The notes under the pieces are model-generated. The model ran no database searches. It was not told where the DNA came from and worked only from the letters and a program-made list of their open reading frames with translations. Shown here one piece after another: positions 1 through 64,000 of a stretch of DNA of 64,000 nucleotides. Position numbers and translations under genes: made by a program. How positions within the stretch are numbered: position 1 is the first letter of the stretch; the number at the start of each line of letters is the position of its first letter. The DNA is from a virus (lineage: Duplodnaviria; Caudoviricetes): positions 1 to 64,000 of the IMG/VR virus record IMGVR_UViG_3300029288_003134. One strand, 5' to 3'.

Positions 1-932
1 TCCACATCCATACCCAATTCATAGACAGCATCAGAATTATAACCACCCGCTCCATTGATAACCTGCTTCTGCAACTTCAATCCAAGCTCCTTGGCGTGCT
101 GAAATAGCCGCTCTTTCATGTTCACATCTGAGAGATTTCCCACATAAACCACCAGCCCATCACCCAAGTTACAGGGCCCGGCTTCCTTTTCGTCTACTCG
201 GTCATAATCTGTAGCAAAGGTGACATCAAACTCCAAAAGTTTATTTGGTTGAAACTTTCTGATTAACGGTTTGAGTCGAGTAATTCCAGTCTCTTCCTGT
301 CCAGAAAAGGAAAATATTAGAGTCTTTGTTGGTGTTTGTTTTGTCTCCAAGAAAAATTCCAGAACCTTTAAAACAATAATGCAACCAATCTTATCATCCA
401 AGGCAGTACCAAATACACGATTATTAGCGAGTTTGCCAAAGGTGGGTTTATACCCAATGTAATCACCGACTTCTACCAGAGCTTCTGCCTCTTCCTTTGT
501 CTTACAACCAATATCAAAAACAATATTGAAAGTTTTTTTAGGAAGCTCATCCTTTTCTTCTTCAATAAAGTGCATGTGCTTACGATCTGTGACACAGGGC
601 ACGGGGCCATTCTTGGTAAGTACAACCATCTCACGAGCCTCAACTGCCGCGAGGGATACCCCACCAATCCTATAGCAAACAAGCATACCCTCTTTGGTAA
701 TGCTCGAAAGTACAAACCCAATCTGGTCAAGGTGGGCATCCAACATTACGGTTTCTTGTGAGGTTCCGGGTAAAACAGCCGTAACATTATTATGCTTATC
801 CTGCGTGATATTCAAACGGTCTGAAGTATCCATACTGCAAATAAGCTGAGTGATATAGGTAGACAGAGCTTTTTCTTTGCCGGAAATCGCTAGGATATTT
901 ACCATCTCAGATAGAACTTTTAAATCATCCAT
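1..932 (-). CDS. M42-family (TET/FrvX-like) metallo-aminopeptidase, runs off the window start
   Basis: Not in the ORF track; my translation from ATG 932 (GGAGG RBS) gives MDDLKVLSEMVNILAISGKEK...MLDAHLDQIG...GTALDDKIG...SGQEETG...FDVTFA, matching the M42 metal-binding motifs. Confidence 0.85.
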   Translation of the reverse strand, partial: MDDLKVLSEMVNILAISGKEKALSTYITQLICSMDTSDRLNITQDKHNNVTAVLPGTSQETVMLDAHLDQIGFVLSSITKEGMLVCYRIGGVSLAAVEAREMVVLTKNGPVPCVTDRKHMHFIEEEKDELPKKTFNIVFDIGCKTKEEAEALVEVGDYIGYKPTFGKLANNRVFGTALDDKIGCIIVLKVLEFFLETKQTPTKTLIFSFSGQEETGITRLKPLIRKFQPNKLLEFDVTFATDYDRVDEKEAGPCNLGDGLVVYVGNLSDVNMKERLFQHAKELGLKLQKQVINGAGGYNSDAVYELGMDV

Positions 933-1055
933 TGTTTGAATCCTCCAAATTATTTTCAATCCAGTCAGCCCAAGTTATAATCAGCTGACCTAAAGAACCA
1001 CCGTGAGCTTTACCCACAGCTCGCATAGAAACTAAAAGTTCTCGTTTACCCATCT

Positions 1056-2036
1056 TTAATCCTTGTCTGCCCGCATGCGAACCTGTGTGGGATGCCGAGG
1101 AAGATCGACCGCCCCAACCATAAGACCTTTGTATTCTATTGTTTTTCCAACAAACTCATCCTGATGTTGCCAGATATAGAACTTCTGCTCTTTGGTATTT
1201 TTGATTGCCACGGCTAACTGCGGGCCACCCTCGTGCTTTACAATAAAATTCTTCGCCCAACCTCCGGGAATCCTGTCACCCTTCTTTTTGCTGGTCTCTG
1301 AGTAACCGAGTTCATTGATCTTCTTGGCCGCTTTGGGGTCAACATTTGTGCCCTCTTCCACACCAATGATCTTTGCGTCGAAGGTTTGGTATGGTTTGAG
1401 TTTATAAATAAGGCCTTCCCGCATGGTTCCCCGGCCACACTTATAACGCCCTTTCGGAGCCCGCAGGATTAAGCCGTCACAAACAAAGTGCTCTTCACCT
1501 TCGTACATCTCAACCCAAGCAAGGGCCTTCTCGTAATAGGCTACCACTTCTTCGGGAGACCAGAGAACTTTCTGTTCCACTCCGGTAATTAGATTCGGAA
1601 AGCACTGAACCATCGTATTGATTCTTCCCATACGAATGTCGAAGGCCTCTTCAAAATTACCATTGAAAACGCTATCGAACATGAAGAATTTAGTGTCTTC
1701 TGGCAAAGGCATTTCATCACTGCGAAATATTCCGCTGAAAACATTGAAAGGTGTAGAAGCCGCAAGAAGCTCACCATCGAGTAACGGGTTCAGCCCTGTG
1801 GCCCTGGTCTCTCTAGCGACCCAATTAACGATAGGTGCAAACTTTTCATTGACATGAATATTGCTGAAAGGCTTTAGGCTCGCAGTCCTCATTTGGCCTT
1901 CGTAGAAAGATGCCCTGAAACCATCCAGCTTGAATGAACCAATAAGAGGATACTGAAGCGTACAGGCCTTAGCATAGGCAGTCTTCCCGACTAACTCAGT
2001 ATTGGGGGCCTTCATGGGCTGGAAAGCTTTACTCAT
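1056..2036 (-). CDS. ATP-dependent DNA ligase
   Basis: KLDGFRA adenylation motif, LDGEL, FMFD, DGLILR, KLKP, C-terminal OB fold ending PRHP. Confidence 0.93.
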   Translation of the reverse strand: MSKAFQPMKAPNTELVGKTAYAKACTLQYPLIGSFKLDGFRASFYEGQMRTASLKPFSNIHVNEKFAPIVNWVARETRATGLNPLLDGELLAASTPFNVFSGIFRSDEMPLPEDTKFFMFDSVFNGNFEEAFDIRMGRINTMVQCFPNLITGVEQKVLWSPEEVVAYYEKALAWVEMYEGEEHFVCDGLILRAPKGRYKCGRGTMREGLIYKLKPYQTFDAKIIGVEEGTNVDPKAAKKINELGYSETSKKKGDRIPGGWAKNFIVKHEGGPQLAVAIKNTKEQKFYIWQHQDEFVGKTIEYKGLMVGAVDLPRHPTQVRMRADKD

Positions 2037-2517
2037 GCCAGCTCCTTAAACTTTACATTTTTATATTCCTGAGCAAGAGCGTGAGCCATATTCCGTAACA
2101 CGTTTATAGTGCTTTCTCTGCTGTACTGACTTTCAACAAGGTGAGTCCCTGTGTGAATGCGCGGGCCTACGGCTATGGTAATGGTTTTACGTTTAGGTTT
2201 CATATTAACTCCAAAGAATTAAAATGATCTGAGGCCTGGTCATAATCCAGAGTATTCAAAACTTCTTGACCAAAACGAAAAACACGATAGACCTTCTCGC
2301 TATTACACGTAAGGTATAAATCATGCACTTTCTTTGATCTACGGATTATCAGTGTTGGCATATAGAATTATTCCATTCAAACTCTTTGGTTATGGTATTA
2401 TATTGAGCATAGCCTCTCCCGATGGCCTGCTTTTCAAATTGTTCTTGTGTACCAATATATCCAATACATATACCCAAAATGAGTGCGAGAATACCAAAAC
2501 TTAGAAAATCGTCCATA

Positions 2518-2814
2518 TTATCCTCCGCGATTGAACCGCTTCAAGGCCGTTTTGAAAATGTGCTGGAAAATATTATCCTTAGCCGGAGCCGCCGGATTAT
2601 ACTTTTCCTTCATGTGATTGTAGAACTCCAGACCATCAGCTTTCTTGACATCTTTTTTAGCCTTGCAATTACTGGCAATAATGGCCTCCTGAGACTTCCG
2701 CAACTGGCCGATCTTCAACAGTTCATTGGCCGCATTCGGGTACTCGGGATTCGCGTTAAAGAACGCTTCGCGCTTGTTCAAATTCTGTGGTGCTGGTGGT
2801 GTCAACTTAGACAT
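2518..2814 (-). CDS. hypothetical protein
   Basis: ORF; start moved to MSKLTP with AAGGAG RBS, just downstream of a sigma70 promoter. Confidence 0.6.
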   Translation of the reverse strand: MSKLTPPAPQNLNKREAFFNANPEYPNAANELLKIGQLRKSQEAIIASNCKAKKDVKKADGLEFYNHMKEKYNPAAPAKDNIFQHIFKTALKRFNRGG

Positions 2815-2853
2815 CTTTTCGATCTCCTTTGTATGGTTTACGATTATGGAGCA

Positions 2854-2882
2854 AGTATACCACACAATTCTAAATTTGTCAA
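2854..2882 (-). promoter_or_regulatory. sigma70-type promoter TTGACA-17-TATACT with extended -10
   Basis: Minus strand TTGACA AATTTAGAATTGTGTGG TATACT; member of a repeated family. Confidence 0.85.
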
Positions 2883-2962
2883 TGGGTAGCCCGGTATTTC
2901 ATCCGTAGGTACTTCTGACCGAGCAAGCAGAGGTCGCATTCTCACTTTAAACTATGCTACCC
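2883..2962 (-). ncRNA. tRNA-like RNA (degenerate or mimic)
   Basis: GGGTAGC/GCTACCC stem, TAGTTTAAAGTGAGAAT D-like arm, GACC/GGTC arm with 11-nt loop, CGG-ATGAAATA-CCG T-like arm. Confidence 0.45.
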
Positions 2963-3196
2963 GGCTTCGCTTAAAGGTGCGGAAATCTATTCATTGCAAT
3001 AAAGACAAACCATCATGCCCAGAATAAAAGCCAAAAAACATACGCTGGCCCACACACCCAGCAAAAGCCAGAAAAGACTGGGCTGAATTGTATACTGATT
3101 ACCACAGAGTGTCCAGACATAGCTTTGAACAATCGCCGCTAAGCTGAATTTTACATACTGTTTTATTACGGGCTTACCGTTCAACATAAGGTCTCC

Positions 3197-3472
3197 TTAA
3201 AATACATCCAAATAAGTATGCGTGATTTCATCGTATACCCTTAAATGCGCCTGCTGAATACCCGGAAGTTCTTCTTTCAGAGTGATTTTCAATAGGCCCA
3301 TATCGTAGGCCTCTAATAGAGCATCCTCAAAACCCTCCACCCCTAAGCAGGCATACTTCGGAACCATTCGTAAAAGCTTTGGCGCAAAGACACGCATCAG
3401 CTTTAGAATAACTGCTCGCTGTTCATGGGTCATATCAGCGCATTTAATCAAGGGTATTTGTTTAGGTTCCAT
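3197..3472 (-). CDS. hypothetical protein
   Basis: ORF in a tightly packed minus-strand operon. Confidence 0.6.
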   Translation of the reverse strand: MEPKQIPLIKCADMTHEQRAVILKLMRVFAPKLLRMVPKYACLGVEGFEDALLEAYDMGLLKITLKEELPGIQQAHLRVYDEITHTYLDVF

Positions 3473-3659
3473 TGTTCCTCAGGCGAGCTAAAAACTTTTC
3501 CGGGCTAACGGGGTCAGCAATCTGGCAAATCTGCTCAATCCGAAAAAGTACAGCATTCTCCAAACGGTCTAACTGCTCAGAGGTTAGATGGTTTAACTTC
3601 TCAACGTGTTCAGCTTCGTGAATGATTCCCTTAATTGCCGCGAGTTTAAATAAGGCCAT
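3462..3659 (-). CDS. hypothetical protein
   Basis: ORF overlapping its neighbours, GGAG RBS. Confidence 0.55.
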   Translation of the reverse strand: MALFKLAAIKGIIHEAEHVEKLNHLTSEQLDRLENAVLFRIEQICQIADPVSPEKFLARLRNNGT

Positions 3660-4352
3660 CTAAAAATCTCCTTTTAAAACTTTATTCCACAAAATTGATA
3701 GTTTTTTAGTTTTTAAATACCACTTAGGTATCCAAAGTTTTAATTCTAACAGGGTTAAATCATTTTTAACGCTGTTAATACGAGTTGCACAAAGTACAAC
3801 ATTTCCGCGAATATAACCATATAAGGGATTTACTCGATCAATAGAAAGAGAATTTCTACTGCGCCCTTCTCCAACTTTCCAATCTAGCATAATTTTTGTG
3901 TAAAAGCATTTACCCCGCTGTAAGATAAAAAGTTTTTCTAAGTCTAACCGTGTTAAATTAAATTCAATATTGCGTTTTTTACACCGAGCTTTTAGCCTAG
4001 CATAATTTCCGCTGAGTCTGGTATGAATATCTGAATTAAGATTTAAGTATATTTGTCTTCTCCTACAATCATTACAATAAGAAAAATGATATTCATATTT
4101 TTGTCCACGCCTACCGTGTTGAAATTGAGTAATAGATTTAATCTTATTGCACCTAGAACACTTAGCCTCTTTTGAATTTATACGTTCTATAGGTTGATTT
4201 GCCCAAGTGGATTTAAAGCCATATTTATTTAACCAATAACTTATAGTCCGATGATGGGTAGATAAATAATTTGCTATAAATCTATTTGTTTTTCCCAGTT
4301 GATTCAAATTAAGCATAGTTTCTAAATCAAAAGTCGGCATCCGGGTCTCCAA
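3660..4352 (-). CDS. HNH-like homing endonuclease
   Basis: CxxC pairs, QRGKCFYT and LSIDRVNPLYGYIRGNVVLCATRINSVK beta-beta-alpha-metal motif; AT-rich; true start may lie slightly downstream. Confidence 0.8.
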   Translation of the reverse strand: METRMPTFDLETMLNLNQLGKTNRFIANYLSTHHRTISYWLNKYGFKSTWANQPIERINSKEAKCSRCNKIKSITQFQHGRRGQKYEYHFSYCNDCRRRQIYLNLNSDIHTRLSGNYARLKARCKKRNIEFNLTRLDLEKLFILQRGKCFYTKIMLDWKVGEGRSRNSLSIDRVNPLYGYIRGNVVLCATRINSVKNDLTLLELKLWIPKWYLKTKKLSILWNKVLKGDF

Positions 4353-5196
4353 CGCGCAAGACAGTTAAACCGAGTGAATGCCACATTCTACACACTTGCA
4401 AACGATCATCCAATACAAAATCAATATTATACTTCCCACGAATTTCTCGCTCGAATATTTCCCGCTTAACAATGGCGTCTTTACGGGTATCTCCGGTAGG
4501 CCGCATAAGAAGTCTATTTGTCCCAAAAAGTAAACCATAACGGAGTAGCCAGGCTAATGTTTCAGTCCTAACCTTTTCCTGCCTTCCAGAGACAAATAAA
4601 ATTGTAGGCGGAACTTGCCGAGTCTGTTCCATTAAAATAATATTTGCAACTGGGATATTAAGTAGATCAGTCCCACAGAGTTCCTCTTCATAGGGGCCTC
4701 TCCCGGAGTGAGTAGCAAGCGTCCCATCCAAATCACATATTACAGCACTAGGTAGATCGGAATTCCAGTAAATAAGCTCAGCCTTTGGCGCGAGATACCT
4801 CTTATACATATCCCGAATAACTTTTTCACCCGTGGAGTTAGGCCGCTGAAGATCACGTTTAATGCACTCTTCCACGTCTGTATCAAATCGCTGATAACTA
4901 AATTCAATTTTAGGGAATTGTTTCAAAATATAATCTTGAAAATTATTCAACCTAGCCGGATTCAAATTAGTCGCATCAACCAACACATCATAACCCATAG
5001 ACAGGGCTGTGATGGTACAGGCCCGCTCAAATTGAGTAATCAAATCTTCCTGGCGGGGGAGCCAATACTTCCCTCGCATATAGCGAAGATCATCCCGATT
5101 AACCCGTATCCAGTTTGTATTCTTCTGGCAGAACTCGCGTGACCACGTTGATTTGCCCGAAGCGATTAAACCAATAGTAAACTTGACCTTATTCAT
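4327..5196 (-). CDS. pseT: polynucleotide 5'-kinase/3'-phosphatase (T4 PseT-like)
   Basis: P-loop GLIASGKST, NRDDLR, DATN; HAD domain DLDGTLA, SGR, LLMRPTGDTRKD, DDR. Confidence 0.95.
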   Translation of the reverse strand: MNKVKFTIGLIASGKSTWSREFCQKNTNWIRVNRDDLRYMRGKYWLPRQEDLITQFERACTITALSMGYDVLVDATNLNPARLNNFQDYILKQFPKIEFSYQRFDTDVEECIKRDLQRPNSTGEKVIRDMYKRYLAPKAELIYWNSDLPSAVICDLDGTLATHSGRGPYEEELCGTDLLNIPVANIILMEQTRQVPPTILFVSGRQEKVRTETLAWLLRYGLLFGTNRLLMRPTGDTRKDAIVKREIFEREIRGKYNIDFVLDDRLQVCRMWHSLGLTVLRVGDPDADF

Positions 5197-5668
5197 GGCC
5201 CCTCCTTAATTTATCATAATGTAATCTGCAAAGACCTTTTGACGCATGTTTTCTGTTACAGTTTGGGATAGTACACTTTCTATTTTTTGTAAAGTGTATA
5301 CGACAATGCTCAGCCCTATTTATAATTTGTAAGTTTGAAAGAGTATTATTAAACTTATTTCCATCAATATGATGCACAATTTCAGAGGCTCTTAATTTAC
5401 GGCCTAAGGCCTGAGCCATTAAAAACCTATGATAATGTTGCCCTGCGTACTTTATGTAGGTTCTATTACCCGTACCCCGTAAAGCATCGCCACGCTTTTT
5501 AGCAGAGAACCGAGAATTTCCAATTTGTCTACAGGCTACAGAACAAAACTTAGCCTTAGGTTTATAGATAGATGACAGAAAAAATTCTCCGCATACTTTA
5601 CACCTGCGCTCTAAACATTTCAGCCTTAAATAATATTGTTTTTTATCTTCTGGATTTTTATACGGCAT
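5189..5668 (-). CDS. HNH homing endonuclease
   Basis: HRFLM...VHHIDGNKFNNTLSNL...H; zinc fingers at both ends. Confidence 0.9.
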   Translation of the reverse strand: MPYKNPEDKKQYYLRLKCLERRCKVCGEFFLSSIYKPKAKFCSVACRQIGNSRFSAKKRGDALRGTGNRTYIKYAGQHYHRFLMAQALGRKLRASEIVHHIDGNKFNNTLSNLQIINRAEHCRIHFTKNRKCTIPNCNRKHASKGLCRLHYDKLRRGHE

Positions 5669-5881
5669 ATAAATTAAGCTTAAAAGCTCTCCTTATACTC
5701 AGCACAGGCCGAACTATAGACTGTTTCTAATTTAGAATCATAGTGCATTAGTCTTCGATTAACTGAAATTATCGGGTAAATTGCTCGGCCCTCGCCACTT
5801 GGATGAGCCTGTGTTGGTGGAAATCTTTGACAATTTCGGATAACTCTAAACATACAATCTTTGCAGTCTTTATTTCTCCAG

Positions 5882-6574
5882 TTATCCATTCCAATACCTC
5901 CGGCGTACTTCCAATAGGAATTCATTAACTTTTTCTGGCTGTGCCTTACGCTCACATTTTGCTAAGGCTATTTTTGCTGTGTCCGTTAAATCCTCTGCTC
6001 GGTTAATAATCTGCCCAATATTAAACTGACCCTCTGGACAATTCTTAATCCACAATAACTCTGATTTAAAATTTTGATTATTTATTTCTAAACTAAAAGT
6101 TCCTGTCTCCAATAGATCAATCAAATTCCAGAGAGTTCTCAGGTAAGCTATAGCATACTTCTTGGGCCGGGCATCTTTCTTATCCAACATTTTACGCCGC
6201 TGATTAAGGCCATAGCCCACGAAAGCATTGAAGGCATCATTCGGATTCCATACATACGGAAAGAGTTCCCGCATAGCATAACCAAAGGTCATATCAATAC
6301 GCCAACTAGGATTACATTCAACAACCGGGGCTTTAAAAACCTCAAGAATTGTGGGATTACACTTTAAAGCCAGTTCAAGAAAGTGCTGAATTTCATAGGT
6401 GGTCTGATCTTCTTTGCCCTCGAACCAATGAGAACCTTTATAGTTATAATTCAAACTCAGAACTTTCTCAGTAGGCGTAACATAGACACCCCGAAAATCA
6501 TAATCCGAGTCTTCATTATGAAGGCCATGTGCCCGGCTACCCACTAAGCATTTAAGAATAAGAATGTCTTCCAT
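5882..6574 (-). CDS. Pol-beta-superfamily nucleotidyltransferase (RlaP/YcgL-like)
   Basis: VGSRAHGL..EDSDYDFRGVY and LKCNPTILE; start MEDILIL with GGAG RBS. Confidence 0.88.
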   Translation of the reverse strand: MEDILILKCLVGSRAHGLHNEDSDYDFRGVYVTPTEKVLSLNYNYKGSHWFEGKEDQTTYEIQHFLELALKCNPTILEVFKAPVVECNPSWRIDMTFGYAMRELFPYVWNPNDAFNAFVGYGLNQRRKMLDKKDARPKKYAIAYLRTLWNLIDLLETGTFSLEINNQNFKSELLWIKNCPEGQFNIGQIINRAEDLTDTAKIALAKCERKAQPEKVNEFLLEVRRRYWNG

Positions 6575-6575
6575 G

Positions 6576-6818
6576 CTATCTCCGTGCTTGAAGTGCACTT
6601 TTAAAAACACTAGCTAATCCAGTGTATACGTTTACACCCCTACCGGAATAGAGTCCGGCAAAATTAGCCCATTTCTCATCAGGTAATTTTATTTTATTTT
6701 TATAAATAAGTGAAAGTATTGGCTTAACCTTTTTCCATTGATATTCTGTATACTTTAGTTCTTTTAAACAGAACTGCCTTAGAGAAAGTTTCTTTGTAAG
6801 CATTAGTCTATCTTCCAT
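6576..6818 (-). CDS. hypothetical protein
   Basis: ORF within the operon. Confidence 0.5.
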   Translation of the reverse strand: MEDRLMLTKKLSLRQFCLKELKYTEYQWKKVKPILSLIYKNKIKLPDEKWANFAGLYSGRGVNVYTGLASVFKSALQARR

Positions 6819-6973
6819 AATTTAGTCCTTAGGTGGTGTTAATCGCCGTATAAATTCTTCTGCTGTTAAACCCTGCTTAGCAAAAATCCGAGCGCGTCTT
6901 TCCGCCTGCTTAGCTGAGAGAAAGGATGCTCTGATACTCTTTGCCGTAGTTGCAGAGAACTTTTTTAAATTCA

Positions 6974-7315
6974 TTACCCCTGTACCCCGTCTAATAATTG
7001 TCTCAGTTGCCCTTCAAATATTTTAAAATTTCTATGTGGAAAAGATATTTCAGCTGTCGTTAATTGAATCAGCTTATACATGCCCATTAAAGTTGCCGTA
7101 CCGTTATAGGAAACCTTTAACGTCAAGCCGTCTTTTACATACCAGGCACCTAAACCCTGACCACAGATAGCATATAATTCATAACCTAATCGCTTTGCTT
7201 CAGCATACCCTGGTAATTTATTGGTATCCATCAGACCCGCCCCTTCAGCCAAACGATCAAGAATAAAACCACCACGATTAAAGGAATTGTATAGAGGCCC
7301 ATTATGATACCTCAA
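6974..7315 (-). CDS. hypothetical protein
   Basis: ORF; true start probably the internal MDTNKL. Confidence 0.5.
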   Translation of the reverse strand: MRYHNGPLYNSFNRGGFILDRLAEGAGLMDTNKLPGYAEAKRLGYELYAICGQGLGAWYVKDGLTLKVSYNGTATLMGMYKLIQLTTAEISFPHRNFKIFEGQLRQLLDGVQG

Positions 7316-7634
7316 TCTTTTCTTTGGACATAGAAATCCAAATAGTCATACCCCAATATTTATTGGTATCCCTAATGCTGGCTATCTCGATAATACGCGC
7401 CCAAGGTTCGATCTCAGCAAGAAGCTTTTTGTACTGCTGATAACCCAAAGTTAGACTAGTTGGCTTATGCCCTGTCTTTGCCTGAAAAGCATCACGGGCG
7501 ATTGATATTTGGCTACGAATATTTTCCATGCTATTCATCCTTGAACTTGTAAATTTCAACCGTTCTTTCCGGTGAAGTAATTCCCCAATCCTGATAAATA
7601 ATATTTGGCTCCTCCGTAAGATCAGAGGGAACAC
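7302..7634 (-). CDS. hypothetical protein
   Basis: ORF; true start probably internal (MNSMEN). Confidence 0.5.
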   Translation of the reverse strand: MFPLILRRSQILFIRIGELLHRKERLKFTSSRMNSMENIRSQISIARDAFQAKTGHKPTSLTLGYQQYKKLLAEIEPWARIIEIASIRDTNKYWGMTIWISMSKEKIEVS

Positions 7635-8187
7635 AGCAGGGAATATTCACAATGGTAAAATCATCCATGCAGATTGCACCCAGGACATTACTTAAAAGAG
7701 CATGCGAATGAACACAGACAACCAAGACTTTACTCTGTGGGTGGTGCTTAAATTGCAAGTCTTCTATCCGGGCTTTAATCGTCCAAAGCCTATCAATTTG
7801 GGGATGTTCGCCATCCGGTAAAGAACACTTGGGGTCAATCGAGAGAACCTTCCAGGCAGTCCTGAAAGCGAATACCGCGCCAGTTCTGGGCTTGCATCCA
7901 TCACCGATCACATAACAGGTTACTGTTTTATCCGTGAATGAGTAATCATTTTGGAGATGCTTTCTTACCGCATTATAGGCCCCGAAGGATTCCGTGATCT
8001 CCTTAGCATTCGGAAAAAACTTTGTCTGCAAAAGATCAGCCCCGCAGGTTATCCGGGTAAGCTCATTGAGATAGCGCAGATCGGGCCGCTTGATCTCAAC
8101 TGTGATACTGGCTTGGTTTTCCTGGTAAGAGATAACGGAGTCTCGGCCATTCTTTACAGCTCTTTGCTTTCCTAGAAAGTTTTTCAT
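7531..8187 (-). CDS. putative class I SAM-dependent methyltransferase
   Basis: Rossmann-like motif I YVIGDG, acidic motif II LSIDP, downstream HSH and IPCC. Confidence 0.6.
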   Translation of the reverse strand: MKNFLGKQRAVKNGRDSVISYQENQASITVEIKRPDLRYLNELTRITCGADLLQTKFFPNAKEITESFGAYNAVRKHLQNDYSFTDKTVTCYVIGDGCKPRTGAVFAFRTAWKVLSIDPKCSLPDGEHPQIDRLWTIKARIEDLQFKHHPQSKVLVVCVHSHALLSNVLGAICMDDFTIVNIPCCVPSDLTEEPNIIYQDWGITSPERTVEIYKFKDE

Positions 8188-8195
8188 AAAGCTCC

Positions 8196-8636
8196 TTAGA
8201 TATTTCCAGTTAGAACAAATTTTATTAGGTGGGGTAAAAGTCGCTTTACCTGTTCCTGCGTTAAGTGCATACGAGTATCACAAAGCGTGCCTTCCGGCAT
8301 CTCTACAGGCACCCAGCCTTGACCCGGTTTACATACGCGAGGATTCGCCTCCTCACAGCCGAGCCAGATGCAGTTTTTAGTGGCTAATGAGGACTTCTGT
8401 AGTGAACAAGCCACACGATAATAGTCACGAAAAACCCGAATATTAAAACCACGCTTTGTTTTCTTTAATTTAAAGGAGTCTTTCTCAGCAGGTTTTTCCC
8501 AAATATGCCAAATTCCAGTTATACGATTCTGGCGGCATGTCCACCCACGCATTAACCGCCAAGCAATAATACGGTTCTTTGTGATGGTAGAATGATTTCC
8601 TAAAATCGTATACTTTTTATCCCACATCTGAAGCAT
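8196..8636 (-). CDS. conserved phage hypothetical protein
   Basis: CSLQKSSLA...IWLG...TRMHLTQEQV, a motif I recognise from other phage proteins. Confidence 0.65.
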   Translation of the reverse strand: MLQMWDKKYTILGNHSTITKNRIIAWRLMRGWTCRQNRITGIWHIWEKPAEKDSFKLKKTKRGFNIRVFRDYYRVACSLQKSSLATKNCIWLGCEEANPRVCKPGQGWVPVEMPEGTLCDTRMHLTQEQVKRLLPHLIKFVLTGNI

Positions 8637-9699
8637 CCTGTTTAAATGGTTTTGAATAATCGGGTTGAATCAAATCCCAAATTATCCGATCATAGGGTTT
8701 ACCTTTCCACATAGCAAACAAAAGCCCTGAGTCTTTTTCCTGAGCAATCTTCGTAGCAATCGGGTTAAGTATACCACACTCTTTTGCTTTTGTCAAGTCC
8801 GGGTAATTAGAAAGCGTATCTTCAGCCCATTGTTTCTTAGACTCGAAGGCCCTAATTAAAGCTCTACTTGTGTACTTTACCCACTCAAAAAACTCATCCG
8901 GCACTCGGTCAAGCAGATCATTCAAAGGCTGTCCATCTCGTAGATATTCCCAGATCGTCTTGGTACTTACGCCTGTAATAATTCTGTGCAAGCGAACATA
9001 TTCCTCAAACTTCATCTTTACTCGTAGACCCGTATCAAACTGAATAACAAAGCCCTCCTTGCCGATCTCCTGCACCTGTCTTAGGGTCACAAGATCAAAG
9101 GAAGTTATTGGGTATTGCTTAACCAAATTTAATCCCCAAGCACCCGCAAAGGCCTGCATCTCAGCATAAGACCACTCTTCGCCCGTTTCATTATTGATTA
9201 CGGCTAGGAGAATGAGATCACGGGTATTGCCATAGTCAACCACGATTCTATTTTCTGGATAAATTATCTCGAATAAAAATGTAAAGCCAGCGGAATAGGG
9301 AACTGCTGTATATTTTTCCTTCCAAATTCTCGTGGCTTCTATAGCCTGCTCACTTTCAAAGCTTCCTCGCGTGGCAATTCGGCCCTCCCCATCTGGTAAA
9401 AAGTAGAGAATCCCGAGGCTACCATCCATCTTCTCTAAGGCTGTGAAGCGGTGGAAGGCCGGAAGCTTACCTAGAAAAGAGCCTTCTTGATACTCCTCGT
9501 AGTTAAAGAACTTGCTGAAAGGCCGAGCAATAACATTGCCAGCCCCATCCAGAATTAACCCGCGACATTGTAAGGTCAGTTCGTTCCAAAAGCGATCATA
9601 CTGAGTCTTTGCGGTGTAATTGTAAATAAAATAATCAGCGGTTGGATGCTTCCGCTCAGTGATATAGCCCTGATCTATGAGAGTTCTATCAATTTTCAT
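8617..9699 (-). CDS. rnlA: RNA ligase, T4 Rnl1 family
   Basis: CRGLI, RPFSKFFN, EKMDGSL, ATRGSF, FEII, EGFVI, KMK. Confidence 0.93.
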   Translation of the reverse strand: MKIDRTLIDQGYITERKHPTADYFIYNYTAKTQYDRFWNELTLQCRGLILDGAGNVIARPFSKFFNYEEYQEGSFLGKLPAFHRFTALEKMDGSLGILYFLPDGEGRIATRGSFESEQAIEATRIWKEKYTAVPYSAGFTFLFEIIYPENRIVVDYGNTRDLILLAVINNETGEEWSYAEMQAFAGAWGLNLVKQYPITSFDLVTLRQVQEIGKEGFVIQFDTGLRVKMKFEEYVRLHRIITGVSTKTIWEYLRDGQPLNDLLDRVPDEFFEWVKYTSRALIRAFESKKQWAEDTLSNYPDLTKAKECGILNPIATKIAQEKDSGLLFAMWKGKPYDRIIWDLIQPDYSKPFKQDASDVG

Positions 9700-10010
9700 T
9701 AGTAAAGCTCTTCTGGCATTTCAAAGTCGATTTCTTCCATGTAAACATGACAGCTGAATAGTTCACCCTTGGACATTACCTGAACCGTTGAAACAAAGTT
9801 AAAGTTATCTGGGAGATCATTAAAGCGTGGGTCATTGGCTGTGAAAATGAAAAAGCCTATGGGCTTATCCCTGGGCTCTTCATCGTCCACCTCTAAAAAA
9901 ATAGATAGTCCACCGGGGCCGCATCCTGCGGATAAAAATAGCGTAGATTCTCCAAACATTATCTCTTGAAAAACCTTCGGCTCTAAAGGGACTTCTTGAA
10001 TTATTCTCAT
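9699..10010 (-). CDS. hypothetical protein
   Basis: ORF coupled to the ligase start, GAGG RBS. Confidence 0.6.
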   Translation of the reverse strand: MRIIQEVPLEPKVFQEIMFGESTLFLSAGCGPGGLSIFLEVDDEEPRDKPIGFFIFTANDPRFNDLPDNFNFVSTVQVMSKGELFSCHVYMEEIDFEMPEELY

Positions 10011-10046
10011 TATACCTCATTCTTTCTGTGCTTATTAAATCTCTGC

Positions 10047-10496
10047 TCATTTGTAGAACTCCACGCCTTCGATCACAGCGGTTAAGTGTTTATGCCAAGG
10101 CTGTTTCTTTTCTCCCGGCATCCTAAAGAATACTGCGCCATCCGTAATATCCCGTAAATTGGGGAGGTCTGCCGCTAGATTTATTGAAACAGATCGGCAC
10201 TCCCTATCCATAAATATCTCTTCTTTATTTAGATTCGTGTAACCATAATATTGATTCTTCTTCGTCACTACTTCAAAGGCTGTTTCTTCGTTTAGTTTCA
10301 TACGATTCTGAATTGTATTGGCTACACCCAGCATGACATCTGGGCCCATTGAACATGCCTCAGCACAGATTACCTTAGCCACCTCCATTAAATGTGGCTT
10401 CTTATACAGATGGTTTTGCACAGAACAGACAGTAATAAATATGGATACCCATAAAACTACAAACCCTATAAAGCCTATTAGTGTCTGTCCACGCAT
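10047..10496 (-). CDS. SleB-like cell wall hydrolase with N-terminal transmembrane anchor
   Basis: VICAEA, GVANTIQNR, VVTKKNQY, DITDGAVFF, PW; start MRGQTL with AGGAG RBS. Confidence 0.85.
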   Translation of the reverse strand: MRGQTLIGFIGFVVLWVSIFITVCSVQNHLYKKPHLMEVAKVICAEACSMGPDVMLGVANTIQNRMKLNEETAFEVVTKKNQYYGYTNLNKEEIFMDRECRSVSINLAADLPNLRDITDGAVFFRMPGEKKQPWHKHLTAVIEGVEFYK

Positions 10497-10513
10497 TTTA
10501 ATTCTCCTAAAAT

Positions 10514-10586
10514 TGGTCGGGTCTGGATTACGCCAGTATCCACTCGTCCTCACCAGAGAGGCTGTGCGCTTTACACTATCGCCCGA
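10514..10586 (-). ncRNA. tRNA-like RNA ending in CCA
   Basis: TCGGG...CCCGA-CCA, TAGTGTAAAGCGCAC D-like arm, CCTC/GAGG arm, CTGG-CGTAAT-CCAG T-like arm. Confidence 0.45.
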
Positions 10587-10589
10587 AAT

Positions 10590-10820
10590 GTGGGGTGGTC
10601 AAGGTATCTCCCACCGTGTCCGATTGCACCAACCCCGGTCGCTCCATATTGGTTCGGCGTCCTAAGGTTCGGATTTGCCCCAATGGGCCGGGTACTGCGG
10701 CGTCTGTACTCACCTCGGCTGTGAGTCTGTGCGGTTTCTGTCCAACGTGACTATCCGAATGGTATGAGGTCTACCCAGTAAGTCAGAGGTTCTGCATTTG
10801 CCAGGTGCGCTTACTGGCCC
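10590..10820 (-). ncRNA. candidate multi-helix structured RNA
   Basis: GC-rich intergenic stretch with at least six nested helices (see findings). Confidence 0.5.
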
Positions 10821-10825
10821 TTATC

Positions 10826-11800
10826 TTAAAACTTTTTCGTAATACTGCCGCCATAACTTGAATCGTGAATACTCATTGAAATAACTTCACCTTTTTCATT
10901 CTTAATAACCGTGGTCTCACTGCCGTCTGGGACTAAGGTACTGATCTTTTTCTCCAGCTCCTCAATCCGGCGTTCTTCATAACTCTTTCCGAGCTTAATG
11001 GTCAAACGGCCCTGAAAAATATTATTATCATTATTCACATCACGTCCGGCCTGTAATGACCAAGTGGTGTGTTTTGTATCGAGAACTCGCAACTCTCCAA
11101 CGATCTCATAACGATCTTTAAGGCCCCTACCCTGCGGCCCGGTAAGCCCGGTATCACCTTTGGCCCCTTGATCTCCGTCCTTATAATCAACATTTTTTAC
11201 AGGTGTCTTTCCATCCGTACCCTTGGCACCTTGGGGCCCTACTGCACCGTCCGCGCCGTCATTACCAGCCTTACCGGGGTCTCCTTGATCGCCCTTTACA
11301 CCATCTAAGCCGTCTTTCCCGGCGGGCCCTGTATCACCCTTAGCCCCATCTGAACCATTTAAACCATCTCTGCCGTCTTGCCCATCGAGACCATTCAAAC
11401 CGTCCTTACCTGCGGCTCCGGTATCGCCGTTATCGCCTTTATCACCCTTTGCACCGTCAAGGCCGTCCCTACCATTAGCCCCAGTATCACCCTTTTCGCC
11501 TTTGTCACCCTTTAATTCTGGAACATCTTTGGGATTAACCCAAGTGCCTAAACTATTATTACCTTTCTCACCACAATAGGTAAAAATATCCCCGGCCTTT
11601 CCGTCATTTGTATCCTGAACATTGCTATCAAAAGTACAGCCCGGCTCCGTGCAGGCTCTAACCGGACTAACCTGGAAGATTAAAAGAAGAGCCAGGATTA
11701 CTGCCAAATAAACCAGTGGTGAGACCATACTCGGGATAATTCTGGCCGATAACGAAATACTCTGTCCAATAAACTGAATACCCTCAAAAAATTTCTTCAT
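10826..11800 (-). CDS. collagen-like protein with N-terminal signal/TM segment
   Basis: About 40 Gly-X-Y triplets; hydrophobic N-terminus ending VRA. Confidence 0.9.
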   Translation of the reverse strand: MKKFFEGIQFIGQSISLSARIIPSMVSPLVYLAVILALLLIFQVSPVRACTEPGCTFDSNVQDTNDGKAGDIFTYCGEKGNNSLGTWVNPKDVPELKGDKGEKGDTGANGRDGLDGAKGDKGDNGDTGAAGKDGLNGLDGQDGRDGLNGSDGAKGDTGPAGKDGLDGVKGDQGDPGKAGNDGADGAVGPQGAKGTDGKTPVKNVDYKDGDQGAKGDTGLTGPQGRGLKDRYEIVGELRVLDTKHTTWSLQAGRDVNNDNNIFQGRLTIKLGKSYEERRIEELEKKISTLVPDGSETTVIKNEKGEVISMSIHDSSYGGSITKKF

Positions 11801-11831
11801 GTTACACGCGCTCCTTTTGTTTTATTGATTT

Positions 11832-12116
11832 TTAATACTTGATTTTCCCATTAAGAAAGTCTGCGTATGTCCCTTTCTTGGGCTGTTGACCGTCTGCCAT
11901 TAACATGAGCCTACCACGAGATAACCAGACAGCTTTGGGCTGATTCTTCATAATCTTCTTGCGCCTATGAAAGGGCTTGTAACGAATAATAGAACAGCCC
12001 GTGCCCGCACAACCCAAACAAACTACTGCACCATCTGGGGCCTCGCACATGCCACGATATAAACCTGTTCCACCACAATCCGGGCATTCTGTCTTTATAA
12101 ACCTAAATTTTGCCAT
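11832..12116 (-). CDS. DnaJ-type zinc-finger protein
   Basis: CPDCGGTG and CLGCAGTG. Confidence 0.7.
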   Translation of the reverse strand: MAKFRFIKTECPDCGGTGLYRGMCEAPDGAVVCLGCAGTGCSIIRYKPFHRRKKIMKNQPKAVWLSRGRLMLMADGQQPKKGTYADFLNGKIKY

Positions 12117-12125
12117 AGCCCTCCT

Positions 12126-12407
12126 TTACACCAGAGCCAACATAGGCTGAAGGTGTTCTTCATGGACTTTATACACGCCAAGGTGAATCCGCTTCTGAAA
12201 ATGTTTATTAAAGATACTTTGAATAAATTCCCTGAACTGCGGCTCAACCATCCCGAGCGTAAAACCGTTTTGAAACACGTCCAAGATCACAAAACGATAT
12301 TCTTCCATGATCTCTTTCGGAATAAGCTTCAACTGTTCCACGTCAAAGTCATATTTTGAAATGTCCACGAAAGGCGTCCGATGAAAGAAAAATGTGAGTT
12401 CTTGCAT
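12126..12407 (-). CDS. stand-alone GspE/PilB N-terminal domain (T2SSE_N-like)
   Basis: PFVDISKYDFDVEQLKLIPKEIMEEYRFVILDVFQNGFTLGMVEP resembles the T2SSE_N pattern; no ATPase domain. Confidence 0.7.
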   Translation of the reverse strand: MQELTFFFHRTPFVDISKYDFDVEQLKLIPKEIMEEYRFVILDVFQNGFTLGMVEPQFREFIQSIFNKHFQKRIHLGVYKVHEEHLQPMLALV

Positions 12408-12435
12408 GTTCTCCCCCGTTACTGTTTGATTTGAA

Positions 12436-12570
12436 AGGATGCTGGTCTCTCCCAGCTGTCCCTGCGTAGTGTCACTACCACAAGGCGGATTTACGTGCAG
12501 GCTCGTGGTCTCTGTTGGTGGCTCCCTATATGTCCTTATGCCCTTACAAACATATAGGCCAACTTCACTA
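12436..12570 (-). ncRNA. candidate structured RNA
   Basis: CCTATATGT/ACATATAGG, GTTGG/CCAAC, CCTGC/GCAGG, GTAGT/ACTAC and GCTGG-GAGAGA-CCAGC helices. Confidence 0.45.
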
Positions 12571-12814
12571 TCTTTTAAACCTCTACTGTTACCCGGATGT
12601 TACAGTTAATGGGCAAACCGTCCGCCCGATCACTGCCATAGATGGGCTGAAGCCGAACATCCGTAACAACAGCACTTGTTTTGCTTTGAAAATTCATAAT
12701 AGCCCCGTGAATTGCTGAAGCTAATCTTTGCTTTTCTGCTTGAATTTCTTTGATCTCCATTTTGTTCTCGCCTTCTTTTGTGCATTCAGAAAGTTCAATA
12801 GGTCTTAGATAATC

Positions 12815-13024
12815 CTAAACCTTAATCCTCTGGGCATAGGCCGCACACAGCGCGTCTTTCGTGTAAGTCTTACTCACAAAAGTTTTTTCTCCAGCCTTTG
12901 CCAGCGTGAAGTCGGCCTTGTAAACATTCTTGCGGACAGATACTTGCCTGAGCTTAATGCTATCCTGGCCCTTACCTTCCACGGTTTTAATCATCTTTTT
13001 GATCTGATCTTTTGTTACACCCAC
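12815..13024 (-). CDS. hypothetical basic protein
   Basis: ORF with GGAGG RBS. Confidence 0.55.
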   Translation of the reverse strand: MGVTKDQIKKMIKTVEGKGQDSIKLRQVSVRKNVYKADFTLAKAGEKTFVSKTYTKDALCAAYAQRIKV

Positions 13025-13175
13025 TTTTGACCTCCGATAATTTTTGAATGATTACTGTGACTTCTCGAATGCCTGTGCCGATTAAAATTATTACTGCCCA
13101 ATATTGCCACGGTGAAACTGAGAATAAAATTATTATAAGCAATATTGCTAAGATCATCTCAAGCGTCTGGGTCAT
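12987..13175 (-). CDS. small membrane protein
   Basis: Two hydrophobic segments. Confidence 0.5.
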   Translation of the reverse strand: MTQTLEMILAILLIIILFSVSPWQYWAVIILIGTGIREVTVIIQKLSEVKSGCNKRSDQKDD

Positions 13176-13441
13176 TACGAAAAGTCTCCCTGTTCAAGGA
13201 TTACTTCGCAAATTTTCCCCTCCATGGCAGGCGTGCAGACAACAGCCTTTCCCTCTGCGTTTCTGACCTCTATGACCTCAACAAAATGATCTGTCCGCTC
13301 TTCCCCACGATTGCCGTCTGCATCATCCCCATAAATATAGGTTTCAATCTCGACCTTAACATCAGCCTCGAAAGATTCAAAACCATCATCAACAGGCATC
13401 TCAAAGCTTAGATCATTAACGTAATCCGTTCTTCTACTCAT
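13175..13441 (-). CDS. hypothetical acidic protein
   Basis: Asp/Glu-rich, YGDDADGNRGE motif, GGAGG RBS. Confidence 0.65.
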   Translation of the reverse strand: MSRRTDYVNDLSFEMPVDDGFESFEADVKVEIETYIYGDDADGNRGEERTDHFVEVIEVRNAEGKAVVCTPAMEGKICEVILEQGDFS

Positions 13442-13463
13442 GGCTCCTCCAAAGTAAAAATGC

Positions 13464-13515
13464 GCGGGCAGTTAGCCGGGAGGGTAGGCTCGGGGAAGCC
13501 TTACTAACTTGCCCG
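13464..13515 (-). ncRNA. hairpin RNA or terminator exposing CCCUCCCGG
   Basis: GCGGGCA(A)GTTAG/CTAACTGCCCGC stem, inner AGGCT/AGCCT hairpin, T-tract a few nt downstream. Confidence 0.45.
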
Positions 13516-13526
13516 CTGTTCTGCAA

Positions 13527-13748
13527 TTAGACTTTAAAGATTTTGAAACTCTTGCCCCGTTCAACTATTGCCACATCAAGAGTCTGCTCATGGTTATTTG
13601 CTGTGTCATACAGGTTTCTGAAAGCAGATTCGGAATATTCTCCCAAAGATATAATGATCTCCTGGCCTGTTTTCTTTACCTGCTCGATTACCGCTTCAAC
13701 TTGTTGATGGTCAGCTAAACTCATAAGGCCCTTTCGGTTGATCTCCAA
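13527..13748 (-). CDS. hypothetical protein
   Basis: ORF immediately after a promoter. Confidence 0.55.
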   Translation of the reverse strand: MEINRKGLMSLADHQQVEAVIEQVKKTGQEIIISLGEYSESAFRNLYDTANNHEQTLDVAIVERGKSFKIFKV

Positions 13749-13758
13749 ACGTGAAGCA

Positions 13759-13787
13759 AGTATACCACACTTTCAGCCTTTTGTCAA
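13759..13787 (-). promoter_or_regulatory. sigma70-type promoter
   Basis: TTGACA AAAGGCTGAAAGTGTGG TATACT. Confidence 0.85.
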
Positions 13788-13791
13788 GGGG

Positions 13792-14133
13792 CTACCCTAC
13801 CGAGACAACCCGAGATTTTGGAAAATTCGCCAGCACTTCAGTTAAAGGATGCTTTTCCCAATTACGGAAAGAAGTCGGCGCATCGAAGATATAACCATCA
13901 AGCACTTTAATTCTGGCCGTCTTAAACTTCGTGATAAGAAGGAAGTCATGGACAGGCCGCTTGATGAGGTTCTTGAGTAGGTACAGCTTAACCGTGCCGT
14001 CTTCCTTCTGCACCTTGGCCCCGGCATAGTGCCGCCACTTGCCCCAGCCTACGATTTTCCCGGAAGTCTTGGGATTAAAGCGGGAGCCTTCTTTGCTTGT
14101 AACCAAATCGTTTATTTTGAATTCTTCGGCCAT
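13792..14133 (-). CDS. hypothetical protein
   Basis: ORF within the operon. Confidence 0.55.
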   Translation of the reverse strand: MAEEFKINDLVTSKEGSRFNPKTSGKIVGWGKWRHYAGAKVQKEDGTVKLYLLKNLIKRPVHDFLLITKFKTARIKVLDGYIFDAPTSFRNWEKHPLTEVLANFPKSRVVSVG

Positions 14134-14480
14134 TTTACTTTTGCCTTTCTATTCTCGATTATCTGAACTAGTTTATATAAAAATTCCGCACCACCTACTA
14201 AGGAATCCAAGACAAAACTTGAAGAGTCCCGAGAATAAACTCTTCGGTAATTATCTAGCTTGCCGACTGTCCTTTGTTCCTTTGTTACCGCACGATATGG
14301 CACATTAAATATCTCGGCGGCCCTACGTGTATGCACATCAGACTGGTCTTCTCGGAAAAATATTCTACTCTTATAGCCATCCCATAAATCAATCAAGACT
14401 AATTTTGGAAAGAGTCTCCTTAACATTTTACCTAAACGGACTGTCTTTGACTTACGATCACCATGAAATATAATTTTCAT
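14112..14480 (-). CDS. small protein containing a family-A DNA polymerase fingers-like fragment
   Basis: DVHTRRAAEIFNVPYRAVTKEQRTVGKLDNYRRVYS resembles PolA motif B. Confidence 0.6.
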   Translation of the reverse strand: MKIIFHGDRKSKTVRLGKMLRRLFPKLVLIDLWDGYKSRIFFREDQSDVHTRRAAEIFNVPYRAVTKEQRTVGKLDNYRRVYSRDSSSFVLDSLVGGAEFLYKLVQIIENRKAKVKWPKNSK

Positions 14481-14636
14481 TTTATTATCGGCCTCCGCCG
14501 TCTGGTTTCAGCGGGACAGATACAGCCTTGCCCGGCTTATTAAATTTTCCCGGTTCGCTGGTCTGTCCCTTCGCGTTTGTTACTTCCGCATGGTTAAGCT
14601 CCTTATTAGTTCTGGTGCTTTCACCTTTGAGCCACA

Positions 14637-14665
14637 AGTATACCACACAACTCCGATTTTGTCAA
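14637..14665 (-). promoter_or_regulatory. sigma70-type promoter
   Basis: TTGACA AAATCGGAGTTGTGTGG TATACT. Confidence 0.85.
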
Positions 14666-14668
14666 GCC

Positions 14669-16318
14669 CTATTGTTGCGTAATACAGGGGATATAGTGCA
14701 TCCCAACTTTAAAATTGCGGTTGAAATAATGTTGCACAAATTCCGGCTCAATATCTGTCTCTGAAATAATATCTGCCGGGGTGTTAATCCATTTATTTAT
14801 TCTTGCCGCCTCAATGTTAAGAGCTTTAATGAAGTTCTGATTAAACTTAATATGCACCGTACCTTTCTTGTAAGCCCGGACTGACATAAAAAGTTTCTCG
14901 CCATCCCCTGAGTTCATATAAAAGTCATTTTCTTTTCCGGCATCCCAGGACATATCAAACGAGGATGATAGAACATCAAAACCAAGGTTCCGGCCAATCG
15001 TGCAAAGATCATTCAGAAAATTATTTACATCCTTATGCAAACCGTTAGGATATTCAAATCTTCCGTAATCACTGGAATTAAAGCAGTTATATCTAGTAAC
15101 AACAATCCGATAATCCAGCGTATAATGAGAATGCTTTGTATCTCGATAACGCCAAGATGATTGCAGGATTGCCTTGTTTGATTTATAATTATGGATATTT
15201 TCTTGCGCCGTCAACTCATGGAACATATCGCACAACTGGGAATCCATGTATTTGTTCGCATTCTTCACGGCCCACAGTATCACAGCATAGGCATTGTTCA
15301 CAGTAAAGTCAATATCTGTGTGTTCAAAAAGTTTGTCCAAAAGTTTCTTGCGACTGTCCGAAGTCAACAGATCAGTCAACTTGTCGAGGTTATCAAAAAG
15401 TTCTTTCCAATAGATAGCCTTCAGCCCTTTGATCTTGACTTTTAAACCCTCCTTGAGTCCTTTCAGATCAACATTAAGCTCTTTAAGAATATCCGCAGGA
15501 AGGCCCTCAACAACCCGATAGGTCTTGAGAAGTTCTTGCGTGGCGTTAATGTAAAGTTCGCTCAAGGTCTCCAGTAAATTCCGGCCTTTGACTAGGGCGT
15601 GCAGTTGTTCTTTCTTCGCGGCCTCGTCCTGATAATCAGAGGTCTTTTCCTTCTCAGCCTGAAACTTAAAGGTTTCCTCAAACCAAAGATCAAAAGGGTC
15701 TACCTCGCACATTTCCCTGGAGCTATGGTAACTTGAATCCGATAGGTTAATATGAACAATTTCAACCTTAGCCCGCGCCTCTCGAAACTCAGAATGCAGA
15801 AAATCGAAAGACCCAATTACTGAATACCTTGAGGTCTCCTTGCGCCTTTTCAGAGCCGCCAAAATTTCCGGCTGATCTTTCCAGCGTTCCGGGATTACTA
15901 AATAAATATGACTGGCGTTTGCCTCCTTGATGATTTTAATGACCCATTCTTTGAACTCCGAATAAGGCGGATTGCAAAAGATCACATCAACCCGCTTGTC
16001 AATCAAGGTCTGCTCCATAAAGTCAGTGCCGAGAATAAAAACATCTTCCGGCATTTCTTTTATGAGTATGGCAGATTTTTCAATCGCGTATTTTTTATAG
16101 ATATTGAACTTTCTCGGAGTGTCCGCATCTTCAGAGGCTTTTTGAATTTCTTCCGCGATCTTAAAGAAATGCCCATTACCCGCCCCAACGTCCAGCAGAT
16201 TAACGCCTGATTGATGCCGGGTAATATCTTGGCAGACTTTTTCGATGATCTCCCGAGTAGTCGGGTAAAACTCAAAGTCCTGGCCGTTCTGTTTCAAGTT
16301 TTCAATTAAAGCTTTCAA
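14669..16318 (-). CDS. DUF4942-type DNA amino-methyltransferase
   Basis: FEFYPT, LLDVGAGNG, IFCNPPYS, C-terminal AYKKGTVHIKF. Confidence 0.85.
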   Translation of the reverse strand: MKALIENLKQNGQDFEFYPTTREIIEKVCQDITRHQSGVNLLDVGAGNGHFFKIAEEIQKASEDADTPRKFNIYKKYAIEKSAILIKEMPEDVFILGTDFMEQTLIDKRVDVIFCNPPYSEFKEWVIKIIKEANASHIYLVIPERWKDQPEILAALKRRKETSRYSVIGSFDFLHSEFREARAKVEIVHINLSDSSYHSSREMCEVDPFDLWFEETFKFQAEKEKTSDYQDEAAKKEQLHALVKGRNLLETLSELYINATQELLKTYRVVEGLPADILKELNVDLKGLKEGLKVKIKGLKAIYWKELFDNLDKLTDLLTSDSRKKLLDKLFEHTDIDFTVNNAYAVILWAVKNANKYMDSQLCDMFHELTAQENIHNYKSNKAILQSSWRYRDTKHSHYTLDYRIVVTRYNCFNSSDYGRFEYPNGLHKDVNNFLNDLCTIGRNLGFDVLSSSFDMSWDAGKENDFYMNSGDGEKLFMSVRAYKKGTVHIKFNQNFIKALNIEAARINKWINTPADIISETDIEPEFVQHYFNRNFKVGMHYIPCITQQ

Positions 16319-16347
16319 GGCACCCTCCCGAGGTATTTTGTTATAAA

Positions 16348-16632
16348 TTATTGCCTTGCCCGCTGTTCAAAAACCCGTTCAAACTCACCCCATTTACTAA
16401 AAACTTCTGCATGGTGGCAATTCCTAGCCGGAAAATGTTTTTCCAGCCTGTCATTTATACGCTCCATCATTCGCAGAGTTTTACGGGTTTCCAACTCCAA
16501 ACGGATTCTATTTTGTAACATTAAATCCTGTGTACTGAAGCATTGAATACGGTTGATCGTACAATTAAGGGCCTTTAACTCATCCTTTAATTGTTCATCC
16601 GTTCTCTCGCTTAAATAATCTTTGACTAACAT
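16348..16632 (-). CDS. hypothetical protein
   Basis: ORF with GGGAGGG RBS. Confidence 0.6.
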   Translation of the reverse strand: MLVKDYLSERTDEQLKDELKALNCTINRIQCFSTQDLMLQNRIRLELETRKTLRMMERINDRLEKHFPARNCHHAEVFSKWGEFERVFEQRARQ

Positions 16633-16798
16633 AAACCCTCCCAGGTTTTATTACTGATTTGTTTTTAAAGTCCCGGCGCAAAATCCGGGCTGATCTGTAA
16701 GGCCGCCGCGATCTTGATTAAATACTGAAGACCAAAACCCAGCATGATAATGTAAAACGCCAACACACCGAAAAGAAAAATAAAGGTTTCTTTCATGG

Positions 16799-17170
16799 TT
16801 AATCTTCTCCCTCAAGCATAATTGTTATAACAGGTTCCGCCGAATCCCCTGGCCCGCACTTGGCCCACATCTTAACCGCCTTTGTTACTGTCCGCCCATT
16901 GGCCGCTTTACTGGCAAATAATGGAGCAAAACAAACGATCTGCCCGCCACTTCTGCGGATAGCCAACTTAAAAATTGTAAACATGTCCCAGGCGCGGCCT
17001 TGATAATCCTGTCCGGGTACTTCAAGATTATTTAAAACAGCCTGCACCCCGGCGGTTACTGCAACCGGGAATTTAATCCCGGCCTCTTTAGCCATTTCTG
17101 AAAGATCAACAAGCACCCCGTCCTCAATCGCCTGTTTTCTGGTATAGGCAAAAATCGTTTCCCCGAACAT
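16799..17170 (-). CDS. DUF6573-like protein of mobile elements
   Basis: YTRKQAIEDGVLVD...GPGDSAEPVITIML. Confidence 0.75.
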   Translation of the reverse strand: MFGETIFAYTRKQAIEDGVLVDLSEMAKEAGIKFPVAVTAGVQAVLNNLEVPGQDYQGRAWDMFTIFKLAIRRSGGQIVCFAPLFASKAANGRTVTKAVKMWAKCGPGDSAEPVITIMLEGED

Positions 17171-17181
17171 TCAAGCCCTCC

Positions 17182-17622
17182 TTACATGTGAATAAACAAA
17201 ATTATCGTCATAAGGAACACACCAAAGGCAAAAGCTGATGCAAGAATAAAAGCCAGAAGGCCCATGCCTGCACAAATTCCCAACACGAAACAGCTATAAA
17301 GCCAGAAAATCCCGCGAATAATCCAAAGGCAAACGTCCCAGATAAAACCCAGAAACAAAACTGAGTAATTTAATACTCGGCTGGTTACTGTGGATTTTTT
17401 ATTGCTGATGATCTCCGCTTCTTCCAGAGCTTCCCGGACAAATTGCGCCTGGCCGCTTGCAAGAAATAGAGCTTCTTTTTCTTTTCCGCTGTCGAATAAC
17501 TTTTTGAATTGCTCCACAAGGCGGGCACGCTCAAGCCTCAACAGTCTAATCTCTGCCTGGCTCGTATGCGCGGCCCCAAATACTAAGGCTTCTTCTGTGT
17601 TGTTAAATTTTGGAATTAGCAC
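17182..17622 (-). CDS. membrane protein
   Basis: Hydrophobic C-terminal half. Confidence 0.55.
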   Translation of the reverse strand: MLIPKFNNTEEALVFGAAHTSQAEIRLLRLERARLVEQFKKLFDSGKEKEALFLASGQAQFVREALEEAEIISNKKSTVTSRVLNYSVLFLGFIWDVCLWIIRGIFWLYSCFVLGICAGMGLLAFILASAFAFGVFLMTIILFIHM

Positions 17623-17646
17623 CGTTTAGCCTCCTGGAATGTTTCA

Positions 17647-17675
17647 AGTATACCATGCAAAACCGATTTTGTCAA
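17647..17675 (-). promoter_or_regulatory. sigma70-type promoter
   Basis: TTGACA AAATCGGTTTTGCATGG TATACT; spacer similar to the 14637 copy. Confidence 0.85.
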
Positions 17676-17927
17676 GGCCTCAACGTCCATGATTTTTGAA
17701 AACGTCCGCATATAAACCAGCGGCCCCTGCGCTCAGCTCCCCGCCCTGATTTTCCAGCCAGCTTTCCGCCGCCTGTTTTGTATCATGCCGGGAGAAACTC
17801 ATCAGCCAGCCATTTTCCCGAACTTCAGCGAGCCAACGATCTGAACAGTTAGCCCCACAGTTAGGCGGATAAACTTGTTTCTTTATCATATTTTGCCTTT
17901 CTTGTTAAGCTGGTGTTACTGATCTTT

Positions 17928-18851
17928 TTAAAGAACTGCCGCGCTTTCTTCCTCCGCCTTTTCCGTGGCGGCGATCTCTTCAAACTTAATGCCCAGCATA
18001 TAGTCAACTGCCCGCTGTGCCCTCGCGCTTGCCATAACAACCATTTTTTCATCATTACGCAAGGCCTGAATCCAGCTGTTAATGTAAGCCTGGGAATTGT
18101 CCAGCGTTTTATTATCAATCCCGGTTAAGGTACACAAGAACGCCGTCCCGATCTCTGCCGTCAATTCTTCTTTGCTGTAATTGTGCCCGCCAAAACCGTC
18201 ATGCTGTGCCAGCTCTTCCCGGTCAAGTCTTTTCTCGTGCCCGGTACTGTGAACAAGTTCATGGAAAAGAGTGCTGTAATATTCCTCCTCGCTGATAAAA
18301 GCCCGCTGTTCCGGCATGGTTACGGCGTCCCGGCTGGGAGAATAACAAGCCCGCGCTAAGCCGCTGTGATTGATCTGGGGCCTGGTGGCGTACCCGCTGA
18401 CGATCTTTTCGCATTGTTCGATTTTCTGAAACTCGGTTAAGGCCTGGGTGTTACTGTCGTATTTAAGGCCCTCGGTCTGTTCGATATTGAAAACCCGATA
18501 ATATTTCAATAACGCAATCTTGCGAACTTTGGGCTTTCCGTCCGGCCCGATCTCTTCCGTCTTTCTGTGCAGAAAATTCCAATAAATAACCAGCTGACTT
18601 TGTGCCCCTTTCTTGACCTTCCCGCCCTTATTGCTGACCTGTTTGAACGTCAAATAATAAGGCTGTGTATAACCCCTTTCCTGCATGTCCAGCCACAAAA
18701 GCAGGGCGTTAATTCCCCGGTAAGGTTTTTTGCTGATGAAGTTTACCGGATGCCCTCCGCCTTTCCAAGGCTTCTGCCAAGGAATAGCCCCTTTTTGCAA
18801 TCCCTCAATGATCTTATTGGTTACTGTCTGGTAAAGGTCTTTGTTTGTCAC
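17928..18851 (-). CDS. ardC: ArdC-family anti-restriction ssDNA-binding protein with zincin domain
   Basis: IPWQKPW, YRGIN, LTFKQ, VFNIEQ, FHELVHSTGH, YSKEELTAE. Confidence 0.93.
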   Translation of the reverse strand: MTNKDLYQTVTNKIIEGLQKGAIPWQKPWKGGGHPVNFISKKPYRGINALLLWLDMQERGYTQPYYLTFKQVSNKGGKVKKGAQSQLVIYWNFLHRKTEEIGPDGKPKVRKIALLKYYRVFNIEQTEGLKYDSNTQALTEFQKIEQCEKIVSGYATRPQINHSGLARACYSPSRDAVTMPEQRAFISEEEYYSTLFHELVHSTGHEKRLDREELAQHDGFGGHNYSKEELTAEIGTAFLCTLTGIDNKTLDNSQAYINSWIQALRNDEKMVVMASARAQRAVDYMLGIKFEEIAATEKAEEESAAVL

Positions 18852-18885
18852 GTTTTCAGCCTCCCGGTTTTTTGATCTGTTGAAA

Positions 18886-19410
18886 TTATTTTGAATTTCT
18901 AACCCCGTTCATAAAGTCGGCAAGTCTCTGCGCCTGTTCCCATGTGTCGCAATTTGCATATATTTCAGCGTCCGCCCTTTCACCCTTGGCCTTGCATTTA
19001 TAAACCATGGAATCATCCGCCTCAAAAAAGGCCTGGCTAAATTTTGGATGCTGATATAAAACTTTCTTGCTGTCTGTTCTGATAATTTTAACGATGCAGT
19101 GATCTAACAGACCGCCACCGCCGAAACTGTTAGAATTTTTCACAAGTAAAGGAATCGCCACGCCGCCCGTTGATCTTCCAATATAGCCAATAGTATCATT
19201 TTCCTCATCCCAACTTCTGCCATTTTCACCGAACCAAACCCGAACCCGAATATTATGCTCCCGGCAATGTTCCAGAATATTAACAACCGCCTCCGGCGTT
19301 TCTGCATGGTAGCAAGTTCCCGAGTCAATTCTTTTATACTCGATCTTGTGGCCGTTATTTCCGGCTATTGTAAAAATATCCATTGTCATAGCCTCCTTAA
19401 AGTTCAACAA
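18886..19410 (-). CDS. conserved hypothetical protein
   Basis: GYIGRSTG...GGGGLLDHCIVKI; start probably MTMDIF. Confidence 0.65.
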   Translation of the reverse strand: MLNFKEAMTMDIFTIAGNNGHKIEYKRIDSGTCYHAETPEAVVNILEHCREHNIRVRVWFGENGRSWDEENDTIGYIGRSTGGVAIPLLVKNSNSFGGGGLLDHCIVKIIRTDSKKVLYQHPKFSQAFFEADDSMVYKCKAKGERADAEIYANCDTWEQAQRLADFMNGVRNSK

Positions 19411-19690
19411 TTTTTAAAATTTTCCCGCAAATACTGGCCCTTAACGCTGTCTTATTGGGAGCAAAAATTTCATGCCATTGGTCATATTGCTTAAATACAT
19501 ACCGCTTCAGATAAGGCCTAAAATTGAAGGCCCAGCCGTTTTCTTTATAAACTCCCGACTTGTGCAAATTGTTGAGACCAAAAGAAAACTTACTGTTATA
19601 TTTTTTAGTCAAAAAAGCTTCTGGCTCCAGGCCCTCCAGAATATCCGGCGGGTTTGACGTGGCACAAGAAGAAAATTTTACGCTGTCCAT
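19397..19690 (-). CDS. hypothetical protein
   Basis: ORF with GGGAGGG RBS. Confidence 0.6.
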   Translation of the reverse strand: MDSVKFSSCATSNPPDILEGLEPEAFLTKKYNSKFSFGLNNLHKSGVYKENGWAFNFRPYLKRYVFKQYDQWHEIFAPNKTALRASICGKILKIVEL

Positions 19691-19716
19691 TATTGAGGCC
19701 CTCCCAGGCCTAGCCT

Positions 19717-19911
19717 TTACTGTTTGCCGAGATTCACAAAACCATCCCGTAAGTATTCCAAGGCCTTGATCTTGTCGGCGTTTTGCTGTACTGTCTCGAA
19801 AATACTAACGCCCGCCTTGAGCTTTTTTAACGTGGCCCTGCGGTATTTCTCAGCCCGTGGCCGGAACATTTTCACCCAAAATTCAAACTGGTCTTTTTCT
19901 GTTGCAATCAT
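19717..19911 (-). CDS. hypothetical protein
   Basis: ORF with GGAGG RBS. Confidence 0.55.
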   Translation of the reverse strand: MIATEKDQFEFWVKMFRPRAEKYRRATLKKLKAGVSIFETVQQNADKIKALEYLRDGFVNLGKQ

Positions 19912-19950
19912 TTTTTAAGGCCTCCGCTTTATCTATATTACTGGTATTAT

Positions 19951-20346
19951 TTACGCCATGGCCGCATTTTTTGCCTGTTTTAAAATGTCCTGGTCAACGT
20001 CCGCCACCGTCCAGCCTAACGCCTCAAGCGCGGGGTGAATATCCCCGGTTATAATGTACTCGTGATTTTGTAGCTCATACGTTAAAGCGGCCAGCTGTTC
20101 TTTCCTGTCCTGTTTTAACTTTTTCATCTCTGCGGCGTGATTCTCAAACATGGTCTTGAATGCTTGGGAACGATCTTTAAGAATAAAACCGCCTCCGGCC
20201 AGTCTGTAAATTTTGCTCGTTTCTGTTACTTGAAGGCCGACTTTTTCCATCCCTTCTTTGAATTGCTCGTTATTGAATGCAAAAAAGATGCCCTCGAACC
20301 TGTCCAATTCTTCCCGCTGTTTTTGTTTTAATTCTTGATAGGTCAT
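19951..20346 (-). CDS. conserved hypothetical protein of mobile elements
   Basis: FFAFNNEQFKEGM...YELQNHEY. Confidence 0.7.
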   Translation of the reverse strand: MTYQELKQKQREELDRFEGIFFAFNNEQFKEGMEKVGLQVTETSKIYRLAGGGFILKDRSQAFKTMFENHAAEMKKLKQDRKEQLAALTYELQNHEYIITGDIHPALEALGWTVADVDQDILKQAKNAAMA

Positions 20347-20605
20347 TTTTTAGCCCTCCGGCTGGTCTGCTGGTACTATTCTTTAATGTATCAAATAATC
20401 CACAAAACGCCCATCTTTTAAATTTAAGATAATATGCCCATGATCTGATTCTTGCGCGGTAGCAATTTCTTTTTCTTCAACGGTACGATCAAAAAGGTCT
20501 GCTGTACTGGCTGAGTCTGTTTCATAACCGGACGTTAAAGAAATCCTTGCCAGTTTTAAAATCGCCCGCCTTACTGAAATTTGTTTTGTTGAGTAGCCCA
20601 TAATT

Positions 20606-20869
20606 TTAACCTTTCATAATAATATTATCGTAATTATACTTTATAAATAAAAGTCTCTGCGCCTTGTCCGGGATGGTTTTAACATATTTTATAGGAATAT
20701 TTTTAAAAGCCTCTAACCATAAGCAATATTGCTTTTGTATATTATGACTGTCAACGCAAAATTTGGCTTCCTTGAAAGTTTCCCCATAAGTAAACATTAC
20801 CGCTCGAATTTCCCGTTGATAATACTGCTTAAATGTTAGCGGTTTTAAGTCTACTGTTTTTTCAGCCAT
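20606..20869 (-). CDS. hypothetical protein
   Basis: ORF within the operon. Confidence 0.5.
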   Translation of the reverse strand: MAEKTVDLKPLTFKQYYQREIRAVMFTYGETFKEAKFCVDSHNIQKQYCLWLEAFKNIPIKYVKTIPDKAQRLLFIKYNYDNIIMKG

Positions 20870-21555
20870 TTTTAAGCCCTTTCTTTAACCGTCTTTGCTG
20901 TATCCATAGCCTATTTTTTAAAATCTTTTCCCATTGTTTTTTTGTAACTGTGCAATAAATTTTTTTATATCCGTCCATCCTCTAGGCCTCCAAAGTTTTG
21001 TTGTCTGCCGTGTCGCTGAATGAATGAAGTATAACACGAAAATCCCAAAATGGCAAGGCCTCCAGAAAATTTTCCCAGGCTTTTTATACCAGCCGAAAAG
21101 AACACCCTGCCCAGAAAAAACGTGTGCATCCGTGCCGCTCAAACGGTCAAACTAGGTCTTGGATATTCCCTTCAAGATTGCCGCCTTGCTCCCGCTTTTT
21201 AAAACTGAATAGAAGAAGTCAAAAACTTGATAGAATGTCAAAGAAATTTTATCGAATGCCGCCGAAAATTAAAACCCAAATAGACCCGGAAAACCCCACA
21301 AGTACAGACTCAAATTTATTTCAGAAAAAGGAAAAGAGTTTAGCAATAAAACACAGAGCAGAGAGAAAAGAAAAGCTGGAGAATCTCCCAAGTATAACAG
21401 GGGATAATTTAACCAATAACAGCAGAGGGAACAGAGCGGAACAGGTACAGCCGGGAAAGGGAAATATGGCCGGGCGCACATCTGACCGTTACTGTTACTT
21501 CTGTACCTATCTAAAACTGCAAAAAGACCTGCCGCATACAGCATATAAGTATATA

Positions 21556-21575
21556 TACTGTATATAGTTACAGTA
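21556..21575. promoter_or_regulatory. palindromic operator resembling an SOS (LexA) box
   Basis: TACTGTATATAGTTACAGTA, 18/20 match to the E. coli-type consensus. Confidence 0.4.
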
Positions 21576-22089
21576 TTATTATACTCTTATTATATTATTC
21601 TGCTGGGATAAATTCTCCGCACTCCGGCACATAGGAAAAAGAATTGTCTCGCTGTTCCTGGGTGTATTTATCCGCTCTAAATGTATCACATACCCAGCCA
21701 TAAAAATTTGACCATAGCTTTTTGCTTTCTTTGTGCTGTATAAAGTAGGTCATTTTTAGGTATTCCTCCGGGTTTTATACTGCCTGTTGTGGTGGTGTAC
21801 TTAGTGCCTTTACTGTGCATATATACAAGATATTGTGGTTTTATCGACTCTGCACTTGTTTTTTCGGGGTTTCTTTCTGAACCTTTAAAAAGTATTCCTT
21901 TTCTTCCGCATTAAAATAACATTTACTGGTATATAATTTAGCCTCCCGCAGACGTGCCCAGTCTCTATTTTCTGTTGCTGTAATTTCTTCTTTGGCGCAG
22001 TATTCTACCAAGTCTTTTCTCATAGTTAGGCCCTCCCGGTTTTTGCCTGTTTTTCTGGTCTGTTGTGGCCGTGGCTGAATGATCTGGGC

Positions 22090-22506
22090 TTAGTTGACTA
22101 GATGCCCATTATCCCCAAAACTGTAATAAGAATCCCCAATAATAATGTGATCTAAGAGGGTAATGTTAAGCAGTTTTCCGCCCTCTTTTAGTTCCCGAGT
22201 GAATTGCCTATCCTCTGGGCTTGGTGTAATGTTTCCGCTGGGATGGTTATGTGAAACGATAATTGAAACGGCATTCTTTACGATTGCCAGGCGAAAAACT
22301 TCCCGGCCAATAGGATGACAAAAGTTTACCGAACCAATAGCTACAAGGTCAACGTATAACAGACGGTTTTGAGAATCCAGGCCCATAACATAAAAGCTTT
22401 CTTTATGCGCGTCCTCCTCTGGTCTGCTTTCAAAGATAGAGCGGAAAACCTTTGCCGCATCTGCCGCCGATTTTATCCCGATTTTTTCCTGATCTTTTAC
22501 TAACAT
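22090..22506 (-). CDS. radC: RadC-like JAB/MPN domain protein
   Basis: KESF, REVFRLAI, SHNHPSGNITPSPED, LLDHIII. Confidence 0.93.
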   Translation of the reverse strand: MLVKDQEKIGIKSAADAAKVFRSIFESRPEEDAHKESFYVMGLDSQNRLLYVDLVAIGSVNFCHPIGREVFRLAIVKNAVSIIVSHNHPSGNITPSPEDRQFTRELKEGGKLLNITLLDHIIIGDSYYSFGDNGHLVN

Positions 22507-23053
22507 ATTAAGCCCCTTTACTGTTAATATTAAAGATCATTTAGCCAGTTGAGTTCCTCGGCTTCTTTCCGTGCGGTCTCCGGGTTTTCCGTGTCCAGCA
22601 TAACCTGCCCGGTTATTGTATCAATTACGACGTGCGACTTTTGTTTTTTGTTTTCGATAACGGTGAATCTTTTCATATTTTTTTCCCTTTCTGTTGTGTT
22701 AAGTTATACTTATTAAGTTCATCTTTAAGAATCATATAACCCGCCTGGCCTCTCGATATATCGCCAAGTTGAACCATAGCGTCCAGCCAATAGCGGGAAC
22801 CGTTGAAAGCTTTTTGTATCTGTTCCGCTTCTTCAATACTTAATTTGTTCTTAATAGTAACCATTAAAAGGCCCTCACTTTCTCGGTATGATTCATATTT
22901 AATTCATTTCTAAGACTTTCAAAGTGATAATATAATATAAGGTCTGTTCCTTTTTTCTCGATCATGTCAATCAAAAGGTCGGCTGTCTCGTTTTCCGTTC
23001 TCTGCCTTGTCTCTAGTGCCGTGGTCATTGTCTTAGCCTCCCTTTCTGGCTGA

Positions 23054-23083
23054 AGTATTGCACATTCTCCCGGCTGTTGTCAA
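23054..23083 (-). promoter_or_regulatory. probable sigma70 promoter heading the early region
   Basis: TTGACA-18-AATACT with upstream TGTG. Confidence 0.5.
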
Positions 23084-24013
23084 GGTCTGCAAAAACTTTT
23101 TTCACCGTCGAGGAATTAACAACACCGCAAAGAATTTTTTCGCAATGTTTCAACAGTTCCCAGCCTCTAAGCAGGATAGAACAAACAGGACAGAAAGAAC
23201 CCGCCAAGATAGGACAGACAAGAAAGACTTTGCCCAGCTGTACCCATAATAGAACAGGAAAGAAACTGCTCTAGTAACTATTAAATGAATTCAATAATAG
23301 ATAAAGAATCATCAAGTGTATTACAGTTACAGTGCAGTATAGTCACTGCTTACATGAACGCTTTTATCAGTAACAGGACAGCTCAGTTATCTGTTAATGG
23401 TAATAGTATAAGTGATAGTAACAGATAATCTAGTATAAAATCAATATTAGTAATGAGATATAGAATCATTAAAAGAGTAGAAGAAAAGAAAGTAAATAAC
23501 CAAGCGAGAGATATAATACAGTTACGGGTAGAGAAGTATAAGACTTGCTCGTGAGAGTATCATTTCCAAGCACTCGTTTACGCTCACAATGATTTCCGGT
23601 TTTGAAAACCGTACCAAACTGAAAACCCGAACAGCCTGCCTGAGCCCAGCCAGAGCTGAAAAAGACCGGGAATCCCGGTAAACCGGGCCCAAAGCAGGGC
23701 AGCACGGAAAGAACGGCTAAAGCCAATCTTCCTTACATGCCCTGAACAAACCAGTGGCCCCCGCTGTAACAGTTCTGAGCTTTCCTCCTGCTCTGGTTTC
23801 GACAAGTGGAAAATTTCCCGGCAAAATTTTTTACGATCTCAGAGCCTTTTCAAATCCAGGGCCAAAGAGCCTGCTGCCAAAGCGCATGCGGAGGCAGGAG
23901 ATATTTGAGCCGGGCGATACCGCTTTTAGCGGTATCAGAAGGGGCTCCGTAGGTGTATGCAAACTATACAGTTTTAGATAAAAAAATATTCAATTTAGGG
24001 CCTAAAAACAGTC

Positions 24014-24041
24014 AAATCGGTACGCCCTTAATTGTATTTAA
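24014..24041 (+). promoter_or_regulatory. putative phage late promoter, copy 1
   Basis: AAATCGGTACGCCCTTAATTGTATTTAA. Confidence 0.7.
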
Positions 24042-24044
24042 CTA

Positions 24045-24344
24045 ATGGAGACCCAGAATATGTCAAAGATGAAAACTGACACCTTGGCGAAAGAGTACCA
24101 GGCCTTGATCTATGGCCTCTTCCAAGAGAAGCTTTTCTCCTTAGACGGCGTGCAGATGGATGACGCGCAGGGGATTCCTGAGACATACATTCCTAAGTCT
24201 ATAATGATGGATAAGGTAGTCGAATTGTTAAATGAGCTCGGTAGGGCTATTGCCACCGACAGGAGGCTCTCAGATGAAATTGACCCAGGAGAGAATGACC
24301 CGGTATCTGAAGAAGCAGAAACAGGTGAACAGTTACCTGCTTAA
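24045..24344 (+). CDS. hypothetical protein, first gene of the late block
   Basis: ORF directly after the repeated motif. Confidence 0.6.
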   Translation: METQNMSKMKTDTLAKEYQALIYGLFQEKLFSLDGVQMDDAQGIPETYIPKSIMMDKVVELLNELGRAIATDRRLSDEIDPGENDPVSEEAETGEQLPA

Positions 24345-24482
24345 AGTGACCACGCAAGATCGTGACCAGATTCTTCAGCTTTCCAGGATTCGGTACAAAT
24401 TGTTAGAGGCGGAGAAAGAACTCAGGGAACTCCTGCTGTCCTTGGAACCTTCCGCGAAATAACCTTGTTGAGGAGACTATAG

Positions 24483-24803
24483 ATGTCTGAATCTATCTTT
24501 TTAGTAAAGAATGGTTTGGCTTTTCCGGTTGAGCGTTTGGGTTTTATCCAGAGACCTTTTTCTTTCAAAATTGCCGAGACTCGCTTAGGCTACCCCAATG
24601 AGTTTTTAATCCGGGATGGGGAACAGCCGATTTATTTCAAGCGCATGAGAATGCGTATGAAGGGTGGGCAAGTTCAGGAACGATTTATTCATCGAATTTG
24701 TGTTGGGGTTCGCAGGCCGGATGGCTCCATGGAAAAGCATTGGATAAACCCGGATGGCTCATACGATTGCCCGAACTTAGAGCCAGACTTAAAGACCCCG
24801 TAA
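24483..24803 (+). CDS. hypothetical protein
   Basis: GAGGAG RBS. Confidence 0.65.
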   Translation: MSESIFLVKNGLAFPVERLGFIQRPFSFKIAETRLGYPNEFLIRDGEQPIYFKRMRMRMKGGQVQERFIHRICVGVRRPDGSMEKHWINPDGSYDCPNLEPDLKTP

Positions 24804-24813
24804 GGAGCTAATA

Positions 24814-25314
24814 ATGGCTGGAGTTCTCACGATAGTTCAAGATTCTGGTTATAGTTCTGGAGGTTATTTTTTAGAGGTTGGAAAAAATATTAGCTCCTTT
24901 GTTACTATTGATAATGCTACTGCAAATAAAGTAGATTATCCTCTACAAATTCCTGCAATGGGAACTACATACTCATACGAAGTTTGGATTAGATGCCGTT
25001 GTGACCTTGCGCCATATGTAAAAATGGAAAATTTTAAAGTATGGTATTCGTTAGGTATACCAACAGGGCATACTATTACAGTAAATTCAGACATAATTTC
25101 TGCTTACACACAGCCAGTAAATATCTTATCTACTAAGGGAACTCGTGTAGATTTTACCACAAAAAATTCTGAGGGTACCTCAATACCCCTAACTGGTATT
25201 TTAACAAATGTGGGTGATTACACAAGTTATCTTATTTTTCAATTACAGGTGGGTGCTTTAGCCACACTAGGTTCATTCTCTGTTGAATATATTTTACAAT
25301 GGGATGAGGAATAA
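24814..25314 (+). CDS. putative virion protein (beta-rich)
   Basis: AAGGAG RBS, Thr/Gly/aromatic-rich, late-block context. Confidence 0.6.
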   Translation: MAGVLTIVQDSGYSSGGYFLEVGKNISSFVTIDNATANKVDYPLQIPAMGTTYSYEVWIRCRCDLAPYVKMENFKVWYSLGIPTGHTITVNSDIISAYTQPVNILSTKGTRVDFTTKNSEGTSIPLTGILTNVGDYTSYLIFQLQVGALATLGSFSVEYILQWDEE

Positions 25315-25342
25315 TTTAAAATTTTTTATTGGAGACTTTATT

Positions 25343-25639
25343 ATGGAGCTTGATTCCGTGTTGAAGGTGGCGGCAGGTATAATTTCTTTATTGAATTTTG
25401 TCATTGTTATCGTGGTGGCGGTTGGTGGTTGGCTGGCTTTTAAAAAGATCACCACGAATGATCTGAAACATTTGGATGCGAAAGTGGACGCTTTAGCCGC
25501 TACGGTAGGAAAAACAAATGAGAGTGTTCTTTCTCTAAGTGAACATCTCGCGTATATTCGTGGAAAGTGTGATACGGCTACATGTGGTATTTCTAGGCGA
25601 TCTAGGAAAACTAAGACAACAAAAAATGTAAAAAAATAA
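25343..25639 (+). CDS. membrane protein, possibly holin-like
   Basis: N-terminal TM segment, coiled coil, basic C-terminus. Confidence 0.5.
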   Translation: MELDSVLKVAAGIISLLNFVIVIVVAVGGWLAFKKITTNDLKHLDAKVDALAATVGKTNESVLSLSEHLAYIRGKCDTATCGISRRSRKTKTTKNVKK

Positions 25640-25650
25640 CGGAGGATTTT

Positions 25651-25908
25651 ATGGGCCAAAAATATGCCACTGGTAGTATTACGGCGGGCCCAACACCTCA
25701 GTTTATTCACACAGGGTTTGACGTTTTGGGGTTTTCTTTTTATTCCTCTCTTGGTGATTATCAGATTCGTTTAAAAACTATTGATGGCTGGGGTGGTTGG
25801 ATAAAGTGCTTTAAAGATATTTCGATCTCTGAAAATTTTGAGTGTCTTGGCGTTGAGGTAAAATCTATAGCCTCTGTCACTGTAGAATATTTTATCAAAG
25901 GAATTTAA
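25651..25908 (+). CDS. small putative virion protein, similar to the N-terminus of fibre 45951
   Basis: TGFDVLGFSFYS..DGWG versus TGFDIIQWSIYS..SGWG. Confidence 0.6.
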   Translation: MGQKYATGSITAGPTPQFIHTGFDVLGFSFYSSLGDYQIRLKTIDGWGGWIKCFKDISISENFECLGVEVKSIASVTVEYFIKGI

Positions 25909-26044
25909 TATGTGGGTTGCAGTTGCCCGAGTGATAGAAAAGATCAGAGTGAAATTTATAGGATTATTCACTGGAGGCTATTTTTTGTCTGCTAATCAGA
26001 CGAAGCCTAACGGTGGTCATTTCCTATAGGAGAGCGAGGGTAAA

Positions 26045-26536
26045 ATGGAGATAGCAACAGTCAGTAAATTACGGAAGGTTGAGTACGCAGCTGTAGACTT
26101 TACCGCTGGTCTGAGTGATCTCTTGGTGGTTGTGAGAAAACCAGATGGTTCCACCATAACACCAGCTGTAACAGGGCAGGGTGGAGGAATTTACACATTC
26201 TCTTATACGCCTGATGTTACTGGTCTTTGGCAGGAAAAAATTACCTCGGCTGTAAATGGAGATGTGGCTTATCGGAATGTAAATGTAGAAGCTTACGATG
26301 TGTCTGATGTAAAAGCACAGACCGCTTCAATCGAAACAAAGGTTGATACGGTTGATGGCAAAGTAGACGCTGTTGACGGAAAAGTTACCACCGTGGATGG
26401 TAAGGTTGATGCGGTGGGTGCACAGGTAACAGCAGTTGATGGCAAAGTAGATGCGATTCAGGCCACAGCAGATTCTATTGAGGGGAAAGTTGACGCTATT
26501 AGCACGTCAGTAAAAACCGGAGGGTATTTCCTTTAA
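26045..26536 (+). CDS. putative virion protein: Ig-like domain plus heptad coiled coil
   Basis: KPDGS..GGGIYTFSYTPD..GLW; repeated VDGKVDA/T heptads. Confidence 0.7.
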   Translation: MEIATVSKLRKVEYAAVDFTAGLSDLLVVVRKPDGSTITPAVTGQGGGIYTFSYTPDVTGLWQEKITSAVNGDVAYRNVNVEAYDVSDVKAQTASIETKVDTVDGKVDAVDGKVTTVDGKVDAVGAQVTAVDGKVDAIQATADSIEGKVDAISTSVKTGGYFL

Positions 26537-26548
26537 TAGGAGGCTATC

Positions 26549-26797
26549 ATGGCTTGGATTAGACCCGCTTTTTCAATGAAGGGGTTCCAATCCGGGAAGA
26601 GCATCAATTTTAAAGTTTACGATAATTTGAATGCTTTAATTTATAATGGGCCCGCTTCAGAGTGGTTAAATACCGGAGTCTATTTTGTGCAGCTATCGGT
26701 TTCTTTCGCGTCTAATCGAACTTATTTAGTGATCGCAACTGATACGGAAGGAACTTGGAAAGCTGCTAGAATGTATTCAAGTAACGATCAGATTTAA
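26549..26797 (+). CDS. small putative virion protein
   Basis: AGGAGG RBS, TGVYFV beta motif. Confidence 0.55.
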   Translation: MAWIRPAFSMKGFQSGKSINFKVYDNLNALIYNGPASEWLNTGVYFVQLSVSFASNRTYLVIATDTEGTWKAARMYSSNDQI

Positions 26798-26808
26798 GGT
26801 TCGGTCAA

Positions 26809-26880
26809 TATAGGCTGGCTGAGCTGGACTGCGGGGGAGATCACAGCGGCCTATACCAATTTGGTCAAGCCCGCAGTTAG
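26809..26880 (+). ncRNA. candidate pseudoknotted RNA element
   Basis: TATAGGC/GCCTATA stem crossed by GACTGCGGG/CCCGCAGTT. Confidence 0.45.
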
Positions 26881-26902
26881 ATTTTTAAGAAAGGTAAATT
26901 TT

Positions 26903-27079
26903 ATGGACGTAAAAATCGGTGGTATTGGAAAACCAAAGTGCCCCACCTGTGGCGGAACCCGCTTGCTCAGAATACAACGAGCAGGGGTCTCAAAATTGGT
27001 GTGTCCTTGTGGATTTTCCCAAGAATTAAAAAAATATCCAACCAATTCTATTCAATCGGGTCAAATAGAGACCAGATAA
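26903..27079 (+). CDS. zinc-ribbon protein
   Basis: CPTCGG...CPCGF. Confidence 0.55.
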   Translation: MDVKIGGIGKPKCPTCGGTRLLRIQRAGVSKLVCPCGFSQELKKYPTNSIQSGQIETR

Positions 27080-27191
27080 TTACATAAATTGTTGAAATTG
27101 TTAGATTTGGTGCGTTTAAAAATCTGAGTATTTTTTACGAAAATTGGCAGCGACGGCCCATATTTTGTTAAAAATACCCCAAAAACACATC

Positions 27192-27219
27192 AAATCGGTA
27201 CGGTCTTAATTGTATTTAA
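27192..27219 (+). promoter_or_regulatory. putative phage late promoter, copy 2
   Basis: AAATCGGTACGGTCTTAATTGTATTTAA. Confidence 0.7.
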
Positions 27220-27244
27220 TAGTAGAACTCAAGGAGGATTTAAT

Positions 27245-27631
27245 ATGGCCGACTTAAAAGCTAATGTGGGTCGTATTCTCGTGGGTATTAAGGAAATTGC
27301 GAACTGCGAGGGTATCGAAGTTGATTATGATTTTAACCCTATTAAGCACTTTGCTGCTGATAGGCAATATCCGATTTTCGTTGCTCATGGAAATTCTGAG
27401 TTGACGATTACGGTGGATTGCGCTGAGTACAAAGCTGATAGCACCTATGCTATCGACACGATTGCTCAGAATGGTACGCCTGTTACAGTGGAGCTCTTGG
27501 CTGGGTATCGTGGTGGTGGGATTCCCGCTGCGACTTACACGAATTGCGTAGTGGTTCAGTATACGGTAACTTCTCGGCAGGGTGATGTTGTGAAGGCCCG
27601 TGTGATTTTGAGCAAGCAGTCAGACACATAA
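27245..27631 (+). CDS. putative tail tube (major tail) protein
   Basis: 128 aa all-beta pattern typical of Hcp/tube folds; strong AAGGAGG RBS; no other tube candidate in the tail block. Confidence 0.6.
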   Translation: MADLKANVGRILVGIKEIANCEGIEVDYDFNPIKHFAADRQYPIFVAHGNSELTITVDCAEYKADSTYAIDTIAQNGTPVTVELLAGYRGGGIPAATYTNCVVVQYTVTSRQGDVVKARVILSKQSDT

Positions 27632-27657
27632 TAGGAAAAGGTGAGGAGGTTGTTACC

Positions 27658-28788
27658 ATGAAACAGGGACAAAAAACCAGAAGTATCCCTCTCTCCTTTA
27701 ATATCCGAAATGTGGATGAGGAGAAGTTGCAGATTACCCATACTGTCAATACGAAAACGCTCGACAGATATGGTACGGTGGTTCTGCCTAAAGGTGCGGA
27801 CGTTACGAAGTTCCAGCAGAATCCGGTTGTTCTTTGGCTGCATAATATGGATGAAACTCTTCCCAAAATTCCTATTGCGCGTTGCGTGCAAATGGATGTT
27901 CAGGAAGATGCGATTGTGGTTACGACTGAGTTCAACCGCAATGACCCCTTGGCCGTGAAAGTATTTCAGGCTTACAAGGATGGTTTTTTGCACGCTTGGT
28001 CGATTGGTTTTATTCCCCAGAGATTTACGGAGATTACTCCTGAGAATCAAGAGGAAGTGAATAAGCAGTATGGTCTGAGTTTGAAGCTTTCTACCGAGGA
28101 CTTTGCTGCGGCTGGTATGTGGGGTTTGTGGGTTATTCATCAGTGGGAATTATTGGAATATTCCGCTGTCCCAGTTCCGGGAAACCCGGATGCCTTGAAT
28201 TATGATGCAGAAGAGGCAGCCTTTACTCGTGAACTCGTGACTCGCGGTTTGGTTGAGGAAGAGGAAGTTCGCAGAATCAATTTCAGAGAGCTTTTGAAGA
28301 AACAAAATCAAAAGGCTGAGACTGAAGCTGCAAGTGGTACGGAACAGCCAGCTGCGGCTGCTCCTATCGAGGCTGCGCCCGCTCCAGAGGCTCCGGCTTT
28401 GGCGGCTCCGGTGGAAACTCCGGCTCCTGCTGAAACCCCGGCTCCTGAGGCTCCAGCGGCCCAACCTACTGAAGCCCCTGCAACTGAGCAGGCTCCTTCA
28501 GGTAGTGAGCAACCCACTGAATCAACGGCAGCGGCTCCTGTTGTTCCTGAGAAGCCCGTCGCGGAGACACAGGAATCTGAAGCTGCAAGAGAAGCGCAGA
28601 CTCAGGTTACTGATCTCACTCAGAAAAACAAGGAGTTGGCTGAAAGATTGGCTCAAATGGAAGCGCAAATGACTGAAATGAAAGCTAATCTGAATGTTGA
28701 TAATATAGAGAGAATTAGGGCAGTGGCTCAGAAGAAGTTGAATAGTGGAAGCCCTGATACGTTCTTTAGTCGTCTGTTAAAAGGTTAA
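27658..28788 (+). CDS. HK97-family prohead protease with Pro/Ala/Glu-rich linker and coiled-coil scaffold
   Basis: DRYG, NPVVLWLH, AWSIGFIP, ELLEYSAVPVPGNPDAL. Confidence 0.92.
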   Translation: MKQGQKTRSIPLSFNIRNVDEEKLQITHTVNTKTLDRYGTVVLPKGADVTKFQQNPVVLWLHNMDETLPKIPIARCVQMDVQEDAIVVTTEFNRNDPLAVKVFQAYKDGFLHAWSIGFIPQRFTEITPENQEEVNKQYGLSLKLSTEDFAAAGMWGLWVIHQWELLEYSAVPVPGNPDALNYDAEEAAFTRELVTRGLVEEEEVRRINFRELLKKQNQKAETEAASGTEQPAAAAPIEAAPAPEAPALAAPVETPAPAETPAPEAPAAQPTEAPATEQAPSGSEQPTESTAAAPVVPEKPVAETQESEAAREAQTQVTDLTQKNKELAERLAQMEAQMTEMKANLNVDNIERIRAVAQKKLNSGSPDTFFSRLLKG

Positions 28789-28833
28789 AATTAAAAGGTT
28801 TAGCCCAAGAGGGCAAACAAGGAGGAAATCATT

Positions 28834-29772
28834 ATGGATTTCTTGATTCCAGCTGGTAGTGCAACCAATCTCCCTAAGGAATTGGTGAACAAGATTGTCG
28901 AAGACGCGATTGAGAAGTCGCTGATTTTGAAGTTGGTTGATGACCGCGATCAGATGATCGAGATTGTCAACGAGGGAACTATCCCGGTTATCGGTGAGGA
29001 AGACCTGGACAAGGTTTACCGCTTGGATAACACTGCGGATATTACCACGCTTACCGAGATGAGTTTTGATATTAAGTCACCTGACCTCGAACCTGTCGAG
29101 ATGGGTACTTACATCTACCTCAAGAAGAAGCAGGTTCAGCAGTACAATGAATTGAAGCTCGATCAGCTTTTCCGTAACAAGATCAGCCGCGCCATTGCCC
29201 GCACTGCGGACAAAATCGCCCTCAAAGGTGACACTGGTGCTGTTGGTGCTACGAACCCGCTGAACATTGCGGACGGTATTGAGAAGTTGGCTTTGACGGC
29301 TAATTGCGCCAATGCTCCCGTTGAGTATTCTACCTCCAATTCCCAGAACGTGTTGGATGCGGTAGCCGAAGCTCAGAACGATCTGGGTGCCTACGGTGCT
29401 GATGAGTCTATTGAAGACCTCGTGATTTTCGGTTCTGCGGCTTTTGTTGGGGCTGCGAAGAAATCTGCCGATAAGAACATGGTCGGGTATGAGATTATGG
29501 ACGTTCCGGCTCTCGGGCTGCGTCAGGTTGTGCATGTCCATGGTATTCCGGTTATTCGTCGGTTGAACATCACTGGTGAAAAAGCGATCTTGGCGAATGT
29601 GAAGGGTCTGTTCGTCGGGTACTATGGTAACATCGAAGTTGACGTGGAGCATAAGGCGGGTCGTCGGGCTGATTTGATGGTCGTAACCTATTGGTATGAC
29701 AATGTTTGGGCCTTTGTCAATGGTTCCAACAAGTCTGAAGGTATGGTCACGATTCAAAAAGCCAGCTCGTAA
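28834..29772 (+). CDS. major capsid protein (HK97 fold)
   Basis: Follows the protease; LPKELVNKIVE, IARTADKIALKGD, VHGIPV; strong terminator after it. Confidence 0.88.
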   Translation: MDFLIPAGSATNLPKELVNKIVEDAIEKSLILKLVDDRDQMIEIVNEGTIPVIGEEDLDKVYRLDNTADITTLTEMSFDIKSPDLEPVEMGTYIYLKKKQVQQYNELKLDQLFRNKISRAIARTADKIALKGDTGAVGATNPLNIADGIEKLALTANCANAPVEYSTSNSQNVLDAVAEAQNDLGAYGADESIEDLVIFGSAAFVGAAKKSADKNMVGYEIMDVPALGLRQVVHVHGIPVIRRLNITGEKAILANVKGLFVGYYGNIEVDVEHKAGRRADLMVVTYWYDNVWAFVNGSNKSEGMVTIQKASS

Positions 29773-29789
29773 TCCGGCTTAGAAGTTTC

Positions 29790-29826
29790 AGGAGGGGTCA
29801 GGTTTTCCTGGCTCCTCCTTTTTTAT
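29790..29826 (+). terminator. intrinsic terminator after the capsid gene
   Basis: AGGAGGGGTCAGG-TTTT-CCTGGCTCCTCCT followed by a T-tract. Confidence 0.85.
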
Positions 29827-29828
29827 TC

Positions 29829-29857
29829 TTGACTCTGTGAATTTTTTGTGGTATACT
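29829..29857 (+). promoter_or_regulatory. sigma70-type promoter for the RNA cluster
   Basis: TTGACT-17-TATACT with TGTGG. Confidence 0.8.
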
Positions 29858-29878
29858 TTTGGCATGCTCTTTGAATTT

Positions 29879-29952
29879 TCAAGCCGAGCTTTCTCCCGTA
29901 ATTACGGGTCTTTGAATACCTGAGGGCTAACCTCAGAAGGAAGGCAGCTTGA
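29879..29952 (+). ncRNA. candidate branched small RNA
   Basis: TCAAGC/GCTTGA closing stem, CCCGT-AATT-ACGGG and CTGAGG-GCTAA-CCTCAG hairpins. Confidence 0.5.
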
Positions 29953-29958
29953 TATTTT

Positions 29959-30032
29959 GGCGGGTTAATGTAGTGGCCGCATGGGATGTTCATACCTTCT
30001 CAGACACGGTTCGATTCCGTGGCCCGCAACCA
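29959..30032 (+). tRNA. tRNA with CAT anticodon (Met/fMet-like, atypical)
   Basis: GGCGGGT/GCCCGCA acceptor with 1:72 mismatch, loop TTCATAC, GGTTCGATTCC, encoded CCA. Confidence 0.85.
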
Positions 30033-30035
30033 TAG

Positions 30036-30166
30036 GCGCATGTACCATGCGTACAAGAGCGCACGGGAGTACCTCAGTAATGGGGTTCGCCTGAGGCAGT
30101 AATCTCGGGGCAGATATAAACGGACGGGATAACTCGGAGTACCTCTGCCCATAACTCCGAGCTCTT
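30036..30166 (+). ncRNA. candidate structured RNA downstream of the tRNA
   Basis: AAGAGC/GCTCTT, CCTCAG/CTGAGG, CTCGGAGT/ACTCCGAG, GGGCAGA/TCTGCCC; duplicated GGAGTACCTC. Confidence 0.5.
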
Positions 30167-30172
30167 TTACTC

Positions 30173-30201
30173 TTGACACCGTAGTAAATGTGTGCTATAC
30201 T
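30173..30201 (+). promoter_or_regulatory. sigma70-type promoter for the glycosyltransferase operon
   Basis: TTGACA CCGTAGTAAATGTGTGC TATACT. Confidence 0.85.
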
Positions 30202-30249
30202 TTTATTGTAAAGTGTAAAACTCCAAATTTTAAATTGTTAGGAGAAACC

Positions 30250-32640
30250 GTGTCTGCAATCCGATTGATCTCAGAAGAAATTTCAATTTATTCTTTCCAA
30301 GCCGCAGATAAACCGCTGCATTGTCAGCAGAATTATATCTTTCAGGCCCCCGCAGGAAAGCTCTCTCTTCTTTGCTTTGCCAGTCATCAGAACCCCGAGG
30401 CAGAAATGCACCCTTTCGTGGCGCAAGCCATCAAAAACGACCTGGGTGTGGTCTATATTTGCGAAAAATTGCCGAAAAACCTCATTATCGACCCGCATGT
30501 GACTTATTTAGAGGCCCCGTATCGGTGGTTTTTGCATACACTTTTTATGAACCCTCTTCGGTTTTCTGGCGTCTTTGCGACTCAAGAATCCCTCCGTTTG
30601 GCGCAGGCTTTCAGTGAGTTCACAGGTTATTCGATTCCGCACATACGAAATGAGCAAATTTTTTCTGCTTTTGCTAAAAAGGCCGAGGCAACCCGTAAAA
30701 ATGTGCTCGTTGAGGTTATCGGTGGAGTCGGAGATCACTTAATGGCAATCCCCGCGATAAAAACTTTAGACGCGAAAGGCTATCATGTTTCGATTTTGTG
30801 CGAGGCTCACAGAAATCCGTGCTTCCAGAATTTACCCTATGTGCGATCTATTTTTGCTCAGCGCAAAGAGGTGGACGTTTCTAATTTTGGTCGAATTATC
30901 ATGTTGCATTTTGGACAACAGCTTAATGATTATCGCTTAGACTTGAATAAAAAAAATCGGATTTATTCTGTTGCTGAATTATGCGGCTTGAAGCCGGAAG
31001 ATTTAGTCATTAAACGGCCTGAAATTATTCTGACGAAAGATGAATTGAATAACGCTCAACGAAAATTCGGCTCTTATTCAAATAAAATATTTTTTGGCAG
31101 TGACAGCGCGAGAGTTGATGCTAAAATACCCGCAGTGCTCGCACAAGAAAAAATCAATATTTTGAAGGGTAAAGGTTTCACAGTTTTTTCTGCATCGGTG
31201 CGAAGAGAACAACATGAAAACTGCATTGATCTAAATAAGAAGCTAGAATTACGTGAACTTTTTGCCATCATTTCTTTAATGGATTGTGTTTTAACCGTTG
31301 ACACCTCTTTTGTTCATATTGCTGCCGCATTCAATAAAAAAACATTTTGTCTATTAAATTATTTCAAACCGGATTGGCGTTGCGGAACATACCCGAATTG
31401 CGTAGTATATACACCCAAGGTTCCATGTTATCCCTGCGTTGCGAAACAGTTCGTAGCATCTTGCGAGTGGCAGTGTCATACCAAGTCTTGTTATGAGTTT
31501 TTTGATTGGGAGCGAATTATTTCGGATATTTATGATTTTAAGCTTACCAAAGAATTAAAGGAACAGGAAAAAATTCGTGTTATACCAACCCCCGTGGCTC
31601 CTATTTTAACAACCGAGACACAGGTTAAAGAAGCCGCTCCGGGCAAACTTATAAACGTCCGAGAATTTTCCGGCCCACGCATTGCGGCTATTTGGATGGG
31701 TGGGGTTGGCGATACTGTTATGCTCGGATATTTGTGTCGGGCAATTTTAGCAAAATACCCGGATGCTCAAATCGACGCCTATGTTCGAGATGTTACACAG
31801 ACAGCGTTGTTTGTTTTTGATTATCCACAAATAAAGGGCTGTGTTTCCAAGTTATCTTGGGGAAAAACGCTCGAAAAGATCAAGGCTGATTATGACTTTG
31901 TGTACGATTTTAGGCCTTACCCGTATGTTTGGAATACTAAAAAACCTGAATTGAATAAACCCTTTAATAAGGAACTATATTCTAATTGGGGGAAAGCTAC
32001 GGGAGAAATATTACGCTCTTGGCAGCAGCAGACTTTTAGATTTTATGCACAGCAGACGGAGTTAAATCTCACCGAGAAGCATTTAAAAATTCCGTTCTTT
32101 CCTAAAGAAGATGCCGCAATTAGATCACGTTTATCTCCCTACGAATTACCTGAAAAATATATCACTATCTCTCCGGGATGCGATCAAAATGTTGGGTTAA
32201 TGAAGCTCTGGTCGAAAGGTAATTGGCAAACATTAGAGAGTATGCTATTACACGAGGGTTATAACATAATTTATTTATCTGATAAGGCTTCCCCCCAAAT
32301 CTTAGAATCTAAAAAAACTGTATGCAAAAATTTAATCGACATGCTGCTTATTTTGCAACAAGCCAGTTTAAACGTGAGTAATGAGGGTGGTTCCATTCAT
32401 CTAGCACATGCGGTGGGCACAAAGAGTGTGGTTCTTTTCGGGCCGACTAATCCAGAATTATACGGTTACGCAGACAACATAAATATTTATAAGCCGCATT
32501 GTCCGACCTGTTGGTGGACTGCGCCTGAGTGGTCAAAGTTCTGTAAGAAGCATTATCGAGCCTGTATCAATCTTGTAGATATTTCTGTTCAGGAAGTTTA
32601 TGATGCAGTTATTTCTGGAGTTTCCAATGTCAAAAATTAA
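30250..32640 (+). CDS. tandem double GT9-family (heptosyltransferase-like) glycosyltransferase
   Basis: GGVGDHLMAIP...VDTSFVHIAAA...CYPC, then GGVGDTVML...NEGGSIHLAHAVGTKSVVLFGPTNP...CPTC; GTG start with AGGAG RBS. Confidence 0.9.
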   Translation: MSAIRLISEEISIYSFQAADKPLHCQQNYIFQAPAGKLSLLCFASHQNPEAEMHPFVAQAIKNDLGVVYICEKLPKNLIIDPHVTYLEAPYRWFLHTLFMNPLRFSGVFATQESLRLAQAFSEFTGYSIPHIRNEQIFSAFAKKAEATRKNVLVEVIGGVGDHLMAIPAIKTLDAKGYHVSILCEAHRNPCFQNLPYVRSIFAQRKEVDVSNFGRIIMLHFGQQLNDYRLDLNKKNRIYSVAELCGLKPEDLVIKRPEIILTKDELNNAQRKFGSYSNKIFFGSDSARVDAKIPAVLAQEKINILKGKGFTVFSASVRREQHENCIDLNKKLELRELFAIISLMDCVLTVDTSFVHIAAAFNKKTFCLLNYFKPDWRCGTYPNCVVYTPKVPCYPCVAKQFVASCEWQCHTKSCYEFFDWERIISDIYDFKLTKELKEQEKIRVIPTPVAPILTTETQVKEAAPGKLINVREFSGPRIAAIWMGGVGDTVMLGYLCRAILAKYPDAQIDAYVRDVTQTALFVFDYPQIKGCVSKLSWGKTLEKIKADYDFVYDFRPYPYVWNTKKPELNKPFNKELYSNWGKATGEILRSWQQQTFRFYAQQTELNLTEKHLKIPFFPKEDAAIRSRLSPYELPEKYITISPGCDQNVGLMKLWSKGNWQTLESMLLHEGYNIIYLSDKASPQILESKKTVCKNLIDMLLILQQASLNVSNEGGSIHLAHAVGTKSVVLFGPTNPELYGYADNINIYKPHCPTCWWTAPEWSKFCKKHYRACINLVDISVQEVYDAVISGVSNVKN

Positions 32641-33112
32641 CCTTGGTTGTGGTGACGTAAAAATGCCTGGCTTTATCAATGCGGATATTCGGCCTGAAGT
32701 TAAGCCTGATATGTGCATAGATATTTCTGAGCTCTCTCAGTTTAAGGATGGAGAATTTACCTACATGTTAGCGCATGATGTTTTGGAACATTTTCCACAC
32801 GCGCAGGTTTGGACTGTCTTGGCGAATTGGATACGCTGTTTAGCTGTGGGCGGTAGGTTGGAGATTCAGGTTCCAAGTATTGATCGAATTTATGCGGATA
32901 GAAAGAACTTAATCGAGCGATATGGTGGAGACTCCTCTGGTAGGTTTTCTAAGTTGATTTTTGGTGGGCAGAGTTATCCAGCTAATTTTCATTTTGTTTG
33001 TTTTACTCCAGAATTTTTCCAGTTAGTCGCAAAGAAATTCGGATTAAAAATTGAATCCTACAGCCCAGTTGGATTATACAATCATAAGGTTATTTTTTTG
33101 AGGTTAAAATGA
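32627..33112 (+). CDS. class I SAM-dependent methyltransferase (Methyltransf_11-like)
   Basis: INLGCG, INAD, HDVLEHF, GGRLEIQVP. Confidence 0.88.
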   Translation: MSKINLGCGDVKMPGFINADIRPEVKPDMCIDISELSQFKDGEFTYMLAHDVLEHFPHAQVWTVLANWIRCLAVGGRLEIQVPSIDRIYADRKNLIERYGGDSSGRFSKLIFGGQSYPANFHFVCFTPEFFQLVAKKFGLKIESYSPVGLYNHKVIFLRLK

Positions 33113-33984
33113 ATTTATATAAGGCAAAATGTCTCTGGCTCACAGATTACACGGTAAAAGAGGTTCCGGCAGGCGGAGCTGAAATTACCGACTCTTGGGT
33201 TTTAAAAGCGGCCCAAGTTTCCGGCCTATCTGTAACAGTGGCCCGGCCTATGGACATGCGGACGGATGTTTTGGATGCAGCGGATTTTGTGATCTTCAGC
33301 AATAATTACGAATTTCCAGCCGCTTGCCGAGAGGCTGTAATACGGCGGAAACCCTATATCGTTTATTCGCATGATTCTGGCCGTTGGAATGACGTTTTTA
33401 TAAAGACTCCCGGAATGTGCGCGGGTGCCTTAGGGTCAATCTTTTTGTCACCTTTGCATCAGCAGTCTTTGGAACGGCATTTATCCGGTGCAAAAAATGT
33501 CGTTTGTGTTCCACCACACATCACGCTGGATTTTTATGATAAAGGCGCGGCCCGAGAAAACAAAGTAATGTTTGTTGGAAATGTCCATAGAGGCAAGGGT
33601 GTTTGTGAAATTATCCAGTGGGCCCGAAAAAACCCGCAGATTCACATTGATTTTTATTACCAGCGCGGTCAGACTGATCTTTTGGAGACATTAAAGCGTT
33701 TAAATAATTGTCATTTAATAGGTTACGTGCCAAAAGAGGAGATTTTCGAGCGGTACAATCGGTATCGGTATTTTATCCATATCCCCGAGCATTACGAGTC
33801 TTTCGGGCGTGCCGTGGGCGAGGCCTACCTAAGCGGCTGCCAGTTGATTGTTAATGATCGGGTAGGGGCCTGCTCCTATGGGTGGAATTATTCAAAATTT
33901 AGGGAAATGACTGCAAATGCTCATTTTATGTTCTGGAATCGTGTGGAAATGATGCTAAAAAGCGCAGAATCGGTACAGGCTTAA
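33109..33984 (+). CDS. GT4-family glycosyltransferase
   Basis: GGAE, FVGNVHRGKG, ESFGRAVGEA (E-x7-E). Confidence 0.88.
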   Translation: MNLYKAKCLWLTDYTVKEVPAGGAEITDSWVLKAAQVSGLSVTVARPMDMRTDVLDAADFVIFSNNYEFPAACREAVIRRKPYIVYSHDSGRWNDVFIKTPGMCAGALGSIFLSPLHQQSLERHLSGAKNVVCVPPHITLDFYDKGAARENKVMFVGNVHRGKGVCEIIQWARKNPQIHIDFYYQRGQTDLLETLKRLNNCHLIGYVPKEEIFERYNRYRYFIHIPEHYESFGRAVGEAYLSGCQLIVNDRVGACSYGWNYSKFREMTANAHFMFWNRVEMMLKSAESVQA

Positions 33985-33994
33985 TTGTATTTAA
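33968..33994 (+). promoter_or_regulatory. putative phage late promoter, copy 3
   Basis: AATCGGTACAGGCTTAATTGTATTTAA overlapping the GT4 stop codon. Confidence 0.7.
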
Positions 33995-34015
33995 TAATAG
34001 GAGGGGTCTGTCATA

Positions 34016-34459
34016 ATGAAATCCTATATTTTTGGCAAATTTACTATCGGGGATAAGCTCATTCTGACCTCTTTTCAGAATCTTGTGGGAAGCTGTGAAT
34101 ATTTGGGTGAGCGGGTTGATCTTTCCAAGGTTACGGTTGAGGACGAAAATTTAATCGTCGTGATGAATCCTAGCCTTTTTCAGATCGACCTGGATAAAGT
34201 TTTGGGATACATTCGGAAAGATTGCAGCAAGCCTTTAGTGGTGGTGAAAAAGATTAAGACTTTTGCCACATTCTTTTTTGAGCCGAATTTTAAGCTGGAA
34301 AGAATTACCACGAATAAGGCTTACACGTTTGCCGGAATTCTCTATGTTCCTGGGAATTATTTAAAAAATTTGGATGAAGAGAATCCTACCATGTCGGCCA
34401 TTTTTAGATCGGTTCCTAAAGATGACTGGCGTTATTATTTTATCAGTCACGTGAGGTAA
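34016..34459 (+). CDS. hypothetical protein, weakly like a degenerate sugar-phosphate nucleotidyltransferase
   Basis: IDLDKVL...FAGILYV resembles the NTP_transferase C-terminal half; the GGxGxR motif is absent. Confidence 0.4.
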   Translation: MKSYIFGKFTIGDKLILTSFQNLVGSCEYLGERVDLSKVTVEDENLIVVMNPSLFQIDLDKVLGYIRKDCSKPLVVVKKIKTFATFFFEPNFKLERITTNKAYTFAGILYVPGNYLKNLDEENPTMSAIFRSVPKDDWRYYFISHVR

Positions 34460-34462
34460 GCT

Positions 34463-34708
34463 GTGCCATACGAGAAGGAACATGTCGCGGTGATTCGTAG
34501 AAAGGGTGATTTTAAACTCTTTCGTAGGAAGACAGATGAGTTTGGTTCTGGCATAGACGTTATTTATGGTCAGCTAAAGAGAACAGAGATGTGGGAAATT
34601 CACTCGATTCATTTTAATTCGGATAATTTTACCACCAGGGAAGCGCAGAAGTGGCTGCGCGATCATGGTTTTAAATACATCAAATTTGAACCAGCCACGG
34701 GAGAATAA
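34463..34708 (+). CDS. conserved phage head-region protein
   Basis: MPYEKEH...GIDVIYG...EIHSIHF...EAQKWLRDH...FEPA. Confidence 0.65.
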   Translation: MPYEKEHVAVIRRKGDFKLFRRKTDEFGSGIDVIYGQLKRTEMWEIHSIHFNSDNFTTREAQKWLRDHGFKYIKFEPATGE

Positions 34709-34710
34709 TC

Positions 34711-35298
34711 ATGGCCTTAATCACTAAAGCAAATGTGGCAGTAGCTCTTGGTATTGCAACAACTGATATTCCTGACTCGGTATACACCTGGGCCACGAAG
34801 CAGTTTTTTGTTTTAACGGGCCTTTCTTCAGCCGAGGTAACGAGGATTTATCGGAAACTGCTTCAGACAAGTACGGCTTATTTGAAGTTGCCGTACACGA
34901 ATATAAAAAATATTACCACCATCAAGTTAGATGGAGTTACGCAGTCTTTTACCTTGCATACAGATGTGAAGTTTAATCCCGACACTGGGGTTATTTGGTA
35001 TTCCACAGGTTTTGGTGGCGGTCAGTTGGCCGAGGTCACAGTAACCTTAAATGCCTTTGTAGCAGAGGATATGCACGATTATTTAATCACGCTTTTAGTG
35101 GCAAAGTCTTTGGCGATCTTTACCCCGGATGTTATCAAGCAGGTAAAGATGATTAAAATAGGAAATTATCAGAAGCAATACGGCGGGTCTTCCAGTAATC
35201 TTGAGGATTATCAGGCATCTTTGGAGATTGAAATTGGTAAGGTCGTGGCAATGATTCAAGGTGATGACGGACATTTGGCTTTTGGGATTATCCAGTAA
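34711..35298 (+). CDS. head-tail adaptor/connector
   Basis: Position, MALITKANV start, IKIGNYQKQY motif. Confidence 0.7.
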   Translation: MALITKANVAVALGIATTDIPDSVYTWATKQFFVLTGLSSAEVTRIYRKLLQTSTAYLKLPYTNIKNITTIKLDGVTQSFTLHTDVKFNPDTGVIWYSTGFGGGQLAEVTVTLNAFVAEDMHDYLITLLVAKSLAIFTPDVIKQVKMIKIGNYQKQYGGSSSNLEDYQASLEIEIGKVVAMIQGDDGHLAFGIIQ

Positions 35299-35310
35299 TC
35301 GGAGTATACA

Positions 35311-35655
35311 ATGTCAGACCCAGTATTCGACAGCTTGCTTAATCATACTTGCACCATCAAGCGACGTAGTGTGGCTACTACTACGGTGGATAAGTGGGGG
35401 GCTGGGGTGGAGACTATCACATCCGTAGGTACTGGGGTGGCCTGTAAAGTTCAACAGCGTGCAGAGGCAGTAGAGTTTACCCGTAGGGGTGAAAAGGTAA
35501 TTTCTCGACACATAGCTTTCTTTAAAATAGGTGCGAATATTCAGGAAGATGACATAGTGGTTTTTGATAATATTTCTTATAGAGTTGCGGCGGTTGAAGA
35601 CGCAGCTGGTATGGGGCATCATTTAGAGGTTGCGCTTTTTGTATTAGAGAATTGA
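35311..35655 (+). CDS. head closure (stopper) protein
   Basis: LLNHTCTIKR, DKWG, YRVAAVEDAAGMGHHLEV. Confidence 0.8.
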   Translation: MSDPVFDSLLNHTCTIKRRSVATTTVDKWGAGVETITSVGTGVACKVQQRAEAVEFTRRGEKVISRHIAFFKIGANIQEDDIVVFDNISYRVAAVEDAAGMGHHLEVALFVLEN

Positions 35656-36203
35656 GGCTCATTATGGAAGGCAGTTTTATTATTGATGATTCTCAATTAA
35701 CACGATACATCAATGCTATGACAGGAATGCCATTAAGAATGTCGGCTGTAAATTCAAGGTGGATAAAAAAGCTGACTAATTATACCCATAAAAAAATGAG
35801 TTTGTATGCGCGGTCAAGATCACCACGGTCAACCGGGAACTTAGTCTCATCTATAGATTCAGATTATTCTTTAAATGGAACTACTCTATCTGGTAGAGTT
35901 TTTGTGTCTGACAATGTGAAATATCAGTTTGCTCAAGAGGAGGGTAATAGTCGAAAATCTGTTATTCTTGGGCGGCCTTTAATGACCTTTTCTACGACAG
36001 CTTGGAAAAATGCTCGTAGGGCTTCTTCCGCTGGTTTAGTCATGCAGCCACACAGAGGTTATTACGTTTTTGCTAAAGTAACACGTGGAAAATATCGGGG
36101 TAAACATTTTACGCAGAGAGCGTTTAATAGTTTGCTGACTTATTATAATTCAGTAGAGGGAAAAATATATACTGACTTAGTTTCGGCAATTTCACGGGGT
36201 TAA
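35652..36203 (+). CDS. HK97 gp10-like neck/tail-completion protein
   Basis: SPRSTGNLVSSI, YQFAQEEG, HFTQRAF. Confidence 0.75.
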   Translation: MRLIMEGSFIIDDSQLTRYINAMTGMPLRMSAVNSRWIKKLTNYTHKKMSLYARSRSPRSTGNLVSSIDSDYSLNGTTLSGRVFVSDNVKYQFAQEEGNSRKSVILGRPLMTFSTTAWKNARRASSAGLVMQPHRGYYVFAKVTRGKYRGKHFTQRAFNSLLTYYNSVEGKIYTDLVSAISRG

Positions 36204-36204
36204 T

Positions 36205-36633
36205 ATGAAGCTGATCGCAGAGAGAATTATAGCATATTTGAAGAATGACTCAACCTTAACTACACTTTTAGGGTCGAGTAAAAATATTTTTGCGGAAAAT
36301 CTACAGGAGCCCGAAAATCGGAAGACAAAATATGTGGTTATTCCGGTAGAGCCAGGCGAGGACTTAAATTATGCCTCTGGGCAACAGGGTAGTTTTGTTA
36401 TTGAGGTGTGCGTGAGTAGGACTATTGCTGGAGCCTTCGGTGTATGCCTGAATATTGCGGATAGGGTAGACGCTCTTTTAAATAAAGGTGAGGCTGGCCT
36501 AAGTACGACTGGTTGGAAAGTTGTACATATTAAACGTACAGGCTCCCCCTCTCACGGGCCTTTAGTTGATAAAGAAGCCGGAGAGGTCTATATAGATTTA
36601 GAGTACGAGTATTTACTTGATGAAAGTGCGTAA
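36205..36633 (+). CDS. tail terminator protein
   Basis: IIAYLKNDSTLTTLLG...IADRVDALL. Confidence 0.75.
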   Translation: MKLIAERIIAYLKNDSTLTTLLGSSKNIFAENLQEPENRKTKYVVIPVEPGEDLNYASGQQGSFVIEVCVSRTIAGAFGVCLNIADRVDALLNKGEAGLSTTGWKVVHIKRTGSPSHGPLVDKEAGEVYIDLEYEYLLDESA

Positions 36634-36676
36634 AATTGTTTACGGCACATTGACCTAACAAACAGGAGGTAGTAAA

Positions 36677-36982
36677 ATGTCAGAGAAAATCAATTTGTCT
36701 CAGTCTACGGAATTTCAATTACGTGGTAATGTAACGCTTCAGGTCTATCCCGCCTCACTCGAAGTATTATCTCTTCTTTCCCCTAAATTGGACGAGATGA
36801 ATAAGCTCACTAAATCTACTGATATGAAGAAACAGATGGAGGTTTTTTTGGATGTTATCTTCGAGCTTGTTAAAGACGACAATGACATCAAGAAAACTGA
36901 TTTAAGTAAGGTTTTGACTGTTGAGGCAGGCGTTAAGATTATGCAGAAAGCTCTTGGTAATTTCGGAAATATTTTAGCATAG
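36677..36982 (+). CDS. tail assembly chaperone
   Basis: Position and size upstream of the tape measure gene. Confidence 0.6.
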   Translation: MSEKINLSQSTEFQLRGNVTLQVYPASLEVLSLLSPKLDEMNKLTKSTDMKKQMEVFLDVIFELVKDDNDIKKTDLSKVLTVEAGVKIMQKALGNFGNILA

Positions 36983-36991
36983 GGCTGATTT

Positions 36992-37357
36992 ATGCAAACT
37001 GAATTCAGAGCGCAGATTCTTCCAATATTGGACACAGTAATGTCTGAGTATGGTTGGACGCTTGAATATACGTTACGGCTTCCTAGTGATGTTTTAATTG
37101 ATCTTTATAAGGCTATATCAGCTAGAAAATTATCAGAAGCAAAGCTTTGGACAAAGCTTATTGGGGCCGCAGTTGGCGCAGGGTTCTCTGGGAAGCTTGA
37201 GAAATTAGATAATATTTTTTCTTCTTCAGATACGCCTGTTACAGAGGCCGACCCGGTGGCATGGAAGGCACAACTTAAAGGCGTTTGGATGAGGCTAAAA
37301 AAAGACCCAGAAGAGTTCGAGCGTAGATGGGCCGCTGGTGAAAAAATAGAAATGTAG
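36992..37357 (+). CDS. second tail assembly chaperone
   Basis: SEYGWTLEYTLRLP motif; immediately before the tape measure gene. Confidence 0.6.
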   Translation: MQTEFRAQILPILDTVMSEYGWTLEYTLRLPSDVLIDLYKAISARKLSEAKLWTKLIGAAVGAGFSGKLEKLDNIFSSSDTPVTEADPVAWKAQLKGVWMRLKKDPEEFERRWAAGEKIEM

Positions 37358-37364
37358 GCAGACT

Positions 37365-39578
37365 ATGGCAGAGAAAAATCTTCATATAAATATTGGTCTT
37401 GGTATAGAAGACCTCCAAAAAAATCTAGGCAAAATGACTACGGGCTTAGCCCTCGTAAAGTCTGCCCTACGCGCAGTTTTTCGTACTGCAATCGTAGCCG
37501 GATTCTTCATGGCTATACGTGCGGGTTTTAATGTTTTATCTAATTTTCAAAACTCTCTGGAAAAACTCGCCGGAGATTTTGGGAAGCTGAACTATGCCGC
37601 AGTTCAAACTGCTGCTATTATTTCTGAGGGTGGTGGGGGTTTTCAGGCAGCCTTTGAGGAGGCATCTCAATCCGCCAGAAAATTATCTATGGAGACAGGC
37701 TTTACAGCCGGAGAAATTCAGGCTGGCTTATACACCTCCGCCCAGGCCGCATTAAATTTTTCAGATTCCTTAAAAGTTACTCAGTCTGCTTTACAATTAG
37801 CCACAGTAGGTGGTGAAGATTTTCAGGGTACTTTAAATGATTTAATTGGTATTACACGAGCTTTCGGGGTATCTGTTAAAGAAGTACCGCAGTTTGCTGA
37901 TGCTTTAACCGCAGCTATGATTAAATCCAAAGCGACTTTAGGTGGTTTATTTGAAGGCTTACGAAATGTCGCGTCTATTGCTGGAACAGCTTTTGGTGAG
38001 ACACGAGATACTTTTTTGGATTCTTCGGCTGCGTTAATGGTTTTAAATGATGCGGGTATTGAAGGAAGTTCTGCCGGAACTAAATTAAGGGCAGCAATGC
38101 AAAAACTTTTGGGCGGCACAGTTCAAACCACAGCTGCTTTTACAAAATACGGAATAAACCTCTTTCAGGCAGATGCCGCATCACAGGGTTATTTGAGGAC
38201 TTTACTCTCTGGGCAGAAAGTTATGGCTTCCACACAGGAAGAATTAAATGCCTTAAAACAAAAACAGTTTGATTTAATCGGTGCAAATCAGCAGGGGTCA
38301 CGGGAGTTTGCTACTTTAACAGCCGACCTAGATAAGGTAAGCACTAAGTTGTTTGATATGCAGAAAAATTTGGACGATGTTTATAATGAATTTACTTTAG
38401 CTGGTGGTAAGCTTCGGCCCTTTGCAGATGTTTTAAATGAAATAGGTACTAAGGCCCCCACTGAGGTTATTGGGAGGGCTTTTGGTATTCGCGGCGGTGA
38501 GGCGATTATGCGGGTACTTAATAACTTAGATAAATTTAATCGTTTTAAGACTATTCTTAAAGAATATGTATCTGAGTCTGAAAAGGGTAAAAGTATTACT
38601 CAGACTATTTTTGGGCAGTTCGTGGAGTCTGTACTTATCCGCTGGCAGAAAATGAAGAATAGTGTAATGGCTATTTTTGGTGTGATTGCTGATTCATTTT
38701 TTTCGGCTTTAGCCCCCATAATGGAACCAGTTCAAAAATCTTTAAATACTATTTTTGAATCTATTTCTAGGAATAAGGGTAGTTTTGCGAATGTTTTCAA
38801 GGGTGCTGCCGAGGCACTTAGGCCCGCTTTAGATTATATGAGTAAGGCTGTTCCTAAAATAACAGATCAATTAGCAGGTGTATTTGTTCCGGGTAAAGAA
38901 ATGAATTTTAAAAAATATGCGTTTAGTTCTGAGACCGGGAAAATACAGTCTAGTGATATAAAATCTACTGGAGATGTTACTAATAAATTAAAATTATTTA
39001 CAGAATCATTATCATCTCTTTTTATTGCTGTTTTGAGTCAAGGTTTAATGGCTTTAAAGCCTATCATAGATATTTTTGGAGCAGTTTTTTCTGCTTCAAT
39101 TTTTGCTGAACTTCAAAAAAATGTTGCAATATTCAAAAGTATTGGTGCGGAGGTTGCGCGAGGTTTTGTAGCGGCTCTTGGTGAGATGGCTGTAGAGACT
39201 GGCAAGGGTTTGGTCGTTGGCGGCTCTTCTCTCGCTAAGACTGCTCTTGGTGGTTTTGGTACAAATTCTACAGGTTTACCTGCTGTTGGTGGCACCTTCC
39301 CCAATCCATACCCGCAAATTCCTACAACTTTAATGGGTTTGCCTGGTGCTAATAATAAGAGTCCCTCAGAAGGAACCGCTTCAATTCAGTGGGGTAAAGG
39401 GCCAGCTGAGCAGATAGATTTATCTAAATTAAATACGGCTGGCATGGAGAATGCTTTTGATAAAATGGGTCGGGCAGTTGACACCCACAATCAGGCACTC
39501 ACAAGGATAAATACTCGTTTAAATGATGTTGAGGCTGAGGCTAAACGGGCTCTGGAGCGGTTATATCAGGGTCGTTAA
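37365..39578 (+). CDS. tape measure protein (TP901-type domain)
   Basis: FTAGEIQAGL, FADALT, LNDAGIEGSSAGTKLR; Ala/Gly-rich helical. Confidence 0.92.
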   Translation: MAEKNLHINIGLGIEDLQKNLGKMTTGLALVKSALRAVFRTAIVAGFFMAIRAGFNVLSNFQNSLEKLAGDFGKLNYAAVQTAAIISEGGGGFQAAFEEASQSARKLSMETGFTAGEIQAGLYTSAQAALNFSDSLKVTQSALQLATVGGEDFQGTLNDLIGITRAFGVSVKEVPQFADALTAAMIKSKATLGGLFEGLRNVASIAGTAFGETRDTFLDSSAALMVLNDAGIEGSSAGTKLRAAMQKLLGGTVQTTAAFTKYGINLFQADAASQGYLRTLLSGQKVMASTQEELNALKQKQFDLIGANQQGSREFATLTADLDKVSTKLFDMQKNLDDVYNEFTLAGGKLRPFADVLNEIGTKAPTEVIGRAFGIRGGEAIMRVLNNLDKFNRFKTILKEYVSESEKGKSITQTIFGQFVESVLIRWQKMKNSVMAIFGVIADSFFSALAPIMEPVQKSLNTIFESISRNKGSFANVFKGAAEALRPALDYMSKAVPKITDQLAGVFVPGKEMNFKKYAFSSETGKIQSSDIKSTGDVTNKLKLFTESLSSLFIAVLSQGLMALKPIIDIFGAVFSASIFAELQKNVAIFKSIGAEVARGFVAALGEMAVETGKGLVVGGSSLAKTALGGFGTNSTGLPAVGGTFPNPYPQIPTTLMGLPGANNKSPSEGTASIQWGKGPAEQIDLSKLNTAGMENAFDKMGRAVDTHNQALTRINTRLNDVEAEAKRALERLYQGR

Positions 39579-39587
39579 GGAGTTATT

Positions 39588-39977
39588 ATGAGTTTCGTGG
39601 GGGCACCTAAAAGAATTCAGTGGAAATCTCAGGACATTGGAGATTACTCCTATGTTTATTTTGATTACCAGGGAAATGTTGAAACAAGAATAATTCCAAG
39701 AGCTAAGGGCATGCGTTTGCGTTCTACAGAACAATTAGGCGGAGGCCTTTTAAATATAACAGTTCAGACTCTAGTAGCAAAAGCTGATAGAACAGCCTTA
39801 GAGAATTTTATTGCTACTTTAGATAATACATTATCTTTAAATGTTCCAGGAGATTTAGTGGTCTACGATGAGAATGGTACATACACTTTGAGTGACTGCT
39901 ATTTAGAGTCATTTTCTCAGACATCTGAGGACTTAAAAGCTAATTTAGTAACTTTCAAATTTGTAAAAAGCCTTTAA
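39588..39977 (+). CDS. distal tail (Dit-like) protein
   Basis: Directly after the tape measure gene, tube-like beta pattern. Confidence 0.55.
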   Translation: MSFVGAPKRIQWKSQDIGDYSYVYFDYQGNVETRIIPRAKGMRLRSTEQLGGGLLNITVQTLVAKADRTALENFIATLDNTLSLNVPGDLVVYDENGTYTLSDCYLESFSQTSEDLKANLVTFKFVKSL

Positions 39978-39989
39978 AGGAGATGGGTC

Positions 39990-41018
39990 ATGCCAGTTCA
40001 AATTGATACAGACGAGTTAATTCAGGCGGCTAATAATTCTGGTTATGGTCAGCAGCATATTATAGAAACGGCCACTGGAATTATTTATGCGGTTCAAATA
40101 AATTCTTCTAATGTTATAGAGGTCAAAGTTTCTTCTGATGGGGGCTCAAACTGGTCTGAGGATACAACCTTTAGTGGATTATCTGCGCCTTTTTGTATGT
40201 CATTTTGTAAATCTGAATTGGATGATATATTTCTTTGTTATTGTCATAATAATACTACCTATGTTGTAAATAAGCGAGATCACACTTCTGGTACTTGGAG
40301 CCAGGTGGCTAATGGGACGCTGGATTTATTGGGTTGTCAGGCTATGATTTGTTATAGTCGTTTTACCCCGAGATTATACATTATGATAACCGCTAATGCT
40401 GCTCCGTATTTTCTTATGAGATATTCTGATGACTACGGTTCCTCTTTCACCACTGTAAATATTGGCGGGCCCGGCTCTGGGGCTAAGGCTATTTACGGTG
40501 TAGACACTCACCCAATTACGGGTAATATTTATACCGTAATTAAGGCCGCTGCGGGTGGAACGAGTGGTTATGTTACTTGGATATGCAGTGCACTGGGCAC
40601 AGGCCTTGCGTCAGAGGGCGCATTAACAGTCAGTTCTGCCCCGGCTGGCCAATTAGGTGGAGCATTGGCCCTAGATTCTGCTGGAAATCGCTGGAGACTG
40701 ATTTATTATTTATTGTCTGGAAACTATCGTTTAAGAGTTGATAAAAATGGTAGCAGTTCTTTTGATACAAGTTATTCTACAACTGATACTTTAAATCATG
40801 GTCAATTAGCAATAGGGATTGATAATAAAGATAATGTTTACATTTTTTATGTAAAAACAGCAGATAGTATATGTTATTATCAGAAGTATGATGCGGTGGC
40901 GGCAACTTGGGGGGCTGAGACTCCCCTTAGTGTGGCTGTGGGGGTGCGGCCATCCTGTGTGCAGATCGTAAAATCGGGTGGAACGAAGCTTCGTATTTTA
41001 TATACTGCTGATGCTTAA
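39990..41018 (+). CDS. beta-propeller/Asp-box virion protein
   Basis: SSDGGSNW and YSDDYGSSF Asp-box repeats. Confidence 0.7.
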   Translation: MPVQIDTDELIQAANNSGYGQQHIIETATGIIYAVQINSSNVIEVKVSSDGGSNWSEDTTFSGLSAPFCMSFCKSELDDIFLCYCHNNTTYVVNKRDHTSGTWSQVANGTLDLLGCQAMICYSRFTPRLYIMITANAAPYFLMRYSDDYGSSFTTVNIGGPGSGAKAIYGVDTHPITGNIYTVIKAAAGGTSGYVTWICSALGTGLASEGALTVSSAPAGQLGGALALDSAGNRWRLIYYLLSGNYRLRVDKNGSSSFDTSYSTTDTLNHGQLAIGIDNKDNVYIFYVKTADSICYYQKYDAVAATWGAETPLSVAVGVRPSCVQIVKSGGTKLRILYTADA

Positions 41019-41038
41019 AATTGTTTTAGGAGTTTATT

Positions 41039-43351
41039 GTGGCTAATACATTTTTAACTTATGATGAATTAACGGTGCCCTCTGGGGATATACTCTTAAC
41101 TTATGATGAGTTGACTGTCCCAATAGACCCAAATAGGCATTTGACTTATGATGAATTAACGGTTCCAGCAACGATTCAGCATACGGCCATTCTATCTTGG
41201 CAGAATTGGCAGATTCAGGAATTATTTCCTGGGTTGGATTGGCTTACGCAGGGTAATACAGATTTTAAACCAAATCTTATAAATTATAGTTTTGATTATT
41301 TACTTCCGAATATTATTTCAGACGTTTATCCAATAGGCTTTTCTGGTGTTTGTCCAGGTTTCACTTTACATTTAGGCAATACTGGGAGCTCTGGACAGAC
41401 GATTATAGAACTTTATGCTTTGGGTATTTTGCAGCATACGGAAGTAATTTCGGCTACGGGTTTAAAGTTTCAAAAAGTTATAAACTTAGATATGGGCTTT
41501 TTAATGCGGCCTTTGGGTGAGTTTGAATTGCGTATTACACAAATTGCTCAGGGTTGTACAGATTTAAAAGTAAACGCTTATTTAATGACTTTTCCTTTTG
41601 AGGCTAATATTTTATCTTATGGAAATTTAATTGATTCTAAAAAAGTAAATGGCTTAGGTTCTGAGTATTTATTTTATGATGCAGATACCTGGTTTATTGA
41701 GCTTAATCAACCAATAGTATCCTTAGATTCAGTAGTGGCTGTAAATAAGTCAGGTAATGCTGTAGAACTGGTTGGCACACTGGGTCAAGGAACATTTTAT
41801 AATAACCAGATTACATTATTGCCCTATACCGCTGAAAGTATAGATAAGCTAAGAATTCGTATTTTAGATTTTTCTGGTCATTACAGAACACTGGAAATAT
41901 CCCCAAACACTGCACCAAAATATTCTGTTTGGCCGGAATATGCTTCTGATACGATTTCTAGTAGTACCTATGGGGTGGTTAATCTTGCGTCTGGCGGTAT
42001 AGCCTCTGCTTCTAGTGTATATACAGGAGGTGGACATACAGCAGATCAGGCTTCGGATGGAAACGATGTTACTTATTGGCGATCTGGTACATCTAATCAT
42101 TTACCGGAGTCTTGGGCCTATGATTCGGGTTTGGGTAATGAACAAACGATTCGTAGATTAAAAATAAAGCCATTATTTTTAACGCATTCTTGTGTTAAGG
42201 CTTTTAGTATTTTAGGCTCTAATGAGGCGGCCCCAACTATGCTGGCAGACTCCACCACTGGTTGGACGACTCTGGCGTACTTTGAGGCGGAAGATTCGAA
42301 TACTTGGCAGACATTCGATTTTGAAAATTCGGTAGCGTATAGGCATTATCGAATAAATATAGGTAGTTCTTATGATGCCGCTTTGGAGACAGGTTTATAC
42401 GGGATAGAATTTTATACGGGTGTTGATACCCTGACCAGTAATCTATCTGTAATTTGCCTTTTGGATACCAAGCGGTATCGTTATAGTTTTGATGGTGTAA
42501 ATTTTTCTTCTTGGGCAAATATAGATATTGATAATTTGCTCACGGTAGATTTCTCTACACAAAATTATGGTCAGTTAAATTTAACTCTTGAATACGATAA
42601 TGGTGTAGATATTTTACAGGAAACAGTTAGTATTTTTTATATCAGTGCGGTAATAGACTGTTCTGGTTTATTTGAGGGGCCATTAATTCAGATAAATTAT
42701 TCTGATATAGTTCCGTTTAAACAGGCAAATTTATATTATGACGGAATATTGGTAGACCAGTATATACAGCCAATTTTATATGGTTTTAGTTCATTTAATT
42801 TGAATATGACTACAGGCGAGGTTGAATCCGCTGCTGGTACGGTTTATTATAATGGTGAAAAATTTAGTTGGCCTGGAACAAATTTAGCCATAGATATAGA
42901 CCCAGAATTATATGATTATAATTGGCGAGTTATTTTTGGCTTTAATACAAATACGAAAGAATTTGAATTAAATTATTTTGTAAACACATCACCGAATAAA
43001 CCACCAACAGAGGTTTTTGATAATTTTATTCCTATTTGGGCGGGTGATTTTTCATTATTCTTTACCATAACACCGTTTTCTTGGGATTTTATTGTAGAGT
43101 ACAATCCAAGAGTTTATTCTCTTTATCAAGCCATAGGTTTGCCATTGGACACGACATTTAATGGCATAGTTACATTATCTATTTTTGATATTTCTGGTAG
43201 GCAACGGGATTTTGTATTAAATACAATAAAAACAAAATATAATATATGGAGAACACTTGAAGTAACCACGGCAACCTCGGATATTATTTTACCTGGGCAG
43301 ATTCATCAAGAAGCCACCCTAAATTATATAGTTACTTCAGACGGAGTTTAA
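41039..43351 (+). CDS. tail protein with discoidin (F5/8 type C) domain
   Basis: ASASSVY..ASDGNDVTYWRS...AYRHYRINI; three N-terminal LTYDELTVP repeats. Confidence 0.75.
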   Translation: MANTFLTYDELTVPSGDILLTYDELTVPIDPNRHLTYDELTVPATIQHTAILSWQNWQIQELFPGLDWLTQGNTDFKPNLINYSFDYLLPNIISDVYPIGFSGVCPGFTLHLGNTGSSGQTIIELYALGILQHTEVISATGLKFQKVINLDMGFLMRPLGEFELRITQIAQGCTDLKVNAYLMTFPFEANILSYGNLIDSKKVNGLGSEYLFYDADTWFIELNQPIVSLDSVVAVNKSGNAVELVGTLGQGTFYNNQITLLPYTAESIDKLRIRILDFSGHYRTLEISPNTAPKYSVWPEYASDTISSSTYGVVNLASGGIASASSVYTGGGHTADQASDGNDVTYWRSGTSNHLPESWAYDSGLGNEQTIRRLKIKPLFLTHSCVKAFSILGSNEAAPTMLADSTTGWTTLAYFEAEDSNTWQTFDFENSVAYRHYRINIGSSYDAALETGLYGIEFYTGVDTLTSNLSVICLLDTKRYRYSFDGVNFSSWANIDIDNLLTVDFSTQNYGQLNLTLEYDNGVDILQETVSIFYISAVIDCSGLFEGPLIQINYSDIVPFKQANLYYDGILVDQYIQPILYGFSSFNLNMTTGEVESAAGTVYYNGEKFSWPGTNLAIDIDPELYDYNWRVIFGFNTNTKEFELNYFVNTSPNKPPTEVFDNFIPIWAGDFSLFFTITPFSWDFIVEYNPRVYSLYQAIGLPLDTTFNGIVTLSIFDISGRQRDFVLNTIKTKYNIWRTLEVTTATSDIILPGQIHQEATLNYIVTSDGV

Positions 43352-43353
43352 TT

Positions 43354-45936
43354 ATGGCAGACACTTATGTTTTATCTGATGATAATTCTGGTTTTGTTTT
43401 AGAAATACCTGTGACCATACCTATTATTTGGCGTACTCGCACGGTTCAGAATACTTATCCTTGGGGTACTCCTTATATAAGTGCTCCAATTTTTTCTGGT
43501 CAGTTTACAACCTTCGTTAATAATAAGGTGGTTTATTCTGCGTGGACTTCTGGCGGGGAGGCCGGATTATACAGGCGTGTTTGTAGATACCAAAGTATTC
43601 TACTTCCGATGTTAGCAAAGCTAAAGGAATATGGTTTTATGACTACTTTAACCGTTGCTGTAGTAACAGCATACTATTTATATACTGAGGATATAAATGC
43701 TGAGATTGATTGGTACGCTACATTTAAAGCCCTGAGACTATTATATCCGCCGGAATATTATACGCTAGGTTCGGTGCGCCTTGTCAAGGCAGACTTATCT
43801 GAAAGTCAAAATTTAGTTTCAGAGGGCCTCGTAGACTTAGATATGTTAAAACAAAAGTATGCAAATGCCTTAGTTGAGGGTGAGAAGAGTTATGGACAAC
43901 TGTTAAGTATGCCAGCAGATATTCCTATGCAGAAAAAAACTATGGATTTATCTTCTCAGGACGGCCCAACTGATTTCGAAGCCTCTTATTATGACCCAAC
44001 AAAGGGGGCACCAACTATTCCCAGCATTTCTGGGGTAAATAGAGATTTTAGTGGGGAGATACCTACGTTGGGTTTGAATTCATGTATACAGGATAATAGG
44101 ACAGTTTATATGTATTTAAGGGTTTGGGTAAAATCTATTGTAGCTATTGGTGGGGGTTCAACTGATTTTGCACAGCCAGAGGCAATTACCCAGTCAGATA
44201 CCTCAGATGCTAGTTTAGATGATGTTACCGGACACGTTGGGAGTTCGGTTTCTGGGAGTTCTATTGGGGCACAAAAACAGGGGTTAAATAAGACCTTTAC
44301 TAATTATGGAAATACTCAGTTAGATTTTGATTCCGTTTATTTAACTGGAACAAATTATTCCGGTTTTGTTGCGGCAGGTGGTGGAATTATTTCGGAGGCT
44401 GGCGTATTTCCAATAAATCAAAATTTATACATAGAGTCGGTAAAGTTGAGTTTAGACGGGAGTACAATGACTGTAGTTGAGATTGTAGACTTCGATGCTC
44501 AACCATCTTTATCTATAAATCAGAAGTTGTATGGTTATTTATTTGATGATACCCATTCCAGTAAGCCTATTTTTTGTGGCTATGTTAGCTCTTTTCAAAG
44601 AACATTAAATGGTGAAACACAGCAAATTACTTATGAGTGCCGTGATCTACTCTTTTATTTGAATCAAATGTATTCTCCTTCTGTATATCATGTACAGGCT
44701 GGTGACATCACATACTCGGATGCAGTAAAAAGTATACTAAATACGGCGGGCCTTTCTACGTCTATCGTTAATTTACCTACTGTAGATACCCCAGAAATAA
44801 GTTGGTTGTATGAGCCACTAAAAAATATTCTTGATTGGGCTACAAAGTATTTTGGAAAATATGTTTATTTTCAAGACAGACATGGACGTTTAAATATTCG
44901 TGCTACAGATAGCGGTAGTTTTATAAAAAATATCGTAATCCCATCTGTAGGTACAGCAATATCCTCCAGCCATAGGACGATGAGTTTTAATCCAATTACG
45001 GATTATTCTAGGGCCAGGAATCAAGTTATTCTTACCGGAGATTTTTCGGTCACAGAAACTACGCAAACACTCCGGTATAATCTTACTGGGCCTGTGCATT
45101 TAAGCTCAGCTGTTGGACGCTCTGGTTTTTATTGGGATTTTAGCTCTATTGGTATAGGTGGGGCTACACAAAGAAAGTTTTATTTTGTTTTTAATACAAA
45201 ACATACATTATTAGAGAAATTATTGAGCATGCCTAATGAATCGGCTCAGGTGACTCTTACCATGACGACTTATTGGGATACATTTTTTCCGGCTGTACCT
45301 ACAACCGTGACATTGCCTATCACATCTTTTCAGACCGCTGAACATGCGGGTAGAATTATTTGTGCCTTTACTCCGGGTGATTTTCCTGTAGGCACCATGA
45401 TTCCGATAGAGATGAATGGGAGTTCTATTTTTACCGGGCAAGCTACAACAGGTAGAACAGAATATACGTTCAATGTTACTTATGCCTATAAAAGTGATAA
45501 TCCCATCCAAGTTACTAGATTTTTGGGCTATGGTGGCGGGATTGAGGTTATAAAAAGGCCCGAATTCAAGGATGTGAATAGCCCCGCTGGAAAGGTATCA
45601 GATAAACTTTTGATGGAGGCTTACCTGGATTATATCAAGGAGTTTTATAAGCCCATATATGGGGGCTCTCTTGAAATGGATGGGTTAGATTTGGACGTGG
45701 AATTACTTGGTAAAGTCTCGGTGACTGGGACTAATCTTAGTGCCACCGAAGCGTCTAATTTAATTATTTATGGAATTACCTATGATGTAGTGAAGCAAAA
45801 GACGAGCCTAGAGTTATCAAATAAGGTTTTTTCAGATTTACCTTATTTTGATGTTTTAAAAGAGCGCGCTAGGTCTAACAATGAGTCTTTAGTCAAACTT
45901 GGTTTACTTGAACAAAAATCGTTATATAATACATAA
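43354..45936 (+). CDS. tail tip/baseplate hub protein
   Basis: IFCGYV, ITYECRDLL, ARNQVILTG, IYGITYD hub-like motifs. Confidence 0.7.
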   Translation: MADTYVLSDDNSGFVLEIPVTIPIIWRTRTVQNTYPWGTPYISAPIFSGQFTTFVNNKVVYSAWTSGGEAGLYRRVCRYQSILLPMLAKLKEYGFMTTLTVAVVTAYYLYTEDINAEIDWYATFKALRLLYPPEYYTLGSVRLVKADLSESQNLVSEGLVDLDMLKQKYANALVEGEKSYGQLLSMPADIPMQKKTMDLSSQDGPTDFEASYYDPTKGAPTIPSISGVNRDFSGEIPTLGLNSCIQDNRTVYMYLRVWVKSIVAIGGGSTDFAQPEAITQSDTSDASLDDVTGHVGSSVSGSSIGAQKQGLNKTFTNYGNTQLDFDSVYLTGTNYSGFVAAGGGIISEAGVFPINQNLYIESVKLSLDGSTMTVVEIVDFDAQPSLSINQKLYGYLFDDTHSSKPIFCGYVSSFQRTLNGETQQITYECRDLLFYLNQMYSPSVYHVQAGDITYSDAVKSILNTAGLSTSIVNLPTVDTPEISWLYEPLKNILDWATKYFGKYVYFQDRHGRLNIRATDSGSFIKNIVIPSVGTAISSSHRTMSFNPITDYSRARNQVILTGDFSVTETTQTLRYNLTGPVHLSSAVGRSGFYWDFSSIGIGGATQRKFYFVFNTKHTLLEKLLSMPNESAQVTLTMTTYWDTFFPAVPTTVTLPITSFQTAEHAGRIICAFTPGDFPVGTMIPIEMNGSSIFTGQATTGRTEYTFNVTYAYKSDNPIQVTRFLGYGGGIEVIKRPEFKDVNSPAGKVSDKLLMEAYLDYIKEFYKPIYGGSLEMDGLDLDVELLGKVSVTGTNLSATEASNLIIYGITYDVVKQKTSLELSNKVFSDLPYFDVLKERARSNNESLVKLGLLEQKSLYNT

Positions 45937-45950
45937 CACTGGATTTATTT

Positions 45951-48254
45951 ATGCGAGAACAGGCAAATTCTTTAATAATAAATAACGTATTTACTGAATT
46001 AGACACTGGTTTTGATATTATTCAGTGGAGTATTTATTCTCCTGTGAATATTATCGTACAGGAGTATGCGGAGTCCGGCTGGGGTTTGGCTATAATGATT
46101 GCCTCAGGAAATCCCTACCTAAAATCCACCTCTATAAAAAAGCTGCGGATTAAAACGGTATCGGGTGGGGCCACCATTTATTATTCTGTTGTGGGTTTTT
46201 TAGCCTTTCATGGTACAGATGATATGGAAAAAGCCACCTATGATATAAATGATAATGGTATCGTAGACAAGGCGGAGACAGTCGATGATGGTGCTGGAAA
46301 TTCCTCTAATGCTGCGGATATTAAAGACGCAGTCGATAATTCTCATGCACCCGGTTCTGATAATCAGATTGCTTCTGGGGTTCCTTTTACACCAGACGGT
46401 GACATAGTTGCCACAGATGTGCAGGCCGCGATTGAAGAGGTCAGAGATGATACGGACATAAAGTTAGGCGGCAAGCAAGATAGTCTCGGTTATACAGCAG
46501 AGAATGTAGCCAATAAGGATACAGATGTTTTGCTCGCTTTAAACAGTGATACTAAATATCCTTCGCAGAAGGCTATAAAAACATTTAGTTTACAGCCGTG
46601 GGTAGACATCAATCGGGATGGTTTTTTAAATCAAACAGATACTACAATATCCTTTGATGGTACGAATACTTTTACCATAGCCCCGACATCCCCAGCAACT
46701 ACTTGGTCTTATTATAGAGCGGGCGTAAAGTACACGATTACGGGAAGTAAAACATGTGTGTTACCGGGTTCTCCGGTTACTACTGGAATCTACTATATTA
46801 CACTGGACTCAAATGATGGTACTCTCACACAATCCAATTCAGAATGGAATTTACTCGATAACTCTATTCCGGTTGCCACGATAGTTTTTAATAATAGTTT
46901 GACACCAAAATACCATTTAGCAGATGAGAGACACAGTATTTTAATTGATGGAAGAATGCACTATTATTTGCACAAGACTCGTGGAAGTCAGCCTATTAGT
47001 ATTGGAGCTCTAGGTGGTTTTACTTTAAATTCTGATGTAGATGTTGACAAAGTTTTTTCTATTGGTGATTCGCTTATTGCAGATGATGACATTATCCATA
47101 GTGAAACGGGTATAGCTAAACCAAACGGGGTAGATACGGCGTATTCTGTGTTCTATCGTACAGGGCCGACTACCTGGGCTTGGAAAAAGTCTAATATGCC
47201 TTTTATTTATAATGTTGGGAATACAAATAATTGGATTCAGTGGGATAACGCTGGAACAATGACAGATGCCACTGGCGGTGGTGGGGCTTTAACGCGCTGG
47301 GTAAATTCATACTTATTAGTTTCCAATATTGAGGGTGATGCTCGGTTTTTAATAATTCCAGGAAGGGCTATTTTTACATCCCTGGCAGCAGCACAAGCTG
47401 AATCACCCTCTGGTTTTGATTTTTCTGGCTTTATAATCAATGAGTCTGTAGTTGTCTACCGACTTACTTGGACTACGCCAACATCCACCTCTCAGGGTAA
47501 ATGTCGTTTAGCGGCTAACCCCACTCCGATAAATGTTACAACAATTTTAAATGCGGGTTCTGGGGCCAGTATAGATCATAATACCCTATCTGGTTTACAG
47601 GGTGGACAAACCGGAGAACGCTATCATTTAACAGATGCCGAGCATGTCGTAGTTGGAGACACATCCGGCGTGAATACAGGCGATCAGGTCTCTACTACAG
47701 TTGATTTTACTCCCAACGGTGACATAGCTGCCACCACTGTGCAAGAAGCTGTAGTTGAGGTTCGGGATGACGCAGATACTAAATTATCTGCTAAGGAGGA
47801 TACGGAAAATAAAGACACAGATGAAACATTAGCCGCAAATAGTGATACAAAATACCCATCACAAAAGGCAGTTAAAAGTTACGCTGACACCAAGGCTACG
47901 GAAGGGGCGTTTACAGATATTTCAGAGACTTCTACAATAACTGGTTGGGCCTCTTTGGGAGTCAAAAAAATATTTTTTAAACAGATCGGTTCAGTAGTTT
48001 TTGTTTTTTTTGATCTAGAGGGAACGAGTAATTCTACACAGGCTAGGTTTACTCTACCTGTTTCAGCCAATGCAGGCATTGTTATTTATGCTCCGGCTGC
48101 CTGGGCTAGTGAGGGTGGGGTTACGCTATCTGAGGCGTACTGTCAGATAAGTGGGTCTACTGTTTATTTAGCGAAAAATGCCGCAGTTGGGGAGAATTGG
48201 TCTGCGAGTGGAGGTAAGGCTTTTACTGGGCAAGCAATGTTTGTGCTGGCATAA
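45951..48254 (+). CDS. fibre protein
   Basis: YDINDNGIVDKA, ANSDTKYPSQKA repeats, HNTLSGLQGG, SGVNTGDQ, C-terminal beta domain. Confidence 0.8.
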   Translation: MREQANSLIINNVFTELDTGFDIIQWSIYSPVNIIVQEYAESGWGLAIMIASGNPYLKSTSIKKLRIKTVSGGATIYYSVVGFLAFHGTDDMEKATYDINDNGIVDKAETVDDGAGNSSNAADIKDAVDNSHAPGSDNQIASGVPFTPDGDIVATDVQAAIEEVRDDTDIKLGGKQDSLGYTAENVANKDTDVLLALNSDTKYPSQKAIKTFSLQPWVDINRDGFLNQTDTTISFDGTNTFTIAPTSPATTWSYYRAGVKYTITGSKTCVLPGSPVTTGIYYITLDSNDGTLTQSNSEWNLLDNSIPVATIVFNNSLTPKYHLADERHSILIDGRMHYYLHKTRGSQPISIGALGGFTLNSDVDVDKVFSIGDSLIADDDIIHSETGIAKPNGVDTAYSVFYRTGPTTWAWKKSNMPFIYNVGNTNNWIQWDNAGTMTDATGGGGALTRWVNSYLLVSNIEGDARFLIIPGRAIFTSLAAAQAESPSGFDFSGFIINESVVVYRLTWTTPTSTSQGKCRLAANPTPINVTTILNAGSGASIDHNTLSGLQGGQTGERYHLTDAEHVVVGDTSGVNTGDQVSTTVDFTPNGDIAATTVQEAVVEVRDDADTKLSAKEDTENKDTDETLAANSDTKYPSQKAVKSYADTKATEGAFTDISETSTITGWASLGVKKIFFKQIGSVVFVFFDLEGTSNSTQARFTLPVSANAGIVIYAPAAWASEGGVTLSEAYCQISGSTVYLAKNAAVGENWSASGGKAFTGQAMFVLA

Positions 48255-48300
48255 ATTATTTAGGTTTAATTTTATGTACTAAAACTAATGGGGGTGTAAT

Positions 48301-48552
48301 ATGACGGAACCAAGTAAGGATTTACAGTATTTAGGCGATGGTTTAGGGGCATTTTTTCCGGCTAAGGACGCAGTTATTGGGGATAAGACCTATCAGGGTT
48401 TTATTCACATTTCTGGAGCATCTGTTATTATGCGTATTACGGCAGTGGATGAGAATACAAATAATACAGATTATGCGGATGGTGGAAAAGACCTCGTAAA
48501 TTGGGTGAATAAAGCTAGTTTATCTTATGGGTCTATAAATAGGTTAGCATAA
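48301..48552 (+). CDS. small virion/fibre-associated protein
   Basis: Between the fibre genes; WVNKASLSY motif. Confidence 0.55.
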   Translation: MTEPSKDLQYLGDGLGAFFPAKDAVIGDKTYQGFIHISGASVIMRITAVDENTNNTDYADGGKDLVNWVNKASLSYGSINRLA

Positions 48553-48562
48553 GGAGAAATAA

Positions 48563-51500
48563 ATGGCTAAGAAATATTTTGATAAGTATGGCAGAATTTT
48601 TACTATTCCCGAGGTCGTGGCGGCTACTTGGGCCAGTTTAACTGGAAAGCCAAATTCAACTCCAGCGGATATTGATAGTGCGGTTTCTTTAAAACATGCC
48701 GCGCATTCTGACGATCAGGATTTGAGTGGCAAAGTTGATAAGGTTTCTGGTAAATCTTTAGTGACTGATACAGAAATATCCAAAATACACACACAAGGCA
48801 CAGATCAGGGGCTTGATACGGGTGGGCCTAACGCAGTAACGGCGGCTCAAGCTAAGACTGCTTATTCACATTCACAGGCTGTACATGCTCCTTCAGATGC
48901 GGTTTCATTAGCTACAGTCAAGGGTGATTCTGATATTTCAGATGCTATCTCCAAGAAACATGCGAGTGGTTCTGATAATCAGGCAGCCTCGGGAGTTCCT
49001 TTTACACCGGACGGAGATATAGTGGCTACAGACGTACAGGCCGCTATTGAAGAAGTCCGGGATGACACCGACATTAAACTGGGGAATAAGGCCGGGCTTC
49101 CTCAGCAAATTGTAACAGTGGGAAAAGCAAATGCACAGTTTACCACGATTCAGGGGGCTATAGATTCCATTTTAGACGCGACAACCTCTAAAAGATATAC
49201 AGTTTTAGTAAATCCTGGTTTATATTCCGAGGCTGTTGTGATGAAGGCTTTTGTTGATGTGGTTGGTCTTGATAGGTTTTCTTGTCAGATTAGTATTACG
49301 TCTGCAAATTGTGTGACAAGTGCAAATGATTGTGAAATTGCAAATTTTCATATTTATCAAACTGCGGCGTTTAATGCTTTAAGGCTAGTAAATACTACGA
49401 ATACATTTACTGTCCGTAATTGTTATATTACTGCAACTAGAACTGGAACGGGTGTTGTGACTATTTCAACTACTAGCGGATTTAAGGACATAAATATATA
49501 TAATTCTCTTATTGAAGCTATTGTTCTATCAGCTACGTCCGATTCTGCTAACGTTTTAAATAACATCGGAAATTGTAACATTTATGATTCTCAGATTATT
49601 TCAACTGGCGGAGACGCTGGTTCTACTGCTATATTTTTACGAACCGGAACGGGAAATATTAAGAATTGTAAAATTTCGGTTAGTGATGCAAATGTTAATT
49701 CTAGAGCAATTTATTGTGATGGAACAGGGACAAAAACAATAGCTGATTGTATTCTTACGTCGGCTGGAACTTACTCTATTTATAATGCTGGTGTTTTAAA
49801 AACTCAAAATGTTTATGAAACATCTGGTAAACTTGTAAATAATGACGGTGGTACACAGACTAATCTAGATAATCACAATGCCTTAGCCGGATTACAGGGT
49901 GGTACAGGCGGAGAATTTTATCATTTGACGGCAGTTCAAATTTCTGATATTGGTACAATCTCTGGAAAGGAAAGTTTATCAAATAAATCTACAGACTCTA
50001 GTTTAGGTAGTAGTAATAGTCTTTATCCCTCTCAGAAAGCTGTTAAAGATTACGTGGATGGGGTTAGTGTCGGAAGTGCCACGTTAGAGACTATTTTATT
50101 AGATATTGTTTTAAATTCCTTTAGGTTAATTCGGTTAAACGCTTTAGCTTTTATTAAGTTAAGTGCTGGTTTTATTGATGGTTTTATGGATGAGACTGGC
50201 GTAGATTTAACGCGATCAATAAATCAAGAGTATAATTCTTCTGAGGATTATTATTCTAGTGTATTAGCGCAGGATAGTTATACTAAGCTGTTATTACACT
50301 TTGATGGTGTTGACGGAAGTACCACATTCACTGATGCGATGGGGCATACTGTAACTCCGCAAGGAGATGTGCAAATAGATACAGCTCAGTCGGTTTTTGG
50401 CGGAGCGAGTGGTTTATTTGATGGAACCGGAGATTATTTAGATATAGATGATTCTTCCGATTGGGATTTGCTGGCCGGAAAATGGACACTAGATGTTTGG
50501 GTTACTATGAATGTAGCGAATGCTTATCAAATGCTATATCATCAAGGCCCAGGTACAGACACTAATGAATTCGTTGTTTTAATCAATTCTAGCAATCAAA
50601 TAGAAACAATCGCGTATTCTGGAAGTTCTATTTTATTTGATAAGGTTTGGGCTTGGGGAAATGATACGGGTGTAGCACATCATTTAGAATTATGCCGTAG
50701 TGATAATGATTTATTATTATTTCGAGATGGTACTTTAGTTAGTTCGCAGTCTATCGGTGCAGTTACGTTTCCCGCTATTGCACACACTATTCGTATTGGC
50801 GCGAGCGGTAATGCGGCAGCCATCCCTTTTAATGGCTGGTTAGATGAGCTTAGGCTTAGTGTGGGTATCGCCCGGCATACCACAAATTTTACACCAGAAA
50901 CTTCGGCATATACGGGTTCACCCGCATCAGTCTTTTCAAGTAAGTATAAATTAGTTTTGCACTTTAATGATAGTGATGGAGAATCAATTATTGATTCCTC
51001 AGTTTCGCCGCATACGATGACATCAAGTAATGTGGCATATGATACTGTCAATAAGGTTTTTGGCAGTTCTGGTTTAATTTTTAATGCGGCATTATCAAAT
51101 GTGCAGACAGATGACCATGCTGATTTTGATATTGGTACGGAAGATTTTGGAATTGCTTTGCACGGAAGATTGACAACCCTACCCGGAACTAGCGGCTATG
51201 CCCCCATTGTTGGGCAATCTAATGGTGCTGTGCATGATACGATTTCATATTTTTCTTATATTTATAATGATGCCGGAGACCTTAAACTTGGTTTTGAGTT
51301 TACGGAGGATGGCACCACTAAGATAGAGGTTTTATCTGATGCCTTAACAATAAATATAAATGAATGGCATAATTATCAAATTATCCGTAACGGCCAGTAC
51401 ATAAAATTTTATATGGATTTTGTCCTGGTTGGAACACGGGACATTGGTGTTGGTAAAAACTTTTATAATAGTGCTGGAAAACTCACTATAGGCATTGACC

Positions 51501-51937
51501 CAACTTGGTGGTGGCTCGGGGGTGGGGATACTGCTTGGGTTGGTCAGATTGATGAGTTTATATTCTATCGGGGTACGCTGAGTACAACAATCCCCTCTCA
51601 ATATACTCCTGGCGTGAATACAATCCTGTGCTCAAAAACCCTGGCATTATCAGCAGCTCCACTGTCTGCTCGGGTTGTTGTTTTTGAATCAGACATAGAT
51701 TCAATCACATTGAATACAGATTTAGTGTTAGAGGCCTCGATAGATAATGGAGTCTTTCTTTTACCTGTTACTTTAACGGATGCCGGAGAATACGAGACTG
51801 GCTCCCGTATATTAACGGGTACAGTCGATTTTTCTGATGCGCCCGCTGGCACCAGCCTTGTTTTAATGGCAATTATTCAAAATAATAAACGATTAAAGTT
51901 GAATGGACTGGGTATTACTAATTTACAGTACGCTTAA
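48563..51937 (+). CDS. fibre/receptor-binding protein: beta-helix plus two LamG domains
   Basis: FTTIQGAIDSI..PGLYSE pectin-lyase-like start; LLLHFDG...DELRLS and LVLHFND...IDEFIFY LamG repeats. Confidence 0.88.
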   Translation: MAKKYFDKYGRIFTIPEVVAATWASLTGKPNSTPADIDSAVSLKHAAHSDDQDLSGKVDKVSGKSLVTDTEISKIHTQGTDQGLDTGGPNAVTAAQAKTAYSHSQAVHAPSDAVSLATVKGDSDISDAISKKHASGSDNQAASGVPFTPDGDIVATDVQAAIEEVRDDTDIKLGNKAGLPQQIVTVGKANAQFTTIQGAIDSILDATTSKRYTVLVNPGLYSEAVVMKAFVDVVGLDRFSCQISITSANCVTSANDCEIANFHIYQTAAFNALRLVNTTNTFTVRNCYITATRTGTGVVTISTTSGFKDINIYNSLIEAIVLSATSDSANVLNNIGNCNIYDSQIISTGGDAGSTAIFLRTGTGNIKNCKISVSDANVNSRAIYCDGTGTKTIADCILTSAGTYSIYNAGVLKTQNVYETSGKLVNNDGGTQTNLDNHNALAGLQGGTGGEFYHLTAVQISDIGTISGKESLSNKSTDSSLGSSNSLYPSQKAVKDYVDGVSVGSATLETILLDIVLNSFRLIRLNALAFIKLSAGFIDGFMDETGVDLTRSINQEYNSSEDYYSSVLAQDSYTKLLLHFDGVDGSTTFTDAMGHTVTPQGDVQIDTAQSVFGGASGLFDGTGDYLDIDDSSDWDLLAGKWTLDVWVTMNVANAYQMLYHQGPGTDTNEFVVLINSSNQIETIAYSGSSILFDKVWAWGNDTGVAHHLELCRSDNDLLLFRDGTLVSSQSIGAVTFPAIAHTIRIGASGNAAAIPFNGWLDELRLSVGIARHTTNFTPETSAYTGSPASVFSSKYKLVLHFNDSDGESIIDSSVSPHTMTSSNVAYDTVNKVFGSSGLIFNAALSNVQTDDHADFDIGTEDFGIALHGRLTTLPGTSGYAPIVGQSNGAVHDTISYFSYIYNDAGDLKLGFEFTEDGTTKIEVLSDALTININEWHNYQIIRNGQYIKFYMDFVLVGTRDIGVGKNFYNSAGKLTIGIDPTWWWLGGGDTAWVGQIDEFIFYRGTLSTTIPSQYTPGVNTILCSKTLALSAAPLSARVVVFESDIDSITLNTDLVLEASIDNGVFLLPVTLTDAGEYETGSRILTGTVDFSDAPAGTSLVLMAIIQNNKRLKLNGLGITNLQYA

Positions 51938-52018
51938 AGTCTGTTACCCTACAATATTGCGAATACACCGGATTGTAGGTTAATTGAGTCGAAAAGAGCC
52001 CCTGGAATGATGGGGCAT

Positions 52019-52062
52019 GGGCTGGATAGCCGGGGATTCCTGGCGTTCAGCCCTTTCTTTTT
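52019..52062 (+). terminator. intrinsic terminator ending the late block
   Basis: GGGCTGGA..GCCGGG-GATT-CCTGGC..TTCAGCCC followed by TTTCTTTTT. Confidence 0.7.
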
Positions 52063-52069
52063 GTCCCGA

Positions 52070-53000
52070 GCGGGGATAATCTGCCGGAAATCTGGTCAGA
52101 AATGATCGGAGAAGTGGTCAATTATACCCTATATGGCATGGAATTTAGACCTGTGGATGCTGTATAGCGCATGATCTATAGGCCGCCGGGCGCGGCCCGC
52201 TTGCCGTGAATCAGCCCTCGCTACCGCTCCGGCATGATTCCGGCCCTTATGCAATCCCCTACAATCGTATGTATCGAACCATACAAGACGGTTCGGAAAG
52301 TTATACAAAGTTTAGCCCGATATAGCGTGCGCCCCGCGATAGCCAGCCTCGGGCCGTCCGTTCCACTCCCGCCCCTCGGCACGGCTTCGCCTCACTGCCA
52401 CAGAGCTGAACTGAGCTGAGCCCCACAGCCCTGCACTGTCAAAGGCCCGCAAGCGGGCCCAGCAAAGGCCATCGAATTACATCTCATTACATGACAGTAA
52501 TTTAACAATCCTGTTACAGTCCAGCGCAGACCCCCGTCCAGAGCAGTTCACCGGAAATTCCGGCACACTCATTTCTCTTGTCAGAAAAAACATACACTCT
52601 TTCTGACAGAAATCGCGCCTTCAACTATAGAACTGTCAAAATTCGACAGTTTCCCGCACAAATGACTCAATGTATACACAGGAGTACACATTCTGTGGCA
52701 GGAGTGCTACAGGTTCTTGCTGTGACAAAACTGATACAATTACCGCCAACAATCGCCTCATTCCTTAAATGACTCCAAAAGGGCCTCCAGCAACGTCAGG
52801 ATGCCCTACAGTAACAGTTCTGCTACAGAGGGGCCCACAGTGCTGTCTCATAGAAAGTGCCAGGAAAAGGCCCCGTAGGGGCCACTGTAGCGGCCCGAAG
52901 CGGTGGCAGAGCGAAGCGGAGCCCCGCTGAGGGGATAAGATAGGGCAGGTAGGGGGTAAGTTATAGGGAATTAAGGAGTTCTATAAGGATGTCACCGTGG
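52070..53000. other. non-coding hairpin-rich region, candidate replication origin
   Basis: GC hairpins, GCGAAGC on opposite strands in inverted arms, C-rich left and G-rich right. Confidence 0.5.
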
Positions 53001-53062
53001 GCAAGAAACTAGCTGGTCTTTCTTGTCGTCGTAAGGCTGACCGCATTTAGGGCAATATCTTT

Positions 53063-53431
53063 TCATTCTTTCCCGTCCTCCGTGGTTGGTTTTCCTTCGG
53101 CTTTATTGATTGCCTCTTGAGCCATACGCATAGCATTTTCCCAAGATTCTTTATGGCGGATTAAAGGTGGCCCATTTTGCTCGGTAATAAGTTCCTTTAA
53201 CGCCTCCAAAAGATCAGGCGCGGAGGATATTAAATCCGTATTACCGCCTGTTATTCGTAAATGTTTTCTTAAAATTTCATAAATATCTTGATAATTTAGT
53301 TCTATGCACAACACCTCGGCTTCTTCATCATCGGTCATTTCAACAAATTCTAATGTCCTAAGATTTGAGTAAACACGAACTTTATTTCCTAATTTATTTT
53401 TAAAAGTTTCATAGTGTCCAGTAGAACTCAT
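53063..53431 (-). CDS. hypothetical protein
   Basis: SAPDLLEAL...AINKA motif; start MSSTGH with AGGAG RBS. Confidence 0.65.
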   Translation of the reverse strand: MSSTGHYETFKNKLGNKVRVYSNLRTLEFVEMTDDEEAEVLCIELNYQDIYEILRKHLRITGGNTDLISSAPDLLEALKELITEQNGPPLIRHKESWENAMRMAQEAINKAEGKPTTEDGKE

Positions 53432-53495
53432 TTTTAATCTCCTTTTATTTTCCCGACGATTAAAGAGTGGATTTTTTTTAGCTACGTCCTCCGCG

Positions 53496-53678
53496 CTATG
53501 AATAATTGTTATTTTTCTTGCTATCTCCTCCACCGTCGGCATATTGGCAACATAAGCGGCGGAGGACACAGGCCCTATTACCGTCTTCGGGGATTTCATA
53601 CGGATTGCCCCACTTGGAGGGGCGGCCTATGTAAACGTCGTAGCGATCTGTGCGGAGATTAACTACTTTGGTTTGCAT
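53496..53678 (-). pseudogene. truncated DUF4326-family gene
   Basis: DVYIGRPSKWGNPY is present but the C-terminal half is missing. Confidence 0.55.
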
Positions 53679-53828
53679 ATTTCAGGCTTTGTTTTAAGCG
53701 TTCTCTCCAAGGGGCCCACTAAAGGCAGTCATTACAGCAAAGGCTTTTCTGGCCGAAAACTTGGACAGGAATAATATGCGTACTTTTGCAGCGCGGGCAG
53801 CGATATTCGATTTTATTTCCGGGACTCC

Positions 53829-54158
53829 TCATGCCGGGCACGCTTGATCGGCCTGTAAAAGGGCGTTTTCCAGGGATTCCTTGATCTCAGGGGTCAACTT
53901 TCCGGTGTGGAGTTCAACTCCGCGATCATACCAAAAACCACGGTTTGTTTTGGAGATCAGAAGATACTGAACAGGGATATACCTCGTCTTGCTCATAAAA
54001 CCACCGGAAAAGAAGCTATGACCGTCCCGCCTTAAAATGCCGTAAGCCTTACCCTCCAGATAAACGGAATAATACGTCTTTCCGGCTAGTCCGTGTGTAT
54101 ACGTTTTGACGTAATCAGGCTGCTCTAAGTACCGCTGGTATCTTTCGGGAGCGTTCAT
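53829..54158 (-). CDS. hypothetical protein
   Basis: ORF coupled to its neighbour. Confidence 0.6.
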   Translation of the reverse strand: MNAPERYQRYLEQPDYVKTYTHGLAGKTYYSVYLEGKAYGILRRDGHSFFSGGFMSKTRYIPVQYLLISKTNRGFWYDRGVELHTGKLTPEIKESLENALLQADQACPA

Positions 54159-54460
54159 TGTACCTCAGTCTCTCGTCCTTTCCGCCACTGCTCTAAAAGA
54201 ATGTTGTTAATCATTACAATGACTTGCGTCATTCCCTGCCTGGAATAATTTCCTACGGGATTACAGGTGTATGGAAACATATATTCTTCCAACAACAATT
54301 TAATAATCGCCTTCGTCGGCTCAATCCTCGGCGGCCCGTCAACCATTTTGCTGGCGTTAGTAATATGGGCGGTGAGATTGCATATTTTACAGTCATCATT
54401 AGGAACCTGATGGATACTGCAAAACGAGATTTTCTCCTCGGGCTTCTGCGGCTCGGTCAT
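54155..54460 (-). CDS. hypothetical protein
   Basis: CSIH..CKIC putative metal site. Confidence 0.55.
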   Translation of the reverse strand: MTEPQKPEEKISFCSIHQVPNDDCKICNLTAHITNASKMVDGPPRIEPTKAIIKLLLEEYMFPYTCNPVGNYSRQGMTQVIVMINNILLEQWRKGRETEVQ

Positions 54461-54612
54461 TTAAGACTCACTTTCTTCGCATTCAACACAAATACAGTTT
54501 TTACCCGCTGGATTACAACAGGCCGTAGAGCCCTCAAATTGGCATCTTGGACAGGAGACCAACTGATCTTTCTTATCATCGTAAGCTTGACCACACTTCG
54601 GGCAATATCTTT

Positions 54613-55503
54613 TCATTCCGGGCTCCTTTTAAGATTATATTTTAAGTAGTAATCAAAAAGAAACTGTCCGCAACTCGCCCCAACATCGACACCGGGTGGA
54701 CAATAATACTCCGTCTTGATACCCGCAGGACTTAACACAGGATTAAAAACAGTGGAAATGATCTGCATATCCTGTTCTTTTGTTGTTTTGGGGCTATCCG
54801 TGTTATACCGCAGAAATTTAACGGAGGCTTTAATCTGTTGAGCATACTCCTTTAATCGAAGCGCATCCTCTGGTCTATCGTTTATCCCCTGAATTAAGGC
54901 GTAATGGATTTCGATTGGAAAATCTTTTTTGGCTAAGTAAACCAGCGGGCCCAGGGAGTCTGTAATGGTTAAGGCTTTTGGCATCCAAAGCTTTCTACGG
55001 GAATCTTCCGTAAAGTGCAGTGACCAATGAAACTTAACCGAAATATGGTTATCAATCAAACAGGCTACAAAATTTGTAAACTGCCGCCATACCATATCCT
55101 GCGGAAAGAGTGAGGCCAATGCAAACCGGGAATTTGGAAAAACTTTGTGAATTCTATTCATGGAGGAGAAAACACCTGTCATATTGAGTAGGGGTTCCCC
55201 ACAGCCCATATAAGAAACCAAAAGGAGTTTCTGATTGTCTAAATTTAATATGCGATAGACCTGCTCTACTGCGGAGGAGATTTCATTCCAACGAATATTT
55301 CTTACCTGAAGCTTTCCAAGAAATTTTGTTGTATAACAGAACTTGCAGCCCTGTAAACATGCGGATTGAGAGGATACGCATAAAATATCTTTGCCGTCAT
55401 CCTTATTGATATAGGCAATCTCAAAGATCAAACCGTCGCTTAATTGGAATACAAATTTAACGGTTTTATCAACTTTGGATTTAATAGTATCAAGTAATCG
55501 CAT
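54613..55503 (-). CDS. RlmN/Cfr-like radical SAM methyltransferase
   Basis: LCVSSQSACLQGCKFCYT, MGCGEP, SLH, IQGIND, GVDVGASCGQ. Confidence 0.88.
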   Translation of the reverse strand: MRLLDTIKSKVDKTVKFVFQLSDGLIFEIAYINKDDGKDILCVSSQSACLQGCKFCYTTKFLGKLQVRNIRWNEISSAVEQVYRILNLDNQKLLLVSYMGCGEPLLNMTGVFSSMNRIHKVFPNSRFALASLFPQDMVWRQFTNFVACLIDNHISVKFHWSLHFTEDSRRKLWMPKALTITDSLGPLVYLAKKDFPIEIHYALIQGINDRPEDALRLKEYAQQIKASVKFLRYNTDSPKTTKEQDMQIISTVFNPVLSPAGIKTEYYCPPGVDVGASCGQFLFDYYLKYNLKRSPE

Positions 55504-55506
55504 TAT

Positions 55507-56052
55507 TTATCCTTTGAGGGCGTAAAACCCGGAGGGGCCCTTCTTTAGGTGAAGTCTTACGCCTTTTTTGGCCGCTATTCCTCTGTTCAGGGCTTTCAAC
55601 TCCGGGTTATTCAAGTAACTCCAGATTTTCTGTTTTTGCTCTTCAATCGGCAGACCTTCAAGTTTTGAGTGTAATTCTTGAGGAACAAAAGCACAATTTT
55701 CTAAGGTATAGTTTTTGTCGGAATCAAACCTATGCAAATTGGGTCTCTTCATCCTAGCTGCTTGGTAAGAATCCCAAAGTTGTTTAATAGTTGTTTTATC
55801 TAACTCACACTTAATACCTTTACGTTGATAAGCGGTCTTTTCTCGTTTACACCGCTCCTTAGCTTTTGACAGAGAGACTAGCCAGGGTTTTAATTTTTTG
55901 TATTTTTCGAGATATGCTCTTTGTTTGTCTGGATTTTTCTTTTGCCACTCTCGGACTGTTTGACTAACCTTAGCTTTATGCCTATAATAATATCGTAATT
56001 GTTTTGCAATTAGTCTCAGACGATATTTTTGATATTTGGCAGTAGAGTTCAT
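55507..56052 (-). CDS. HNH-like endonuclease
   Basis: Basic helical N-terminus, PNLHRFDSDKNYTLENCAFV. Confidence 0.7.
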   Translation of the reverse strand: MNSTAKYQKYRLRLIAKQLRYYYRHKAKVSQTVREWQKKNPDKQRAYLEKYKKLKPWLVSLSKAKERCKREKTAYQRKGIKCELDKTTIKQLWDSYQAARMKRPNLHRFDSDKNYTLENCAFVPQELHSKLEGLPIEEQKQKIWSYLNNPELKALNRGIAAKKGVRLHLKKGPSGFYALKG

Positions 56053-56410
56053 AGCGATCTGTTAAAAGAGTGAAAAGAATAACGTATAAAGAAAATAAGA
56101 ATCCTCCGGGGAAAGGCCGTCCGACTTCGTTTTATTTACAGGTTCAGACGGTCTTTCGGGCGGCGTACTGGGTGGTACATACAGGTACGGGCCTGTCTCT
56201 TCAGCTTCGGCGTCAAACATTAGGCTGTCCTTTCAATGTATTCAATTTCAGCTATATTGATATACATAACGCTTTTGGGTTTGCTCAAACCAGTCCAAGC
56301 TAACCGGATAATCTCATTTGCATTCCTTGTTACGGTCAATTCCGTGCAGACAATAGTCTGTTTTTGACCAGATTTAAAATAGATATTAAAGCGACATTCA
56401 TCAGACATTT

Positions 56411-56881
56411 TTATTCCTCCGTATTTCGTATTGGGTAATCCAAATTTGTTACTCGCACAAAACGGCCCTCTTTACCGCATGCTCCATGATACCTTAGATG
56501 AAGATGTTTTAAAGGTCTGTGAAACCGTGCGGTATAACCACACTTTTTACAACGGTACTGATACTTTCCCGGAATGTTACCCTTAGTCCCATAGATCGTA
56601 CCATCACAGCCAATTAAACGAGCGATACCCCACCAAACTTTATCATGCCGATGCTCGGGGCCCGCTAAGCAGTGAGCAATTTCGTGCAAGACTGTATCAT
56701 TCACCTGTTCGTATGTGCCAATAGCTGTGAGCGGCTTGGAGAGTTGTAAAAGTTTACAGCTATAATAGACTGTGCCGTAAGATGTCTTTGCCCGCGACCA
56801 TTCAAAACGCCAGCCCTGTTCAATCAGGCCAAACTCATTCAGTGAAGTAATCGCTAAGTATTGCGCTTCTCCCAAGTCCAT
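56411..56881 (-). CDS. SprT-like zinc metalloprotease
   Basis: DTVLHEIAH, HDKVW, YRCKKCG; start MDLGEA with GGAGG RBS. Confidence 0.88.
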   Translation of the reverse strand: MDLGEAQYLAITSLNEFGLIEQGWRFEWSRAKTSYGTVYYSCKLLQLSKPLTAIGTYEQVNDTVLHEIAHCLAGPEHRHDKVWWGIARLIGCDGTIYGTKGNIPGKYQYRCKKCGYTARFHRPLKHLHLRYHGACGKEGRFVRVTNLDYPIRNTEE

Positions 56882-57264
56882 GATCTTCCTCCAAGAATTC
56901 AATACTTTCAGGCAGTCCACAAGTCCAGGCATTTGCCGCAATCGAATAGTTGAAATAATGCCGAGGGCCCATGCAGGTTACTTGGTCGATGACACATTCC
57001 CATTCAAGCAGAGTAAAATCAGAATAGACCAGTCTCATGCTTCGAGTTGTTTCAATACAGTCTTCAGATTTGAAATAAAAGTTTTTCTGCTAAGATTGAA
57101 TAATAGAACACTGGCGCACATATCCAGAATCATTTGGACGTACCTATGAAAGTCCTTCTCTGATAGAGGGGTTCTGGCTACGCAAGACTTTTTAGCTGTT
57201 TCTACGCAGCAATCTTCTCCGTGAGAACTTCCACAAATTTCACAATAAAGGGTTCGTTTAACCA

Positions 57265-57561
57265 TCAGTCTTCCTTTCGTGCTTCCTGGTACTCTTTTAA
57301 AAAGGTTTTAAAATCTTCGAGCTGTTTAAAAAATTTACAATAATCGTAATAGGTATCAAGCTGGGATTGTGTAATTTTTTCCCAGGCATCAAAATAAGGC
57401 ATACAACCGGAGATAGCGATATAGCCTTTATCACAGAGAAGTTCATCCTTGGATAGACCATGCTCTTCACAGTAATCTTCGTGACAATAATCTGCGATAG
57501 AAATAAAGCGTCCTCTAGGGGTGATAAAACCGCTCTCTGTAAACTTACGTTTATTTTTCAT
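57265..57561 (-). CDS. hypothetical protein
   Basis: GFITPRGRF..H motif. Confidence 0.6.
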   Translation of the reverse strand: MKNKRKFTESGFITPRGRFISIADYCHEDYCEEHGLSKDELLCDKGYIAISGCMPYFDAWEKITQSQLDTYYDYCKFFKQLEDFKTFLKEYQEARKED

Positions 57562-57568
57562 AGAATTA

Positions 57569-57655
57569 TGGTGGGCCGGGGTGGACTCGAACCACCGAAG
57601 GACTAAAGTCCGGCAGCTTTACAGGCTGCTGCGATAGCCGCTCTGCCACCGACCC
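57569..57655 (-). tRNA. tRNA-Tyr(GTA)
   Basis: GGGTCGG/CCGGCCC acceptor, GCAGC-CTGTAAA-GCTGC, long variable arm, GGTTCGAGTCC, ACCA. Confidence 0.95.
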
Positions 57656-57831
57656 GGAGGTTTATTTTTGCTCTGCCATTAAACGATCATACGCCTTTTG
57701 CTGATAAATCTCGTTACCATTGGGCTCTTTTTTATGAAACAAATTGTAAATCACCACAAGAATGCTCGCAATCTTTACTGCAAAAACGCCACCAATAAAA
57801 ATTACTCCGATGCCTAGAATAAGATTCATAA

Positions 57832-58212
57832 TCACAGGTCTACCTCCGAAGCTTTTGGATTTGGCCTAAAATAAAGATTAAACGGTTTTCCTGATTTTCT
57901 AGTCAGCGTAAGTGTGTGCTCGGTTCCCACAGATTCTCCGTCCCAAAAGATTAACACAAAATCCGCATGGGCCACGATCTGATTGTTTCTGAGAACACCT
58001 GCGCTCTTACCGTACTGTTCCCAATCAGCCGGAAAAATCTGTGTTTTACACCCCTGTGCTTCTGCGATCTGCTGTGCCAAAGTATCCACGCCTCGCGCAC
58101 CCCCCGAAACAACAGTAATATCGGGATAATCAACACAGATTTGTGTGACCACACTTTTGACAAATTCCATGTCAGCAAAATTACGACTACCCACTACGGC
58201 AACTTTATTCAT
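57832..58212 (-). CDS. SLOG-family (YspA/DUF2493) protein
   Basis: VAVVGSRNF, SGGARGVD, ADWEQYGKSAG..RN, FWDGESVGT. Confidence 0.88.
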   Translation of the reverse strand: MNKVAVVGSRNFADMEFVKSVVTQICVDYPDITVVSGGARGVDTLAQQIAEAQGCKTQIFPADWEQYGKSAGVLRNNQIVAHADFVLIFWDGESVGTEHTLTLTRKSGKPFNLYFRPNPKASEVDL

Positions 58213-58507
58213 CGTTATTCTCCAGGTCTTGTGCATCTTCTTCGTTAAAGAGGTCTGTTTCAGTTGGCTGAACCCCGTTAATAATGTCCTCAGCTTCACG
58301 TAATGCTGCGTGCTTATAAAGATCAAAGATATAATTTTCTAAGGCGTCCATGGAATCAAACGAAACTGATTCACGGTCTTCCACGTAAAGAAGGTACTCT
58401 GTTACCAGCCCGGCTGTTACTGCACCCTTGGCCCGCTCATAAGTGACCCGGATGAGCCACTCTTTATTCGGGTAGGTCTGATTTAAAATTTTAAACAAAT
58501 GTTCCAT
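58205..58507 (-). CDS. hypothetical acidic protein
   Basis: GGAG RBS before MEHLFK. Confidence 0.55.
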   Translation of the reverse strand: MEHLFKILNQTYPNKEWLIRVTYERAKGAVTAGLVTEYLLYVEDRESVSFDSMDALENYIFDLYKHAALREAEDIINGVQPTETDLFNEEDAQDLENNDE

Positions 58508-59061
58508 GACAAAAGGCTCTCCCAAATGATAATATTGGCAAAAACTCCGAGAAGTGTGTAAGCCCAAAGATCACTGTAACAAAGCTGGTATTCTTTACCC
58601 CGGAACTGAAAATCGAAGCTTCCCCAGGGTTGCCAGGAGATAAAAGCCCATGTAAGGGTAATTCCCAGGGAGCAAAGCCCGTAAACCACCCAAGAATCAA
58701 GCAAAATGGGCATCACAATGAGCGAAAGGGCCAATCCAAGCCCAACCGTACCACGGGTCAGAATATCAGCCCAAAGGTGGCTATTTCGGGTTATTTTGTA
58801 CCAAAAGCGGCCTAAATCACTGCCCTCATCATCTCCGCCCGGAATCCCATAACCGAGACTAAGTATACCACACATTCCCATAATTGTCAAGGCCCAAAAT
58901 GCTTCGAGCCAATCACACTCGGGATGGAGCCTAACATACGCGAGAATCGTGAGCAGCCCCGGAATGCCGTAACGCCGCAAGGCTTTGCTGGAATTTTTAG
59001 ACCCACCCGCTGCCCCTAAGAGACCGATGATCGCTGCAAATAAATTTTTTAAAACTTTCAT
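58483..59061 (-). CDS. multi-pass membrane protein
   Basis: Several hydrophobic helices; RRYGIP and SLGYG motifs. Confidence 0.7.
   Translation of the reverse strand: MKVLKNLFAAIIGLLGAAGGSKNSSKALRRYGIPGLLTILAYVRLHPECDWLEAFWALTIMGMCGILSLGYGIPGGDDEGSDLGRFWYKITRNSHLWADILTRGTVGLGLALSLIVMPILLDSWVVYGLCSLGITLTWAFISWQPWGSFDFQFRGKEYQLCYSDLWAYTLLGVFANIIIWESLLSWNICLKF
58862..58890 (-). promoter_or_regulatory. sigma70-type promoter embedded in a coding sequence
   Basis: TTGACA ATTATGGGAATGTGTGG TATACT, same consensus as the intergenic copies. Confidence 0.7.
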
Positions 59062-59062
59062 T

Positions 59063-59551
59063 TTAACTCTCCTCGCCACGGTGAAAGGTGGGTTGATTCT
59101 CTAGCCAATGGGCAGTATTGATAAAGATTTTTTTGAGCTCATCCGAATAGCCAAAGCGTTTCTGATTGATGTCTAAACTCTTGAAAAGGTCTCCGTCAGC
59201 CTGTCGGAGAGTCGCGGCCTGCCAATCGCAGATCATTTCAACGAGATCAATCAGGGTCATTCCCTGGATACCGTTCTCAAAATATTCAGGATGGTGCGAA
59301 TTATGCAGAAAATGGTGATCTGTTGCGGGTTTAATTTTGCTCAAAGTTTCGGCGTACTCGGGAGAGCCATAGGTAAGCCCCCGCAACTTGCACGTGTATT
59401 CAGCAAAAATTTCTATCTCTGGGCTCTGTAACTTCGACTGATCGTGACGCTCTCCACGGGTTAAGAGCTCTTTGATAACCGTATTTAAATAATTCCGAAC
59501 TGTTTCCATGTGGCGGAGTGTTTTAAATACCGCGACTTCTTTCAAGTTCAT
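59063..59551 (-). CDS. DUF5662 (HD-like) protein
   Basis: RHDQSKL, HH..NSHHPEY, EMICDW. Confidence 0.82.
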   Translation of the reverse strand: MNLKEVAVFKTLRHMETVRNYLNTVIKELLTRGERHDQSKLQSPEIEIFAEYTCKLRGLTYGSPEYAETLSKIKPATDHHFLHNSHHPEYFENGIQGMTLIDLVEMICDWQAATLRQADGDLFKSLDINQKRFGYSDELKKIFINTAHWLENQPTFHRGEES

Positions 59552-59898
59552 ATAGCCTCCAAAATTACTTGGCCTTTACAGGCCTGAACTCAACAATGGT
59601 ATCCTCAGGTGTGGTGCATGAATCCTTTGCCTCTTCCGGGCTTTTGAAGGCCCAGACCATTCGGTATCTGTCTCCCGTCTTCGTGGTAAAGAAAGGATTT
59701 TTGTCTTTGTCACAAACTAAATAAATAGATTTCATTCGATCTCCTTAACCGTATCATCATCACTGAGTGTAAAGATCACTTGTTCCTCATCACCGTACAC
59801 CTCATAGCCAGCAAGAACCAGACTGGAGATAAGGTCTTTCCAGTTTTCGCGGGAGACTTCACCGAGGCCGGAATGCCTTGAGATTGTCACTTGATTTT

Positions 59899-60357
59899 TC
59901 ATTTTGCACCGTTATCAACAATGGTTATTTGTGGACAATATTTTTTTAAGATTGGCTCAACATTTTCCCAGCAGAGCCGACCATTACCACAGCCAACTTT
60001 AGGGCAATAGACCGCTAGACCGTATGGATTATCTACCTGAGCCGTCAAGTAATCTCCAAGGGCCTTTGCGGATTCTTCAATAAGCCTGAGATCGGCATTA
60101 TACTGCCAGTTGTGCTTTACTGGGAAGGTTATCACACTATATTGGGGCCAGACCTTCAGTGTGTTTCCGTCCGTCAAAAGATGCTGCGCGAGGAGCCTCG
60201 GGAAATCGGGATACCTTTTAGCCATCTGTTGCGCCAAGCCCCGGCCCATTACGGCCTGACCAGCCCGAGTAACCGTGCCATTTGTGGGAATTACGACGTA
60301 GCCGCAAACCCGATAACCCCAGATGTCATCTTTAATGATTTCCATTAGGCGTTCCAA
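59899..60357 (-). CDS. macrodomain (ADP-ribose processing) protein
   Basis: VIPTN..VMGRGLAQ, FPVK..W, PKVGCGNGRL. Confidence 0.88.
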   Translation of the reverse strand: MERLMEIIKDDIWGYRVCGYVVIPTNGTVTRAGQAVMGRGLAQQMAKRYPDFPRLLAQHLLTDGNTLKVWPQYSVITFPVKHNWQYNADLRLIEESAKALGDYLTAQVDNPYGLAVYCPKVGCGNGRLCWENVEPILKKYCPQITIVDNGAK

Positions 60358-60681
60358 GTCTCTCCGCAGGCCTTACAAACGAAGACGAAATGATCTCCAG
60401 CGTCAACGATATAGACCATGCGCTTTTTACATTTCTTGCACTTTTTATCATGTTGATATTGACCTTCTTCGGGCATTTTATTTCTCCTTCCTAAGTTTCC
60501 TCATGTGTTTCGATAACTGGTCGAACCAGCGGGATACCTCTTCTCTACCGTTCCTGCCCCAGTATGAGTTTACAAAGCCTTGATAAAGAAAGAACGTGAG
60601 AATATTGGCAAGAACCGTACTCAGAACTGAAACAATAAAGTGCATCATTTCTTTATTCTCCGCTGTCGGATTACCCGGCCA

Positions 60682-61356
60682 TCACCTAACGTCAGGTAAA
60701 TGTACTTCCGCTTTATTACCCGCTTCCGAATTATCGTTAGGCACGAGCACATTCTGAGTCTCCGGTGGAATTGCTTTCTTTAATGCAAAAAATTCATCTG
60801 ACAGGCTTTTATAGGATTTCTGTATTTCACGTAAAGAACTTTTTAAACAAATAGTTTCAGAAGAAAGCCTACGCCCGATTATTGGAAGAGCCTTTAAGCA
60901 GGGTTCCGAATGCAGCAACTTAGCTCTTCGGGTAGTGTAGACCGTATCCTCAGGCCGAGGTATCCAATAATTTGTAGCTTTCACATCTTGGAATTCAATT
61001 ATACCATACTTTTCGTTTGTTGTCAAGACCCATTTTTTCGCCTCATCCAAGAGAGCTGTCGGAACACATATAAAAAAGTAATTTGGAATAATACACTTCG
61101 GATATTTTAGGCCCTTGAAAGACATCTCCAAAGTTCGATAAATTTGATGTTTGTCAGCCTTTGCTTTCTCGCCCTGCCATAGATCAGACTTTGATGTTTT
61201 AATTTCTATCTCAGTCAAAAGACCCGACTCACTGTACGCGCTAATATCAGAAATGCCCAGAGTAAAACCCACCTCATCGGCAGCGATCTGCTGTTTCTTA
61301 TACCGATAATTGGAGAGTAGGGCTATCTTAATGAGTCCAGAGTTGACTTCAGACAT
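60682..61356 (-). CDS. MmcB-like PD-(D/E)xK nuclease
   Basis: SDI...EIEIKTSKSDL, NYFFICVP, YGII. Confidence 0.7.
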   Translation of the reverse strand: MSEVNSGLIKIALLSNYRYKKQQIAADEVGFTLGISDISAYSESGLLTEIEIKTSKSDLWQGEKAKADKHQIYRTLEMSFKGLKYPKCIIPNYFFICVPTALLDEAKKWVLTTNEKYGIIEFQDVKATNYWIPRPEDTVYTTRRAKLLHSEPCLKALPIIGRRLSSETICLKSSLREIQKSYKSLSDEFFALKKAIPPETQNVLVPNDNSEAGNKAEVHLPDVR

Positions 61357-61357
61357 C

Positions 61358-61924
61358 TTAGCCTACGATCTTATAAGCCAAACTCGTTCCCGGAATAACT
61401 GTGGGAAAAATTTTCATGGCATCCAAGGTTTCTTTCACTTGAATTGTTGTGTAACTAGCGGGCTTTCCGTAATCATGCCATACAATTACACCCCTGGGGG
61501 CTAGTACCTGATAAGCCTTTTTGGTATCATTCTTTACCCATTCCGCCATGTGACAACCATCCACGAGGATAAAATCAAATTTGGTCTTTAGTGTCTTAAA
61601 ATCAAACTTGAGAGAATCGCCCGTTATGAACTGCAATTTACGAAAAGCTAAATAACCCGCAATAGCCGTATGATCGAGATGCTCAATATCCACACAGGTA
61701 ATGTGGCAGTCTGCGGGGGCAACATTCGCCATATTGATTGCAGTACGGCCATGCTTTGTACCGATTTCAAGGATAGTCTTTGGCTGCTTCATTTTCACTA
61801 ACCCACAGATAGCCGAAAGCTCCTCCAACTCCATACCGGAGGCCCGATTGATATTATCGAGCAATAATTCATTGTAAGGGATTTTCACATGCACCTCTTT
61901 TGTTAATTTCAAATAAGATTTCAT
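61358..61924 (-). CDS. class I SAM-dependent methyltransferase (Methyltransf_24-like)
   Basis: LEIGTKHGRT, GDS, FDFILVDGCH, GVIVWHDY. Confidence 0.88.
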   Translation of the reverse strand: MKSYLKLTKEVHVKIPYNELLLDNINRASGMELEELSAICGLVKMKQPKTILEIGTKHGRTAINMANVAPADCHITCVDIEHLDHTAIAGYLAFRKLQFITGDSLKFDFKTLKTKFDFILVDGCHMAEWVKNDTKKAYQVLAPRGVIVWHDYGKPASYTTIQVKETLDAMKIFPTVIPGTSLAYKIVG

Positions 61925-62103
61925 TAAATAGCCTTGCCCGTAAAGCTACACCTTGCGAAGCCCAAAAAGTTAGTGGGTCTGCAATAAAACGGCATTTACG
62001 ATAAAGGATTTCCTCATATATAACTTCAAGGTAATAAAAACCACCCAAACATTTCTGCGGCTTTCTCCGAGTCAATTTCTGCCGAGAATTAAGATAAAGG
62101 AGC

Positions 62104-62382
62104 TCATCCCTTTGAATCTTTAGCTGAGTCTCTTTTACCATCGGCAAACCCCTTTAGGCGTTTTAAACAGCGTTCTCTAGCACGGGCTCGGGCGGCACCC
62201 TCATTATCAAAATAAGTTTGAACATCGACTGGAGCGTAGGTGGTGTATACACCGCGATCTATTTGAACCCGCAAAAAATAGCCTATCTCTGAAATCTCGT
62301 CTAATTGCTCTGGCTTCAAAGATTTTTGGCCCTCACTATCAATGAACATGAAACCCTCTGAAACAATTTTAATCTCGTCCAC
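62104..62382 (-). CDS. hypothetical protein
   Basis: ORF with GAGG RBS. Confidence 0.5.
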   Translation of the reverse strand: MDEIKIVSEGFMFIDSEGQKSLKPEQLDEISEIGYFLRVQIDRGVYTTYAPVDVQTYFDNEGAARARARERCLKRLKGFADGKRDSAKDSKG

Positions 62383-62394
62383 GGTATGCCTCGC

Positions 62395-62622
62395 TTATTT
62401 TCTCAGTGCTTTTTGATAATCAGAACTTCCCGGCCTTACATCTATTTTACCATCCTTGGTCATATCCCAAGGGTCAGAGACTTCCCGCATAATCGGCATG
62501 ACTTCTTTACCTTTTTGCAGGGCATCTTTACAGCGTTTTCTTAGGCGGCGATTATTCTTTCGTTTATCACCCTTCTCACTGCCTCGCGCCCAAATTGCGT
62601 GCTTTCTGCGTGATCGACTCAT
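62395..62622 (-). CDS. small basic conserved phage protein
   Basis: MSRSRRK...DPWDMTKDGK. Confidence 0.65.
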   Translation of the reverse strand: MSRSRRKHAIWARGSEKGDKRKNNRRLRKRCKDALQKGKEVMPIMREVSDPWDMTKDGKIDVRPGSSDYQKALRK

Positions 62623-62623
62623 T

Positions 62624-62887
62624 TTAGATCAATTTCCAGGCAATCGCTCTGCGCCCAGTCGCGGGGTCAACTTTACGGAAGGCCTCAGCAATAACGCCCT
62701 TTTCCCTAAGTTCTTTAACTCTAGGTGTTACGGAGTTAATTGGCAAACCGGAAAAATGTGAAATTTCCAAGTTCGTCATAGGGAAGGGAAACTCACTCAG
62801 GACTCTACAAATCTGTTCCTGCCGTTTACCGATTTTGTTAGTCCGAATCATTTCCTCATACGCCTCTTTAGAGGTGAGTTGAAACAT
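62624..62887 (-). CDS. winged-helix DNA-binding protein
   Basis: TNLEIS..GLPINSVTPRVKELREKG. Confidence 0.75.
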   Translation of the reverse strand: MFQLTSKEAYEEMIRTNKIGKRQEQICRVLSEFPFPMTNLEISHFSGLPINSVTPRVKELREKGVIAEAFRKVDPATGRRAIAWKLI

Positions 62888-62904
62888 GTTTTATTTCTCC
62901 TTTC

Positions 62905-64000
62905 TTACTCGCCCATTGCACCAATAAATTGCCCGGCAGCTAAGAGGGTAGTTTCCCGCTCTGTGCATTCAGTCAACTGATTGGTGGTCATACTGAATTT
63001 ATAGAAGAGTGAACCGTGTTCTGCGTCACCCGTTTGATTCTTTGATACGAATAACTCCATGATTGGCTGAAACTTCCCGCTCTCATCTTGCCAGGCTAGG
63101 TTTGTTTGGTTCTTATTCTTGGCTACATGAAAGTTTGAAAAGATACCCGCAACGAAACGGGCCGCATACCAAAGATCAATGGACTCTTTGATGTCTTTAC
63201 CACTAGGCTTTGCATCGGCTGATTTAGGAACCTCTGCCGTAGCAATAATAGGACACCCAATCTCTTGAGGCAATCTCTTTAAAAAGGAGGCTACCCGCTG
63301 TGAATTCTGAACCGCCTCAAACTTGTGAGAAGCCACAATATCATGCAAGTTGTCTATGACGATAATAAACTTCTTTCGCTTCTCTTCTGCCATAGCCGCA
63401 TGAATCTTAACATAGTTTTCCATGTCCTGCAAGGTTCGTACTTCTGAGCCGTCCTTGATAATAAAATTATCTTTGAGAGCTTCGAGCTTCTTTAAACCAC
63501 CGAACCAGGCCTCTTTAATCTCCTGTGTAGGCTGCTTAATTTGCTTAGAGGTTAGGCCGGAAGCAATACTCATCAACCGGGGAAGGATGGCCCGCTTTGC
63601 CCCATCGTCCAAGGAGTAGAGCGCAACAAAGGTATCCTTGGCCTGAATCAAATGATAAAAGAAGTTTAATAGAAACGTCGTTTTCCCCATCTCAGGATAC
63701 CCCACTAAAAGATAGAGCGTGTCTTCAAAACCGCCAAACTTCCGGTCAAACAAGGGAAAGCCTGTGGGAGTTCCAACGTAATTTTTATTCCAAGCGGACT
63801 CAGTGAAAGACTCAAGCAAATCCTCCAGCGCATCCTTTTCCTGGACGTACTGAATCATATTAAATGAGTCTTTTTTCTCACTAATGCCCTCAATAGCCCG
63901 AGTCAACTGTCGCTTACCAATGTTTAAAAACTTAGAACAGTCATTGATGTATTGCTCTTTACGGATAAGGTTGGGGCAGCCTGCGATAAATTCATAAATC
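62905..64000 (-). CDS. DnaB-like replicative helicase, possibly the C-terminal part of a primase-helicase; 5' end outside the window
   Basis: PTGFPLFD, Walker A GYPEMGKT, IVIDNLH, KNQ; the frame stays open from 63906 to the window edge. Confidence 0.88.
   Translation of the reverse strand, partial: IYEFIAGCPNLIRKEQYINDCSKFLNIGKRQLTRAIEGISEKKDSFNMIQYVQEKDALEDLLESFTESAWNKNYVGTPTGFPLFDRKFGGFEDTLYLLVGYPEMGKTTFLLNFFYHLIQAKDTFVALYSLDDGAKRAILPRLMSIASGLTSKQIKQPTQEIKEAWFGGLKKLEALKDNFIIKDGSEVRTLQDMENYVKIHAAMAEEKRKKFIIVIDNLHDIVASHKFEAVQNSQRVASFLKRLPQEIGCPIIATAEVPKSADAKPSGKDIKESIDLWYAARFVAGIFSNFHVAKNKNQTNLAWQDESGKFQPIMELFVSKNQTGDAEHGSLFYKFSMTTNQLTECTERETTLLAAGQFIGAMGE

Follow-up and report, generated by a model that had tools for sequence, protein, structure and literature searches.

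A T4-style tRNA repair gene set that may have acquired a ligase-associated methyltransferase of an uncharacterised viral family

We analysed a 64,000-nt stretch of viral DNA (IMGVR_UViG_3300029288_003134:1-64000, hereafter the window), which belongs to a complete, 92.6-kb phage record, and we give about even chances to the reading, drawn from the sequence, that one of its regions holds a gene set for tRNA break repair in the style of T4, joined by an acquired member of an uncharacterised, ligase-associated methyltransferase family. According to this reading, a polynucleotide kinase/phosphatase (Pnk) would heal the broken tRNA ends, an RlaP-family nucleotidyltransferase could restore lost 3′ nucleotides, an Rnl1-type ligase would seal the break and a 218-aa enzyme would methylate RNA (most likely tRNA) in coordination with ligation.

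The genes for Pnk, RlaP, the 218-aa protein and Rnl1 are real genes and lie on the minus strand throughout; profiles and motifs bear out the identities given in an earlier note on this DNA, which had described co-oriented genes for Pnk, a Pol-beta nucleotidyltransferase, a methyltransferase and Rnl1. Precisely, the repair gene that comes first in transcription order (8617..9699) encodes a 360-aa, ATP-dependent RNA ligase of the Rnl1 type (PF09511, RNA_lig_T4_1, 1.1e-20; phrog_562, 4.5e-74), with KMDG, including Lys90, as motif I and KMK (228-230) as motif V; its nearest cultured relatives are RNA ligases of Streptomyces phages (38-40% identity). The T4-type polynucleotide 5′-kinase/3′-phosphatase (4327..5196, 289 aa; PF25109, HAD_PNKP, 8e-40; AAA_33, 4e-14; phrog_505, 3.3e-80) has its P-loop, GLIASGKS, at residues 9-16 and its HAD motif, DLDGT, at residues 155-159. 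The RlaP-family Pol-beta nucleotidyltransferase (5882..6610; PF10127, 2.6e-27; phrog_388, 6.5e-28), whose true start is likely Met13, near 6574, has its GS...DxD motif at residues 24-38, and enzymes of this family add one or two NMP onto the 3′-OH ends of RNA (bioRxiv 10.64898/2025.12.29.696909). The catalytic motifs of the three enzymes (P-loop, DxDxT, KxDG and GS...DxD) are all intact, and every score of PF25109, AAA_33, PF09511 and PF10127 was above the cut-off in the window.

The four genes had also been called a module. They are all present, but they are not compactly arranged, since an HNH endonuclease, a small conserved phage protein and about six further small ORFs are interspersed among them. 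The HNH endonuclease (5189..5668, minus strand; PF13392, HNH_3, 2.2e-07, and many HNH PHROGs) is probably no repair component but a homing-type element inserted between RlaP and Pnk. The small phage protein (8196..8636, minus strand; phrog_3849, 6e-25) has a conserved core of about 92 aa (8199-8489), the length of its 560 homologues; its AF2 model (pLDDT 90) gave weak best PDB matches (Sub1/PC4, Z 5.8; Pur-alpha, Z 4.9), which point to a possible single-strand nucleic-acid binder of the PC4/Pur-alpha type. In cultured phages it occurs in contexts that are not specific to repair, and its place in the repair set is uncertain. The other small ORFs of the window have no homologues at any related locus, and the whole region, queried by megablast against 50,697 cultured phage records, had no counterpart there. 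Two flanking tRNA-like RNAs, reported in the earlier note and located at 2883-2962 and 10514-10586 (minus strand), could not be confirmed: ARAGORN predicted zero tRNAs in positions 1-14000, also at 90% of its thresholds, Rfam gave no match to either flank at E ≤ 1, and their folding energies were no better than those of shuffled sequence (z = -1.2 and 0.0).

The 218-aa protein (7531..8187, minus strand) is a predicted class I SAM-dependent methyltransferase, as suggested by its AF2 fold and its SAM motifs, and its family is unnamed and restricted to viruses; no sequence match to it was found in Pfam, PHROG, NCBIfam or PDB. The model (pLDDT 92.1, pTM 0.87) has the Rossmann-like alpha/beta fold with the 3-2-1-4-5-7-6 sheet that defines class I, in agreement among AF2, VIA and Foldseek. 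With VIA, 340 chains were matched at Z ≥ 8; the class I methyltransferases among them scored Z 11-13 and many are RNA methyltransferases, such as RsmG (Z 12.8, 162 aligned, rmsd 3.7), TrmI (12.3) and TrmN (12.1). Foldseek returned a probability of 1.0 for many methyltransferases, so that the proposal of a Rossmann methyltransferase, for which a Foldseek search had been named as a check, stands. We are nearly sure that the protein is a SAM-dependent transferase. The substrate, in contrast, is not readable from these matches, because the methyltransferase fold does not discriminate between substrates.

The motifs VIGDG (93-97), SIDP (116-119), HSH (160-162) and IPCC (182-185) are exactly as they had been described. 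Motif I, G95-D96-G97, follows a strand at 89-94, and D118, the acidic motif II residue for the SAM ribose, is at the end of a strand at 113-117; in 57 homologues, the GDG and D118 are 96-100% conserved. K62, E63, E66, S67, G97, P100, R101, T102, D118, H160 and H162 are invariant in the family, HSH is motif IV (a His-x-His after strand 4) and C184 and C185, located after strand 5 at the motif VI position, are 98% conserved. N-terminal to the methyltransferase core there are only about 35 residues of poor conservation and two short helices.

In RNA m5U and m5C methyltransferases, the nucleophilic Cys is at the motif VI position. The nearly invariant Cys-Cys pair could hence be taken as a sign of another SAM chemistry on RNA, either C5-pyrimidine methylation via Cys (as in TrmA or NSUN) or aminocarboxypropyl transfer (as in nicotianamine synthase, CntL or TYW2), and in fact MtNAS and CntL were the top PDB matches in Foldseek (E 1.7e-5, TM 0.46), with alignments that also take in the N-terminal part of the model. 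We regard such a chemistry as improbable: the TM-scores to nicotianamine synthase and CntL are low, their VIA score (Z 11.6) is no better than that of ordinary RNA methyltransferases, no TrmA- or NSUN-like structures were among the top matches, and Trm13, a proven 2′-O-methylase, has the same Cys-Cys feature (PMC10608323).

From the PCC motif, the earlier note had taken a hint of Trm44/Trm13-type ribose methyltransferases. The TRM13 profile (PF05206) gave no match at E ≤ 1 in five methyltransferase records, the window's own included, and the Trm44 profile (PF07757) gave none at the same threshold; membership of either family was thus rejected. The Trm13 part of the hint is weakly favoured by structure and by the His/Cys-Cys pattern. 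In BFVD, the nearest named Foldseek matches were a TRM13-like protein from a Hyperionvirus (E 2.4e-5, with TM 0.51 across 162 columns) and a protein from Bodo saltans virus (E 3.9e-4). By motif position, H160/H162 and C184/C185 resemble H308/H350 and C347/C348, which are in the pocket of the published Trm13 model (PMC10608323). The nearest named neighbour in the Atlas was a viral Methyltransf_32 cluster (score 0.93, TM 0.68-0.73). The Methyltransf_32 profile (PF13679) aligned over nearly its whole length to the methyltransferase genes of two other records with 12-13 bits, the cut-off being 27 bits, and matched 2 of 57 family members, at E 0.22. These results fit a distant relative, and not a member, of Methyltransf_32. 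The class I fold is common to the family and the Trm13/Methyltransf_32 group, whereas only the window's family has the KEITES helix and the PRT motif.

Trm13 is a tRNA 2′-O-methyltransferase acting on intact tRNA (PMC10608323). Having TRM13-like proteins as its nearest named structural relatives, the 218-aa protein could likewise be a stand-alone tRNA-modifying enzyme (for example, a Trm13-like internal 2′-O-methylase), which would act on intact host or phage tRNAs for pre-emptive shielding from anticodon nucleases or for translation tuning; the linkage to ligases would then be due to a common "tRNA maintenance" neighbourhood. The protein nevertheless has no domain or motif corresponding to the CHHC zinc finger, the tRNA-binding module of TRM13, nor any other such accessory domain, and we hold this explanation to be unlikely, with further points on both sides coming from the distribution and neighbourhoods of the family.

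The family comprises about 1,917 representative clusters and is essentially virus-only: we found 29 loci in IMG/VR, more than 80 in metagenomes and one locus in 185,579 prokaryotic species genomes, while tblastn retrieved no homologue from the 50,697 cultured phage records. Homologous gene copies are present in rotifer genome assemblies. A search for fused forms retrieved three long proteins only, one of them probably a rotifer gene-model artefact, and their extra regions were uninformative. The best structural matches in BFVD, which are in favour of a stand-alone enzyme, were uncharacterised proteins of Klosneuvirus-, Tupanvirus-, Catovirus- and Hyperionvirus-type giant viruses (E 1e-12 to 1e-15, TM 0.65-0.70), and giant viruses of these types are known for translation-related genes.

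Neighbourhoods were drawn from scans of IMG/VR, metagenomes and genomes. PF09414, RNA_ligase, was the top neighbour family in each of two independent tallies of Pfam matches (7/123 and 6/117 neighbours), and the ligases next to the family have RNA-ligase domains and no others. An Rnl1, a PF09414 ligase or RtcB was within 4 kb of the methyltransferase gene in 12 of 30-36 well-flanked lineages. On a quick tree of the family, the ligase-positive lineages are spread over the tree, with at least nine separate branches having an RNA ligase (Rnl1, PF09414 Rnl2/Rnl5-like or RtcB) 0-4 kb from the gene. As for placement, we considered 12 lineage-representative records longer than 30 kb and holding both genes: the two were at most 4 kb apart in seven of them, with 1.33 expected (P = 6.4e-5). 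At 0-2 kb from the methyltransferase gene, ligase genes had a density of 4.3 per 100 kb, which dropped to 0 at distances above 4 kb; this decay carries a detection bias, as its ligase seeds were themselves found near that gene. RtcB abuts the methyltransferase gene at one metagenome locus and was present in none of the 29 viral records with the gene, and the closest homologue of the window's methyltransferase has a CCA-adding enzyme two genes upstream. Co-occurrence with pnk and rnl had been proposed as a check on the repair reading; the linkage to rnl was recovered in many independent lineages, whereas that to Pnk was not, PF25109 being present in 2 of the 29 methyltransferase records and in both far from the gene. 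The complete set for healing, methylating and sealing is consequently seen in this window alone.

About two thirds of the well-flanked lineages, and nineteen fully flanked loci, have ligase-free surroundings. Two records rated 100% complete carry the methyltransferase gene and encode zero RNA ligases, and at four loci the gene adjoins tRNA genes, 15-42 nt away, with no ligase nearby; both observations would suit an enzyme working alone on intact tRNA. The missing ligases count against our main reading, for which the adjoining tRNA genes are in turn a point in favour. Against an enzyme working alone, the proximity to tRNA genes was not significant (P = 0.07), and the tight adjacency of ligases, which are of four types and in 10 of 12 cases no more than 2 kb away, suggests cooperation over mere co-location.

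Many neighbours of the family are DNA-replication genes (DnaB, UvrD, DNA polymerase A, primase), so that some of the ligase proximity may reflect a common early or nucleic-acid-metabolism module; at one locus the PF09414 ligase is itself surrounded by replication genes and may have DNA as its substrate. Accordingly, the enzyme could be a DNA, protein or small-molecule methyltransferase whose closeness to ligases comes from the organisation of that module. This would agree with the occurrence of DnaB, UvrD, DNA polymerase A with UDG, AEP primase, an RNase T-like exonuclease and NrdD at many loci, with the nineteen loci lacking a ligase, with nicotianamine synthase, CntL and plant O-methyltransferases among the top Foldseek PDB matches and with the Cys-Cys after strand 5, which could also suit C5-pyrimidine methylation of DNA. 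We nevertheless consider a non-RNA substrate unlikely, to the same degree as the stand-alone enzyme, because in each of the two independent samples it was RNA ligase, and no replication protein, that was the commonest neighbour family, because strictly RNA-specific enzymes are among the partners (RtcB, Rnl1 and the CCA-adding enzyme), and because the protein, of 218 aa with a short N-terminal extension, has neither the DNA methyltransferase signatures (DPPY, PCQ/ENV) nor a target-recognition domain.

For the action of the 218-aa enzyme on RNA, in cooperation with ligases, we put the chances at evens. The chemistry that we favour is ribose 2′-O-methylation at the break or close to it, by which transesterifying anticodon nucleases would be kept from cutting again; the enzyme would then be a functional analogue of Hen1 whose active site resembles that of the Trm13/Methyltransf_32 group (Lys-Glu helix, His-x-His, Cys-Cys). 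That it performs such a Hen1-like methylation of the junction is a tentative proposal, with the balance of probability against it. Equally tentative is its extension to the family, which might be a non-homologous functional replacement of Hen1, 2′-O-methylating the RNA end or junction handled by the Rnl1, Rnl2/5-like and RtcB ligases of phages. The heal-methylate-seal mechanism itself is something that we purely infer.

The cutting of tRNA is a common last-line defence of bacteria, and repair by phage Pnk and Rnl1 is the classic counter-measure. If the family did methylate repaired RNA in this way, it would be a second solution, independent of Hen1, to the protection of repaired RNA, and a widespread "repair and immunise" counter-defence would make repaired tRNAs immune to host anticodon nucleases; it would have gone unnoticed so far because no cultured phage carries the family. 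A function would thereby be assigned to a sizeable portion of viral dark matter (about 1,900 clusters, nearly confined to viruses and absent from cultured phages), and a role would be suggested for the His/Cys-Cys active-site pattern common to the family and the published Trm13 model.

To our knowledge, Hen1 is the sole means of making a repaired junction resistant to re-cleavage, and we know of no methyltransferase in the T4 tRNA repair pathway. That the 218-aa protein is not a Hen1, which the earlier note had put forward as possible, is favoured by our results: it gave no Hen1 match by sequence in Pfam, NCBIfam or PDB, no Hen1 structure was among the matches listed in two PDB fold searches, the N-terminal domain with which Hen1 activates the Pnkp ligase is absent and the conserved acidic and His residues are positioned differently from those of Hen1, although the two may still be related in fold as class I methyltransferases. 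The partner of Hen1, a Pnkp with a C-terminal, Hen1-dependent ligase domain, is also absent, as Pnk (T4-type) and the ligase (Rnl1) are two proteins in the window; its genes are moreover separate, with others in between, in contrast to Pnkp-Hen1. As in the bacterial Pnkp-Hen1 and Pnkp1-Rnl-Hen1 systems (PMC4411300), the window combines genes for end-healing and sealing with one for a SAM methyltransferase, and the proposed logic, which for the window we only infer, is the same as for Pnkp-Hen1 (PMC4411300), namely that the methylated repaired junction would resist re-cleavage. With tRNA repair in T4 the window shares the families of Pnk (kinase and HAD phosphatase), Rnl1 and RlaP (the family of T4 NrdC.11). 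Other, cultured phages likewise have Rnl1 and Pnk in one block, an example being Streptomyces phage Wakanda, whose block, unlike that of the window, has no annotated methyltransferase.

The IMG/VR virus record that holds the window is 92,558 bp long, with a completeness of 100% according to CheckV, and its minus strand carries every gene from about 24 kb down to position 1. In transcription order, and always on the minus strand, a collagen-like tail fibre gene (10826-11800) comes first and is separated from a cell-wall hydrolase gene (10047-10553) by a GC-rich, ORF-free gap of 272 nt (10554-10825), just upstream of the repair block. There follow a DUF7352 gene (9699-10010), the Rnl1 gene (8617-9699), the gene of a small phrog_3849 protein (8196-8636), the candidate methyltransferase gene (7531-8187), four small ORFs, the RlaP gene (5882-6610), a 91-aa ORF, an HNH endonuclease gene (5189-5668), the Pnk gene (4327-5196) and a second HNH/endonuclease VII-like gene (3660-4352). 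Pnk, RlaP and Rnl1 clearly exceed their Pfam cut-offs and retain their catalytic motifs (respectively P-loop plus DxDxT, GS...DxD, and KxDG), so the gene list of the earlier note was correct. Its four-enzyme module is present as far as the four enzymes are concerned, but they do not form a tight four-gene operon, as other genes are interspersed.

The two HNH-type genes (3660-4352 and 5189-5668), one on each side of the Pnk gene, resemble homing endonucleases that have inserted into the repair block. At the other end (8617-11800), Rnl1 is directly downstream of the tail-fibre and cell-wall hydrolase genes; a structural role of this Rnl1 is possible, because phrog_562, the PHROG family that it matches, bears the label 'RNA ligase and tail fiber protein attachment catalyst'.

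The block had also been described as flanked by two tRNA-like RNAs, at 2883-2962 and 10514-10586, which we could not confirm. In positions 1-14000 of the window, ARAGORN predicted no tRNA either at default settings or with 90% thresholds, and only spurious calls within coding regions with 80% thresholds. Neither element had an Rfam match at E ≤ 1, and their folding energies were no better than those of shuffled sequence (z = -1.2 and 0.0, respectively). The 272-nt gap, for which a structured RNA had been suggested as a possibility, likewise had no Rfam match at E ≤ 1.

The product of the candidate methyltransferase gene, a protein of 218 aa, has no match in Pfam, PHROGs, NCBIfam or among PDB sequences. 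It has 58 close homologues, and with a cut-off of E ≤ 0.001 a profile search retrieved about 1,917 representative clusters, of which 762 reach E ≤ 1e-30. The AlphaFold model, built with the homologue alignment (pLDDT 92.1, pTM 0.87), is that of a predicted class I methyltransferase: Foldseek gave a probability of 1.0 to many SAM enzymes, and the VIA structure matches included RsmG (Z 12.8), TrmI (12.3), TrmN (12.1) and Spb1 (11.7). The motif strings quoted from the sequence in the earlier note are all present. The SAM determinants are invariant in the family (G95-D96-G97 after strand 1, D118 at the end of strand 2), and the family signature consists of K62-E63-x-x-E66-S67 in the helix preceding strand 1, P100-R101-T102, H160-x-H162 after strand 4, C184-C185 after strand 5, and Y198-x-D200. 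The polar, His and Cys residues of this signature lie where class I methyltransferases have their active site; the family-wide median pI is 8.5.

As regards named relatives, the nearest cluster in the Atlas is viral Methyltransf_32 (feature score 0.93, TM 0.68-0.73), whose profile, PF13679, aligns near full length to two family members with 12-13 bits versus a cut-off of 27. In BFVD the first named matches are TRM13-like proteins (E 2.4e-5, TM 0.51), and the TRM13 and Trm44 profiles do not match the family. Judged by the profiles of TRM13, Trm44 and Methyltransf_32, the 218-aa protein does not belong to these families. In the published model of Trm13, K307, H308, H350 and the cysteines C343, C347, C348 and C352 lie in a SAM-adjacent pocket (PMC10608323, a review), and these pocket His and Cys residues resemble the His-x-His and Cys-Cys arrangement of the family. 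Of the Trm44/Trm13 likeness that had been proposed, the Trm13 side is weakly supported by the first named structural matches and by the His/Cys pattern. We consider relatives and pocket residues together as a lead towards ribose methylation; a rival reading is that the candidate enzyme carries out other SAM chemistry.

To describe the neighbourhoods of the family, ORFs were called in the fetched loci and the neighbours were scanned against Pfam. Within three genes on either side (123 neighbours, 23 non-redundant IMG/VR loci), PF09414 RNA_ligase was the commonest family (7/123), followed by its accompanying PHA02142 OB domain (3), every other family being found at most twice. PF09414 was again the commonest in the metagenome loci (6 of 117 neighbours), together with one RtcB and one CCA-adding enzyme. 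Scanned singly, the neighbouring ligases have RNA-ligase domains only. Searching whole records, a PF09414 gene was found in 17 of the 29 viral records, and Rnl1 was above the cut-off in three. Of the lineage-representative records of more than 30 kb, 12 hold both genes; in 7 of these, methyltransferase and ligase were ≤4 kb apart, against 1.33 expected if randomly placed (P = 6.4e-5). With the loci collapsed to 87 lineages, ligase genes had a density per 100 kb of 4.3 within 2 kb of the methyltransferase gene and of 1.3 between 2 and 4 kb, and none occurred farther away; this test is biased by its search seeds, which derived from ligases that had themselves been detected close to that gene. 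Ligase-positive lineages number 12 of the 30-36 that are well flanked, and they occupy at least nine places in a quick family tree. In the other two thirds no ligase is close to the methyltransferase gene, and no RNA ligase of any kind is present in two records rated complete.

The Pnk phosphatase domain was found in only 2 of the 29 records, both times distant from the methyltransferase gene, and RlaP is near that gene in the window alone, apart from one other locus where it is 8 kb away. What recurs is therefore the methyltransferase together with an RNA ligase, and not the four-enzyme set. Of the co-occurrence with pnk and rnl that the earlier note had itself proposed to look for, the rnl part holds and the pnk part does not.

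Some single loci show other arrangements. On one strand of a metagenome contig (L069:193-2840), the genes for a radical SAM enzyme, for RtcB and for a methyltransferase homologue directly adjoin, with 4 nt between the end of RtcB and the methyltransferase gene; the three may constitute another kind of RNA repair or modification trio. A CCA-adding enzyme with an HD domain is encoded two genes upstream of the closest homologue, which has 50% identity (L033:6049-8633). In one clade, in which PF09414 ligases are also nearby, a DUF5672 protein is encoded directly upstream of the methyltransferase gene (L027:7307-7966 and L096:3475-4134).

We infer that the candidate enzyme would methylate RNA in cooperation with ligation. 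A non-RNA substrate is a rival to this reading, and replication genes are frequent among the methyltransferase neighbours; in one locus, L021, the ligase may seal DNA, since a primase gene, a helicase gene and further replication genes surround it. Another rival is that the enzyme would modify intact tRNA pre-emptively; in four loci there are tRNA genes, one of them tRNA-Lys(UUU), at a distance of 15-42 nt from the methyltransferase gene, and their enrichment near that gene was not significant (7/18 within 1 kb, P = 0.07).

Transesterifying nucleases are blocked by 2'-O-methylation, and the metal site of Hen1 positions the terminal ribose diol. Judging from residue positions and this analogy with Hen1, the His and Cys residues of the family could bind a metal with the same function. 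For methylation coupled to ligation, ribose 2'-O-methylation at the break would be the most economical reading, favoured because of the Hen1 precedent, the nuclease block and the fact that the nearest named relatives are 2'-O-methylases; Hen1 performs this modification in the only repair system known to include methylation (PMC4411300). In the phage of the window, RlaP could act first, putting back nucleotides missing at the break (bioRxiv 10.64898/2025.12.29.696909).

The small phrog_3849 protein, encoded between Rnl1 and the methyltransferase, possibly belongs to the repair set. Its conserved core of about 92 aa is very common in phages, and the model of this core (pLDDT 90) has a weak likeness to the single-strand binders PC4/Sub1 (Z 5.8) and Pur-alpha (Z 4.9). 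In cultured phages the gene contexts of its homologues are not repair-specific; in Caulobacter phage CcrPW (L120, 225027-226251) a homologue adjoins a tRNA-His guanylyltransferase (Thg1) gene.

As for its distribution, the methyltransferase family has 29 loci in IMG/VR and more than 80 in metagenomes. Among 50,697 cultured phage records there was no tblastn match to the 218-aa protein, and in prokaryotes (185,579 species, one genome each) the one locus found lies in an archaeal metagenome bin, on a contig of 9 kb. In BFVD, giant viruses (Tupanvirus, Catovirus, Hyperionvirus, Klosneuvirus) have clear structural look-alikes (E 1e-12 to 1e-15, TM 0.65-0.70, 21-26% identity). Family copies are also found on megabase contigs of bdelloid rotifer assemblies (proteins P0199, P0202 and P0208, Rotaria sp.), and the Atlas entries include a green-algal cluster. 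Rotifer copies, giant-virus look-alikes and the algal cluster, in a family mostly of phages, suggest that it moved between viruses of bacteria and viruses of eukaryotes.

We found no account of the family in the literature that could be searched; it may already be mentioned in the principal comparative survey of RNA repair. Nothing is unusual about the Pnk, Rnl1 and RlaP part of the block: in cultured phages, Streptomyces phage Wakanda for example, Rnl1 and Pnk are likewise grouped together amid tRNA genes. What is new is the methyltransferase family, together with its linkage to RNA ligases.

What the first reader, a model, noticed from the sequence alone, without database searches (positions are those of the whole stretch)
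30173..34459. Glycosylation cassette (double GT9, methyltransferase, GT4) inserted between capsid and neck genes
Seen: three glycosyltransferase domains and a methyltransferase, translationally coupled. They are bracketed by the capsid terminator and their own sigma70 promoter on the left and a late motif on the right, followed by a nucleotidyltransferase-like ORF. Established: GT9 enzymes transfer ADP-heptose in LPS core synthesis, and some actinophages glycosylate their virions using glycosyltransferases. Inference: a pathway building a methylated, possibly heptose-containing glycan on the virion, or remodelling host LPS or phage DNA. The host-type promoter argues for expression before the late genes. 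Heptose transfer would also tie into ADP-heptose signalling.
Basis: partly seen in the sequence, partly recalled or inferred. Interest (0 to 1): 0.8.

Follow-up and report, generated by a model that had tools for sequence, protein, structure and literature searches.

The report
Capsid-linked sugar-coating gene cassette in phage
An uncultivated 92-kb phage, like all its known relatives, carries a separately switched set of sugar-adding enzymes right behind its capsid gene. These enzymes most likely coat the phage particle with a strain-specific glycan, something shown so far only for phages of mycobacteria, but no chemistry proves it here.

Summary
Window 30173-33984 holds a sigma70-type promoter and three overlapping genes:
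- a 796-aa protein with a new N-terminal domain and two divergent GT9 domains
- a 161-aa SAM methyltransferase
- a 291-aa GT4-like transferase with an EX7E motif

The unit lies between the capsid-gene terminator and a late-promoter motif.

ORF 34016-34459 belongs to the next late operon. Its "nucleotidyltransferase" label is unsupported.

In 18 related viral contigs, and in two distant 67-kb phages whose capsid protein is only 27% identical, the N-domain+GT9 module always directly follows the capsid gene. The genes behind it vary widely: sulfo-, pyruvyl-, methyl-, glycerophospho-/LicD and phosphonate enzymes. All are soluble, and none is a flippase, polymerase or ligase.

Within the window's clade the capsid and probable tail-tube proteins are 59-97% identical (39% and 61% in outlier L021). 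In every lineage, the two distant phages included, both end in Ser or Thr.

Best reading (about 0.55): cytoplasmic O-glycosylation of virion proteins. LPS or envelope remodelling (about 0.17) and DNA glycosylation (about 0.05) are less likely. Heptose as the sugar is unproven.

This scan has already noted capsid-adjacent glycosyltransferase cassettes on many other phage genomes. This one is a new GT9-based, hypervariable variant.

The parts
27193..27219 (+). Late-promoter-like motif, copy 2 of 3, upstream of the tube-protease-capsid operon
   Evidence: Exact 27-nt motif, found 3 times in the window and in the whole genome against 0 expected. Its core TTGTATTTAAT-A-TAG is conserved before the same genes in relatives.
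27245..27631 (+). 128-aa probable major tail tube protein, ending ...KQSDT; candidate glycan acceptor
   Evidence: 88-97% identical across 12 full-length close relatives, 73% in L016 and 61% in L021. Homologues at 36-38% identity in L049 and L050 sit at the canonical tube position and match Pfam Phage_tube_2 weakly, below cut-off (E 9.5e-5). The C-terminal Thr/Ser is conserved.
27658..28788 (+). Prohead protease fused to a Pro/Ala/Glu/Thr-rich scaffold-like region
   Evidence: Peptidase_S78 and phrog_80 head maturation protease; sequence.
28834..29772 (+). Major capsid protein (HK97 type), ending ...QKASS; candidate glycan acceptor
   Evidence: Phage_capsid PF05065. 59-87% identical in the relatives of the window's clade (39% in L021). 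The C-terminal Ser is kept even in the 27-39% identical capsid proteins of L021, L049 and L050.
29790..29819 (+). Intrinsic terminator ending the capsid operon
   Evidence: 13-bp stem plus T-run; -26.1 kcal/mol, z = -5.9. A hairpin with a T-run follows the capsid gene in all relatives.
29829..29857 (+). Sigma70-type promoter of a short non-coding unit that holds a tRNA-like gene (29959-30032)
   Evidence: Exact member of the TTGAC-N15-TGnTATACT class. ARAGORN calls tRNA-Met CAT, but Rfam's tRNA model does not match it.
30173..30201 (+). Sigma70-type (extended -10) promoter of the glycosylation cassette
   Evidence: 11 of 12 consensus positions plus TG. It belongs to the same class as the 6 exact and 2 near-exact copies on the minus strand. 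The same promoter precedes the gene in L012 and L014; a copy with A for G in the TG element precedes it in L011, and one precedes an inserted ORF in L008.
30250..30699 (+). N-terminal 150-aa domain of the 796-aa transferase, fold unassigned; possible acceptor-recognition domain
   Evidence: Conserved in all homologues. About 25 of the 32 representative clusters found at E<=1e-30 align from within the N-domain. No Pfam hit and no Atlas lead.
30700..31569 (+). GT9 domain 1, the clade-wide conserved 'initiating' module
   Evidence: Pfam and NCBIfam hits. Invariant GGxGDH, DTSxxH and CxxC...C...C. Its N-lobe is the most conserved part, at 68% mean pairwise identity. It is the only part kept in L015, L016, L021, L049 and L050.
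31675..32640 (+). GT9 domain 2
   Evidence: PF01075 best stretch 620-763. Aligns to WaaF and WaaC with K652, E712 and H717 at WaaC K192, D261 and H266. Replaced by other GT9 paralogues or joined by GT2 in L011, L012 and L014.
32627..33112 (+). 161-aa class I SAM methyltransferase, presumed sugar O-methylase
   Evidence: Methyltransf_11 and phrog_6636. NLGCG motif I. Overlaps the upstream stop by 14 nt. Present in 5 of the relatives.
33109..33984 (+). 291-aa GT4-like (retaining-type) glycosyltransferase
   Evidence: Glycos_transf_1 and Glyco_trans_1_4. ESFGRAVGE is an EX7E motif. ATGA overlap with the methyltransferase. The hits that lie on long contigs share contig lengths with the GT9 homologues (92567, 96347, 91996, 74572, 71670), and none carries a cellular organism's name.
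33968..33994 (+). Late-promoter-like motif, copy 3, overlapping the GT4 gene end and restarting late transcription
   Evidence: The core motif precedes the orf147 homologue in 10 of the 12 relatives examined.
34016..34459 (+). 147-aa conserved protein of unknown function, first gene of the neck/tail late operon; not part of the cassette's transcription unit
   Evidence: Present in all relatives that extend that far. No Pfam, NCBIfam or PHROG hit. Model pLDDT 60 and best fold Z 3.5. NTP-transferase only as a 0.91 language-model lead.

Best explanation
The cassette is a phage-encoded, cytoplasmic protein-glycosylation system for the virion.

**Proposed sequence of events (inferred)**
1. The cassette is transcribed from its own host-type promoter, apart from the late operons. 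Its enzymes are therefore available when virion proteins are made.
2. The conserved N-domain+GT9-1 module puts the first sugar on a conserved acceptor. The most likely acceptor is the C-terminal Ser/Thr of the major capsid protein and of the tail tube protein.
3. GT9-2 and the GT4-like enzyme extend the glycan.
4. The small SAM methyltransferase caps it with a methyl group.
5. Sugar nucleotides come from the host. ADP-heptose is possible but unproven.

In sister phages the same slot carries other tailoring enzymes. The clade therefore keeps a nearly invariant protein shell and varies its surface through glycan chemistry.

**Shown:** gene content, motifs, transcription signals, synteny and solubility.
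**Inferred:** the acceptor, the sugars, the timing of expression and the benefit to the phage.
For: 1. **Linkage to the capsid gene.** The N-domain+GT9 gene follows the capsid gene (after a hairpin with a T-run, and in three contigs also one small inserted ORF) in all 17 related IMG/VR contigs whose sequence covers that junction. The same holds in two distant 67-kb phages whose capsid protein is only 27% identical. No relative was found in 185,579 species genomes or in 50,697 GenBank phage records.
2. **A variable slot behind a conserved first enzyme.** The downstream genes include APS kinase with sulfotransferase, LicD, TagF-like, pyruvyl transferase, FkbM and TylF methyltransferases, nucleotide-sugar dehydrogenases and epimerases, an aminotransferase with GNAT, and a PEP-mutase-cytidylyltransferase fusion.
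3. **Soluble enzymes only.** No multi-spanning membrane protein, flippase, polymerase, ligase or polyprenyl-phosphate transferase occurs in any cassette (hydropathy scan). The glycan must therefore be built on an acceptor in the cytoplasm.
4. **A conserved acceptor is implied.** The acceptor-side lobe of GT9-1 is the most conserved part of the enzyme, at 68% against 48-54% elsewhere. The capsid protein is 70-87% identical and the probable tube protein 88-97% identical in relatives whose GT9 protein is only 46-55% identical. Both end in Ser or Thr in every lineage, although the preceding residues vary.
5. **The catalytic machinery is intact.** GGxGD is invariant in both domains, D/E-x-G-x-x-H and Lys sit at the WaaC donor-site positions, and the GT4-like protein has EX7E. 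The model has pLDDT 82.5, and its top PDB folds are all GT9. They include the protein O-heptosyltransferase TibC at E 1e-9.
6. **Precedents.**
   - Mycobacteriophage Che8 O-glycosylates its capsid protein with phage glycosyltransferases (PMC13445384, PMC11256854).
   - In chlorovirus PBCV-1 most of the predicted glycosyltransferases lack signal peptides and membrane-spanning segments and are expressed early; they are taken to glycosylate the capsid protein, and A064R carries two transferase domains plus a methyltransferase (PMC9614988).
   - TibC shows that the GT9 fold can act on protein Ser. It has an N-terminal accessory domain and a 4-Cys finger (PMC4358343), features that both GT9 domains here resemble through CxxC...C...C.
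7. **Selection on the gene.** Inteins sit exactly at the CxxC of GT9-1 in two relatives, as expected for a conserved, selected site.
Against: - No chemistry exists. The acceptor is inferred only from gene position and C-terminal residues.
- A terminal Ser/Thr is a weak signal. Three of the 29 plus-strand ORFs in the window end in Ser or Thr.
- The capsid protein has no Ser/Thr-rich extension.
- GT9 is above all an LPS-core family, and by sequence domain 2 is closest to WaaF.
- The promoter is of the non-late class, while capsid proteins are late.
- Several relatives show no recognisable promoter before the gene.
- The host is unknown, so donor availability cannot be judged.
- TibC was not reached by sequence profile, and Foldseek ranks it level with WaaC and WaaF.
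Confidence: 0.55

Rival explanations
1. The phage remodels the host envelope. The GT9 domains add heptose or another sugar to the LPS inner core, or to another cell-surface glycan or protein such as pilin. The GT4-like enzyme and the methyltransferase extend this. The result would block superinfection or stop progeny from sticking to debris.
For: - GT9 is the LPS heptosyltransferase family. The best sequence hits are WaaF and WaaC, and NCBIfam hits are heptosyltransferases I to III.
- LPS core synthesis happens on the cytoplasmic face of the membrane, so soluble or peripheral enzymes would suffice.
- The promoter belongs to the class otherwise found before the minus-strand, probably early genes.
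Against: - Scores are far below every LPS equivalog cut-off (48-51 bits against 134-185).
- The family is purely viral or metagenomic.
- No integrase is present, and no relative of this protein was found in 185,579 species genomes. Classical seroconversion is a trait of lysogens.
- Nothing in this idea explains the strict position behind the capsid gene in phages with very different capsids.
- The tailoring chemistry in relatives (glycerophosphate, phosphonate, pyruvate, sulfate) is not that of an LPS inner core.
Confidence: 0.17
2. The cassette glycosylates phage DNA on a hydroxylated or hydroxymethylated pyrimidine to evade restriction, like T4 and the metagenomic glycosyltransferase gene clusters that add hexose, heptose or Kdo to 5hmC.
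For: - Phage GT-B enzymes do hypermodify DNA, including with heptose. Such clusters can hold cytidylyltransferases and can lie near structural genes (bioRxiv 10.1101/2023.12.21.572611; PMC13326640).
Against: - The complete genome has no thymidylate-synthase homologue and no C5 DNA methylase. All described routes to the needed hydroxyl group start from one of these.
- The Tet/JBP search found nothing, but its control was silent, so that result is inconclusive.
- The cassette lies among head genes, not replication genes.
- The top folds are GT9, not T4 beta-GT-like.
Confidence: 0.05
3. The cassette glycosylates some other cytoplasmic acceptor, such as a small molecule, a host protein or the scaffold's Pro/Ala/Thr-rich linker. 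Its place next to the capsid gene would then be only a tolerated 'moron' slot behind a strong terminator.
For: - Slots behind capsid terminators often hold accessory genes.
- The cassette has its own promoter.
- Homing endonucleases and inteins show the region is a hot spot for mobile DNA.
- The protease-scaffold protein has a long PAET-rich linker.
Against: - The first enzyme module is ancestral and conserved in place across phages with 27% identical capsids. It is not a sporadic moron.
- The acceptor lobe is the best conserved part, which argues for a conserved phage-encoded acceptor.
Confidence: 0.12

Closest known systems
Mycobacteriophage virion glycosylation (Che8 and other cluster F1 phages, Corndog, Myrna; Freeman et al. 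2023, Cell Host Microbe 31:1216)
   Same: - Phage-encoded glycosyltransferases, with a methyltransferase in Che8, decorate the phage's own particle with O-linked glycans (PMC13445384, PMC11256854).
- As I recall the abstract, which is not held in the library, the glycans sit on the C-termini of capsid and tail tube subunits. Those are the two proteins that end in conserved Ser/Thr here.
   Different: - The enzyme families differ. Here the core is a tandem GT9 with a new N-domain.
- The phage lineage and the (unknown) host differ.
- The cassette sits directly behind the capsid gene, whereas in the F1 phage Maravista the genes lie near the right genome end (PMC11256854).
- The tailoring gene set is far more variable.
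- Nothing is shown experimentally here.
Bacterial autotransporter heptosyltransferases (TibC/Aah, PDB 4RAP and 4RB4; PMC4358343)
   Same: - A GT9-like GT-B fold acts on Ser of a protein, using ADP-heptose.
- TibC has an extra N-terminal domain needed for activity and a 4-Cys metal finger in the C-lobe. Here there is a 150-aa N-domain and CxxC...C...C in both GT9 domains.
- Foldseek E 1e-9.
   Different: - There is no sequence-level match.
- The N-domain here is mixed alpha/beta, not a flattened beta-barrel.
- Two catalytic domains are fused in one chain.
- Oligomeric state, metal, donor and acceptor are all untested.
LPS core heptosyltransferases WaaC, WaaF and WaaQ (CAZy GT9; PDB 2H1H, 6DFE, 1PSW)
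   Same: - Same Pfam family and fold.
- The catalytic Asp in the N-terminal GD motif and the donor-site Lys, Asp/Glu and His are conserved.
   Different: - Scores are far below the equivalog cut-offs.
- The family is viral only.
- The protein has a tandem fusion and an extra domain.
- The genomic context is head morphogenesis, not an LPS core operon.
Chlorovirus PBCV-1 capsid glycosylation enzyme A064R and partners (PMC9614988)
   Same: - A virus-encoded protein that, like most of the virus's transferases, lacks a signal peptide and membrane segments, with two glycosyltransferase domains plus a methyltransferase. It builds and methylates the glycan of the major capsid protein, and variation in these genes gives antigenic classes. 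The PBCV-1 transferase genes are reported to be expressed early.
   Different: - It is a eukaryotic giant virus with N-linked glycans.
- The domains are GT-A and novel folds, not GT9 or GT4.
- The methyltransferase is fused there and a separate, translationally coupled gene here.

Membership tests
Glycosyltransferase family 9 (Pfam PF01075 / CAZy GT9) | Profile match above the curated cut-off | tested here: met
   77.3 bits against a 22-bit cut-off, in two stretches.
Glycosyltransferase family 9 (Pfam PF01075 / CAZy GT9) | GT-B fold closest to solved GT9 structures | tested here: met
   The model has pLDDT 82.5. Top Foldseek hits are 3TOV at 6.6e-13, WaaC 6DFE at 4.9e-11, WaaF 1PSW at 1.6e-10 and TibC 4RAP at 1.1e-9.
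Glycosyltransferase family 9 (Pfam PF01075 / CAZy GT9) | Catalytic Asp in the N-terminal G-D motif (WaaC Asp13) and donor-site Lys/Asp/His (WaaC K192, D261, H266) | tested here: met
   - GGxGD is invariant in both domains (D162, D488).
- Domain 2 aligns K652, E712 and H717 to the WaaC residues.
- Domain 1 has invariant D351...H356 and K292-x-P294 by pattern only.
- The residue roles are from my knowledge of the WaaC structures.
Glycosyltransferase family 9 (Pfam PF01075 / CAZy GT9) | ADP-heptose as donor | not testable with these tools
   - The genome has no GmhA-like or adenylyltransferase-like gene.
- The small nucleotidyltransferases of relatives score equally for TagD and RfaE domain II, both below cut-off.
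LPS heptosyltransferase I, II and III equivalogs (TIGR02193, TIGR02195, TIGR02201; RfaC, RfaF, RfaQ) | Score at or above the NCBIfam equivalog cut-off | tested here: not met
   51.2, 48.1 and 42.1 bits against cut-offs of 134.6, 185.3 and 170.2.
Bacterial autotransporter heptosyltransferases (TibC/Aah) | Four-Cys iron finger inserted in the C-lobe | tested here: inconclusive
   CxxC-x12-C-x4-C (C393, C396, C409, C414) and CxxC-x10-C-x6-C (C751, C754, C765, C772) are invariant and lie at a comparable place. No residue-level alignment to TibC C339, C342, C358 and C370 was obtained.
Bacterial autotransporter heptosyltransferases (TibC/Aah) | Protein serine as acceptor; dodecameric ring | not testable with these tools
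   Needs biochemistry or structure determination.
Glycosyltransferase family 4-like (Pfam Glycos_transf_1) for ORF 33109-33984 | Profile match above cut-off and an EX7E motif | tested here: met
   31.8 bits against 26.4. ESFGRAVGE can be read directly. The N-terminal lobe is short, since the whole protein is only 291 aa.
Class I SAM-dependent methyltransferase for ORF 32627-33112 | Profile match and glycine-rich motif I | tested here: met
   Methyltransf_11 at 24.3 bits against 21.2 and phrog_6636 at 4.5e-8. INLGCGD lies at the N-terminus. The substrate is unknown.
Phage virion glycosylation systems (actinophage type) | Glycan covalently bound to capsid or tail tube subunits, dependent on phage glycosyltransferases | not testable with these tools
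   Only indirect evidence exists: synteny, soluble enzymes, and conserved C-terminal Ser/Thr on both proteins.
Sugar-phosphate nucleotidyltransferase (for ORF 34016-34459) | Profile or fold match to NTP_transferase | tested here: inconclusive
   - Only a language-model lead exists, at 0.91 with a low shared-feature count.
- There is no Pfam, NCBIfam or PHROG hit.
- hhalign against an NTP_transf_3 protein gives probability 0.4%.
- The model has pLDDT 60 and a best fold Z of 3.5.

The most novel reading that the evidence does not exclude
This phage clade carries an O-antigen-like, hypervariable virion-glycan locus.
- A conserved TibC-like protein glycosyltransferase module (new N-domain plus GT9) primes the C-terminal Ser/Thr of both the capsid and the tail tube protein.
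- Swappable downstream genes then give each phage its own glycan. Decorations would include methylation, sulfation, pyruvylation, glycerophosphate or phosphocholine, and even phosphonate.
- The protein shell stays almost invariant while surface chemistry diversifies. If so, virion glycosylation would be a general phage strategy well beyond actinophages.
Probability: 0.35. Interest if true: 0.85.

Novelty: new variant of a known kind. Interest (0 to 1): 0.62.

Why it matters
**What is known.** Glycosylated phage particles have been demonstrated only for a few actinophages. By my recollection, that study saw little sign of the trait in other phages.

**What this adds, if the reading holds.**
- An uncultivated, purely viral lineage has an ancestral, capsid-linked glycosylation locus whose content varies the way bacterial O-antigen loci do.
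- Phages would then diversify their surface through sugars, which could serve for shielding, stability, or decoy and receptor interactions.
- GT9 enzymes would have a protein-directed branch in viruses.
- Phage genomes would be a source of sulfo-, pyruvyl- and phosphono-glycan enzymes that work in the cytoplasm without lipid carriers.
- It would give a concrete, testable acceptor hypothesis: the C-terminal Ser/Thr of the capsid and tube proteins.

**Practical relevance.** Surface glycans change how the immune system recognises phages, which matters for phage therapy. Soluble protein glycosylation modules are also attractive tools for glyco-engineering.

Tried and rejected
Context was obtained through the search for related loci instead.
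- **Single-sequence locus search** found nothing. Only the alignment-based search worked.
- **No relatives** of the GT9 protein or the capsid protein appear in GenBank phages. No relative of the GT9 protein appears in 185,579 species genomes, so no host could be named.
- **ORF 34016-34459:** Pfam, NCBIfam, PHROG, a PDB profile search, hhalign against an NTP-transferase, AlphaFold (pLDDT 60) and VIA-align (best Z 3.5) gave no assignment. The nucleotidyltransferase idea is left open, not accepted.
- **N-terminal domain of the GT9 protein:** no Atlas lead.
- **TibC against LPS enzymes:** Foldseek E-values are too close to separate them, and TibC is not reached by profile.
- **Heptose link through relatives' nucleotidyltransferases:** TagD-like and RfaE-II-like scores are equal and below cut-off.
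- **Tet/JBP search:** uninformative, because the control was silent.
- **Phage sigma factor** noted by another reader near the terminase genes: not found with Sigma70_r2. What reads the late motif remains open.
- **Recent horizontal insertion** rejected, because the module is ancestral to two deeply diverged phage groups.
- **Recent internal duplication of the GT9 domains** rejected, because they are only about 20% identical.

Full report
**Setting.** The window is the first 64 kb of a 92,558-bp IMG/VR virus record rated complete. Plus-strand genes from about 24 to 52 kb form the virion module:
- prohead protease-scaffold, 27658-28788
- HK97-type major capsid protein, 28834-29772
- head-tail adaptors, tail completion protein and tail terminator
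- chaperones and tape measure, 37365-39578

No tyrosine integrase is present. Neither the capsid protein nor the large transferase has a relative among 50,697 GenBank phage records. The transferase has none in 185,579 species genomes either.

The 816-codon frame 30190-32640 carries two Glyco_transf_9 stretches (E 1.4e-21).
- The frame's first 20 codons overlap the promoter's -10 box and its leader.
- The true start is GTG 30250, behind AGGAG. This gives the N-terminus MSAIRLIS shared by 16 homologues.
- The 796-aa protein has a 150-aa N-terminal domain without any family match, GT9 domain 1 (about 151-440), a poorly conserved linker, and GT9 domain 2 (about 476-796).
- The two GT9 domains are only about 20% identical to each other, so this is an old fusion and not a recent duplication.

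The methyltransferase starts at ATG 32627 (MSKINLGCG, with GGAG six bases upstream) and overlaps the preceding stop by 14 nt. The GT4-like gene starts in an ATGA overlap with the methyltransferase stop and contains an EX7E motif (ESFGRAVGE). No competing ORF longer than 76 codons lies on the other strand.

**Transcription signals.**
- The capsid gene ends in a strong terminator (29790-29819; -26.1 kcal/mol, z = -5.9).
- Two near-identical promoters of the form TTGAC-N15-TGnTATACT follow. One, at 29829, drives a short non-coding unit with a tRNA-like gene. The other, at 30173, drives the cassette.
- This promoter class has 9 exact copies in the window (11 allowing mismatches, against 1.6 expected). 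Apart from one doubtful two-mismatch match, all the others lie on the minus strand, before the minus-strand genes. Those genes include anti-restriction, RNA-ligase and DNA-methylase genes, so they are probably early or middle genes; no expression data exist.
- A different 27-nt motif (AATCGGTAC-N3-CTTAATTGTATTTAA) occurs exactly three times in the whole genome: at 24015, at 27193 and at 33968. The second copy lies before the 128-aa gene that heads the protease-capsid operon. The third overlaps the end of the GT4-like gene, just before ORF 34016.
- Its core, TTGTATTTAAT-A-TAG, is conserved before the same two genes in most relatives but never before the GT9 gene.

ORF 34016-34459 belongs to the following late operon.

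**The cassette is a clade-wide feature with variable content.** Twenty-eight homologues of the 796-aa protein (40-71% identical to it, apart from the window's own copy) come from metagenomic contigs of up to 96 kb.
- In the 17 IMG/VR loci whose sequence covers the junction, out of 18 found, the order is capsid gene, hairpin with T-run, GT9 gene; in three of them one small ORF (an endonuclease-like gene in L008) lies between the hairpin and the GT9 gene. The eighteenth, L008, begins just before its capsid gene.
- A search seeded with the capsid protein found no contig of this capsid type that lacks the GT9 gene.
- Between the GT9 gene and the orf147 homologue, the relatives carry very different genes, listed below.

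| Locus | Genes in the slot |
|---|---|
| L004 | nucleotide-sugar dehydrogenase, APS kinase plus sulfotransferase, methyltransferases, cytidylyltransferase-like |
| L007, L008 | LicD, short-chain dehydrogenases, UPF0047 or DUF2284, one to three small nucleotidyltransferases |
| L014 | TylF methyltransferase, TagF-like glycerophosphotransferase, NTP-transferase-GNAT, class III aminotransferase |
| L011, L012 | FkbM methyltransferase plus pyruvyl transferase; in L011 also a GT2 domain fused to the GT9 protein |
| L021 | KdsA-like enzyme, transaldolase, 4,6-dehydratase |
| L016 | PEP-mutase-cytidylyltransferase fusion, TPP-enzyme/GT2, Fe-alcohol dehydrogenase, HAD phosphatase, epimerases (phosphonate tailoring) |

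- The methyltransferase and GT4-like genes of the window occur in only some relatives.
- GT4-like homologues on long contigs share contig lengths with the GT9 homologues, and none carries a cellular organism's name.

**The invariant element is the N-domain plus GT9-1.**
- L015, L016 and L021 match only this part of the window's protein; in L016 it stands alone as a 436-aa protein.
- About 25 of the 32 representative clusters found at E<=1e-30 align from within the N-domain, and many of these are 400-445 aa long. Every representative looked up came from a metagenomic contig of at most 67 kb; two carried archaeal MAG labels.
- Two 67-kb phages carry one such form (L049, L050). There the capsid protein is only 27% identical to the window's, yet the N-domain+GT9 gene again directly follows it, with a pyruvyl transferase behind.
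- Within the full-length proteins, the N-terminal lobe of GT9-1 is the most conserved part (68% mean pairwise identity, against 48-54% elsewhere). In GT-B enzymes this lobe binds the acceptor.

**The enzymes appear functional.**
- The AlphaFold model (pLDDT 82.5) matches only GT9 structures at the top: Veillonella 3TOV, WaaC, WaaF, and the protein heptosyltransferase TibC at E 1e-9.
- GGxGD, which holds the WaaC Asp13 position, is invariant in both domains.
- Domain 2 aligns K652, E712 and H717 with WaaC K192, D261 and H266. Domain 1 keeps D351...H356.
- Both domains carry an invariant CxxC...C...C cluster near the end of the C-lobe. This resembles the 4-Cys iron finger of TibC, which helps bind its protein substrate (PMC4358343). 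No residue-level alignment to TibC was obtained.
- In L011 and L013 an intein is inserted exactly before the second Cys of this motif in domain 1. That Cys serves as the +1 nucleophile.
- Scores against the LPS heptosyltransferase equivalogs are far below cut-off.

**What is the acceptor?** A hydropathy scan of the window's cassette and of about 65 cassette ORFs in 11 relatives found no multi-spanning membrane protein. None of the Pfam scans found a flippase, polymerase, ligase or initiating polyprenyl-phosphate transferase. The glycan must therefore be built on an acceptor available in the cytoplasm.

DNA is unlikely. The complete genome has no thymidylate-synthase homologue and no C5-methylase. 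The described routes to glycosylated pyrimidines start from one of these.

LPS core remains possible but explains neither the position nor the chemistry.

Virion proteins fit best.
- The capsid protein is 59-87% identical in the relatives of the window's clade (39% in L021), and 70-87% in those whose GT9 protein is 46-55% identical.
- The 128-aa product of 27245-27631 is 88-97% identical in the 12 full-length close relatives (73% in L016, 61% in L021). It is probably the major tail tube protein. Its homologues in L049 and L050 sit between the tail terminator and the chaperones, and they match Phage_tube_2 weakly and below cut-off. The window has no tube gene at that place.
- Following a lead from earlier notes of this scan, I checked the C-termini. 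Every capsid protein ends in Ser (...KASS...KTS...NAS...LGS...KAS). Every tube homologue ends in Thr or Ser (...QSDT...QAAS...AYSS...ALSS). The preceding residues vary.
- As I recall the abstract of Freeman et al. 2023, which is not held in the library, mycobacteriophage glycans are attached to the C-termini of exactly these two proteins. Papers that are held confirm O-glycosylation of the Che8 capsid protein by phage transferases.
- The signal is suggestive but not strong, since 3 of 29 plus-strand ORFs in the window end in Ser or Thr.

**Timing.** The non-late promoter does not argue against a virion target. In chlorovirus PBCV-1, the predicted glycosyltransferases taken to glycosylate the capsid protein mostly lack signal peptides and membrane segments and are expressed early. 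One of them, A064R, has two transferase domains and a methyltransferase (PMC9614988).

**The sugar.** Heptose is a fair guess from the family but is unproven. The genome encodes no GmhA-like or adenylyltransferase-like gene. The small nucleotidyltransferases of relatives are equally close to TagD and to RfaE domain II.

**Verdict.**
- The most likely function is cytoplasmic O-glycosylation of the virion (about 0.55), built on a conserved initiating module and lineage-specific tailoring.
- Relative to known systems it is a new variant. The principle is known from actinophages and chloroviruses. The enzyme architecture, the strict capsid linkage across deep divergence and the O-antigen-like variability are new.
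- GT9-fold proteins are already annotated in other uncultured phages.
- This scan has noted capsid-adjacent glycosyltransferase cassettes in many other phage genomes. The general theme is therefore recurrent, and that tempers the score.

Noticed in passing
window 27245-27631: A 128-aa protein that is 88-97% identical across 12 close relatives, more conserved than the capsid protein. It is probably the major tail tube protein, moved in front of the protease gene under its own late motif. In the distant phages L049 and L050 its homologue sits at the canonical tube position and matches Phage_tube_2 weakly.
   Followed up: partly
L011:9995-14278 and L013:8997-12491: A roughly 353-aa intein is inserted in the GT9 protein exactly between Pro395 and Cys396 of the CxxC motif of domain 1 (...SCFP|CFP...VHN|CVAKQF). 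Two further intein-bearing homologues are P0007 and P0016.
   Followed up: partly
L016:9956-19664: The cassette of a 63-kb relative encodes a PEP-mutase-cytidylyltransferase fusion, a TPP-enzyme/GT2 fusion, an Fe-alcohol dehydrogenase, a HAD phosphatase, further GT2s and epimerases. This is a phosphonate-tailoring glycan pathway beside a phage capsid gene.
   Followed up: partly
L004:11497-12983: An APS kinase and a sulfotransferase lie side by side in the capsid-adjacent cassette of a relative. This suggests the phage supplies its own PAPS for a sulfated glycan.
   Followed up: no
L004:13599-14300, L005:12906-13628, L007:11116-11817 and others: A recurrent 233-240-aa protein with no Pfam or NCBIfam match lies next to, or one small gene away from, a small TagD/RfaE-II-like nucleotidyltransferase in seven relatives. 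It may be a new transferase or sugar-phosphate enzyme.
   Followed up: no
window 29829-30168: A short unit with its own promoter lies between the capsid terminator and the cassette promoter. ARAGORN calls a tRNA-Met (CAT) at 29959-30032, but Rfam's tRNA model does not match it even at E<=1. Relatives L011, L012 and L014 also have long structured-looking spacers here.
   Followed up: partly
L004:14287-15312, L004:17191-17619, L008:1726-2409, L009:3494-4275: Homing-endonuclease-type genes (HNH fused to a cytidylyltransferase, LAGLIDADG, endonuclease-like ORFs) are scattered through and around the cassettes of relatives. The region is a hot spot for mobile DNA.
   Followed up: no
window 27658-28788: The prohead protease is fused to a long Pro/Ala/Glu/Thr-rich low-complexity linker (about residues 215-320). 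Only the flanking parts of the protein align in several relatives (L007, L009, L010, L013, L018-L020).
   Followed up: no

What the first reader, a model, noticed from the sequence alone, without database searches (positions are those of the whole stretch)
54613..55503. Phage RlmN/Cfr-like radical SAM methyltransferase
Seen: the CxxxCxxC cluster motif and both mechanistic cysteine positions (LCVSSQ and ASCGQ) are retained, MGMGEP has become MGCGEP, and the N-terminal helical domain is absent. Established: RlmN and Cfr methylate C2 or C8 of adenosine in 23S rRNA A2503, and RlmN also tRNA A37. Inference: the phage modifies host ribosomes, its own tRNAs or tRNA mimics, or a non-RNA target. This fits the genome's wider investment in RNA repair.
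Basis: partly seen in the sequence, partly recalled or inferred. Interest (0 to 1): 0.7.

Follow-up and report, generated by a model that had tools for sequence, protein, structure and literature searches.

The report
Phage RlmN-like methylase lacking RNA-binding domain
A 92.5-kb uncultivated phage carries an intact catalytic core of the RlmN/Cfr radical-SAM methylase type that lacks the RNA-binding N-terminal domain; it belongs to a large, uncharacterised, mostly viral family whose target is unknown and may be a free nucleotide rather than ribosomal RNA.

Summary
Window 54613-55503 (-) encodes a 296-aa protein with the CX3CX2C cluster motif, both RlmN/Cfr mechanistic cysteines (C42, C278), MGCGEP, and no N-terminal helical domain. 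A confident AlphaFold model (pLDDT 96) matches RlmN and Cfr structures best.

It is not RlmN or Cfr proper. It scores 120 bits against a 290-bit RlmN cut-off. In trees it lies deep in a large radiation of about 290-aa proteins without the N-terminal domain (phrog_27142), outside the clade of full-length RlmN and Cfr. It is therefore not a recent host copy.

Relatives occur in many uncultivated phages and in Tunturi_5. More distant ones are in 201phi2-1 and CcrColossus. A second copy sits beside a canonical RlmN in some Patescibacteria and gut Bacilli.

Catalytic and SAM-binding residues are kept. Residues that hold flanking RNA in Cfr are replaced by family-specific ones. Members of its supergroup are repeatedly fused or adjacent to dCMP deaminase and dUTPase.

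My best reading (about 0.4) is an active methyl synthase acting on a free nucleotide. An RNA target (about 0.3) remains open and fits this phage's Pnkp/Rnl1/RlaP repair genes. A thymidylate-synthase replacement was tested and not supported.

The parts
54613..55503 (-). Gene for a 296-aa radical-SAM methyl synthase core of the RlmN/Cfr type without the N-terminal domain (phrog_27142 family).
   Evidence: ORF; TIGR00048 at 119.9 bits over profile 74-342/355; phrog_27142 at E 3.6e-24; AlphaFold pLDDT 96.2; Foldseek top hits are RlmN and Cfr.
55378..55380 (-). Codon for C42, the equivalent of RlmN C118 and Cfr C105, which resolves the covalent enzyme-substrate adduct.
   Evidence: Translation; alignment column holds Cys in 119/137 family members without the N-terminal domain and in all full-length RlmN/Cfr sequences.
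55336..55359 (-). Codons for the CX3CX2C motif (C49, C53, C56) that binds the [4Fe-4S] cluster.
   Evidence: Translation; the columns are invariant.
55192..55209 (-). Codons for MGCGEP (residues 99-104), the SAM-binding glycine-rich motif. The third position is variable in the family.
54670..54672 (-). Codon for C278, the equivalent of RlmN C355 and Cfr C338, the methyl-carrying cysteine.
   Evidence: invariant column.
54461..54616 (-). Downstream 51-aa Cys-rich (zinc-ribbon-like) ORF whose ATG overlaps the methylase stop codon (ATGA). It is probably co-translated here but is not a family trait.
   Evidence: Sequence. No equivalent lies downstream of 11 homologues, and tblastn found no hit in about 130 related loci.
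55507..56052 (-). Upstream 181-aa very basic protein (pI 10.1) with a weak HNH-endonuclease match. It ends 3 nt before the methylase ATG and is not conserved next to homologues.

Best explanation
The gene encodes an active class A radical-SAM methyl synthase.

Proposed mechanism, by homology with RlmN and Cfr: C278 is methylated by a first SAM. A [4Fe-4S] cluster on C49/C53/C56 cleaves a second SAM to a 5'-deoxyadenosyl radical, which abstracts hydrogen from the methyl-cysteine. The resulting methylene radical adds to an sp2 carbon of a nucleobase, and C42 resolves the covalent adduct.

This part is supported by residue conservation and a confident fold, not by assay.

Proposed substrate (inferred): the enzyme has lost the RNA-docking N-terminal domain and the polar sites that hold flanking nucleotides. 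It therefore most likely acts on a free (deoxy)nucleotide or a nucleotide-like small molecule rather than on 23S rRNA A2503 or tRNA A37. On this reading the gene is a stand-alone nucleotide-modifying accessory gene expressed in the phage's minus-strand operon of small non-structural genes.
For: Catalytic core:
- E28, C42, C49/53/56, MGxGEP, S161, H163 and C278 are conserved.
- AlphaFold pLDDT is 96.2.
- The best structural matches are RlmN and Cfr, with TM about 0.76.

Loss of RNA-holding features:
- The N-terminal domain is absent. In Cfr it anchors the H90-92 junction.
- Cfr S103, S151 and S187, which hold the U2504 phosphate, become I/V, L and A/G in the family.
- The basic residues that contact the H90 stem (R184, R249, K250) are lost.
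- New conserved K38, K157, H159, E198 and E265 line the same positions.

Links to nucleotide enzymes within the window protein's own supergroup:
- C-terminal dCMP-deaminase fusions occur in at least 8 gut-Bacilli loci and in P0229. The deaminase domain scores 88 bits to ComEB against 26 to TadA.
- One triple fusion also carries a bona fide dUTPase (131 bits against a 103-bit cut-off).
- One fusion is followed directly by a dUTPase gene.
- One protein, P0185, has the reverse order, deaminase then rSAM.
- A deaminase gene lies immediately upstream in phage loci L110 and L006 and nearby in L106 and L140. A dUTPase lies next to L119 and near L008. That is 6 of 35 dereplicated loci.
- L106 and L110 are the window protein's nearest relatives with known context.
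- No such link was seen in the 21-row clade that holds RlmN and Cfr.
- The ESM Atlas also lists a 57-member cluster of RlmN-like plus NUDIX fusions (not checked further).

Cellular genomes: those with a copy lacking the N-terminal domain also keep a canonical RlmN (5 of 5), so the short copy does something else.
Against: - No class A radical-SAM methylase acting on a free nucleotide is known to me (my own knowledge).
- This phage encodes none of dCMP deaminase, dUTPase, NUDIX, ThyA or ThyX. Its own genome instead holds RNA-repair genes and two tRNAs.
- Neighbours of phage homologues also include translation genes: Thg1 x2, PTH2 x2 and IF-3 x2.
- One archaeal member, in a clade nearer RlmN, is fused to the tRNA-A37 enzyme Kae1.
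- The N-terminal deaminase fusion is a singleton.
- The residue mapping rests on alignment at about 25% identity and on a preprint structure.
- Radical-SAM turnover is slow for bulk nucleotide supply (my own knowledge).
Confidence: 0.4

Rival explanations
1. It is an RNA adenine C-methylase acting on a tRNA anticodon loop, phage or host tRNA, or rRNA. It would recognise its target without the N-terminal domain, perhaps through a partner protein. Its role would be to tune translation or to protect tRNAs in the same conflict that the phage's Pnkp/Rnl1/RlaP repair genes address.
For: - All characterised homologues methylate RNA adenines.
- The genome carries Pnkp, RlaP, an Rnl1-type ligase, tRNA-Tyr 2 kb away and tRNA-Met.
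- Neighbours of homologues in other phages include Thg1, PTH2 and IF-3, and a tRNA nucleotidyltransferase lies near CcrColossus gp283.
- An archaeal member without the N-terminal domain is fused to Kae1/TsaD, which acts on tRNA A37.
- S97, equivalent to Cfr S153 which contacts the target ribose, is conserved.
- The window protein is basic, with pI 9.0.
Against: - The N-terminal domain is missing. Two Cfr serines that hold the flanking phosphate are hydrophobic (I40, L95) and a third is alanine (A128). The basic residues that bind the RNA stem are lost.
- The Kae1 fusion is a single ORF in a different clade, closer to RlmN.
- No conserved partner gene exists.
- Cells with the short copy already have a canonical RlmN.
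Confidence: 0.3
2. It is a folate-independent, SAM-dependent thymidylate synthase that methylates dUMP supplied by dCMP deaminase and dUTPase.
For: dCMP deaminase and dUTPase both make dUMP, and both are fused or adjacent to family members. This phage has neither ThyA nor ThyX.
Against: - Every cellular genome tested that carries the gene also has ThyA or ThyX: 4 of 4 and 5 of 5.
- One phage locus has ThyA within 1.5 kb of the gene.
- Two SAM per methyl group and slow turnover make bulk dTMP supply implausible (my own knowledge).
Confidence: 0.07
3. It C-methylates bases in DNA after replication, as protection from host restriction.
For: The phage invests in anti-restriction: an ArdC-like protein and a DUF4942/N6-methylase protein. 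No RNA-specific domain is present.
Against: The same loss of flanking-phosphate sites argues against any polynucleotide substrate. I know of no precedent for C2- or C8-methyladenine in DNA.
Confidence: 0.08
4. It acts on a non-nucleotide substrate such as a protein or small metabolite, or it is a non-catalytic relic.
For: The target is unassigned. One phage subclade (201phi2-1, CcrColossus) has lost the C118-equivalent cysteine, which shows that chemistry drifts within the wider family.
Against: In the window protein every catalytic and SAM-binding residue is intact. The family is under strong conservation, with 9 invariant and 22 nearly invariant columns over 118 sequences.
Confidence: 0.1

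Closest known systems
RlmN (E. coli; TIGR00048; PDB 3RFA, 5HR7)
   Same: Radical-SAM TIM-barrel core with a beta-sheet extension, CX3CX2C, both mechanistic cysteines, the glutamate and Ser/His SAM-site residues, and the C-terminal CGQ loop. TM is about 0.76.
   Different: About 25% identity. It scores 119.9 bits against a 290-bit cut-off. The HhH2 N-terminal domain is absent, the residues lining the flanking-nucleotide positions differ, and it lies outside the RlmN clade.
Cfr / Cfr(D) (NF000424, TIGR04432; PDB 9P0P)
   Same: Same fold and mechanism residues. It is the best PDB sequence hit, at E 4e-16.
   Different: It scores 66-73 bits against cut-offs of 468-550. It has no N-terminal domain. 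Cfr and Cfr(D) form a pair with 100% support inside the clade of full-length enzymes, far from the window protein. Nothing here indicates antibiotic-resistance activity.
phrog_27142 ('Fe-S-cluster redox domain-containing'), for example Tunturiibacter phage Tunturi_5 gp170, Pseudomonas phage 201phi2-1 gp434 and Caulobacter phage CcrColossus gp283
   Same: Same phage family of about 300 aa without the N-terminal domain. Tunturi_5 gp170 is 36% identical and shares C42, K157, H159, E198 and E265.
   Different: The 201phi2-1 / CcrColossus / Viktualia subclade has Tyr in place of the C118-equivalent cysteine and MARGEP instead of MGxGEP. None of these proteins has an assigned function.
Gut-Bacilli fusions of the rSAM core with dCMP deaminase, with or without dUTPase (L043, L079, P0229)
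   Same: The core without the N-terminal domain belongs to the same 45-row supergroup. It is 26-31% identical.
   Different: These are cellular genes with a LysR-family regulator gene upstream (a cluster spanning 37 of the 80 cellular loci). They carry a C-terminal extension or fused nucleotide enzymes.

Membership tests
RlmN (TIGR00048 equivalog) | Score at or above the curated cut-off (290 bits) | tested here: not met
   119.9 bits.
RlmN (TIGR00048 equivalog) | N-terminal HhH2 RNA-binding domain | tested here: not met
   Only profile positions 74-342 are matched. No coding room lies upstream. The model starts with beta strands.
RlmN (TIGR00048 equivalog) | Placement within the RlmN clade | tested here: not met
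   Full-length RlmN and Cfr form their own clade (support 99-100). The window protein lies elsewhere.
RlmN (TIGR00048 equivalog) | Forms m2A at 23S A2503 or tRNA A37 | not testable with these tools
   Needs biochemistry.
Cfr family (NF000424, TIGR04432, NF011024) | Score at or above the curated cut-offs (468-550 bits) | tested here: not met
   66-73 bits.
Class A radical-SAM methyl synthases (RlmN/Cfr superfamily) | CX3CX2C cluster motif plus the two mechanistic cysteines | tested here: met
   C49/C53/C56, C42 and C278.
Class A radical-SAM methyl synthases (RlmN/Cfr superfamily) | RlmN/Cfr fold: partial TIM barrel with an N-terminal beta extension and a C-terminal Cys loop | tested here: met
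   pLDDT 96.2. The top 11 PDB hits are all RlmN or Cfr, with TM 0.65-0.78. The next fold, the PFL activase, has TM 0.56.
Class A radical-SAM methyl synthases (RlmN/Cfr superfamily) | SAM-site residues (Cfr E91, S212, H214 and the GxGEP motif) | tested here: met
   E28, S161, H163 and MGCGEP.
phrog_27142 | Full-length match to the family profile | tested here: met
   E 3.6e-24 over profile positions 8-299 of 300.

The most novel reading that the evidence does not exclude
The RlmN-like family without the N-terminal domain, this phage gene included, is the first class A radical-SAM methyl synthase that works on the free (deoxy)nucleotide pool. It would act together with dCMP deaminase, dUTPase or NUDIX enzymes and make a C-methylated nucleotide. 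Such a product could be a new route to a modified DNA base or a nucleotide analogue used in phage-host conflict.
Probability: 0.35. Interest if true: 0.85.

Novelty: new variant of a known kind. Interest (0 to 1): 0.6.

Why it matters
So far as I know, RlmN and Cfr are the only characterised class A radical-SAM methylases, and both act on RNA. Here a catalytic core has shed its RNA-docking domain and remodelled the positions that hold flanking nucleotides. It has radiated through phages, including cultured jumbo phages, and sits as a second copy in some bacteria.

If the family methylates free nucleotides, it adds a new chemistry to nucleotide metabolism and to phage DNA or nucleotide modification. 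If it methylates tRNA, it would be a phage-encoded anticodon-loop modifier that sits alongside tRNA repair genes.

Either answer is directly testable, because the cysteine-to-alanine trapping variant known from RlmN and Cfr should capture the substrate covalently. The result also corrects automatic annotations: sources call relatives '23S rRNA (adenine2503-C2)-methyltransferase', which the membership tests do not support.

Tried and rejected
1. Recent host rlmN copy: rejected. It scores below the cut-off, shows about 25% identity to RlmN, and has a separate tree position.

2. Conserved operon partner, including the overlapping 51-aa Cys-rich ORF noted by another first-stage reading: rejected. 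No neighbour is shared among distinct loci.

3. The short form replaces RlmN in reduced genomes: rejected. All 5 cellular genomes tested also have a full-length RlmN over the cut-off.

4. Core gene of Patescibacteria, or a hint to the host: not supported. Only the seed genome among 201 sampled has the close paralogue, although the surrounding genes in those contigs are cellular.

5. Replacement for thymidylate synthase: not supported. ThyA or ThyX is present in all 9 cellular genomes tested.

6. Net charge or pI as an indicator of RNA binding: uninformative.

7. Search for fusions longer than 556 aa: nothing found, which is weak evidence.

8. Literature searches for a characterised phage RlmN-like enzyme or one without the N-terminal domain: none found.

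9. Rfam and repeat scans of the ORF-free stretch at 51938-53062: nothing beyond a minus-strand terminator-like hairpin.

10. Annotated neighbourhoods in cultured phages (Arash, JGB6, Viktualia, 201phi2-1, CcrColossus, Tunturi_5): nearly all hypothetical proteins.

Full report
**What is there.** The window is the first 64 kb of a 92,558-bp IMG/VR virus record that CheckV rates 100% complete. It has a plus-strand structural block and minus-strand blocks of replication and accessory genes: DnaB, portal, SbcC, RecA, PolA, ArdC and a DNA methylase.

The ORF at 54613-55503 (-) encodes 296 aa. Residues 42-56 read CVSSQSACLQGCKFC. MGCGEP is at residues 99-104 and ASCGQ at 276-280.

The gene is tightly packed. 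The upstream ORF stops 3 nt before its ATG. Its TGA overlaps the ATG of a 51-aa Cys-rich ORF.

**Family assignment.**
- NCBIfam gives RlmN TIGR00048 at E 1.2e-34 but only 119.9 bits against a 290-bit cut-off, over profile positions 74-342 of 355. Cfr models score 66-73 bits against cut-offs of 468-550.
- Pfam sees only a sub-threshold Radical_SAM match.
- PHROGs places it full-length in phrog_27142, 'Fe-S-cluster redox domain-containing'.
- PDB sequence hits are Cfr (9p0p, 4e-16) and RlmN (3rf9, 1e-13), starting at residue 75 and 89 of those chains.
- An AlphaFold model built on 118 family sequences has pLDDT 96.2 and pTM 0.93, and starts with four beta strands.
- The eleven best Foldseek hits are all RlmN or Cfr, with TM up to 0.78.

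One refinement applies: the Cys of MGCGEP occupies a variable position in the family.

**A large family of its own.**
- The 5.8-billion-protein search found 311 homologues at E below 1e-5. The best are 40-52% identical and 285-300 aa long.
- The exhaustive representative search found 77 clusters (at 50% identity) at E below 1e-30. Nearly all start at query residue 1-10. Full-length RlmN of about 350 aa appears only around E 1e-23.
- In a 150-row tree and in two IQ-TREE trees, full-length RlmN and Cfr form one well-supported clade. The window protein lies deep among sequences without the N-terminal domain. Its sister is metagenomic P0002 (52% identity), inside a group made of IMG/VR phage loci, unlabelled metagenomic sequences and Tunturi_5 gp170.
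- It is therefore not a recent host copy.
- Of 137 members without the N-terminal domain, 119 keep both mechanistic cysteines. A subclade that includes 201phi2-1 gp434 and CcrColossus gp283 has Tyr or Val at the first cysteine position.

**Distribution.**
- Phages: 57 GenBank phage records carry a homologue, among them Tunturi_5, 201phi2-1, Phabio, Psa21, CcrColossus, Brevundimonas jumbo phages, Arash and JGB6. There are also 47 IMG/VR loci, 35 after dereplication.
- Patescibacteria: homologues at 41-46% identity sit in a few Patescibacteria MAG contigs among cellular genes such as ArgRS, SmpB, HSP70 and DnaA. Only the seed genome among 201 sampled Patescibacteria has one.
- Gut Bacilli: a more distant clade of about 330 aa is common in gut Bacilli and 'Tenericutes' MAGs. 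A LysR-family regulator gene lies about 1 kb upstream, as a neighbour cluster spanning 37 of the 80 cellular loci.
- All five cellular genomes tested also carry a full-length RlmN over the cut-off. The short protein is therefore a paralogue with another job.

**Context.**
- No gene is conserved next to it across distinct phages. None of the window's neighbours recurs in about 130 related loci. The Cys-rich peptide coupling noted in another first-stage reading is local to this phage.
- This phage does hold a T4-style RNA-repair set: Pnkp at 4327-5196, RlaP at 5882-6610, an Rnl1-type ligase at 8617-9699 and a second ligase-like gene at 1056-2036. It has tRNA-Tyr and tRNA-Met and no other tRNAs.
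- It has no ThyA, ThyX, dCMP deaminase, dUTPase or NUDIX gene.

**Clues to the substrate.**

*Second, residue mapping.* I mapped that paper's contact residues through motif-anchored alignment columns.
- Catalytic and SAM-site residues are kept: E28, C42, S161, H163 and C278.
- Cfr S103, S151 and S187, which grip the phosphate of the 3' neighbouring nucleotide, are I/V, L and A/G in the family. The canonical enzymes have T/S, N/S and T/S at these positions.
- The basic residues that contact the RNA stem (R184, R249, K250) are lost.
- Positions that contact flanking bases carry family-specific conserved K157, H159, E198 and E265.

*Third, gene fusions and neighbours.*
- The gut clade includes proteins of 491-509 aa with a C-terminal dCMP-deaminase domain, which scores 88 bits to ComEB against 26 to TadA.
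- One 677-aa protein adds a true dUTPase, and one fusion is followed directly by a dUTPase gene.
- P0185 has the reverse order, deaminase then rSAM. It is a singleton.
- In phages a deaminase gene lies immediately upstream in L110 and L006 and nearby in L106 and L140. The L110 deaminase is 57% identical to the gut fusion's deaminase domain. A dUTPase lies beside L119 and near L008.
- L106 and L110 are the window protein's nearest relatives of known context. None of these links falls in the clade that holds RlmN and Cfr.
- The ESM Atlas independently lists the deaminase-fusion cluster and an RlmN-like plus NUDIX cluster.

*Counter-evidence.*
- A tally of 144 flanking phage proteins is mixed. 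It includes Thg1, PTH2 and IF-3 (two each) as well as deaminase, NUDIX, RNR, NrdD, ThyA, NT5C and dUTPase.
- One archaeal member, in the clade nearer RlmN, is fused to Kae1.

**Conclusion.** The chemistry is very probably RlmN-like methyl synthase chemistry. The target is unassigned.
- I rank a free nucleotide or nucleotide-like substrate first, at about 0.4.
- An RNA target recognised in a non-canonical way comes second, at about 0.3.
- The specific idea of a folate-independent thymidylate synthase was tested by complementary distribution and not supported.
- The literature held here describes no characterised member.
- The cysteine-to-alanine trapping variant offers a direct experimental route to the substrate.

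**Limits.** Residue mapping relies on alignments at about 25% identity. Model coordinates could not be inspected. Neighbourhood enrichment has no size-matched control.

Noticed in passing
window 1056-9699 (-): T4-style RNA repair set: Pnkp kinase-phosphatase (4327-5196), RlaP nucleotidyltransferase (5882-6610), Rnl1-type RNA ligase (8617-9699) and a weak ATP-dependent ligase-like gene (1056-2036). This suggests the host uses anticodon nucleases or similar tRNA-cleaving defence.
   Followed up: partly
window 57569-57655 (-) and 57832-58326 (-): tRNA-Tyr(GTA) lies directly downstream of a YspA/SLOG (DprA-like) protein. A second tRNA, Met(CAT), sits at 29959-30032 (+) inside the structural block. 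There are no other tRNAs in the genome.
   Followed up: partly
window 51938-53062: A 1.1-kb ORF-poor, relatively GC-rich stretch between the converging plus-strand and minus-strand gene blocks. It has no Rfam match and no repeats, only a minus-strand terminator-like hairpin at 52883-52869.
   Followed up: yes
window 17928-18851 (-) and 14669-16318 (-): An ArdC-like anti-restriction N-terminal domain fused to a zincin peptidase, and a 549-aa DUF4942 / N6-methylase protein. Both point to investment in counter-restriction.
   Followed up: no
window 10826-11800 (-): A 324-aa protein with collagen triple-helix repeats in the minus-strand block.
   Followed up: no
L025:10458-12872 (genome 88458-90872, -): A family A DNA polymerase with an N-terminal UDG-superfamily domain ahead of the 3'-5' exonuclease domain.
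   Followed up: no
L024:13668-14801 and L024:10624-11658 (genome 75668-76801 and 72624-73658, -): A phage-encoded M16 (insulinase-type) peptidase, and a protein that combines a GcrA-like N-terminus with a metallophosphoesterase domain.
   Followed up: no
L044:1925-3775 (Pacearchaeota MAG contig VGKQ01000037.1): A single 616-aa ORF fusing an RlmN-like core without the N-terminal domain (173 bits to TIGR00048) to a full Kae1/TsaD tRNA-t6A37 synthase (425 bits). Only one instance was seen.
   Followed up: partly
L017:2977-3885 (201phi2-1 gp434), L018:2974-3879 (CcrColossus gp283), L145:3974-4885 (Viktualia): A jumbo-phage subclade of the family has Tyr in place of the adduct-resolving cysteine and MARGEP in place of MGxGEP, while keeping the methyl-carrying cysteine. 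By analogy with RlmN C118A this could change or stall the chemistry.
   Followed up: partly
L040:4793-5710 and equivalent positions across a 37-locus neighbour cluster (gut Bacilli / Tenericutes MAGs): A LysR-family regulator is conserved about 1 kb upstream of the paralogue without the N-terminal domain. This is an unusual partner for an RNA-modification gene.
   Followed up: partly
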